A DNA stretch of 28,298 nucleotides from a bacterium (lineage in GTDB: Bacteria > Hinthialibacterota > Hinthialibacteria > Hinthialibacterales > Hinthialibacteraceae). Each line of letters opens with the position of its first letter. Positions within the stretch are counted from its first letter, which is position 1. Positions 1-28,298 of the stretch are shown here, piece by piece. Position numbers and translations under genes: made by a program. The notes beneath the pieces were generated by a model. The model saw only the letters and a program-made list of their open reading frames with translations, was not told the DNA's origin and did no database searches. Location of the stretch: positions 1-28,298 of the forward strand of contig CAXXSM010000077.1 in assembly GCA_963663405.2 (NCBI GenBank). The letters run 5' to 3'.

Positions 1-267
1 TTTTTTTACAATTCCTACAAAAAAAATATATGATTAACGATTCTCAGAATTAGTATCAACAATGTGGGAAAATACAAAAAGTTAAATTAAGGCTAGTCTT
101 TGAGGAAAAATACTGGCACAATAACTGAAATCAAATACTTCCAGCATGGATTGGATACTTTGCAACTATATAAGATCACGCGAGTTTCCTATTCTCATAG
201 ATGGATAATATCAATAATATTAATTGGAAAAGATTGTTTATTGCTATACTATCTGACGAGGTAACTG

Positions 268-1392
268 ATGAATATTTACATTATACTATCTATTTTAATC
301 GTTCTACTTGGTTCGTTGATTGGTCTGTTGTTATTTTATCCATTGTCAATCCTTATACAGACTGTTAAGACTGCTTTGTCGTTAACTAACCAAAAGTTTC
401 GTTGTATATTGGATAAGAATAAACCCACAACTCCGCAAGATTTGATATCTTTTTTTGTTTACCTTTCAAAGAAAGCATGGCGCGAGGGTGTTCTTTCTTT
501 AGAAGAAGATGATGGCATCTTTCGGTTATATGATCAATATACGTATAATGGTTTAATCCTTTCAATTGATGGTATAGATCCGAAAATAATTGAAGATGTG
601 TTATCTAGCAAACTTTTCTCTAATCAAACCCAACAACGGAAAATAGATGCAGTTTTTCAACATACTACTATTCTATTGAACATTATGGGGGTTTTGGCGT
701 TTTTTATATCGACAATTTTGATATTTCAATTTGAACCAGAGACAATTACATTTAAATCTAACTTGACATTGGTATTAATCGGGCCGTTGTTGGGATTGTT
801 ACTTACGTTCTTTGTTATTTATCCCATTCGGAATCGATTGCAATGCCGAATGGATATAGAAACGTTGTTTAAGATCATTTCAAAAGATGCGATTTTGTTA
901 ATCCAAACTGGTTATAATCCAAGAATTTTAGAACAAAAACTTATGAGCTACATTAATGAAGATGATGTTACTGCCTTCGAAAAAGTAAAAAATGAGCGTA
1001 GATCTGAAATTGAACAAAGAACTGAAATCTCAAAAAACTCATGCACTGAACCTGGAGAAATCGAAAATTATAGTATTGAACCCAAAAATAGTAAGGATTT
1101 GGATGAATTTCGAATTCAACCGGCAAGAGAATTAAAATTTGAAGATCTAGCAAGATTGGATGGACGCGCACTTCAGATCATTTTTAAATATGTTGATTAT
1201 AATGACCTTGCTATTGCAATCAGATCAATGTCAGAAGTGTTTCGGAATAAAATTTTTAACAATGTATCAACCCTTAGAGCTGAAATGATGAAAGAAGAGG
1301 AAGAAAAAATGGGAAATATAGATTATGATTCGATTCAGTATTCACAATCAAAGATCCTTTATTGTTGTAAGAATGTTGGAAGAAAGGGGTGA
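268..1392 (+). CDS. MotA/PomA-like stator domain fused to a FliG C-terminal domain
   Basis: N-terminal part has MotA hallmarks (KKAWREGVLSLEE, NGLILSIDGIDPKIIEDVL, AILLIQTGYNPRILEQKL, hydrophobic segments). The last ~85 aa match the FliG_C pattern (FEDLARLDGRALQIIFKYVD..LAIAIRSMS..RNKIFNNVS..RAEMMKEEEEKMG). Confidence 0.8.
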   Translation: MNIYIILSILIVLLGSLIGLLLFYPLSILIQTVKTALSLTNQKFRCILDKNKPTTPQDLISFFVYLSKKAWREGVLSLEEDDGIFRLYDQYTYNGLILSIDGIDPKIIEDVLSSKLFSNQTQQRKIDAVFQHTTILLNIMGVLAFFISTILIFQFEPETITFKSNLTLVLIGPLLGLLLTFFVIYPIRNRLQCRMDIETLFKIISKDAILLIQTGYNPRILEQKLMSYINEDDVTAFEKVKNERRSEIEQRTEISKNSCTEPGEIENYSIEPKNSKDLDEFRIQPARELKFEDLARLDGRALQIIFKYVDYNDLAIAIRSMSEVFRNKIFNNVSTLRAEMMKEEEEKMGNIDYDSIQYSQSKILYCCKNVGRKG

Positions 1393-1531
1393 AATCATAA
1401 TTGATTTTACTTTATAGACCATAATTGGACACCTTGAAGTTGTTAAGACAAAATGAGACCAGTCGTTTAGTTTATAGCATGTAACTCATCAACCCCTAAT
1501 AGATGGATTACTTGCTCATTTTGAGGCAGGA

Positions 1532-1942
1532 TTAATCATTCATTGGTTGAGTATTTTGATCAGAGTGTGATTGATTTGAATCTTCACACTGAGTCTGAGA
1601 AGGCGCATGTTCATGTTGATCACCCTTTTCTCCTTCCGACTGGTCCAATTGAATTGCCGTCATTCTCTTGAGTTTCTTTCCTGGCCGGAATTGGACCACT
1701 CTTCGTTCAGGCAGTTCGATCGATTCTCGAGTCCTTGGATGTAAGATTCGTCTTCTTTTACGATTTCTCGCATGGAAGGTTCCGAAGCCGACTAACAGAA
1801 CTCGATCACCTTTGACGATCGCTTCCGAAATTACATCAAAGATTTTACTCACTATTCTGCCTGACCGTTTCAATGTGAGATCATAACTCTCTGATATCTT
1901 CCGTGACAGGATGTATTTGTTTATGATTTTTTGTCTTTCCAT
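1532..1942 (-). CDS. HU/IHF-family DNA-binding protein with polar C-terminal tail
   Basis: GDRVLLVGFGTF..RNRKRR..HPRTRESIELPERRVVQFRPGKKLK is the HU/IHF signature. Start moved to ATG 1942 (MERQK) because the longer ORF overlaps the recombinase. Confidence 0.85.
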   Translation of the reverse strand: MERQKIINKYILSRKISESYDLTLKRSGRIVSKIFDVISEAIVKGDRVLLVGFGTFHARNRKRRRILHPRTRESIELPERRVVQFRPGKKLKRMTAIQLDQSEGEKGDQHEHAPSQTQCEDSNQSHSDQNTQPMND

Positions 1943-1967
1943 AAGGATAGAGAAATCGTACACCTTA

Positions 1968-2502
1968 TTAAAGTTTTCGTTTATTTTCACCGGAATGACG
2001 GGAGAGTAGATTATGATTTCGCTTCGATGTGCGCATCTGGACAGAGCGCCATAGGTTGGGATCAAGAAACGTATCATGACAGCCATGAATAGCGCCATCA
2101 ATGTAGAATGGATTCTTCAAGATGGATCCAACTGTAGAGCGTTTGACTCCTGTGCGTTGAGAAATAATCGAAAGCGACGATCCATTCGATGCGAGGGTGA
2201 ACACTTCCTTGATAATTACGCTTGCTTTTTCATCGATCACTATGCGATTATTTTCCATACGATAACCAAGCGGTGGACGGTTCATGAATTTACCGTTTTC
2301 GCGTGCTCGTAGCAAACCACGCTCTATACGCGCTCGTCTTAATTCATGCTCAAACTCCGAAAATACTGCCCGGACCTTGGAAAACGCTCTTTCGGACGGT
2401 GTCGTTCCAACTCGATCATTGATAAGGATGAGTTCAACGCCTTGCTGCATAAAATGTGTGTACAACCATCCGAAATGAAAAACATCGCGAGACAATCGAT
2501 CC
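1968..2502 (-). pseudogene. Serine recombinase (resolvase + recombinase domain), 5'-truncated
   Basis: DRLSRD, GVELILI, VFSEFEHELRRARIERGL..A..NGKF..RPPLGY and ILKNPFY motifs. The N-terminal Y-x-R-x-S catalytic motif is absent and replaced by an intron remnant. Confidence 0.8.
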
Positions 2503-2549
2503 GTCGCGGTAGGGACGCCGGTTTCCCGAAACCACCATCCGCACAGGTC
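2503..2549 (-). mobile_element. Group II intron 3'-end remnant (end of domain V plus domain VI)
   Basis: Minus strand reads GACCTGTGCGGATGGTGGTTTCGGGAAACCGGCGTCCCTACCGCGAC, close to a common intron terminus GATCTGTGCGGGGGGCGCCGGGTAACCGGCGTCCCTACCGCGAC (recalled, not searched). It ends in AC just before the DRLSR codons. Confidence 0.7.
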
Positions 2550-2792
2550 TGCTACCTCCGCTACCTCCCCCATGCCTTCAAACAACTAAAACGTTACATT
2601 CTAACAATGATTCTGGTCGAATCTAGAAATCGATGGGATTGACTCAGGAATTAAATAATCACTTAATATTCTTTATCTAATGTTGGCTCTGGAACAACAA
2701 AAATCGAATATCTTTGCATAGATTCTCTGATCCATTGATTGATAAGTAGACAATCACAGATTTAAAACTTTTAGATCATTATGAGTTATTAA

Positions 2793-5700
2793 ATGAAACT
2801 CCGGATCACCGATCAACATCGGACACACGTTGAAGAATTTCGTAAGAAACACCGGACAGCTCTTCTAGCGCTTCTTTTCACGGATATCGTCGGCTCTACA
2901 AAAATCAAGCAGCAATTAGGAGACAACCAAGGCGTGGCGTTGATAAAACAACATCACGACCTGGTTCGCATACTGCTTCGTGAGTTTCCAGAAGGTGAAG
3001 AGATTGACGTAGCGGGTGACTCCTTCTTCCTCGTATTCACCAAACCTTCTGACGCGGTGAAATTTTCTCTTCAGTTACAATCCAAACTACGAGCTTTCGT
3101 TCGAGAGATTCCTCACCCTGTGCTGGATCGAATCGGAATACATCTCGGAGAAGTGGTGGTTGAAGAACGGGAAGGATCGGCCCAAAAAAAAAGACTTACT
3201 AGGCATCCAAGTCGACACCTGTTCTCGTGTTATGTCGGTTGGTAAAGGGGATCAAATTTTGATGACCCGTTCAGTGTTCGATAACGCCCGACAAGTCTTG
3301 AAAGGAGAGGATATTGAAAATACAACCGAGTTAATGTGGATGAACCACGGACAATTCATGCTCAAAGGAGTTGAGGAACCCATTGAGATTTGTGAAGTCG
3401 GTGAGATTCATTCCGCCTATCTCACGCCTCCCTCTGATTCCGAGAAAGCGCGCAGATATATCTCAACAGACAGCGATCTCATCCTTGGTTGGCAACCGGC
3501 ATTAGAACAAAGTGTTCCAACGAGCACCGAGTGGGTTCTTGAAGAAAAACTCGGTGAGGGAGGGTTTGGAGAAGTTTGGAAAGCGCGTCATCGGCAATTG
3601 AACGAATGCCGTGTCTTCAAGTTTTGTTTCCGCGCAGACCGCGTGCGGACACTGAAACGGGAAGTCACTTTATTTCGCCTTCTTAAGGAGCGCGTTGGCG
3701 AGCATCCCAATATCGTTAAACTATACGATGTTTTTTTTTGACGAGCCACCTTATTATATCGTCACGGAGTACGTGGAAGGGAAGGATTTGAACTCGTGGT
3801 GTCAAGAACTTGGAGGAGTAGATAACGTACCCCAGGAAACTCGTCTAGAAATTGTGGCTCAAACCGCTGAAGCTCTGCAGGCGGCGCATGATGCGGGAGT
3901 GATCCATCGAGATGTGAAACCAGCCAATATTCTTATTCGGAGTGGTGGAAACATCGCCTGGGGACGTTCAAGTCAAACTTGCTGACTTTGGAATCAGTCA
4001 AGTCGTTTCCTCCGGACATGCTGGCGGGGCTCTCTCGCAGCGGTTTCACTCAAACCGTAATGATAGGGGAAAGCGCGTCTCGTTCCGGAACGCATATGTA
4101 TATGGCTCCTGAACTGATTGCCGGAAAATCGGCGTCGATTCGTTCGGACATCTATTCCCTGGGAGTAGTTTTGTATCAGCTTTTCATTGGTGATTTATCC
4201 AGCCCGATTGGGGCAGGATGGGAAGAGAAGATTTCTATTCCACTTCTCCGAGTGGATATTATGCAATGCTATGCAGGTGACCCCGATCGACGGTTCGCCA
4301 GCGCGCGGGAACTGTCGAGAAACCTGCGGTCAATGAAGAAGCGAGAGTATGAGTGGAACGAACGAGAGAAAGCGGAACGTCTCATTGCGCGCCGCCGGAA
4401 ACTGACCGCCTTATCGATCTTACTCGCAAGTATTCTCTTGCTTATTGCTATTGCGTTGGGATATGGTCTAAGACAAGCTGCGTTCGAACGAAATATCGCA
4501 ATTGAAGAGAGTCGAAAAGCCGTTCAAGCCAAAAATTTGGCCGAACAAGAGCAGTATTTCGCCAATTTCGCCCTTGCGTATTCTCACATCAAGGAGAATC
4601 GATTCGAACAAGCTCGTAAACTTCTCAAGGCCTGTCCGGAATGGTGTAGAAATTTGGAGTGGGGAAGAGCCCAATTATTATGCAATCAAGACGTATTCAC
4701 GTTACGAGGACATTCCGGAGATGTGTGGTCCGTCGCATTGAGCCCTGATGGAAAACTGGCCGCTACTGGGAGTACAGAGCAAGCGAAGATTTGGGATGCG
4801 ATAACAGGTCGGGAGCTTCTCACATTAGAAGTCCCATCCATACCCCTGGCAGTCTTTAGCCCATCTGGGGATTATCTAGCCGTAGGCAATACCGACAACA
4901 CTGTCACACTATTGAATGCGCAGACCGGCGATGAGCTGAGCGTCCTCAAAGGGCATACAGCGTCTATCGCATGTTTCGCTTTTAGTATGGATGGAGAACG
5001 TATCCTTACAGAAGCGATGGACGAAACCGGAAAAGTATGGGATGTAAAAACCGGTCACGCTCTATTTACTCTTAAAGGTTTGAGTGGACCGGTCTCTGCA
5101 GTAGCTTTTAGTCCAGATGGCAAGCGGATCGCGACGGAAAGTGGATGGAAAACAGCAAGTGTTTGGGATGTGGAGACCGGTAAGAAACTGCACACACTGG
5201 AAGGACACTCCGACGCCGTCACGTATATTTCATTCAGCCCCGACAGCAAGCGAATTCTTACCGCCAGCTTAGACCATACATCAAGAGTCTGGAACGTCGA
5301 AACGGGTGATTCCCTGCTTACTTTGAAAGGACATACTGGGGCTTTAGTTCATTCCACATTCAACTCGAGCGGCGATTATATTGTTTCCTCAAGCGTCCGC
5401 AATCAAGTGAGAATATGGGACGCAAATACGGGAGCCCAGCTTTTTACCCTTGACGCGATTGGTGGAGATCACGCCGTCTCATTCAGCCCTGATGGTAAAC
5501 GTATAGTAACCATAGGCATGGATAAGGAAGCGAATCTCTGGGATATACAAACCGGTTGTATGCTCGTTTCTCTCAAAGGCCATTCGGAGGGAGTCACTTC
5601 TGTCGCATTCGATCCTGACGGCAAGCGCGTCGTTACTGGAAGCAGGGATCATTCAGCGAGAATTTGGGATGCGGACACCGGCCGGGAACTGCATTGTTTT

Positions 5701-8607
5701 CATGGTCACTCTAATGATGTAACGTTTGTATCATTTAATCCCGATGGGAAATATGTGCTTTCAGGAAGCGCCGACGGAACCGGAATTGTCTGGGATGCGA
5801 AGACGGATCGAACGCTTTTTTCTCTACCCGAACTTGACAGCGAAAGCCCTAGGGATCCAGAGCATTTACGAGGGAATATTCATTTCGTCTCATTTACTCC
5901 GGATGGGGAACGGATTGTGACAGTAAGCTCTGATAAAATAATCCGTATCTGGAGTGTTAAAACTGGTGTAGAATTGATTCGGTTGAAGGGGCATACCGGT
6001 TTGAGATTAAGTGAGATTCCTCAAACGAATGAAAATCCTGTTGAGGATCTTCACTTCGTTCAACTTTCCCAGGATGGAAGACGCATTGCTGTAGAAAATC
6101 TCGATAGGATGATCACCGTATTCGACACAACGAATGGAAAACTAATTAATTCTTTTGAGGCGCCTCTCAGGACGGAACTATTCAAACTTAGTCAAGACGG
6201 AAATCGCATAGCCATTAAGAATCAGGATAACCAGATTTCGTTAAGAGAAGTAGAAAGTGGTAGGGAATTAATTACATTAGGAGAACACAAATCCGATATC
6301 AAATCCATAGCGATCCGCTCTGACAACCAACAAATCCTATTAGGCTGTCTTAATGGAACCGTGGAAATTTGGGATATAGAATTAGGTAAAAAACAGTTTG
6401 TACTCGAAGGCCATTCCGGCTGCGTCAAGCATGCCGTGTACACAGTAAACAATAAATATATCATTACCCAAAGTGATGAAACAATAGTATGGGATAGCGA
6501 TGGTCATAAAATAGCGCAATTAAACCATGAAAAAGAACAAGAATCTTTGATAACCTTGTCTCCGGACGGCAAGCGTTTAGCCCTTTGTCAATCGGATAAT
6601 ACTGTGCAGATATTGGATACGAAACTAGGGCAAGAAATTATGTCGCTCAAGGGACATTCTGACGTTGTGATTCACTGCGCTTTCAGTCAAGACGGGAAAC
6701 ATATTCTCACCGGTTCTTCTGATGGAACAGCGAAATTATGGTTGCTAGAAAACGATAAAACAGAGGCTTCGCGCGCGGGAGAAAATACGTTTATATCTTG
6801 TGCTTTCAGTCGGGATGGCAGGCAATACCTAATCGGATGGAATGACAATACCGCGAGACTAATGGATACTAAACGCGGTGAAGAAATCCTGCGTTTAGAA
6901 GGCCACAATCCGAATGTGAACTGTGTTGCGTATAGCCCTGACGGCAAACGTATTGTCACAGGAGCTTTTCAACCCGCGGGAATGCAAATGTGGGAGGGGG
7001 AGACAGGAATAGAATTAACATGGTTTCATAAGCAATGTGACATTCGAACTATCGCTTTTAGCCGGGATGGAAAACATATCGTAACGGGAGGATTAGACTA
7101 TACAATATGGGACTCACACAACGGGCAGAAACTACAGACGATTGAAGGCATCGAATTCGGGAGGAAACCCGTCGCGCTCAGCCCAACAGGGAATCAATTG
7201 GTCACCGCGTTTGGAGACCATGCGGCGAAAGTGTGGGATGTGGAAACCGCTGTCGAACGATTTCATCTTAACGAACACTCATCAAGCGTTTGTTCTGTCT
7301 CTTACAGCCCGGATGGCGGTAAAATCATCACTTCATGTGTAGGCAATACGGCGAAAGTATGGGATGCGAAAACCGGCGAAGAATTAACTCATTTAACACT
7401 CTGGGATGAACATCCTATTCAACTATGTTCTATCGTCGCGTTTCGACCGGATGGGAAACGTTTTGCGACCAGCTGCGGCGCCGTTGTGAAAGTATGGGAT
7501 ACAGAAAATTACCAAGAGATTTTTTCGTTTGACACCCATTCTTCGTTAATCATGTGTCTTGCCTTTAGTCCTAATGGTAAACAGATTGCCACGGGATCCT
7601 TTATTGGTCCGGCGAAGATCTGGAATGCGGAAAGCGGAGATCTCTTGCTTAGGCTTGGTGACGAGAAAGCGAAAGTAAACTGTATTGCTTATAGCCCGGA
7701 TGGAAGTCGGATTATTGTGGGTGGGAAGATCTGGGATATAGAGACCGGGCAAGAAATATATACATTAAAGGTTTCGTCTGGCAGAATCAACGCCGTCGCG
7801 CTCAGTCCCGACGGAAAGCGAATCGCTACGGGAAGCGATGACAAAACCGTTAAAATTTGGGATACGCAAACTGGACATGCGCTCTTTTCGCTAAAAGGAT
7901 ATGAAAAACGTGTCGGATCCATCCATTTCAGCCCGGACGGCAAACACATCCTTACCGTGGAGGAGAACGGCCATACCGCAACGATTTGGAATATGGAAAA
8001 AGGTAATGCAATCCATACCTTGAAAGGACACAACAACGTTGTCTGGTCAGCGGTGTATAATTATGATGGTAGTAAAGCCACTACTGCGAGCAGTGATGGA
8101 ACAGTAAAGGTTTGGGACGCGATAACCGGTGAAGAATTATTCACTCTCGATAAACATAAGGATATTGTCAAGCATGTTCTCTTCAGTCCTAACGGCGATA
8201 GAATTCTAACAGGAAGCCGAGACTCGACGGCGAAAATATGGGATACTGAGAGTGGTCAAGAATTACACACATTAGTCGGCCATACACATGGAGATGTATA
8301 CCTGACGGCATTCAGTCCTGATGGGAAACGAATCATCACGATAGGCGACGACCATGTAGCCAAAGTGTGGGATACGATCACTGGACGTGAACTCATGTCT
8401 TTCCCAGTCACCCCTCTCAGCGCGATCACCTTCAGCCAAGATGGTCAGAGAATCCTTGCGGTCGATAAGAAGGGGCGATTCATCGAATGGGATACATTTC
8501 CATTGCATGAGCAAGATTATCCCGGCGATTCCAGCGTTCTCTTTACAGATCGAGTAGAACTCTACAAACAGGTGTATTGGAAAAAACATCATTTTCAAGG
8601 AGAATAG
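2793..8607 (+). CDS. Class III nucleotide cyclase - Hanks Ser/Thr kinase - TM - WD40 repeat protein (4 frameshifts; pseudogene or sequencing errors)
   Basis: Cyclase motifs FTDIVGST, GDSF, RIGIHLGEV. Kinase motifs LGEGGFGEVW, HRDVKPANIL, KLADFG (in a frame missing from the ORF track, ~3975-3992), GTHMYMAPE, SDIYSLGVV. TM LTALSILLASILLLIAIALGYGL, then WD40 repeats. Frames are joined by an extra base at A9 3184-3192, T9 3731-3739, ~3950-3963 and ~4005-4012. Confidence 0.88.
4690..8493 (+). repeat. Roughly 28-30 WD40 repeats (about four beta-propellers)
   Basis: Recurrent LxGH...V..vaFSPDGkri.tgS.D.takiWD units of ~42 aa; count estimated from length. Confidence 0.9.
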
Positions 8608-8650
8608 AAAACCAATATTGTTTGCAGTTGAGACGGAAAGCAGGGGAAAA

Positions 8651-8829
8651 ATGAATATAAGGACTCGTGTTTTCATCTTTATTCCCTGCCTTTGTATCTC
8701 TGCACTTGTTATCTTTTTCGGTTGTCAAAGATCTGATTTGAGATCGAGACAATTCAACTTGTTAATTCAGACTGCTATTGGTGGTGATATAGATTATCAA
8801 AAGAGGTTTTTAGACAATCTTACCTATAA
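8651..8829 (+). pseudogene. 5' half of putative lipoprotein gene disrupted by IS1380
   Basis: Signal/lipobox-like MNIRTRVFIFIPCLCISALVIFFGC. Ends ...DNLTY at TSD TATAA and continues in frame at 17053. Confidence 0.8.
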
Positions 8830-8933
8830 CCTAAGCTGAGCGATTATGTGTGAATAATACTGATAAAAAACTGCGTAACGCTTTGATTTCTCATACGTTA
8901 TACATATATGGCATTCATAATTTAATCTAACCT

Positions 8934-9379
8934 CAGACCTCACTAAAACAGCCATTTTAGCCCCAAAATAATCGCAAATAAGATTCCCACTTTCTGAGGG
9001 AATTTGCTGTCAGCCTACTCCCCTCTACAATCCAGTAATTCAATAAATAAAAAAACAGAGAGGGACTCATCATTTCTCCTTTATCACATTCCGATTATTT
9101 ACAAAAGATTTTAGGCACGGACAAGAGAAATCCGGTGTTTACGATTTTCTGCGATGAAGAGGAAGACCAGTTGCATGTCTATTACGGCGCGGATCTATTA
9201 GAAATTGTACCGGACGATCGAGAGCATATCGACAGACCTCACTAAAACAGCCATTTTTACCCCAAAATAATCGCAAATAAGATTCCCACTTTCCGAGGGA
9301 ATTTGCTGTCAGCCTACTCCCCTCTACAATCCAGTAATTCAATAAATAAAAAAACAGAGAGGGACTCATCATTTCTCCT
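8934..9379 (+). repeat. Tandem duplication of the IS left end (299-bp unit)
   Basis: 8934-9080 recurs at 9233-9379 with a few differences (TTTTAGCCCC vs TTTTTACCCC; TTTCTGAG vs TTTCCGAG). 9081-9232 recurs at 13125-13276. Confidence 0.95.
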
Positions 9380-9387
9380 ATGATAAG

Positions 9388-9393
9388 TGTCTA
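9388..9393 (-). promoter_or_regulatory. -35 box (TAGACA) of predicted IS110 circle-junction promoter; -10 TATGAA at 13110-13115
   Basis: Joining the ends through one core gives TAGACA-17 bp-TATGAA with TGG before the -10. Junction promoters are established for IS110. Confidence 0.6.
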
Positions 9394-9616
9394 CTCCACA
9401 AAATGAAAATTTTCATTTTTTATGGATGTATGTATTTCTTGCACAGATGAGATCGGGAATTCTTTTCATAAATATGCAGTTATGAAAAACAGAATGTCCA
9501 CTTTTCTCATCTCTATTTCTTTAGTTTCTTGCTCATCTTCCGATAGTAATTCTTACCAGGGAAAGCGGAGACAGGCTCTGCTGGAGAGCAACCTGTCAAG
9601 GAATACCCTGATGCGT

Positions 9617-11761
9617 GTGCGACGGATTGTCGCTGAGGGGGCGGATTTTATTTCGTCCCCTTTTCGTTTGCCCAGCGAAGCGGGCAACTCCGGCTTGTTG
9701 AAAGAAACAGGCGTCGCCCCGGCCAAGGGGAAGACAATCCGAATCGCAAGGGCGCCGCTGGCAACGGCGGGGTCTGAAGGAAGCGATAGGAAGTGAGCGG
9801 CACACAGCGCGAGCGAACCTGATTCGGCGGCGCGGGTGGGTAAGCGTGCGAAATAGCGCGAAGCCCGGTACTTGGTCAGACCCGTGACGTGATTGAGGGT
9901 GGGGCTGCTCACAGGAACCCGTCAGTAACTGGGGAAGCCTCATATCGTTCCGCCCGGCACAGCCGGAGCGGATAGTGAAACTCAAGAGGAGACTCGAGAC
10001 GGATCGAAGCGGTGTGAGGTGGCAGATGAATCCGTAGTAGTGTTGAAATCCCGGCCGGAGAAAGCGGGTAACCGTCTGGAGGAGAAAACCGGGATGACCT
10101 GCGGCCAAGTTCGCAGGGGCTGGTACGAGCCAAAAGCCGTAGCAGTTGCGAAGGGAAGAAGTTGATTTGAAGGTTCTTGAAACTCGACCGAAGCGCGGAA
10201 CCGAGTGCAAACCATCCAACGGGATGGGGCGCTTGAAAGGCGGTAGGCTGTGAAAGGCTGTCTGCTCTTCTTGGCCGCTCACTGGAGTAACTTGGATCGG
10301 AGACCGCACATTGCCTGAGAAGGATAGAAGACGGCGAGGACCAAGTGAAGACCCAGAGGGAAAGCGAAGAGGGCGAGGGGAAAGGAACGCAGGAGTCAGA
10401 GCCGTGAAAGTCTACTACAGTCTATACGACCGGATGTTGTCGAAGCGAAATCTATTCGACGCATTCAGGAAGGTGGAGTCCGCGAAAGGCGCCGCCGGAA
10501 TCGACCGGCAGTCCATCGAGGGATTTGCAGAGGATCTGGACGAGAATCTCACCGCGCTGGCGAAGGAACTCCGGGAAAAAAAGTACCGGCCGAAACCGGT
10601 CAAACGAGTGGAAATTCCCAAGCCGAATGGCGGGATCAGGAAACTCGGAATTCCCGCAGTCCGAGACCGGGTTGTGCAACAGACCCTATTGAACATTCTG
10701 CAACCGATATTCGATCCGGAATTTCATCCGTCGAGTTACGGGTATCGTCCGAAACGGAGTTGTCACCAGGCGATAGCCAAAGCGGCGATGTTTATCCGGG
10801 AAGGCGGATTGCAATGGGTCGTCGACATGGACTTGTCGAAATGTTTTGACACACTGGATCATGAATTGATCCTGCAAGGAATTCGTAAGCGGATCACAGA
10901 CGGAAGCATTTTGAATCTGATCCGTCTGTTCTTGGAGAGCGGTGTAATGACGGAGGAAGGCTGGCAGGCGAGTATAGTGGGAAGTCCACAAGGAGGAGTG
11001 ATCAGTCCCCTGATCGCCAATATCTACTTGGACGCGTTCGATCAATTCATGAAAAATCGAAACCACCGCATCGTTCGCTACGCCGATGACATCCTGATTT
11101 TAACTCGCTCGAAAAGCGCCGCGGAGAACGCCCGCAAGCAGGCAAGCGCCTACCTGGAAGGGGAACTCAAACTCACCGTAAACCAACAGAAGACCCATAT
11201 TGTCCATAGCCGGGACGGGGTGAAATTTCTCGGAGTGATGATCCACACGGGTTATACTCGCATCCAGGAGGACAAGATCAAAGGGTTGAAAGGAAAGGTG
11301 AAGAAGATCACCCGGCGTAATTCTCCGGTGAATCTGAAGAAGGTCATCGAAGATCTGAACCCGGTGATCCGTGGGTTTGCGAACTATTTCCGGATCGCGA
11401 ACTGCAAGGGAGTGTTCGAAGCCCTGACGAAATGGATCCGAAGACGCCTGCGAGCCAAGCAACTCAGTTTGTGGAAGAAGCCGAAAAGGCTGCATCGCCA
11501 ATTGAGACGGCTGGGTTACAAGGGGGAATTTCAATTCATCAAGATGAGATCGTGGAGAAATGCAGCGAGTCCATTAGCCAGTTTTTCCATGCCCAACTGG
11601 TATTTGGAAGAACTGGGGTTGTTCGATATGGAATCTGTGAAAACCGGAATTTCTGTTTCAATCAAATGAAGGAAAATCAACAGGAGCCGTATACGAGGCC
11701 CGTACGTACGGTTCTGTGAGAGGGATAAGGTAGGAAGGCCTCCTACCTTACCCTACTCGAT
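9617..11761 (+). mobile_element. Group II intron with RT/maturase ORF
   Basis: 5' GTGCG at 9617 (GTGTG at 9615 is an alternative); domain V GAGCCGTATACGAGGCCCGTACGTACGGTTC at 11684-11714; domain VI hairpin with bulged A; ends ...CTACTCGAT. Confidence 0.93.
10404..11669 (+). CDS. ltrA: Group II intron reverse transcriptase/maturase, no HNH endonuclease domain
   Basis: GAAGID, RKLGIPAVRDRVVQ, SYGYRP, GSPQGGVISP, RYADD and domain X (LNPVIRGFANYF). GTG start with AGGAG at 10391-10395. Confidence 0.95.
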   Translation: MKVYYSLYDRMLSKRNLFDAFRKVESAKGAAGIDRQSIEGFAEDLDENLTALAKELREKKYRPKPVKRVEIPKPNGGIRKLGIPAVRDRVVQQTLLNILQPIFDPEFHPSSYGYRPKRSCHQAIAKAAMFIREGGLQWVVDMDLSKCFDTLDHELILQGIRKRITDGSILNLIRLFLESGVMTEEGWQASIVGSPQGGVISPLIANIYLDAFDQFMKNRNHRIVRYADDILILTRSKSAAENARKQASAYLEGELKLTVNQQKTHIVHSRDGVKFLGVMIHTGYTRIQEDKIKGLKGKVKKITRRNSPVNLKKVIEDLNPVIRGFANYFRIANCKGVFEALTKWIRRRLRAKQLSLWKKPKRLHRQLRRLGYKGEFQFIKMRSWRNAASPLASFSMPNWYLEELGLFDMESVKTGISVSIK

Positions 11762-11855
11762 CCAAATGACAAGCCCGAGCATTCGCTTATGCCTAAAAAA
11801 ACTCATGAACGACTTTCCGGCTCAGATCGACTCTTGGGAAAACCGAATCCTCCTC

Positions 11856-12893
11856 CTACGACCCACCAGCGCGATTGGCATCCTGCAGCACAAAATTGGG
11901 AAAATCTTCAAACACCCATTTATTCTTCAATGTGTTGTATATCACTCGTAAAAATTTCCGGGCCAACGCAATGATGGCTTTGCCTGTTCCTCTCTCCACT
12001 TTCTTGCGTTCATAAAATGTTCGCAGATACGGACTATAACGAATCGCGATCAACGCGCATTGCACTAAGGTCGTACGAGCCAGTTTGTTGCCTTGTTTCG
12101 TGATCCGTCCCGATCGCTCCGTTTCGTTCGAATTGCTTACGCGGGGAACCAATCCCAAATACGAGGCAATTTTCCCTTCATTTTCGAAATCATTCACATC
12201 GCCGATCACGGACAATAGAATGCTCGCGCTGGTCTTCCCGATCCCCTTGATGCTGGTCAGATTGGTATGACCTTCCTGTTTGGGACCTTCCTCGTGGATG
12301 GTCGATTCCAGTTTCTTAATGCTCTCATTCAAACTGCGAATTTGATCGACCAGCACCTGCAATTCCGCAGCGACCAACGTGTCCCATGGAAATGACAGAA
12401 CCTTCTGCAGCCCTTTTTCGCTGGACAATTCTTCCCGCTTCAATTCGATTCCATGCGCCGACAAGATATTATTGATCTTGTTTTTTAACGTCGTCCGTAG
12501 TTTCACTAATTTGTCGCGGGTTTGGGTGAGGCTGGCCATTTGCGCCTGCATTTTGTCTTTCATTCTCACCTCCGGCAGTGGGTGATCTTTGGCTAAGAAC
12601 AACGCTAAGGTTTCCGCGTCGTTCTTATCCGTTTTCTTGACCGACTGGCTGATCACCTTGAACTGACTTGGATTCACGATCACCACGCGTTTGACACGCG
12701 TCTGGATCGCCTCGTAAAACATCCGGGTGTTCCCCGTCGATTCGACGGCCACCTGATCCGACCGGCGAAGCGTCTGGAGGAAATCCGGCAACTCACTCAT
12801 TCTCCAGGTTGTTGTCGCTTTCACTTTTTGTTTCGTACGCCTGCATACGGTAAAACAATTCCGATGTAAGTCGATTCCTAAATAGTCTGCCAT
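11856..12893 (-). CDS. IS110-family DEDD recombinase/transposase
   Basis: LGIDLH, AVESTG, KTDKNDA (DEDD); SIKGIG; SYLGLVPRVSNS (Tnp-domain serine). Confidence 0.95.
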   Translation of the reverse strand: MADYLGIDLHRNCFTVCRRTKQKVKATTTWRMSELPDFLQTLRRSDQVAVESTGNTRMFYEAIQTRVKRVVIVNPSQFKVISQSVKKTDKNDAETLALFLAKDHPLPEVRMKDKMQAQMASLTQTRDKLVKLRTTLKNKINNILSAHGIELKREELSSEKGLQKVLSFPWDTLVAAELQVLVDQIRSLNESIKKLESTIHEEGPKQEGHTNLTSIKGIGKTSASILLSVIGDVNDFENEGKIASYLGLVPRVSNSNETERSGRITKQGNKLARTTLVQCALIAIRYSPYLRTFYERKKVERGTGKAIIALARKFLRVIYNTLKNKWVFEDFPNFVLQDANRAGGS

Positions 12894-12909
12894 GTCTCCA
12901 CCTCGTTCT

Positions 12910-13103
12910 TGTTTGGGTGGAGTAGACGTGCTTTGGGGCGGTCACCAAACTCCTATCCAAGGTCGCTATGCCTTATGGTGGCGCTTCGGTTATAGGTCTG
13001 ACCAATCTCCTTTACGAGGTCGCTGTGCCTCACTAAACGATACAGCCTATAACCTGTCTACTCCGGATTACTATTGGTTTCGTCCGGAATCTCACCGCCT
13101 CAA
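12910..13103 (-). ncRNA. Predicted IS110 bridge RNA
   Basis: Two parallel stem/internal-loop/hairpin modules (GG-CAYAGCGA-CC) whose loop strands match the target and donor sequences; closed by GGAGUAGAC/GUCUACUCC. Ends are approximate. Confidence 0.8.
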
Positions 13104-13118
13104 GCCTTATTCATACCA

Positions 13119-15383
13119 TCTCCTTTATCACATTCCGATTATTTACAAAAGATTTTAGGCACGGACAAGAGAAATCCGGTGTTTACGATTTTCTGCGATG
13201 AAGAGGAAGACCAGTTGCATGTCTATTACGGCGCGGATCTATTAGAAATTGTACCGGACGATCGAGAGCATATCGAATACAAATTACTCGTCGCTCGACT
13301 CTACAACGCCAACCTCAATGCGACCATCTTGCAAGAAGTCTTTCAAGTGGACCGGAAAACCATGAAGCGGTGGGGCGCCGCTCTTCGCTCTGGGGATAGT
13401 GAACAACTACGGAAAGTGTTGTTTGGCCGCCAAGCGCGAAGAAAACTCACTCCGGAAATCGAATCGTATATCCGCATGCGATTTCCCGCGATTTACGAGG
13501 AAACAAAATATGAATATAGCAAACGGATGCGGGAAGAAATTGAGCAGGTGTTCGGCTGCACGCTATCCGGGGAAACGCTCCGTCCCTTGCTGAGAGAATT
13601 GAAGGAAAGCATAAAAGTTCAAAAGGAAAATGAGGAAACTCCCTGGGATTGTGAGCAGGAACCCGAGATCGAAGAAGAGGAGAAGACAAGCGAAATTGGC
13701 TCTGAAAACGAAGAAATTCGAGAACAATCTAAGGAGTCATCCACACCAATGCCTTGTAACAATCGCAAGGAGTCTCCCGAATTAAAAGAAGCCTTTCCGG
13801 AGGAAGTGACGCTGTGTCATCACCTGGGCGTGTTGCTGTTCAGCGCCTTGTTTCTCAGTCTCGACGCTTTCCCGGGGGAGGCGAGTTGGCTGCTCAAACA
13901 ATGGGTGGCGATCATCTTGTTAGGAGCGGTCAATATCGAACAAACCAAGTTGCTGGATTTCGAGGATTTGAAACGGCTTTTGGGGAAGTGCATGCGCTCC
14001 TTGCATGACCAACGAACGCATCTGGGCCAAATGGCGACGGTCGCGATGGCGGAGCAGGTTCTTCGGTTAAACGCCGCAGAGGTCGATGCGGCGGCGAACG
14101 ATGACTTTTATTACGATCCCCATACGAAACTCTATACAGGAATCCAGAACGTCTTGAAAGGCTGGTGTCCAAGCATTCGTTCGGCGGATAAAGCGCTCCA
14201 TATGGATTTTATTCACACGGCGGCGGGGCATCCGGTGTATCTCGAATCGACCGATAACTACGAAGACATGCGGGATCGGTTTTTTCAGGTGACCAACCAC
14301 TTTCGAGCGCTTTTACAGATGGATAAAAAGAAGGTGATCACCTTCATCGTTGACCGTGGGATATACAGTCTTGAAGTCTTTCAGAAATTCATCGAAGATC
14401 CTTCCACGCATGTGATCACGTGGGAAAAGAATTACAAGTTGGCGCCTTGGCCAGCGGAACCGGCGCCGGGAGCCTTCACGCTGGAACGGAACCGCAATTG
14501 CGCTACGGATCTGCAACTCTATACCTTCGCCTGCCTTGATGAGCGCTGGGAAAAGGATTCGTCGATGCGGAGGCTGCGCGTGCGCGCGACCAATCCCAAA
14601 GGACGGACGATCGAAGTGGGCGTATTGACCGATGACTTGACTCGGCCGGCCCCAGAGATAATTACCTTGATCTTCCGGCGCTGGATCCAGGAAAATGATT
14701 TTAAGTATTTGGACAAACACTTTGGGATTAACGAAATCACCAGTTATGCGGTGATTCCTTACAAGCGATTACAAGATCACCTGGAAGATCAACAAATGAA
14801 GAGCGGCGCATATAAAGCGCTGGAAATGGAACGAAGCCAAACGCAAGAGAAATTGGGCAAACTCTTGGTCCAGGAGCGTCAACATCCCGGAAAAAATGCG
14901 AAACGAGCCGAAAAGATTCAAACCTTGTCTCACCGGCTGGATGAGATTGACGAGGAAATGAAAACGACAGAAAAGGAAATGTCCCGGCTCGAGTTTTTAA
15001 TCGAGCAGGATTGCGTCCGCTTGGATACACGCAATAAATATTTGATGGACGTTTTGAAATTGTTGGCGCGAAATATCTTTTATAAAATGCTGGAGCCGTT
15101 CAAAAAAGAGTATGATAATTTCAGGGATGATCACGTGCTCTTTCGTTCCTTAACTCAATCGGATGGAGTCATCAAACAACAGGGAGATCAGGTGGAAGTC
15201 ATTCTCCTTCCGAAACCGAATTATCCACCGAAAGTAAGGCGGATTATGGAGCAGTATCTGGCTAACATCAATGAGACCCACCCCCTTATGCACGATGGCT
15301 CGAATCGGCAAATTCACTTTCGACTGGGGAAAAAATCGGAATTTGAAATTGCGATTGTTTCAGGACCAAAACGGCCGAAATAG
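13119..15383 (+). CDS. Large DDE transposase with N-terminal HTH region; start codon separated by the IS110
   Basis: FYYDPH, FIVDRG and RRWIQENDFKY catalytic motifs; HTH-like LQEVFQVDRKTMKRW; coiled-coil insert; stop lies within the right TIR. Confidence 0.85.
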   Translation, partial: SPLSHSDYLQKILGTDKRNPVFTIFCDEEEDQLHVYYGADLLEIVPDDREHIEYKLLVARLYNANLNATILQEVFQVDRKTMKRWGAALRSGDSEQLRKVLFGRQARRKLTPEIESYIRMRFPAIYEETKYEYSKRMREEIEQVFGCTLSGETLRPLLRELKESIKVQKENEETPWDCEQEPEIEEEEKTSEIGSENEEIREQSKESSTPMPCNNRKESPELKEAFPEEVTLCHHLGVLLFSALFLSLDAFPGEASWLLKQWVAIILLGAVNIEQTKLLDFEDLKRLLGKCMRSLHDQRTHLGQMATVAMAEQVLRLNAAEVDAAANDDFYYDPHTKLYTGIQNVLKGWCPSIRSADKALHMDFIHTAAGHPVYLESTDNYEDMRDRFFQVTNHFRALLQMDKKKVITFIVDRGIYSLEVFQKFIEDPSTHVITWEKNYKLAPWPAEPAPGAFTLERNRNCATDLQLYTFACLDERWEKDSSMRRLRVRATNPKGRTIEVGVLTDDLTRPAPEIITLIFRRWIQENDFKYLDKHFGINEITSYAVIPYKRLQDHLEDQQMKSGAYKALEMERSQTQEKLGKLLVQERQHPGKNAKRAEKIQTLSHRLDEIDEEMKTTEKEMSRLEFLIEQDCVRLDTRNKYLMDVLKLLARNIFYKMLEPFKKEYDNFRDDHVLFRSLTQSDGVIKQQGDQVEVILLPKPNYPPKVRRIMEQYLANINETHPLMHDGSNRQIHFRLGKKSEFEIAIVSGPKRPK

Positions 15384-15415
15384 TGAGTTCTGAACCTATT
15401 GGGTGAGGGAAATCA

Positions 15416-16818
15416 ATGGCGCGTTCCAAGAAAAAATCGAAACGAAATCCGGCTAAGATCACTAAAATTGGAGTCACCTCCGATGTGCTGACTTCGCGAG
15501 GAGGACTCAACTTCTTTTCAAAGTATATTGAAAACATACAAATTCTTTCTGTCTTAGGAATGCTATTTGGCTCCATCCGGAAAAGTAAAAAAGGACAGTC
15601 AATCGAAACCATCTTAAAACAAGTGATCTGTAATTTAATGAATGGCATGAGCCGCCATTTGACTTACTTTGACCAATTGAAGACGGATCAAGGCTATACC
15701 GCCAGTCTCGAACTGACGTCGGAGGAGATGGTCTCCTCTCACAGCGTCAAACGATTTTTTAAAGCCTTTTCCATGCCCCTGGTTTGGGCGTTTCGCAAAC
15801 TGTTGAAGCAACTGTTCCTGTGGCGGTTGCGGTTGGAGAATCCACTCGTCATTTATCTCGGAATCGATTCAATGGTGATGGACAACGACGAAGCCAGCAA
15901 GCGGGATGGAGTGCAGCCGACGTACAAAAAAAAGAAAGGCTTTCACCCGTTGCAGATGACGTGGAAGCGAGTGATTATAGATGCGGTGTTCCGTGGAGGC
16001 AAGAAACATTGCAACCATGGAGAGACGGTGGCCAATATGGCGCGAGAAATCGTGAAACTCATCCGGAAAAAATATCGGAAAGACGTAGCCATCGTCTTTC
16101 TTCTGGATGGAGGATTTTTCGACGAAAAACTCTTCCAGGAATTTGAAGCGCTGAAGGTCGGGTATATCTGGGGGGGAAACTCTACGAAGACCTTTCGGAC
16201 TATGCCGAAAGCCTGGAGAAAGAAGAGTGGAAAAAGTATACCAATGGGAAAGACGGATGGGATTATTACGAGATGGAGGATCGGCGAGCGAGTTGGTCAA
16301 AATCGCGCCGCGCCATTTTCTGCCGCTTCACCGCGGAAGATCCGCAGCGAGTGTTTGACGCGTTTCGTCCCCTGACGATACTCTATACCAACTTGGGGCA
16401 AGGTGAGTCGATTGACGAACAACTTCTATTCGTTGGTCGGCAGGATCTCATCCAGACCGAAAAGATCCTCGAATGCGCTCATGGACGGGGACGGGATGAA
16501 CTAGTCCATCGCGCCTTCAAGAACTTTGCCTTCGAGGCCCTACCGTTCCAGCGGTTCGCTCCGAATGCCGCCTACTATTACACAATGGTTGTCTCTCACT
16601 TTTTATACGAATGTTTCAAAGCAGATACATGTGAGGCGATCTTGCCTCTCGAAACGTATGCGTCGACTTTCCGACGAAAAGTAATTGATATCGCTTCAAA
16701 GATTGTTCGAAAGAGTGGAGAGATATGGATCAAGTTCACTCAGGCCACTTGGAACGATCTCCAACTCGATAAATTCTGGGACCGATGTAAGAATCCCCCT
16801 CAATTTGTTTGGACCTAA
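15416..16818 (+). CDS. IS1380-family transposase (one frameshift at G7 16170-16176)
   Basis: LTSRGGL, LGIDS, YKKKKGFHPL, LDGGF, HGRGRDELVHR, F..NAAYY. Restoring one base joins the two ORFs via ...GGKLYEDL. Confidence 0.88.
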
Positions 16819-17047
16819 GTAAAAAAGACAATTCCATCTTGAAGACCTGCCAATGTAACAGGATAAGTGCGCCTATAGGCTGATAATTTCAACTCGACGG
16901 TTCCTGTTCATACCCACTATTTCACTTACACGTTCTTTTTTTTCTGGATTTTCTATGAAATTAAACTTACATTTATCAAACAACATAGTTGATCTTTGTA
17001 ATTTCAATTAAAATGAATATTTTTCAAGAAGAATCGCTCAATTTAGG

Positions 17048-17430
17048 TATAAATCTAAGTTTACGCAGAGCGGAATTGCAAAATTAGAAAACGGTGTATA
17101 TCGAGAACCGGACGGTTTAGAGATTCGGCTTTATGAAGGCGCAATTGGTGATCTAACCGGTGATGGCTTGAACGACGCCGTCGTGATTCTAGAATCTACT
17201 CCAGATGAAAATCATACATTCTATCACTTGGCTGTCGTTGCGAACCGGGATAGAGTATATTAGCATGTTGATTCTATTTATCTGGGAGAATTAGAATCAC
17301 TTTTTTTAGGCATCTCACAATTTAATCCAATGAAATCTATATTGAAATCCTTACTCGTCACGAGGGAGAAATCATTAAAACTAACAAAAAATTCAAATTT
17401 GACTCAGATCACCTGATCGAAATTCCGTAA
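17048..17430 (+). pseudogene. 3' half of the disrupted lipoprotein gene, paralog of 17481-18128
   Basis: YKSKFTQSGIAKLENGVYRE..GDLTGDGLNDAVVIL..FYHLAVV aligns with the downstream gene; in-frame TAG at 17261 and a frameshift near 17300-17325. Confidence 0.85.
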
Positions 17431-17480
17431 CTTTTTTTATGGCATTCTTTGTAGTTCCAGGCGGAAGGAGGTCCAGCAAA

Positions 17481-18128
17481 GTGGATAAAAGGACTCGCAT
17501 ATTTGTTCGTGTTTCTCTTGTTTTTATTCTTATCTACTATTTCTTCGGTCAAAAAGAAAAAGATACCGATACCAAGGCGCTCGATCCAGTTTCAGAAGAA
17601 AACCTGACAGCAGATTCCGTGTCACCTGATTCTATCCTTCCAACCATTATTCCAGAATCGGTGCAGAAATTTATCTATAAATCTAATTTATCGCGGAGTG
17701 AACAAACTTGGTTAGTTGACAATTCCTATCGGGATTCGTTGATGAACCTTACCTATGAATCTGATTTTACACAGAGCGGAAAAGCCAGGTTGGTTGATGG
17801 TGTATATAGAGAACAAACCATTCACGGTTCTTCGGATGAACTTGTTATACGGCTAGGGGATGAAATCGCGTTAGGGGATCTAAACCAGGATGGTTCAAAT
17901 GACGCAGCCGTGATATTGATTTCAAAACCAGGTGGAAGAGGCGCATTTTATCATGTGGCCGCCGTTTTAAAACAAAATAGAACGTTTGCACATGTTTCTT
18001 CCGCTTATCTCGGTGATGGAATCCAAATTCGACAGGTCGAAATCGAATCCAGTGAAATCCATGTCAATGTAAATACAGCATTAAAAAAATATAAACTGGA
18101 TTCTAACCGTTTACGAGAAATACAGTAA
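17481..18128 (+). CDS. Membrane-anchored hypothetical protein with DxNxDG (FG-GAP/Ca-binding-like) motif
   Basis: GTG start after AAGGAGG; N-terminal TM; GDLNQDGSNDAAV. Confidence 0.75.
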   Translation: MDKRTRIFVRVSLVFILIYYFFGQKEKDTDTKALDPVSEENLTADSVSPDSILPTIIPESVQKFIYKSNLSRSEQTWLVDNSYRDSLMNLTYESDFTQSGKARLVDGVYREQTIHGSSDELVIRLGDEIALGDLNQDGSNDAAVILISKPGGRGAFYHVAAVLKQNRTFAHVSSAYLGDGIQIRQVEIESSEIHVNVNTALKKYKLDSNRLREIQ

Positions 18129-18163
18129 CAGCAAATAGATAGGATTTTTTATCGAGCGAAGTA

Positions 18164-19000
18164 GAGATTTTCAAAAGTTATGGATGAAGCTTGACTGGGC
18201 GAAGAAAAGAACGAGCGTATCCTCATAGAAAAAAAATCACTCGTCAAAGGCGAGGAAAGGATACACTCATGAAAGAAAATAATGTAATTGATCTGGAAAA
18301 TTGAGAGGTGGAAGCCTTCGGATCCCAACTCGAAAAAGTAGTCCGGGAAGGCGTGGAGCAAATCATTATGGCGGCGCTCTAAGATGGGATCGACAAGTAC
18401 ATCAATCGTTACACAGAAGAAAAAGATGACAATGGTCGTCGTCTGGTCACTCGTAATGGGTATTTGCCGGAACGGGAAATTCAAACCGGCCTTGACCCGA
18501 TAAGTATAACGCAGCCGCGAGTGAATGATCGACGAAAAAACCAATCCTTTACGAGTATAATACTTCCGCCGTATATGCGTCGCATGCCCAGCATTGATGC
18601 GCTCATCCCAGCCTTATACTTAATAGGGATTTCAACGGGTGCCATGCAGGAAGCGATTTTAGGTCCACACACAAAAGGCTTATCGGCGACCAACATTGTG
18701 CGTTTGAAAGAAGGCTGGATGAAGGAGTATGACGACTGATGTCGCCGAGATTTGACTGATAAGCGTTATGTCTATTTCTGTGCGGACGGCATTTATTTCA
18801 ATGTCCGTTTGGAGAAGGATCGCCCTTGTATACTTGTTAAAATGGGCGCTTTAGATGACGGGATAAAGGAAATCATTGTCGTTCATAATGGGCAGCGAGA
18901 AAGTAAATTGTCATGGCTGGAAGCGCTGAGCGATTTAAGGAAAAGAGGATTAAAAGAAGGCCCCAAATTAGCGACGGGCGACGGCGAGTTAGGTTTTTGT
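18164..19000 (+). pseudogene. Degenerate, 3'-truncated IS256-family element
   Basis: Left end GAGATTTTCAAAAG; ATG 18269; RNGYLPEREIQTG, LYLIGISTG, YVYFCADGIYF, RESKLSW, GDGELGF; stops and frameshifts. Confidence 0.85.
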
Positions 19001-19118
19001 GTCGTCGTAGTCAAAAGGATCGATCAAAGAGCCTTTCTGATTGTCATTAATTCGAAGCATCAATCAACCTTATGCATTGAATTCACATAATTTAAGTATA
19101 CACTTCCATTTTATTTTT

Positions 19119-20455
19119 GGCTCTCCTCCTGAGAATCTGTGCGTAATAAGAGGATAGAAACACACGCTAACTCGTGTAATCTCAGTTTGCTGAGAACACA
19201 AGAAACACGAAAGGAAGCGTGTGTTGTTAAAGAGTATCGTGAAAAGAACGCTTGGACTCAAGAGGCATTCCGTCCTATCCATCAAAAGCCAAGAAGGAAA
19301 ACTCCTTATTGTTCTGACCATTCGAACGAATTGGCGGTTACCCTGCGCCAGTGTGGAACGCTGAGTCGAGTGCGCGATCGACTCAAAGAAAGAAGATGGC
19401 GAAATGTTCCTCTGTGGGGAATTCCCAGCGAGATTCGATACCGTCCGGCTCGTGTACGCTGTCCCAACTGCCAAGCGGTGAAAGTGGAAGCGATCCCTTG
19501 GTCTTCCGGTAAAAGCCCTTTAACAGTCGGCTTCATTTGGTTGCTTGCGGCGTGGGTAAAAGTCCTGGCTTGGAAAGTGGTGGCGGAGCGGTTCGATGTG
19601 CACTGGAACAGTGTTCAAGGCGCGGTGCGGCAAGCCGTGGATTATGGATTCAAGCATCGTGATTTAGGTTCGATTTTTTGTATAGGGATCGATGAACTTT
19701 CGCGGAAAAAAGGCCATGTATACGTGACCAACGTCTATGACTTGGAGGAGAAGCGATTGATCTGGAGCGGCGAGGGCCGCAGTCAGGAGACTCTGAACGA
19801 ATTTTTCGAAGAACACGGAGAAGCCCTGAAAGACTAGGTGATTGGTGTGTGCTGCGATATGTGGCAGCCGTATATTGCCATGATTGAGGAACGACTGCCG
19901 AACTCCACATTGATCTTCGATAAATTCCATATCGCGCAGCATTTGAACCAGGCTGTGGATGAAGTGCGGAAAGAAGAAGCCCGTGAATTGAAGAAAGAAA
20001 ATCCCGAACTCTTACAGAGAACCCGTTACATCTGGTTGAAAAATCCAGAGAATTTGACCGACAAGCAACGGGCTCGCTTGGGCCATCTGGAGAAGGTAAA
20101 TCTACGAACGAATCGGGCGTATTTGCTAAAGGAAGGATTTCGAGAATTTTGGAGTTATTGGTCGAAAGGCTGGGCAAAGAAATTCCTTGCGAAATGGTTC
20201 TGGTGGGCGACGCATTCCCGGTTAAAACCGATGCGGGATTTCGCCTGGTTGCTTCGGCGCCATCAAGATGGATTGCTCAATTATTTTGAATTACGAATTG
20301 ATAATGGAGCGGTAGAAGGAATGAACAACAAGGCCAAAGTCATCAGCCATCGTTGCTATGGATTCCACACGGCGAAAACCTACATCCTGGCTCTTTACCA
20401 TGGTCTCGGTAATCTACCTGAACCTGATCTCGTGAACAAATGCTTGTGAGGAGCC
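19119..20455 (+). mobile_element. ISL3-family insertion sequence
   Basis: Ends GGCTC / GAGCC; 8-bp TSD TTATTTTT at 19111-19118 and 20456-20463. Confidence 0.92.
19221..20449 (+). pseudogene. ISL3 transposase pseudogene
   Basis: Zn finger (C..C, CPNC), IGIDE, CCDMW, FDKFH, NGAVEGMNNK; frameshift near 19345 and in-frame TAG at 19835. Confidence 0.9.
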
Positions 20456-20712
20456 TTATTTTTATTTTTTTTTCAAGAATACTAGTCAATTTCAGCCATA
20501 TTTACATATTTTTTTTATGTAGACTTTTTGATGCGGTGTCATATACGTTATTATATGACAATTTCATTAATTTAAATTTGAATATGATCACTTGACCAGA
20601 TTCATGGTAAGAATAAAATGGGATTAATATAAAATAGAGCCTCAATATCGAAATTGTGTAGAAGTGTTTTCTAAATTTATTTTCATATTGTTCACATGCT
20701 TTTTTAACAAGG

Positions 20713-21804
20713 ATGATCATGAATAAAAAGAACATTATTCTGTGGCTTCTGGCGATCATTGGGATTTTTTTAATTTTTCAATATGCAGGGAAATTTATTT
20801 TCAATAGTCATCCACCGCAAAAAGAGATTGTATTGTCGCCAACTCCGGAACAGGTTAAAGCGCAAATTTCTCCAGCGCGCATCCAAGCCCAATCGGTTCC
20901 GACTCCAATAAGTCTAGTCGAGTCAGATCGCACGACTCCAACACCACTGGGTGCCCCTCCAACAATCCCAAAAGAAACCCCCACTGAGAAGCAACAAAAA
21001 AAACAAAGCAATGGGTTGTTTGATACCTTACTTGATATTGATAGTTTAACCAAACAGATCCCCATCGCGTTTCAATTGTTTCAGTCGGGAACGAGAGTGG
21101 CGGATGATGTAGTCTACGATAAAATTGGTTTCTCGCTCGAAGAGGAACGCCATTATGGGAATTTATATCACCATTCAATAATTGAACAAAAACCAATTGT
21201 ACTGGACAAAAAAATCTTGAAACGTCTATTCGATTTGATGGAGCCGTTTAAGAAATATTGCAAGAAAGAATTTACCTATCGTATAACTGTCATTGATGAG
21301 CCCGTGGACAATGCATTTGCGCTTCTAGGTGGATATGTCTATGTTTACACGGGTCTCTTGGATACGATCGGCGCAAATGACGCGGCGTTGAAATTCATAT
21401 TGGGGCATGAAATCGGTCATATTGAATTAGATCATTGTGCAAAAATAGTTGTGATTCCTATTCGCACGAGACAATACACCGGCGATTTTGGGGGGAATCT
21501 TGTGGGGATATTCGATCATTTTATTAAAGTCGGTTACAGTGAAGACCAAGAATTTGAAGCGGATCGTTGGAGTTATGACCGCATGAGTGATATGAAGCAC
21601 CCGAAAAACGAAAAATTAGAAGGCCCCTTGGCGTTAGTCAAGATGCAGAATTCAATTCAAGGGAATCAACAATCTACCAAGGGACAAAATGCTGAAGATA
21701 CAGAAAATATTGTTAAAGTACTATTTGATGAAATCGATAATCACTATCGTACGCATCCGGATTCCAATGACCGCTATGACTGTTTGAAGTCATTGGATTA
21801 TTGA
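20713..21804 (+). CDS. Membrane-anchored M48-family zinc metallopeptidase
   Basis: N-terminal TM, Pro/Thr linker, NAFALLGG.VYVYTGLL, HEIGH, YSEDQEFEAD, THP. Confidence 0.92.
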   Translation: MIMNKKNIILWLLAIIGIFLIFQYAGKFIFNSHPPQKEIVLSPTPEQVKAQISPARIQAQSVPTPISLVESDRTTPTPLGAPPTIPKETPTEKQQKKQSNGLFDTLLDIDSLTKQIPIAFQLFQSGTRVADDVVYDKIGFSLEEERHYGNLYHHSIIEQKPIVLDKKILKRLFDLMEPFKKYCKKEFTYRITVIDEPVDNAFALLGGYVYVYTGLLDTIGANDAALKFILGHEIGHIELDHCAKIVVIPIRTRQYTGDFGGNLVGIFDHFIKVGYSEDQEFEADRWSYDRMSDMKHPKNEKLEGPLALVKMQNSIQGNQQSTKGQNAEDTENIVKVLFDEIDNHYRTHPDSNDRYDCLKSLDY

Positions 21805-21808
21805 TTTT

Positions 21809-22600
21809 TTATTCTTTCTTTACGATAGTTCTCGAGATCCATTTAATACACCTAGACACAATCGATTCTTTTGGATGGGAATCACATGTAGCCACGTACG
21901 CTAAAACAAAGGTAATATTATCTTTACCTCCATTGTTCAATGACGCTTCCAATAGCGAATCGCGTTTTGTGGATAAGTCCTCTTCTTCCGATAAAATGTC
22001 AACTATAGACTCCTCGTCCACATAGTCCGATAAACCATCTGTACAAAAGAGAAATGTATCCCCTGCGAAGACATTCCTGTGATCAATCTGGATCTCGATA
22101 TCGTTCTCGATTCCCACTGCGCGTGTAATGACGTTTTTCTGTTGAAAATTATGAACATTATTTTGATCAAGTAGACCTTGGTCAATCAATTCATTTAACA
22201 ACGAATCATCATGCGTGAGTTGTTTGAATTGATTGTCGCGAAATAAATAGATACGACTATCGCCAATCGACGCGTAATAGAGGCTGTTTTCATGAAATAG
22301 CCCGACGACTACCGTCGCGCCAATTTTACCTTTGATTCGAAGTGATTCTTGTAAATTGAGGACAGCGTGATTCGCTTTTTGAATCGCATGAACGAGGAGA
22401 TTTGGATTGATCGGTTGACTGCAAACCAGATTCTCTTGAATTGCACGCACAGTGGTTTCACTTGCCAATTCACCGGCTTCATGTCCCCCCATTCCGTCAG
22501 CCACAATTATTAATCCATGAGATGGAATTACCGCATGGCAGTCTTCATTGGTATCACGCACCAATCCGATATGGCTTACATCATTATAAATGATTTTCAA
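21809..22600 (-). CDS. PP2C/PPM-family Ser/Thr phosphatase (Stp1/PrpC-like)
   Basis: GLVRDTNED, VADGMGGH, IGDSRIY, CTDGLSD, GGKDNIT; TTG start after GAGGAGG. Confidence 0.95.
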   Translation of the reverse strand: MKIIYNDVSHIGLVRDTNEDCHAVIPSHGLIIVADGMGGHEAGELASETTVRAIQENLVCSQPINPNLLVHAIQKANHAVLNLQESLRIKGKIGATVVVGLFHENSLYYASIGDSRIYLFRDNQFKQLTHDDSLLNELIDQGLLDQNNVHNFQQKNVITRAVGIENDIEIQIDHRNVFAGDTFLFCTDGLSDYVDEESIVDILSEEEDLSTKRDSLLEASLNNGGKDNITFVLAYVATCDSHPKESIVSRCIKWISRTIVKKE

Positions 22601-23047
22601 GTTGTACCTCCTCAGATTAGTATCTTCTCTATTTTAAGCGTTTCTCGTAAGAACGAGTAGTAGAATATACTTAAATTATGATTCAGAATAGATCAATTAC
22701 AACTCATAAGCGCAAAAGATATCTTGTTATTATACGTCTTCTATTGATATTAAAATTTAATAATATTTATCAATTTATCAAATATGCCAATATGCTATAG
22801 TTGTGATATATTGTAATAATTAATAATAGGCTTATCCGAAGCGCATTTTTGTAAGAAATTTTAAGGTTATTGAAATATGTTCATATTTGATAGGTCAGAT
22901 CCGGTTTTACCTATGAGCGCAAATCCCGGTAGTGGTGTAGATTAGTTGCAGCCTTTCCTAATTATTGTCTCTTCGTCATAGAACCATCCAAAATCAATCA
23001 TATCAAGAGGTTACGGGTTGTGTGCCTCTTATTTTCGTTCATTGACA

Positions 23048-23164
23048 TGTCAACCATATATGACGTATAGAAATCGTATATACGTTGGATATCAATAAAA
23101 ATAAGAATATATTAATAATAAAACGTCATATATAGTTGACACTTTGCGCCTTCATGAGTATTAT
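23048..23164 (+). promoter_or_regulatory. Sigma70-like promoter overlapped by a 19-bp inverted repeat
   Basis: TTGACA 23136-23141, 17 bp spacer, TATTAT 23159-23164; IR arms 23048-23066 and 23123-23141 (18/19). Confidence 0.7.
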
Positions 23165-23200
23165 CCCTATGTGCTTAAATCCGCCCATGGGAGTGAACCG

Positions 23201-23662
23201 ATGAACGAAACAAAATCGCAGTTCCTCGCAAAAGAAGGCCTCTTAAATCCAAAGCCGGAGCGAATCTCTTCCCCCCTGTTCCAAACTCTTGATTTTTTCG
23301 ATCCCTTCGACCTGCCCCAGGTTCGATATGAGATGCTTCGCGCGGCTCGAAGTGACACGATGTCTGTGGCTGAAGCCTGCCGCCTCTTTGGGTTTTCCAG
23401 GGAGTATTTCTACCGGCTCGAACGGATGTTCATGCAGCGGGGCTACGTGGCTTTACTTGGCTCCTCCATGGGCCGACGCCCCCTTCTCGCTCTCAACCAA
23501 GAGATTGTCAACTTCATCATTCACCGTAAACTCGAACAACCTCAATTGTCGGGGGAGAACTTACGGCAAGAAATCTTACGCCTCTACAAAGTTGATTGTT
23601 CACGCCGGACCGTCGAACGGATTGTGGAAAAGACGGGTCTGAGTAAAAAAGGGCTCCGCTGA
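23201..23662 (+). CDS. Helix-turn-helix protein (IS ORF A)
   Basis: ATG after GGGAG; LNPKPE..FFDPFDLPQVRYEMLR; HTH SVAEACRLFGFSREYFYRL; second HTH-like CSRRTVERI. Confidence 0.8.
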   Translation: MNETKSQFLAKEGLLNPKPERISSPLFQTLDFFDPFDLPQVRYEMLRAARSDTMSVAEACRLFGFSREYFYRLERMFMQRGYVALLGSSMGRRPLLALNQEIVNFIIHRKLEQPQLSGENLRQEILRLYKVDCSRRTVERIVEKTGLSKKGLR

Positions 23663-23664
23663 CA

Positions 23665-24825
23665 TTGGCCTTGGAAGTGAACGCGGGAGACTGTCCTCAC
23701 CGGGTGTTCTTTGAAGACGAGGATCAGGCCCAGGGACTCTACGAGAAAGCGCGCAAGGCCGCCCTCAACCAACGGTATCGGATAGACAACCGTCTTCGGA
23801 AAACACTGGCCGTCCATGGCGTAGCCGGTTTATTTCTCGATCCCGAACGAATTTTTTTGAGGGCCTCCCAATCCAGGACGTCTCCACGGAAAAACACCGC
23901 GTTGCATCATACGCGTCTCTCGGAAGAACGGTTTGCCACCATTGCCCGGTCCCTTGCGGAAGGGGTGGGAATCTCGCCCACGGCGCGCATTCAAAACGTG
24001 AACAAGAAAACCGTTCTCATGGTGTTGGCGAAAGCTGGGGCGCATGCCGCCAAGGTCAACCGCGCTCTCCTCGTGAAGGCGAACGTTTCCGAATGTCAGT
24101 TGGATGAAATGTGGTCTTTCGTCGGAAAGAAGGAGAAAAACCTGGAGCCGTTTGAGAAACTTCAGCGCGTGTTAGGCGATGCCTGGATTTGGATTGCTTT
24201 CGATGCCGTCAACAAGGTCGTTCTCGCGCATGTCATTGGTAAACGAACGGCGCCTTCCGCCGTCGCCCTCGTCGAAGAGGTAAAACGAGTCACCGTATCC
24301 ATGCCCGATCTGTTCTCCTCCGATCAACTGGATCACTATGCCAATGCGTTGCTTCAAGTCTATGGAACATGGATCCAACCTTGCCGGAAACCAGGACCGG
24401 GAAGACCCCCGCATCCTCGACTCGTTCCCCCGAACGATCTGGTGTACGTTCACGTCGTGAAACGCTACAAACAATATAAAGTGGTTGAAGTCACACGAAA
24501 AGTGATTTTTGGCGATCCGGCAAGAGTGGAATCGATTCTGGCGGCATCCAAAGTCAGCCGGAAAATCAACACATCCTACGTGGAGAGAAATAACGGGATC
24601 ATTCGTCACATGGATTCACGTTGCGTACGCAAATCGCTCCGATTCTCCAAATCCATGGAAAACCACCACCATCAACTCGCGTTGACCCTTGCCTATTACC
24701 ACTTGTGTAAACCACACGGAACATTGACCAAGCGGCATGGAAAATCCACAACTCCCTTCATGGCCGCGAACCTGACCGATCACGTCTGGAGCATGGGGGA
24801 ACTCCTGAGATTCACCAATTTTTGA
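23665..24825 (+). CDS. IS1-family DDE transposase
   Basis: QLDEMWSFVGKK, WIWIAFD, FSSDQLDHY, INTSYVERNNG, TPFMAANLTDHVW. Confidence 0.88.
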   Translation: MALEVNAGDCPHRVFFEDEDQAQGLYEKARKAALNQRYRIDNRLRKTLAVHGVAGLFLDPERIFLRASQSRTSPRKNTALHHTRLSEERFATIARSLAEGVGISPTARIQNVNKKTVLMVLAKAGAHAAKVNRALLVKANVSECQLDEMWSFVGKKEKNLEPFEKLQRVLGDAWIWIAFDAVNKVVLAHVIGKRTAPSAVALVEEVKRVTVSMPDLFSSDQLDHYANALLQVYGTWIQPCRKPGPGRPPHPRLVPPNDLVYVHVVKRYKQYKVVEVTRKVIFGDPARVESILAASKVSRKINTSYVERNNGIIRHMDSRCVRKSLRFSKSMENHHHQLALTLAYYHLCKPHGTLTKRHGKSTTPFMAANLTDHVWSMGELLRFTNF

Positions 24826-25073
24826 CTTGCAGTTAATATGGACTACTACCCAAATCCCGGTTGGATACGAAAAGGCCCGCAATTATTGGCGATTCGTAAT
24901 TCGCTCTTTTTTAATTCCTGCATTTTTCCACGAAATCACTAAACTTACCTTTCCCCCACCAACAATCCCGGAATTTTTTTGTAATAAAGTATTGACATTT
25001 TGCCTGGATCACGCCATAGTATAAATATATTATAGTAAATATATTTTATACTCTGTTATTTGGGTGAGGGATC

Positions 25074-25721
25074 ATGAACGAAGATACAATTCTCCGTAAA
25101 TTACGCTCACAAAAGGTCTTTACCGTCGACCAGCTGATTTCCTGGCTCCGCTGCTCTCTCCGAACCGCCCAGCGGCACATGAAGACCTGGAACGTCCATA
25201 CCAGCGTCAACCAAAACGGCCGATATCATACTCTCCCGGATATTCCCCAATTCGATCCGAATGGAATTTGGAAATACCGGAACATCGTGTTTTCCAAGCA
25301 CGGCACGTTGAAGCAAACGATTGTCCATGTCATCCAGCAATCCCCTCACGGCCTCTCCAGCGATGAAATCATGGATCACATTGGATTGCCTCTCAATCGA
25401 TCGGTACTCTCTCATCTGCGGGAGTCTTCCGATATTCTCCGGGAGAAACATCATGGCCGATATATCTATTTCGCGGGGGACGCCAAGATCTACGCGCAAC
25501 AAAAACGCCGGTGGGAGGCTCTCGAGGAAGAAATCAACGCGCAGTTGTCGGATGAGGAGGCGGTCCAGGTGTTAGTCTATTTCATTAAGCATCCCCAGCT
25601 GACGCCGGAAGAACTGGCCCGGCGGCTTTCGTGTAAGGGACGGAGCCTGAAAGCGGTGGGTATTCGGCGCTTGTTAGAAACGCATGACCTTCAAAAAAAA
25701 ACGCCGGGTATCAAGCCGTAA
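25074..25721 (+). CDS. HTH-type ORF A of the Mutator-like element
   Basis: CSLRTAQR HTH, SVNQNGRYHTL, FSKHGTLK; ends at an A9 run; RBS GGTGAGGG. Confidence 0.75.
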   Translation: MNEDTILRKLRSQKVFTVDQLISWLRCSLRTAQRHMKTWNVHTSVNQNGRYHTLPDIPQFDPNGIWKYRNIVFSKHGTLKQTIVHVIQQSPHGLSSDEIMDHIGLPLNRSVLSHLRESSDILREKHHGRYIYFAGDAKIYAQQKRRWEALEEEINAQLSDEEAVQVLVYFIKHPQLTPEELARRLSCKGRSLKAVGIRRLLETHDLQKKTPGIKP

Positions 25722-25726
25722 CCTGT

Positions 25727-27527
25727 TTGAGAGAGTATCTCGATAAAGTCAATTCCAAGTGTTCGCCCCGGAATTTATTTTCGGAAATCCCAACCCTGCA
25801 TTTCGAATCGCCTCAGAAAACCTGCCCAATCTGCGGTCAACCATTGAAATTACTCAAAACGCGTGAAAAAACCATTGTGACGTTGGATATCGGACCGTTC
25901 CGAGCCAAAGAGACGATTCGGTGGTGTCCTCAGCATCGGCAAGTGTTCGCCTCGCCCGACTTGAAAGCGCTCACACCGGCTCATGGCACGTTTGGATTTG
26001 ACGTGCTGATCTATGTCGGTAACGCCCTGTTTCTTCGCAGCCGGAGCAACCAAGAAATCCGGGAGGAATTGAGGGAACGAAACATTGTCATTTCCGATCG
26101 AGAGATCAGTTACTTGGGCAAGAAGTTTGTCTTCTATGTGACTGTGGCGCATCAAGAGAGCCGCCCGGCGGTCAAGGAACTGTTGGAGGCTCAGGGCGGT
26201 TACATTCTTCACGTCGATGGAACCTGTGAAAGCGATAGCCCTCATGTGTTCACGGGGATGGATGGTCTATCGAATATCGTTTTAGACAGCGCGAAATATC
26301 CGTCCGAAAAATCCGGCTCCATCGCGCCCTTCTTTCAACGCATTGAGCAGGACTACGGCCGCCCTGTCGCGTTGGTTCATGATATGGGAAAAGGCATCCT
26401 CAAAGCCGTTGAGGAAGTGTTTCCCGATGTTCCCGATTTCATCTGCCATTTCCATTTCCTGCGCGCCCTTGGCGGGGATCTGCTTAAGAAAGATTATGAT
26501 GGTATTCGGGATGGATTAAAACGGCTTCGGATCCGGACCACGCTTCGGAGTTATGGAAAAACATTTGAGCCATTGTTCCGCCAGAATCAGAGCCGGTTTC
26601 AAGAGATTCTCACTGGCTTGGACTCGGGCATTCTCCCCAAACCTTACTGGCCCAAACCCCGGCGGCCTTCGCCTATGCCTTAATTCATTGGGCGCTTCAT
26701 CCCGTCAATCAATTTGGGGGCTATGGATTTCCCTTTGACCTGACTCATGTCGTCTTCCTTCGGCGGTTGCATACAATGGAAACGGCGGTAAGTGAGATGT
26801 TGGTCACATCCTTTCAAGGTGATCTTGATACGAATTGGCCGTTCTTCCGGTTGCTCAAAGCTCTGCGAAAGGTGACCAATGATGAGAAACTACTCATTCA
26901 TTTGGTGGAGATCGAAGAGAAGATTGAAGTCTTCGAGGCGCTTCGTTCCGCCTTGAGAGTGGCGCTGCCTGAGGGGAAGCAAGGCTTGAATGATGACGGA
27001 GACGAGACGCCGATCCACACGATCAAAGAGAACGTGGAAGCGTTTCGAGACTGGGTTACGACAGACAAGCGGTTCCTCTGGAACAAGGCCTATAAAAAGA
27101 TGGTCGCTCAACTCGACCAATACTGGGAAAAATTGTTCGCCGATCCGATTCCCGTCACGACGCCACAGGGGGTTGTGACGATCCAACCGCAAAGGACAAA
27201 TAATATATTAGAAAGATTTTTCCGGGATTTAAAACGACGGAATCGGAAGAAAAGCGGAATTTCAAGTATGGGCAAAACACTTACATACATGCTTCCCTCA
27301 ACGCCGTTGGTGTGTAACCTAGAACACAATGAATATGAGCCAAATCATTCGGAATGGATGTGAAAGCCTAACGATTCGCTCAGATCGATTGCCAGTTGAT
27401 ATGGGACCAATTCAAGCAATCCCGCAAAAGTTCTGTCGTTATTTCCCCCCAAATCAAAAAGATCATCGCTCAACCCAACTTCCCAGAACAACTGAGCAAC
27501 CACTACGCTGCCTTCGCCTCGAACTGA
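25727..27527 (+). pseudogene. Mutator-like DDE transposase, frameshifted near 26640 and after ~27335
   Basis: CPICG finger, LHVDGT, VHDMGKG, CHFH (CxxH), GYGFPFD in shifted frame, RTNNILERFFR. Confidence 0.82.
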
Positions 27528-27621
27528 AATCCAACCGGCATTTGCGGACATACGGTTTTACAAATATCTTAATCCGATTATTGACAGTTTTCGCTGTTCA
27601 TTAACGAGGATTTTAAATTTT

Positions 27622-28298
27622 GGTTGATGTCCCCAAATTATTGACATATTGATGGGAACCATAACAATTCAGCGAGTGACCATGGATGATCGGTCAATTC
27701 AGCAGCCATCGCTGGCGTTTTAGGAGTAAATGATCGATCGCTCTGCCGACTCAAAGTCTCATGGGGCCGGATGAAATTGTAACAAGCGACCACCAATGAA
27801 AATTTGGCTTTTAACCAGCGTATGGATTTGGCGAATGTCGTCGATTGCCGTCTCAAATGGGCGTCCCATAATCGCCAATTCAAGTTCGATCGTTCAACGA
27901 AAGATGTATTTACTGTGTTACTTGGTGTACTTTCCAACCGATTGGCAATCCGGCTCTCCGAGCCAAAAACCACTTTGGTTTCAACGTTCACTATACACCC
28001 ATTTTTTCGGGTCTTATGAACGGTTGCGTAATCCAAATCTTCATGGACAATTTTCTCCGGATTTTTGGGGCGGCCTCGCTGCCCCGTCGGTTCCGGCTGA
28101 ATCAGCGTGTGAAACATCTCTTCGAGTCCATTCTCGTAATGGGGGAGTTCATCCGACACAAATAAGGGTTTCTCGTTCATTCGTGAAATCAAGTCTTTTA
28201 AAAAACTGTGTGCGTCTTCCAGCGTCCGATCTCCAATGAGAAACGTGATGATTAATCGGGTTGTGCTATCAATGGCCGTCCAGATCCATGTCCGCCCA
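27622..28298 (-). mobile_element. Second IS1-family element, partial (runs off the window)
   Basis: End GGTTGATGTC at 27622, 16 bp beyond the transposase stop. Confidence 0.7.
27638..28297 (-). CDS. IS1-family transposase, C-terminal part
   Basis: Open to the window edge: TWIWTAID, FVSDELPHY, NTSFVERSN, YNFIRPH, TPAMAAELTDHPW. Confidence 0.88.
   Translation of the reverse strand, partial: GRTWIWTAIDSTTRLIITFLIGDRTLEDAHSFLKDLISRMNEKPLFVSDELPHYENGLEEMFHTLIQPEPTGQRGRPKNPEKIVHEDLDYATVHKTRKNGCIVNVETKVVFGSESRIANRLESTPSNTVNTSFVERSNLNWRLWDAHLRRQSTTFAKSIRWLKAKFSLVVACYNFIRPHETLSRQSDRSFTPKTPAMAAELTDHPWSLAELLWFPSICQ

Follow-up and report, generated by a model that had tools for sequence, protein, structure and literature searches.

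A four-layer nest of mobile elements, from an IS1380-family element to a group II intron, in a bacterial draft genome

A window of 28,298 nt from a draft bacterial genome (contig CAXXSM010000077.1 of assembly GCA_963663405.2; 170 contigs, 82% complete) holds mobile elements lodged one inside another, which raises the questions of how they came to be stacked and whether the stack could still move as a whole. Four layers are present: an IS1380-family element contains a Tn5-like element (layer 2), which contains an IS110-type element, which contains a group II intron. The nesting order and the 'three chemistries' proposed in the first-pass annotation hold at family level, with two DDE transposases, one DEDD/serine RNA-guided recombinase and one ribozyme with its reverse transcriptase. 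All boundaries, a vacant version of each layer and the family assignments are established, and all parts are known kinds of mobile DNA rather than a new kind of system. The whole is very probably a well-resolved case of ordinary nesting, in which successive, independent insertions were stacked in a small host gene and the site of each layer is accounted for by the known target habit of the guest.

Outer architecture and the IS1380 layer

The outer features of the nest are the following (positions are those of the window).

8618..8829, + strand: 5' part of the interrupted host open reading frame (ORF), the rest being 17053-17263
8825-8829 and 17048-17052: left and right copies of the IS1380 target duplication TATAA
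8830..17047, + strand: IS1380-family element with all guests, 8218 bp (1754 bp without guests; inverted ends at 8830-8845 and 17032-17047)
15416..16818, + strand: IS1380 transposase, split into 15416-16375 (319 aa) and 16273-16818 (181 aa)

Joined in silico, the two parts of the host ORF encode 140 aa, the C-terminal half of which is paralogous to the gene at 17439-18128, with 53% identity across 83 aa. The inverted ends of the outer element (CCTAAGCTGAGCGATT and CCTAAATTGAGCGATT) match at 14 of 16 positions and read CCTAAG at the terminus. Three guest-free copies of 1758-1759 bp occur in the same genome, each with its own 5-bp duplication, and such target duplications flank all four IS1380 copies. 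Members of the IS1380 family make target duplications of 4-5 bp and have CC ends. Regarding the transposase, the intact sister copy C28 (467 aa) scored 221.6 bits against the curated model NF033539 (cut-off 180; positions 4-417 of 419), and the 319-aa fragment of the window alone scored 125.6 bits. The full-length match of the intact paralogue, the short inverted ends and the 5-bp duplications together assign the outer layer to the IS1380 family.

A single long ORF is found in three of the four IS1380 copies and is frameshifted in the window copy. One T, kept by the other three copies, is missing near position 16170 (CTGTGGGGGG has become CTGGGGGGG), so that the 467-aa ORF is split into 319 and 181 aa. 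This 1-nt deletion falls within a G-rich run and may have arisen in assembly; the sole contig of the public run X19 over the site carries the T, and probably derives from the other IS1380 copies. The window copy is the most diverged of the four, with 26 of 42 variable columns private to it. The earlier description of termini and ORF bodies as intact thus stands for the layer-2 and IS110 ORFs and for the IS1380 ends, but not for the IS1380 ORF.

The guests sit in non-coding ends, as had been proposed: 18 nt separate layer 2 from the IS1380 start codon downstream of it, 54 nt separate the IS110-type element from the start codon of layer 2, likewise downstream, and the intron follows the stop codon of the IS110 gene at a distance of 94 nt. 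The search for simpler copies, suggested at the same time, yielded the three guest-free IS1380 copies and four IS110-free copies of layer 2 in this genome, and an intron-free form of the IS110 layer, identical in sequence, in contigs of two other public runs (X21 and X23). One contig of run X1 joins 8824 to 17048 with 5 shared letters at a depth of 2.5 (the sequence between being marked 'not known'), and this joint is possibly the empty site for the whole stack.

A misassembly of all or part of the stack, with repeats wrongly threaded, especially at an extra 299-nt left end of layer 2 described below, is scarcely credible. All layers except IS110 are multi-copy repeats with 97-100% identity, the genome is a draft of 170 contigs, and no contig or read examined from the public runs spans the whole 8.2 kb, these records being short graph contigs that break at repeat borders. 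Each junction nevertheless coincides to the base with the end of an element, and the target duplications agree, as do vacant sites elsewhere. A separate graph assembly of run X19 (which may be the source data of this assembly) breaks at the predicted borders 8858, 9232, 13148, 13247 and 17018, and one of its contigs bridges the 3' end of the intron into IS110 (11706-13148). The intron-free and IS110-free forms in other runs, moreover, are to the base the predicted excision products.

Layer 2 and its duplicated left end

Layer 2 comprises the following features.

8929..8933 and 15393-15397: left and right copies of the target duplication AACCT
8934-15392: layer 2 including the extra left end and guests, flanked by AACCT
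8934..9232, + strand: repeat of the leftmost 299 nt of layer 2, lacking IS110 and stopping where the second, complete left terminus starts (9233)
9233..15392, + strand: full layer-2 element, 2415 bp without its guest
13179..15383, + strand: layer-2 transposase, 734 aa, intact, with a predicted Tn5-fold core

The empty site is represented by the three guest-free IS1380 copies, in which the two IS1380 halves overlap by exactly 5 nt (AACCT). The inverted ends of layer 2 (CAGACCTCACTAAAACAGCC and CAGAACTCACTATTTCGGCC) match at 15 of 20 positions. Of the four IS110-free copies (C119, C65, C81 and C147), two have 6-bp duplications, as against 5 bp here, and the window element is 99.2-99.7% identical to three of its copies.

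The designation 'IS4-like' given to this layer is borne out by the modelled fold but not by curated IS4 sequence models, and layer 2 is here called Tn5-like by fold only. The structure model (mean pLDDT 74) matched the Tn5 transposase with a Foldseek E-value of 1.1e-5 and, in VIA-align, with a Z-score of 15.3 (rmsd 5.1 over 296 residues; model 216-662 against chain 5-458), the next unrelated fold reaching a Z-score of 9.7. Strands 433-484, between the invariant residues D392 and E505, correspond to the inserted beta-strand domain of the Tn5 fold. The invariant residues include F499-x-R501-W502-x-Q-E505-N-D-F-K509. The IS4 signature is Y-(2)-R-(3)-E-(6)-K; R, W and E of layer 2 fit, whereas its aromatic residue is F at R-2 and its K lies at E+4, not at E+7. 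Searches with curated IS4-type models gave no significant match (Pfam DDE_Tnp_1, E 0.13; PF21804, 19.1 bits at a cut-off of 27), NCBIfam gave no IS4 match and yielded only an N-terminal IS630-like match (31 bits, cut-off 100), and a profile search of PDB sequences returned nothing relevant. Compared with the Tn5/IS50 transposase, the IS4 prototype, the modelled core (216-662) superposes on nearly the whole Tn5 chain and RW..E is conserved, but the protein, at 734 aa, also carries a long helical insert and, at its N terminus, an additional helix-turn-helix region of IS630-like type, and the element makes duplications of 5-6 bp. Relatives are numerous: of 8000 candidates scored, 1298 reached E <= 0.001, most of them annotated as hypothetical. 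Layer 2 thus represents a large family of Tn5-fold transposases of about 750 aa without a curated IS-family assignment, which may prove more useful than the nest itself.

The duplicated left 299 nt were overlooked when this layer was described as an IS4-like element. The extra left end differs from the second at 3 columns; positions 9075-9232 (158 nt) are 100% identical to 13119-13276, whereas 3 differences fall in the 147 nt before them. The 9232|9233 junction has indirect support from run X19, whose unitigs stop at 9232 and begin at 13247, and from the higher depth of the 158-nt piece. In the favoured account, a second layer-2 copy probably landed 299 nt inside the first, and homologous recombination between the two bodies would have removed the redundant part, the extra 299-nt left end remaining. 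The junction coincides with base 1 of the complete left terminus, which points to transposase rather than slippage, and two direct repeats of 2.1 kb with about 99% identity would be expected to recombine. A less probable origin, though one to be taken seriously, is an event other than self-insertion with homologous deletion, for instance a layer-2 transposition that was aberrant or one-ended, or a tandem duplication followed by gene conversion. Such an origin would agree with the flanks of the inner copy, which form no separate target duplication (ATCGA on the left, AACCT on the right), and with the perfect match over 158 nt next to 3 differences in the preceding 147 nt. Against the favoured account, a mosaic pattern was looked for in the variable sites of layer 2 and was absent.

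The IS110-type element and its intron

The two inner layers comprise the following features.

9374..9379 and 13119-13124: core TCTCCT at the IS110 junctions, present once in vacant layer-2 copies
9380..13118, - strand: IS110-type element with intron, 3739 nt between the cores (1643 nt without the intron)
9635..9665, + strand: terminator-like hairpin followed by TTTTC, directly before the intron (60 nt upstream fold at -25.7 kcal/mol; hairpin conserved in the relative L002)
9666..11761, + strand: class C group II intron, 2096 nt, antisense to the IS110 transposase gene
10311..11669, + strand: intron-encoded reverse transcriptase (RT)/maturase, 452 aa
11856..12893, - strand: IS110 transposase, 345 aa, intact
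12894..13118, - strand: upstream non-coding end of IS110, a candidate bridge/seek RNA with a conserved two-loop structure

The IS110 transposase scored 242.4 bits against NF033542 (cut-off 140; positions 1-341 of 343) and matches PF01548 and PF02371. The DEDD and Transposase_20 model matches, the shared core and the lack of a true target duplication place layer 3 in the IS110 family, IS110 type. This assembly holds no second copy. The window element is identical to that in run X21, and an intron-free relative in genome G009 (78% nucleotide identity) has kept the hairpin. In the upstream end, a consensus structure from 20 sequences has 42 pairs, 16 of them with compensatory changes, and its two internal loops carry invariant words, one target-like (GTAAAGGAGAT) and one resembling the right end (ATAGGAG). 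RNA guidance is inferred from this conservation of structure, the pairing of guide and target being readable only ambiguously. IS621 and other IS110-group elements carry a bridge/seek RNA in the upstream non-coding end (PMC11208160; PMC11187229). The window element resembles them in its DEDD and Transposase_20 recombinase, in having neither long inverted ends nor a true target duplication, and in the conserved structured RNA with two internal loops upstream of its gene. It differs in that Rfam models gave no match to this RNA, and in the relative length of its ends: discounting the intron, 379 nt lie downstream of the gene and 225 nt upstream, unlike the usual IS110-group pattern (PMC11208160).

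On the minus strand the TCTCCT core reads AAGGAGA followed by AATGATG, a look-alike of a Shine-Dalgarno (SD) sequence with its ATG. Among IS110 relatives, 81 loci were scanned and both ends were recognised in 51. In eight multi-copy sets the right junction ends in AGGAG (or AGGA) in 32 of 32 copies, and (A)AGGAG(A) is found at or just before the left junction in all copies but two in CP121311. A start codon 3-14 nt past the terminal AGGAG, opening at least 60 codons, was present at 37 of the 51 relatives, compared with 776 of 5375 random control positions (14%). The landing of IS110 in the end of layer 2 would follow from the insertion of this clade at SD sites and from the SD-ATG look-alike carried by that end.

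IS900 and its mycobacterial relatives are said to insert between a ribosome-binding site and the start codon. They share with the present clade the IS110-family membership, the SD-start-codon sites and a fixed orientation, but the recombinases are only distantly related and a shared RNA logic is conjecture. The nesting itself recalls a known site-specific IS110-family element in the end of another transposon; that case is of IS1111 type and involves terminal repeats, whereas here the element is of IS110 type and the target is an SD-like motif 146 nt inside the host element.

It is conceivable, at somewhat less than an even chance, that this widespread clade, whose members here come mostly from Acidobacteriota-type metagenome genomes, has a guide-RNA target loop fixed on the SD consensus and hands the gene a replacement SD (..CATAGGAG) from its right end. 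With a loop so fixed, the clade could land before almost any gene, and the resemblance of the layer-2 end to an SD-ATG site would have been reason enough for its colonisation. Translation start regions in general would then be open to invasion by the RNA-guided IS110 elements of this clade, and the composite of layer 2 and IS110, whose sequence is identical in other samples, could spread as a unit. The consistent SD target and the strongly conserved upstream RNA bear on the natural target range of bridge-RNA recombinases and, like the layer-2 family, may prove more useful than the nest.

Regarding the intron, the ends at 9666 and 11761 were derived from three ORF-less relatives and from intron-free contigs joining 9665 to 11762 (skipped ends GT..AT). 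Run X21 contributes a 1072-nt contig with 0 mismatches across this joint and run X23 a similar one; IS110 therefore exists without the intron. The genome holds this single coding copy beside three ORF-less derivatives of about 855 nt. Rfam recognised domains D1-D4 (RF02001, 66.8 bits, cut-off 32) and D5-D6 (RF00029, 41.6 bits, cut-off 40). The RT/maturase scored 416.8 bits against TIGR04416 (cut-off 300), and Pfam showed only RVT_1 and GIIM, with no endonuclease domain. Compared with solved structures, it scored highest against the GsI-IIC RT 6ar1 (278.7 bits), followed by 7uim (275.7), 5hhj (240.4) and 5hhl (237.4), which we take to be IIC RTs, and lower against LtrA (162.5) and 6me0 (156.8). 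A T-run precedes all four intron copies, and a hairpin ending at the T-run was found in all three copies with 60 nt upstream (-25.7, -17.4 and -9.4 kcal/mol), the fourth being cut by a contig end. The closest RT scores, the missing endonuclease domain and the insertion site assign the intron to class C (IIC).

RmInt1, in ISRm2011-2 of Sinorhizobium meliloti, is a class D intron that homes to a transposase-gene sequence in sense orientation. It is likewise a retroelement inside a DNA transposon, whereas the window intron is of class C and lies antisense in a non-coding end, behind a hairpin and T-run. For class C introns, among them B.h.I1 and GsI-IIC, the insertion site lies behind a terminator-like stem-loop and its run of T's (PMC1702495; PMC7306698), and bacterial introns tend toward sites in or near other mobile DNA (PMC7306698). 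The window intron resembles these two in its stem-loop and T's, in its RT without endonuclease domain and in its closest solved RTs, but its stem-loop lies in the non-coding end of another mobile element and faces against the gene of that element.

Order of events and movement as a unit

The nest would have been built in five steps, of which the order of steps 3 and 4, like any present-day activity, is inferred. The divergence figures given above form an age gradient that agrees with this history, greatest for IS1380, slight for layer 2 and nil for IS110. The IS1380-family element would first have entered TATAA, splitting the 140-aa ORF, its copy later losing the reading frame. The 2.4-kb Tn5-fold DDE element would then have landed 104 nt inside the left end of IS1380, duplicating AACCT. 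The probable second landing of layer 2 and the recombination described above form the third step. In the fourth, the IS110-type, presumably RNA-guided element would have entered the layer-2 left end, at AAGGAGA|AATGATG of its minus strand. The class C intron would finally have retrohomed behind the hairpin and T-run, in the variable downstream non-coding end of IS110 and antisense to the transposase gene, a position that spares the conserved upstream bridge/seek RNA-like structure and the recombinase gene.

Movement of the stack as a unit is possible. The first-pass annotation had suggested that the whole might still be mobilisable; in keeping with this, both IS1380 ends share their outermost 30 nt exactly with C7 and C65, free copies that have intact 467-aa genes, whereas the transposase here is frameshifted and the composite junctions are single-copy in the assembly. 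That the stack is a working composite, moved as an 8.2-kb unit bounded by IS1380 or a 6.2-kb unit bounded by layer 2 by means of a sister-copy transposase and carrying the recombinase and intron along, is unlikely. The ends and 734-aa gene of layer 2 are intact, and the junction of IS110 in layer 2 (9350-9379, then IS110) recurs with 0 mismatches in run X21, which has no depth there on the left flank 8300-8610; the X21 junction, however, would be just as likely if IS110 had entered a different layer-2 copy independently, by site-specific insertion. In this assembly (82% complete) IS110 and every composite junction occur once only, the frameshifted IS1380 copy is the most diverged one, and guests lie between each DDE gene and its upstream end. 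Stepwise insertion thus stays the preferred reading, and the stack offers a clean worked example of mobile elements piling into one another's non-coding ends. Since natural intermediates are visible (the empty site, each layer alone, and IS110 with and without the intron), the order of events can be read, and these intermediates supply exact primers and sites for excision and empty-site tests.

Mobile-element genes and guest-free copies of the outer element

The window (28,298 bp) is the complete contig C77, one of the 170 contigs of an 8.44-Mb draft genome. Four mobile-element genes and one ribozyme were recognized between 8830 and 17047 using the ORF listing, Pfam, NCBIfam and Rfam.

Features of the nest, from the outermost to the innermost element
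15416-16375 and 16273-16818, plus strand: IS1380-type transposase, split (ORF listing, Pfam, NCBIfam)
13074-15383: long ORF of the second layer, with a weak match to PF21804 only
12893-11856, minus strand: IS110 transposase (Pfam, NCBIfam)
10311-11669: reverse transcriptase (RT)/maturase of the group II intron (Pfam, NCBIfam)
9755-9922: group II intron domains D1-D4 (Rfam)
11682-11751: group II intron domains D5-D6 (Rfam)

An ISL3 transposase (split; 19139-20449), an IS1-like gene pair (23144-24825) and a Mutator-like transposase (25074-26683) lie elsewhere on the contig, so that the nest sits in a generally IS-dense stretch; a resolvase fragment was located at 1968-2585. Contig C81 of the same genome is the site of another IS cluster.

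The IS1380 element spans 8830-17047, with inverted ends that agree at 14 of 16 positions and TATAA at either flank. A BLASTN search with the parts of the nest against the genome returned three guest-free IS1380 copies (contigs C28, C7 and C65; 1758-1759 bp), every one flanked by a 5-bp duplication of its own; their 467-aa ORF matched the curated IS1380 model with 221.6 bits (cut-off 180). Compared with these copies, the two IS1380 halves in the window share exactly the 5 nt AACCT of the duplication made by the second layer. The window gene is one T short (CTGTGGGGGG to CTGGGGGGG, at about 16170), an apparent deletion in the assembly sequence, and its ORF is thereby split into 319 and 181 aa. 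The sole contig covering this position in the public sequencing run X19, which is possibly the source data of the assembly, has the T, with a depth that suggests an origin in the other IS1380 copies. As 26 of the 42 variable columns in the IS1380 alignment were private to the window copy (manual count), it is the most diverged of the set. Joining the flanks of the stack in silico yielded a 140-aa ORF, the C-terminal half of which shows 53% identity over 83 aa with the next gene; the stack thus interrupts a small paralogous gene. An ORF of 1542 aa consisting almost entirely of WD40 repeats (3979-8607) stops a short way before the interrupted gene.

Relative to the start codons of their hosts, the second layer was inserted 18 nt upstream (in IS1380) and IS110 54 nt upstream (in the second layer); the intron lies 94 nt beyond the stop of the IS110 gene, in antisense orientation, and spares both this gene and the candidate upstream RNA. 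The first-pass annotation had placed each guest either in a non-coding end or at the start of the host's transposase gene; all three positions are non-coding, two guests lying upstream of host start codons and the intron in the IS110 tail. Two of the genes are separated from their upstream ends. As it had proposed, the termini of all layers are intact; of the four coding regions it had taken to be intact, three are so, the exception being the split IS1380 ORF. The simpler copies that it had suggested looking for are present in the genome for the two outer layers, as guest-free IS1380 and as second-layer copies lacking IS110 (C119, C65, C81 and C147). Its suggestion that the 8.2-kb unit may be mobilizable as a whole is favored by the intact termini and weakened by the broken outer transposase and by the composite junctions, none of which was found a second time in the assembly (BLASTN of the parts).

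Graph contigs of four public runs (X1, X19, X21 and X23) were compared with positions 8300-17600. One X1 contig joins 8824 to 17048 with five shared letters and resembles an empty site of the complete stack; its depth is 2.5, its shorter side has 75 letters, and the intervening stretch is marked 'not known'. Joints of 8928 to 15393, i.e., IS1380 without the second layer, occurred in X19, X21 and X1. No contig spanning the whole stretch was found in any of the four runs, and the junctions 8933/8934, 9232/9233, 9665/9666 and 15392/15393 were not among the X19 matches listed.

The Tn5-fold element and its additional left end

The second layer extends from 8934 to 15392 and is flanked by AACCT on either side. 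Free copies of 2412-2415 bp were detected on C119, C65 and C81, and a fourth on C147 is truncated by the contig end. Target duplications of 6 bp were seen in two of the other copies and none in the C81 copy. The copies in the window and on C65 and C147 have an open reading frame, and those on C119 and C81 contain one stop each. In public data the gene product has 734 aa, corresponding to a GTG start at 13179 and to 13179-15383 in the window.

No curated IS-family model in Pfam or NCBIfam matched this transposase. DDE_Tnp_1 was hit at E 0.13 and PF21804 at 19 bits (cut-off 27), and NCBIfam recognized only an IS630-like N-terminal HTH region. Regarding public genome and metagenome proteins, 1298 of 8000 scored candidates were related at E <= 0.001, mostly labeled 'hypothetical' and located on contigs of 2.4-2.7 kb; tblastn found nothing similar to the protein in 72,556 plasmid records. 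A profile of 29 homologues retrieved nothing relevant from the PDB sequences (best E 0.12, a coiled coil). An AlphaFold model built with the 29 homologues (mean pLDDT 74) had Tn5 transposase as its best match (Foldseek E 1.1e-5). VIA aligned 296 residues at Z 15.3 along almost the full length of the Tn5 chain; the next different fold followed at Z 9.7. The invariant residues D313, D392 and E505 are accompanied by the word F-x-RW-x-Q-E-x-x-x-K, a variant of the IS4 signature. The label 'IS4-like' in the first-pass annotation is therefore apt for the fold; membership in the family is not supported by the DDE_Tnp_1 and PF21804 scores. With the 1298 relatives, the transposase represents a large, mostly unannotated family, and it has a Tn5 fold according to the structural model.

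A different element, which does carry PF21804 (about 680 bits), outnumbers every other IS seen in the genome, with 11 full-length copies (C27, C41, C118, C122, C133, C143, C22, C53, C155, C164 and C112) and a further split copy on C38. Its open frames have 593-744 aa (nine of them 603 aa). G010, a genome of the same family, has nine copies of full length, of which one contains a stop.

The first 299 nt of the second layer are present twice, which the first-pass annotation had missed: an extra left end without IS110 (8934-9232) is followed by a second complete left terminus, starting at 9233, that bears IS110. Positions 9075-9232 and 13119-13276 are 100% identical, and there are three differences between the 147-nt left ends. 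The junction 9232/9233 coincides exactly with base 1 of the element, a position that points to the transposase. A second copy probably inserted into the first, after which the two 2.1-kb bodies would have recombined; the variable sites gave no mosaic signal for self-insertion or recombination, the partial copy offering only three informative sites. Among the X19 graph contigs one piece stops at 9232 and another begins at 13247, and the depth was 13.7 for the 158-nt piece vs 10.6 for the body; borders and depth fit a real branch at 9232/9233.

The IS110 element and its target sites

IS110 occupies 9380-13118 with TCTCCT at either flank, a word that is single in the vacant ends of the second layer. 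It is present once in the assembly, and its transposase matched NF033542 with 242.4 bits (cut-off 140). The circle junction is predicted as ..CATAGGAGA/TGGTATG... An intron-free relative in another genome, G009 (locus L002), shows 78% nucleotide identity and has both ends in common.

A scan of one genome per species yielded 80 related loci (L013-L092; 41-71% protein identity), which together with L002 form the clade set. Regarding the eight multi-copy sets, the right junction read AGGAG (or AGGA) in 32 of 32 copies, and, with the exception of two copies in CP121311, (A)AGGAG(A) also stood at the left junction or immediately before it. Both ends were recognized by motifs in 51 of the 81 loci; 37 of these 51 had a start codon 3-14 nt past the terminal AGGAG that opens at least 60 codons, vs 776 of 5375 random control positions (14%), and two of the 14 misses were truncated by the locus end. 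The junction motifs and the excess of start codons indicate that this clade targets Shine-Dalgarno sites. The downstream gene would receive a new Shine-Dalgarno sequence from the right end, ..CATAGGAG. The target in the window, AAGGAGA/AATGATG on the minus strand, is a look-alike of such a site; identical vacant targets occur three times in the genome (the extra 299-nt end, C119 and C81), and C65 and C147 have TCTCAT at this position. A target consensus for IS900 was not found in the passages of PMC8141618 examined.

The 225-nt upstream non-coding end could be aligned with 19 relatives and gave a consensus fold with 42 pairs, 16 of which are backed by compensatory changes, and in this fold two internal loops hold invariant words resembling the target and the right end. 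The placement of this candidate RNA agrees with that of the bridge or seek RNA, which is located upstream in IS110-type elements according to PMC11187229 and PMC11208160. A permissive Rfam scan of 12800-13200 gave no bridge-RNA family match at E <= 1. Inspection by eye for guide-target pairing singled out one 7-nt candidate, complementary, apart from one wobble, to the target's right half; it was set aside, as the same logic failed in two relatives. The downstream end varies from about 100 to 380 nt across relatives. A small plus-strand ORF within it at 9422 (81 codons before the intron) was discarded as a gene since it is unconserved, only a 36-aa stretch being alignable in L002, which reflects nucleotide identity.

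A deleted derivative that shares both ends with the IS110 of the window, about 475 nt long, was located in a further genome, G012 (locus L010, contig C142, about 1382-1856); from the upstream end it has kept 294 nt (90% identity) and from the right end 64 nt. It is located at an AGGAG site before an ATG and may be a non-autonomous miniature element.

The class C group II intron

The intron ends, GTTTGCCC (9666) and CTCGAT (11761), were fixed from three ORF-less relatives of about 855 nt with 89-93% identity (C81:18-872, C81:7500-8354 and C161:20444-19590; loci L095 and L096). A 1072-nt contig of run X21 joins 9350-9665 to 11762-12517 with no mismatches, and a contig of run X23 has the same joint between 9665 and 11762; an intron-free form of the same IS110 in the same second-layer site therefore exists. 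The intron is likewise missing from the G009 relative of IS110.

A strong hairpin and TTTTC directly precede the intron, and a T-run stands before all four copies; insertion behind terminator motifs is an established property of class C introns, as described in PMC1702495 and PMC7306698. The intron RT was nearest to the solved IIC RTs (278.7 and 275.7 bits vs 162.5 bits for LtrA), and no endonuclease domain was found in it with Pfam. It is encoded by the sole RT-bearing copy of its lineage in the assembly (the next RT match has 29% identity), so the ORF-less copies would depend on the nest for splicing and mobility.

At C18:18351-18534 and C18:40575-40700 there are short stretches that weakly match the IS110 downstream end and the intron (79-80% identity), and at C76:87528 there is a lone exact match to the last 13 nt of the intron; these are possibly decayed fragments.

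What the first reader, a model, noticed from the sequence alone, without database searches (positions are those of the whole stretch)
12910..13103. Readable bridge RNA programmed against another transposon
Minus strand, module 1: stem GGUUAUAGG-CUG/CAG-A-CCUAUAACC, loop strand AUCGUUU, hairpin GAGG-CACAGCGA-CCUC, loop strand UAAAGGAGA. These match the target ATCATTT|CTCCTTTA (9069-9083) with one G:T wobble. Module 2: ACCAU, hairpin AAGG-CAUAGCGA-CCUU, AUAGGAG, matching the donor junction ACCAT|CTCCTAT. This fits the established bispecific bridge mechanism, but with a 6-bp shared target/donor sequence, duplicated-looking loops, an outer closing stem, and guide polarity apparently flipped relative to IS621 as I recall it. 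Candidate new programmable recombinase with target, donor, promoter and enzyme all in view.
Basis: partly seen in the sequence, partly recalled or inferred. Interest (0 to 1): 0.88.

Follow-up and report, generated by a model that had tools for sequence, protein, structure and literature searches.

The report
Bridge RNA of an IS110-family element
This is a genuine guide ("bridge") RNA of an IS110-family mobile element that has jumped into another insertion sequence, an ordinary member of a large, already known class of RNA-guided recombinases, with an unusual gene layout.

Summary
Window 9380-13118 (minus strand) is an IS110-family element. It has a 345-aa DEDD/Tnp recombinase (11856-12893), a 225-nt left end that folds into a two-loop bridge RNA, and a right end invaded by a 2,096-bp group II intron (9666-11761). 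It sits in the left end of a multicopy IS ("X"); TCTCCT is present at both junctions and once in the empty sites.

Eighty homologous loci share the RNA. On 42 sequences, 25 of 44 pairs show compensatory changes.

- Loop 1, 3' strand: covaries with the left flank (0 of 5000 permutations).
- Loop 1, 5' strand: matches the right flank only loosely.
- Loop 2, 3' strand: equals the conserved right end.

The whole family inserts between an AAGGAG Shine-Dalgarno-like motif and a start codon, so the hit on a transposon looks incidental.

The "flipped polarity" is real. The RNA lies upstream of the gene, as in IS621 and ISEc21, but its guide order is that published for IS1111-type elements.

Verdict: a real feature and a new member of a known kind. 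Interest 0.35.

The parts
9380..13118 (-). IS110-family element, 3,739 bp as it stands here and 1,643 bp without the intron. The ends are ambiguous within the shared hexamer.
   Evidence: Comparison with the empty site: repeats 8934-9080 = 9233-9379 and 9075-9232 = 13119-13276, sequence. Single copy in the held genome.
9374..9379 (+). TCTCCT, copy of the shared target/donor hexamer at the right-end junction. By analogy with IS621 it holds a CT core at 9375-9376.
   Evidence: The core assignment is inference.
13119..13124 (+). TCTCCT, copy of the shared hexamer at the left-end junction.
12919..13103 (-). Bridge RNA. The 5' end is inferred from the -10-like hexamer; the 3' end is taken as the last conserved helix arm. 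Neither end has been mapped.
   Evidence: Fold; RNAalifold on 42 sequences, 22 of 40 pairs compensatory; my own structure, 25 of 44 pairs compensatory, 92.7% of cells paired, 0 of 500 shuffles. G:U pairs fix the strand.
13060..13090 (-). 5' stem-loop (AUUCCGGA ... UCCGGAGU).
   Evidence: The family helix has 6 of 6 pairs with compensatory change.
12988..13054 (-). Target-binding loop. Outer stem 13054-13043 / 13000-12988; 5' guide 13041-13035 (AUCGUUU, possibly from 13042); hairpin 13031-13016; linker G13015 U13014; 3' guide 13013-13007 (AAAGGAG); AU at 13006-13005, a handshake-like position.
   Evidence: The 3' guide covaries with the left flank. The 5' guide does so weakly. Spacing is the same as IS621 A67-N4-G72-U73-RTG(7)-HSG(2).
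12943..12987 (-). Donor-binding loop.
13110..13115 (-). TATGAA, a -10-like hexamer preceded by TGG, inside the left end.
   Evidence: Read. The conserved TGnnATGAAT is seen in the loci aligned. Inference.
9388..9393 (-). TAGACA, a -35-like hexamer in the right end. It would lie 17 nt from the -10-like hexamer once the ends are joined.
   Evidence: right ends read T[TA]GACA-like in most loci. Junction promoters are reported for IS621 and ISEc21/ISEc11. Inference.
11856..12893 (-). Recombinase gene, 345 aa.
   Evidence: PF01548 5.3e-16 and PF02371 4.1e-25; NF033542 'IS110 family RNA-guided transposase' 242 bits against a cut-off of 140.
9380..9665 (-). Distal part of the right end. The proximal part is 11762-11855.
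   Evidence: Contigs of runs X2 and X4 join 9665 to 11762.
9666..11761 (+). Group II intron inserted in the right end, antisense to the recombinase. Its reverse transcriptase/maturase ORF is 10311-11669.
   Evidence: RF02001 and RF00029; RVT_1 and GIIM; the joint that skips 2,096 bases.
9069..9083 (+). Unoccupied copy of the target, in a partial duplicate of the left end of X (8934-9232).
13119..15392 (+). Body of the host element X. Its first 147 bp are 9233-9379.
   Evidence: Five copies in the genome. Terminal inverted repeats 35 of 50 identical, with AACCT on both sides.

Best explanation
An IS110-family (DEDD/serine 'bridge') recombinase element lies at 9380-13118 on the minus strand. Its left end encodes a bridge RNA of about 185 nt.

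Shown by sequence and comparison:
- The RNA has a 5' stem-loop and two pseudo-symmetric internal loops.
- In loop 1 the 3' strand, AAAGGAG, has the sequence of the left flank plus the shared GGAG, so it would pair with the strand antisense to the recombinase gene. The 5' strand, AUCGUUU, is complementary to the sense strand of the right flank.
- In loop 2 the 3' strand, AUAGGAG, has the sequence of the right end plus GGAG. The 5' strand is complementary to the first bases of the left end.
- The element is inserted at TCTCCT in the left end of another IS.

Inferred by analogy with IS621, ISEc21 and ISEc11:
- The element excises as a circle.
- The joined ends create a promoter: TAGACA, 17 nt, TGG-TATGAA.
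- The RNA is made and bound by a recombinase tetramer. Loop 1 holds a target, loop 2 holds the joined ends, and strands are exchanged at a CT that here lies on the antisense strand.

Family-wide, the 3' target guide is fixed on a Shine-Dalgarno-like NNAGGAG and the 5' guide is a loose, G/U-rich match to spacer plus start codon. The family therefore lands between ribosome-binding site and start codon, in the orientation of the downstream gene.
For: Protein: PF01548 and PF02371; NF033542 at 242 bits against a cut-off of 140; distant match to the IS621 structure 8wt6, E 9.6e-14.

Boundaries: repeats and the empty site, and the same 15-mer unoccupied in two further X copies.

Homologues: 476 stretches matched, 110 encode relatives and 80 were kept. 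My motif parse found the RNA in 74 of those 80. ATAGGAG lies downstream of the gene in 68 of 75 parsed elements.

RNA structure: 22 of 40 RNAalifold pairs have compensatory changes. In my own structure 44 pairs are 92.7% paired, 25 pairs are compensatory, 0 of 500 shuffles reach this, and slid controls give 33-46% paired.

Guide-to-flank covariation:
- Loop 1, 3' strand against the left flank, 62 unique junctions: identity is 1.00, 0.98 and 0.87 at -1 to -3, and 183 of 248 positions are identical against 147.6 +/- 3.2 in permutations (0 of 5000). All 22 junctions with non-majority guides match at 2 or more of the 4 positions scored, and 19 of them match at 3 or more.
- Loop 1, 5' strand against the right flank, 61 pairs: mean score 5.20 against 4.63 +/- 0.135 (1 of 2000).

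Spacing: A-CCUC-G-U-[7-nt guide]-AU is the same as IS621 A67, G72-U73 linker, RTG 74-80, handshake 81-82.

Intron: an intron-less form of the same insertion exists in other runs.
Against: - No RNA, circle junction or empty-site read was observed. Only contigs were laid, and no joint spanning 9380-13118 was reported.
- At any single fixed register the 5' target guide does not beat permutation: 70, 350 and 437 of 2000. For a typical flank about a third of non-cognate guides score as well as the cognate one. That half of the 'readable' code is loose.
- The 5' guides do not pair with the presumed CT core, unlike the IS621 LTG and LDG.
- In the family-supported donor register this element has an internal C:A mismatch.
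- Rfam 15 gives no hit, so no curated model confirms membership.
- The copy in this window carries a 2.1-kb intron and is single copy, so current activity is unknown.
Confidence: 0.9

Rival explanations
1. The element belongs to a distinct third layout: IS1111-type guide order and att polarity, with the bridge RNA on the left-end side. It is neither a plain IS110-group element like IS621/ISEc21 nor a plain IS1111-group element.
For: The RNA is upstream of the gene, yet the complement of the sense strand comes first. The published rule pairs upstream with bottom-first and downstream with top-first (PMC11187229 passages; section 6). The protein aligns better with IS5075 (27% over 284 aa, E 2e-18) than with ISEc21 (30% over 111 aa, E 1e-6). 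Its length of 345 aa lies in the 330-350 aa range quoted for IS1111 enzymes.
Against: The same paper notes exceptions: a few IS1111 members with an upstream non-coding region, such as ISMtsp17. The layout may therefore already be catalogued. I built no phylogeny. Supplementary trees and figures of both 2024 papers could not be seen. This differs from the best explanation only in classification, not in mechanism.
Confidence: 0.45
2. This copy is an inactive relic. The RNA and guides are fossils, and the match to the flanks only records a past insertion.
For: Single copy in an 82%-complete assembly. The right end is split by a group II intron. Three intact target copies in the same genome are unoccupied.
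Against: The ORF is full length, with family-typical N- and C-terminal motifs. Both termini and all RNA helices are intact. The intron lies downstream of the stop codon and leaves the last 286 nt of the right end untouched. Near-identical intron-less copies occur in runs of two other studies.
Confidence: 0.25
3. The structured leader is only a cis-regulatory 5' UTR of the recombinase mRNA, and the complementarities arise from the duplicated hexamer and chance.
For: It lies directly upstream of the start codon. AGGAG-rich strands resemble ribosome-binding sites.
Against: Guide positions -1 to -3 change together with the flanks across lineages (0 of 5000 permutations). The donor-side column covaries with the left-end base in 21 of 21 combinations. 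The architecture maps onto the solved IS621 RNA nearly nucleotide for nucleotide on the 3' guides.
Confidence: 0.03

Closest known systems
IS621 bridge RNA / bridge recombinase (Durrant et al. 2024, PMC11208160; Hiraizumi et al. 2024, PMC11208158)
   Same: Same enzyme domains. The RNA is in the left end. It has a 5' stem-loop plus two pseudo-symmetric loops, each with a 5' guide, a hairpin with a bulged A, a G-N linker, a 7-nt 3' guide that ends on the core, and two handshake-like bases. A promoter is predicted across the joined ends.
   Different: The protein is only distantly related (E 9.6e-14). The strand that carries the presumed CT core and pairs with the 3' guides is antisense to the gene here and sense in IS621. 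The target and donor right halves are nearly identical (AAAGGAG against AUAGGAG), giving 5-6 shared bp instead of 2. The 5' guides do not cover the core. There are extra long-range helices, 13099-13094/12942-12937 and 13063-13056/12927-12920.
IS1111-type seekRNA elements (ISEc11, ISKpn4, ISPa11; IS5075/IS4321) - Siddiquee et al. 2024, PMC11187229
   Same: Same order of guides: the complement of the top (sense) strand lies 5' of the bottom-strand match. In the IS5075 locus L111, a 9-nt complement of the sense right flank at position 97 of the non-coding region precedes a sense-identical 7-mer at position 126. The recombinase is of similar length and gives the best pairwise alignment. IS4321 and IS5075 also target another transposon (title in the reference list).
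   Different: There the RNA lies downstream of the gene, in the right end, and 7-17-bp subterminal inverted repeats sit at both tips. Here the RNA is upstream. The 11-nt inverted repeat GTCTACTCCAC has its left arm 191 nt inside the element. The right arm does not covary with it in relatives and looks like a -35 box.
ISEc21 (IS110 type with upstream seekRNA)
   Same: Upstream non-coding RNA. It also targets another mobile element: a conserved stretch of IS3-family transposase genes (PMC11187229; locus L110).
   Different: The bottom-strand match comes first (paper). Protein similarity is limited to the C-terminal 111 aa.
IS900 / IS901 of Mycobacterium avium
   Same: These IS110-family members are reported to insert between Shine-Dalgarno sequence and start codon (PMC2942039 passage citing Doran 1997 and Inglis 2003).
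   Different: They have larger transposases (a 1,200-bp gene, PMC8141618 passage). I did not examine their sequences. The orientation relative to the target gene is only recalled, so I make no claim about it.

Membership tests
IS110-family bridge-RNA (bridge recombinase) elements | Recombinase with an N-terminal DEDD RuvC-like domain and a C-terminal Tnp domain carrying the conserved serine | tested here: met
   PF01548 and PF02371; NF033542 at 242 bits against 140. GIDL, ESTG, KTDKNDA and GLVPRVSNS line up with IS5075.
IS110-family bridge-RNA (bridge recombinase) elements | Site-specific insertion without long terminal inverted repeats, with a short core shared by target and joined ends | tested here: met
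   Empty site against occupied site. TCTCCT is found once in the target and at both junctions.
IS110-family bridge-RNA (bridge recombinase) elements | Conserved structured non-coding RNA with two internal loops in a non-coding end | tested here: met
   25 of 44 pairs compensatory, 0 of 500 shuffles.
IS110-family bridge-RNA (bridge recombinase) elements | 3' strand of the target loop covaries with one flank | tested here: met
   62 junctions, 0 of 5000 permutations.
IS110-family bridge-RNA (bridge recombinase) elements | 5' strand of the target loop covaries with the other flank | tested here: inconclusive
   With a free register, 1 of 2000 permutations. With a fixed register, 70 to 437 of 2000. 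In this element, 8 bp with 2 wobbles.
IS110-family bridge-RNA (bridge recombinase) elements | Donor-loop strands match the two element ends | tested here: met
   AUAGGAG equals the right end in 68 of 75 elements, but it is invariant, so there is no covariation. The 5' strand column pairs with left-end base 3 in 21 of 21 combinations.
IS110-family bridge-RNA (bridge recombinase) elements | CT core dinucleotide covered by all four guides | tested here: inconclusive
   CT is present on the plus strand (9076-9077) and is covered by both 3' guides. The 5' guides do not cover it.
IS110-family bridge-RNA (bridge recombinase) elements | RNA is bound by the recombinase and required for recombination; circular intermediate with a junction promoter | not testable with these tools
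   The hexamers TAGACA and TATGAA are only read from the sequence. No raw reads were laid.
IS110 group in the narrow sense (IS621/ISEc21 layout) | Non-coding RNA upstream of the gene | tested here: met
IS110 group in the narrow sense (IS621/ISEc21 layout) | The guide that pairs with the bottom strand lies 5' of the guide that pairs with the top (sense) strand | tested here: not met
   Here the 5' guides are complementary to the sense strand.
IS1111 group | Non-coding RNA downstream of the gene | tested here: not met
   The RNA is in the left end. The right end (380 nt without the intron) was not examined for a second RNA.
IS1111 group | The complement of the top strand lies 5' of the bottom-strand match | tested here: met
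   rule.
IS1111 group | Subterminal inverted repeats of 7-17 bp at both ends | tested here: inconclusive
   An 11-nt inverted repeat lies at 9389-9399 / 12917-12927, but its left arm is 191 nt from the tip. In relatives the right arm varies like a -35 box and does not follow the left arm.
Rfam families | Match to a curated covariance model | tested here: not met
   No hit at the gathering threshold in the window. Nothing credible at E <= 10 in 12850-13200.

The most novel reading that the evidence does not exclude
This widespread clade, seen in Acidobacteriota, anammox Planctomycetota and others, is a third architectural type of bridge-RNA element. It combines a left-end RNA with IS1111-type strand polarity.

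Its 3' target guide is hard-wired to the Shine-Dalgarno sequence. Its 5' guide is a degenerate, wobble-rich reader of spacer plus start codon. Together these would make a natural 'gene-start seeker' that rebuilds a ribosome-binding site for the gene it lands in front of.

No paper in the searched library links bridge RNAs with such targeting.
Probability: 0.35. Interest if true: 0.55.

Novelty: new member of a known kind. Interest (0 to 1): 0.35.

Why it matters
Bridge recombinases are wanted as programmable tools for DNA insertion, so each natural system with readable guides, target and donor is a candidate. This one adds no new principle.

Its family does show two things that specialists may use. 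First, the position of the RNA (left end or right end) and the strand order of its guides can be uncoupled, which bears on how the IS110 and IS1111 groups diverged. Second, the old observation that some IS110-family elements insert between Shine-Dalgarno sequence and start codon gets a simple RNA-level explanation here: a conserved AAGGAG-reading guide.

The nearly identical right halves of target and donor (5-6 shared bp) are also a natural test case for how much the two loops must differ.

Tried and rejected
- Rfam search, at the gathering threshold over the whole window and at E <= 10 over 12850-13200: only chance-level rows.
The loop sequence is therefore not a family feature.
- A first junction regex returned nothing because the pattern was wrong. 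I rewrote it.
- Longest-run scoring of the 5' guide: 5.79 against 5.28. It was uninformative, and my offset range cut off the window's own pairing. I replaced it.
- Fixed-register test of the 5' guide: not significant.
- Exact-match scan for guide order in ISEc21 and IS5075. It was too strict for ISEc21. By eye, ISEc21 has a near-copy of its left flank 5' of a complement of its right flank, but I rely on the paper for that element.
- NCBIfam cannot separate IS1111 from IS110 types: IS5075 scores 342 bits and ISEc21 198 bits on the same model.
- Read laying: no contig joined 9379 to 13119 (empty site) and none joined the two ends (circle). Contigs cannot show absence.
- NZ_CP053751.1 (ISEc11) is not in the held collections.
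- I considered and dropped the idea that the right-end copy of GGAGTAGAC is a pairing partner (subterminal repeat) of 12927-12919. In relatives it varies as T[TA]GACA without compensation.
- I built no phylogeny, because named IS110 and IS1111 references with known grouping were too few in the held collections.

Full report
**What is there**

On the minus strand a 345-aa ORF (11856-12893) carries the two domains of IS110-family recombinases. These are PF01548 at 5.3e-16 and PF02371 at 4.1e-25. It also scores 242 bits on NCBIfam NF033542, 'IS110 family RNA-guided transposase', whose cut-off is 140.

**Boundaries**

Two repeat families fix the insertion.
- 8934-9080 equals 9233-9379 (98% identical).
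- 9075-9232 equals 13119-13276 (100% identical).

The sequence 8934-9232 is thus an uninterrupted copy of what is split at 9379/9380 and 13118/13119. The hexamer TCTCCT occurs once in the uninterrupted copy (9075-9080) and at both junctions (9374-9379 and 13119-13124).

The interrupted DNA is itself an insertion sequence, which I call X. It has five copies in the held genome. Its imperfect terminal inverted repeats are 35 of 50 identical, and a 5-bp direct repeat, AACCT, flanks it. X sits inside an IS1380-like element that has three uninterrupted copies elsewhere.

The 15-nt target is intact and unoccupied in the window's partial X copy and in the X copies on contigs C119 and C81. The copies on C65 and C147 carry C to A at the base equivalent to 9079. 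The IS110 element is single copy in this 82%-complete assembly.

**The intron**

Rfam finds group II intron domains at 9755-9922 and 11682-11751, and the ORF 10311-11669 is a reverse transcriptase/maturase. Logan contigs of run X2 join 9665 directly to 11762; the contig is 1,010 nt with no mismatch and 255 nt on the shorter side. Contigs of run X4 show the same joint with 53 nt on the shorter side. The X2 contig also runs across the 9379/9380 junction. So the intron (9666-11761, 2,096 bp) is a later invader of the right end, and the element proper is 1,643 bp. These runs are contigs. They showed neither an empty site nor a circle junction, and they cannot show absence.

**The RNA is real and conserved**

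A scan of one genome per species returned 110 relatives, of which 80 were kept. They are 41-71% identical in protein and come from Acidobacteriota, Scalindua and other anammox bacteria, Alphaproteobacteria and others. The protein database holds thousands more: 4,672 of the 8,000 candidates scored reach E <= 0.001, and the best are 82-88% identical.

My motif parse found the same three-part RNA upstream of the gene in 74 of the 80 loci. Five of the six misses are cut at a contig end or begin mid-protein, and L038 has unrelated upstream sequence.

I aligned 42 distinct sequences: the window plus 41 loci. I left out L072, L073, L085, L088-L090, L092 and L101, which have long insertions or a mis-parsed loop, and the loci for which no left junction was found.
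- RNAalifold predicts 40 pairs, 22 of them with compensatory changes.
- The structure I wrote from the window's own helices has 44 pairs. 92.7% of cells are paired and 25 pairs have changes on both sides. No shuffle of 500 reaches any of the five measures, and sliding the partners by 1-3 columns drops pairing to 33-46%.
- Conserved G:U pairs (for example 91/171 and 93/169) fix the transcribed strand as the recombinase strand.

Two long-range helices, 13099-13094/12942-12937 and 13063-13056/12927-12920, both find support. They cross each other, so they form either a pseudoknot or alternative conformations. In this element the second also overlaps the 5' stem-loop by four bases.

**Reading the guides**

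All statements here are in the orientation of the recombinase gene.

*Loop 1, 3' strand.* This reads G-U-AAAGGAG-AU.
- I kept 62 unique left junctions. I dropped loci with no junction motif, loci with flanks shorter than 12 nt, and three loci whose core is not GGAGA.
- The three bases before GGAG are identical between guide and flank in 100%, 98% and 87% of cases. The fourth and fifth are identical in only 10% and 13%.
- 183 of 248 positions are identical, against 147.6 +/- 3.2 when flanks are permuted (0 of 5000).
- Lineages whose guide reads GUA, UAA, GAA, AGA, UCA, ACA or UUA have the same triplet in the flank.
- The guide is therefore 7 nt (13013-13007).
- The layout A-CCUC-G-U-[7 nt]-AU has the same spacing as IS621: flipped-out A67, linker G72-U73, RTG 74-80 in its extended form, handshake bases 81-82 (PMC11208158, passages).

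*Loop 1, 5' strand.* This is 11-12 nt and is the variable part of the RNA.
- In the window, AUCGUUU pairs with AAATGAT of the right flank with one G:T. Counting U13042:G, that is 8 bp.
- I tested 61 unique guide/flank pairs with 38 distinct guides. I dropped L085, L088, L089 and L101 (loop mis-parsed), L034 (tandem right ends), and loci with less than 16 nt of flank.
- The best-register score is 5.20 against 4.63 +/- 0.135 (1 of 2000 permutations). Even so, for a typical flank 35% of foreign guides score at least as well as the cognate one.
- At any single register the signal vanishes.
- In 53 of the 61 flanks an ATG or GTG follows GGAG within 2-11 nt, most often 6. Most guides begin NAU and are rich in G and U.
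- The family therefore lands between a Shine-Dalgarno-like AAGGAG and a start codon, in the gene's orientation, and the duplicated GGAG leaves a ribosome-binding motif in front of that gene.

*Loop 2, 3' strand.* AUAGGAG is invariant. It equals the last bases of the right end plus GGAG in 68 of 75 parsed elements.

*Loop 2, 5' strand.*
- At the one informative, variable left-end base, however, that register pairs in only 14 of 21 lineage combinations.
- The register 2 nt upstream (CCACC, 12981-12977) pairs in 21 of 21 (18 Watson-Crick pairs of three types and 3 G:U), at the price of a C:A mismatch in 11 of 21, this element included.
- That register also places the guide at the same distance from its hairpin as in loop 1.
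- I regard the register as unresolved, leaning towards CCACC.

**Polarity**

In IS621 the 5' guides pair with the bottom strand and the 3' guides with the top strand. The donor is described as the RE-LE junction = LD-core-RD, so the top strand is the sense strand. Siddiquee et al. report the same order for ISEc21, whose RNA is upstream. They report the reverse order, with the top-strand complement first, for all IS1111-type elements tested, whose RNA is downstream (PMC11187229, abstract and passages).

Here the RNA is upstream, yet the 5' guides are complementary to the sense strand. The geometry between RNA and DNA is the same as in IS621 only if the strand antisense to the gene is called 'top'. 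On that strand the shared hexamer reads T-CT-CCT, with a CT where IS621 has its core.

The same paper says a few IS1111 members have an upstream non-coding region, for example ISMtsp17 (section 6). The layout may therefore be catalogued, though I found no analysis of such an RNA.

The protein is far from all references:
- IS5075: 27% over 284 aa, E 2e-18.
- ISEc21: 30% over 111 aa only.
- IS621: E 9.6e-14.
- Best plasmid-borne relative: 50.8%.

**How it most likely works**

Shown here: the enzyme family, the ends, the conserved RNA fold, and complementarity of four loop strands to the two flanks and the two ends, with covariation for two of them and weak covariation for a third.

Inferred from the characterised relatives:
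- Excision to a circle.
- A promoter across the joined ends: TAGACA at 9393-9388, a 17-nt spacer, and TGG-TATGAA at 13118-13110. The right-end hexamer is conserved as T[TA]GACA-like in most loci.
- Binding of the RNA by a recombinase tetramer, and strand exchange at the CT.

**Comparison and novelty**

The RNA is a bridge RNA in every testable respect, so the mechanism is established knowledge from 2024.
- Aiming at another mobile element has precedents. [quoted passage not shown]
- Insertion between Shine-Dalgarno sequence and start codon is on record for IS900 and IS901 (PMC2942039 passage).
- A 2026 preprint models 32,190 bridge RNAs with 86 covariance models and notes many structures that deviate from IS621 (section 2.4 read).
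- My two searches that combined bridge RNA or seekRNA with Shine-Dalgarno, ribosome-binding-site or translation-initiation terms found no paper that makes the link described here.

I file the finding as a new member of a known kind. Two features are worth a specialist's glance: the uncoupled RNA position and polarity, and the hard-wired AAGGAG guide with nearly identical target and donor right halves.

Noticed in passing
window 9666-11761 (+): A group II intron with an RT/maturase ORF sits in the right end of the IS110 element, antisense to the recombinase. Contigs of two other runs carry the same IS110 insertion without it.
   Followed up: partly
window 8934-9232 and 9233-9379: The first 299 bp of element X are followed directly by a second start of X. 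This is a partial tandem duplication lying inside the AACCT target duplication. Among the contigs listed, none bridges 9232/9233, so a misassembly of this multicopy repeat is not excluded.
   Followed up: partly
window 9233-9379 + 13119-15392; G000 C147, C65, C119, C81: Element X is about 2.4 kb, with imperfect terminal inverted repeats of about 45 bp, a 5-bp duplication and a 754-aa ORF. The ORF gives only weak hits: IS630 model 1.5e-7 and Transposase_29 4.5e-4, both below cut-off. It may belong to a poorly described IS family.
   Followed up: partly
G000 C65 and C147 copies of X (L015/L005, L016/L004): Two of the four other X copies carry C to A in the CTCC of the IS110 target, which would break pairing with the conserved 3' guide.
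   Followed up: partly
window 8850-8933 and 15393-16375: X is itself inserted in an IS1380-like element (ORF 15416-16375, NF033539 1.8e-36, below cut-off). Three uninterrupted copies of that element lie on C7, C28 and C65. The nesting is four levels deep: IS1380-like, then X, then IS110, then the group II intron.
   Followed up: partly
window 13099-13094/12942-12937 and 13063-13056/12927-12920 (-): Two conserved long-range helices of the bridge RNA cross each other, forming a pseudoknot or mutually exclusive folds. The passages I read on IS621 describe no such closure.
   Followed up: partly
run X6, contig ending at window 13021: A sediment-metagenome relative, 90-99% alike elsewhere, has a different 5' strand in loop 1 (5 of 11 bases differ) and a compensated hairpin. 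This is a natural change of guide between close relatives.
   Followed up: no
L034 (CAWFHD010000003.1), right end: One copy of a multicopy relative has a second right end about 320 nt downstream of the first, where the terminal motif ...ACAAACCATCATAGGAG is repeated in tandem. This could be a tandem or aborted insertion.
   Followed up: no
window 3979-8607 (+): A 1,542-aa ORF with an N-terminal Ser/Thr-kinase-like region and many beta-propeller (WD40/TolB-like) repeats. Its repeat units account for most of the direct-repeat families in the window.
   Followed up: no
G000 C153:20282-21295; fragments on C18, C103, C35: A second, different IS110-family gene (178 bits on NF033542) and several fragments are present in the same genome.
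   Followed up: no
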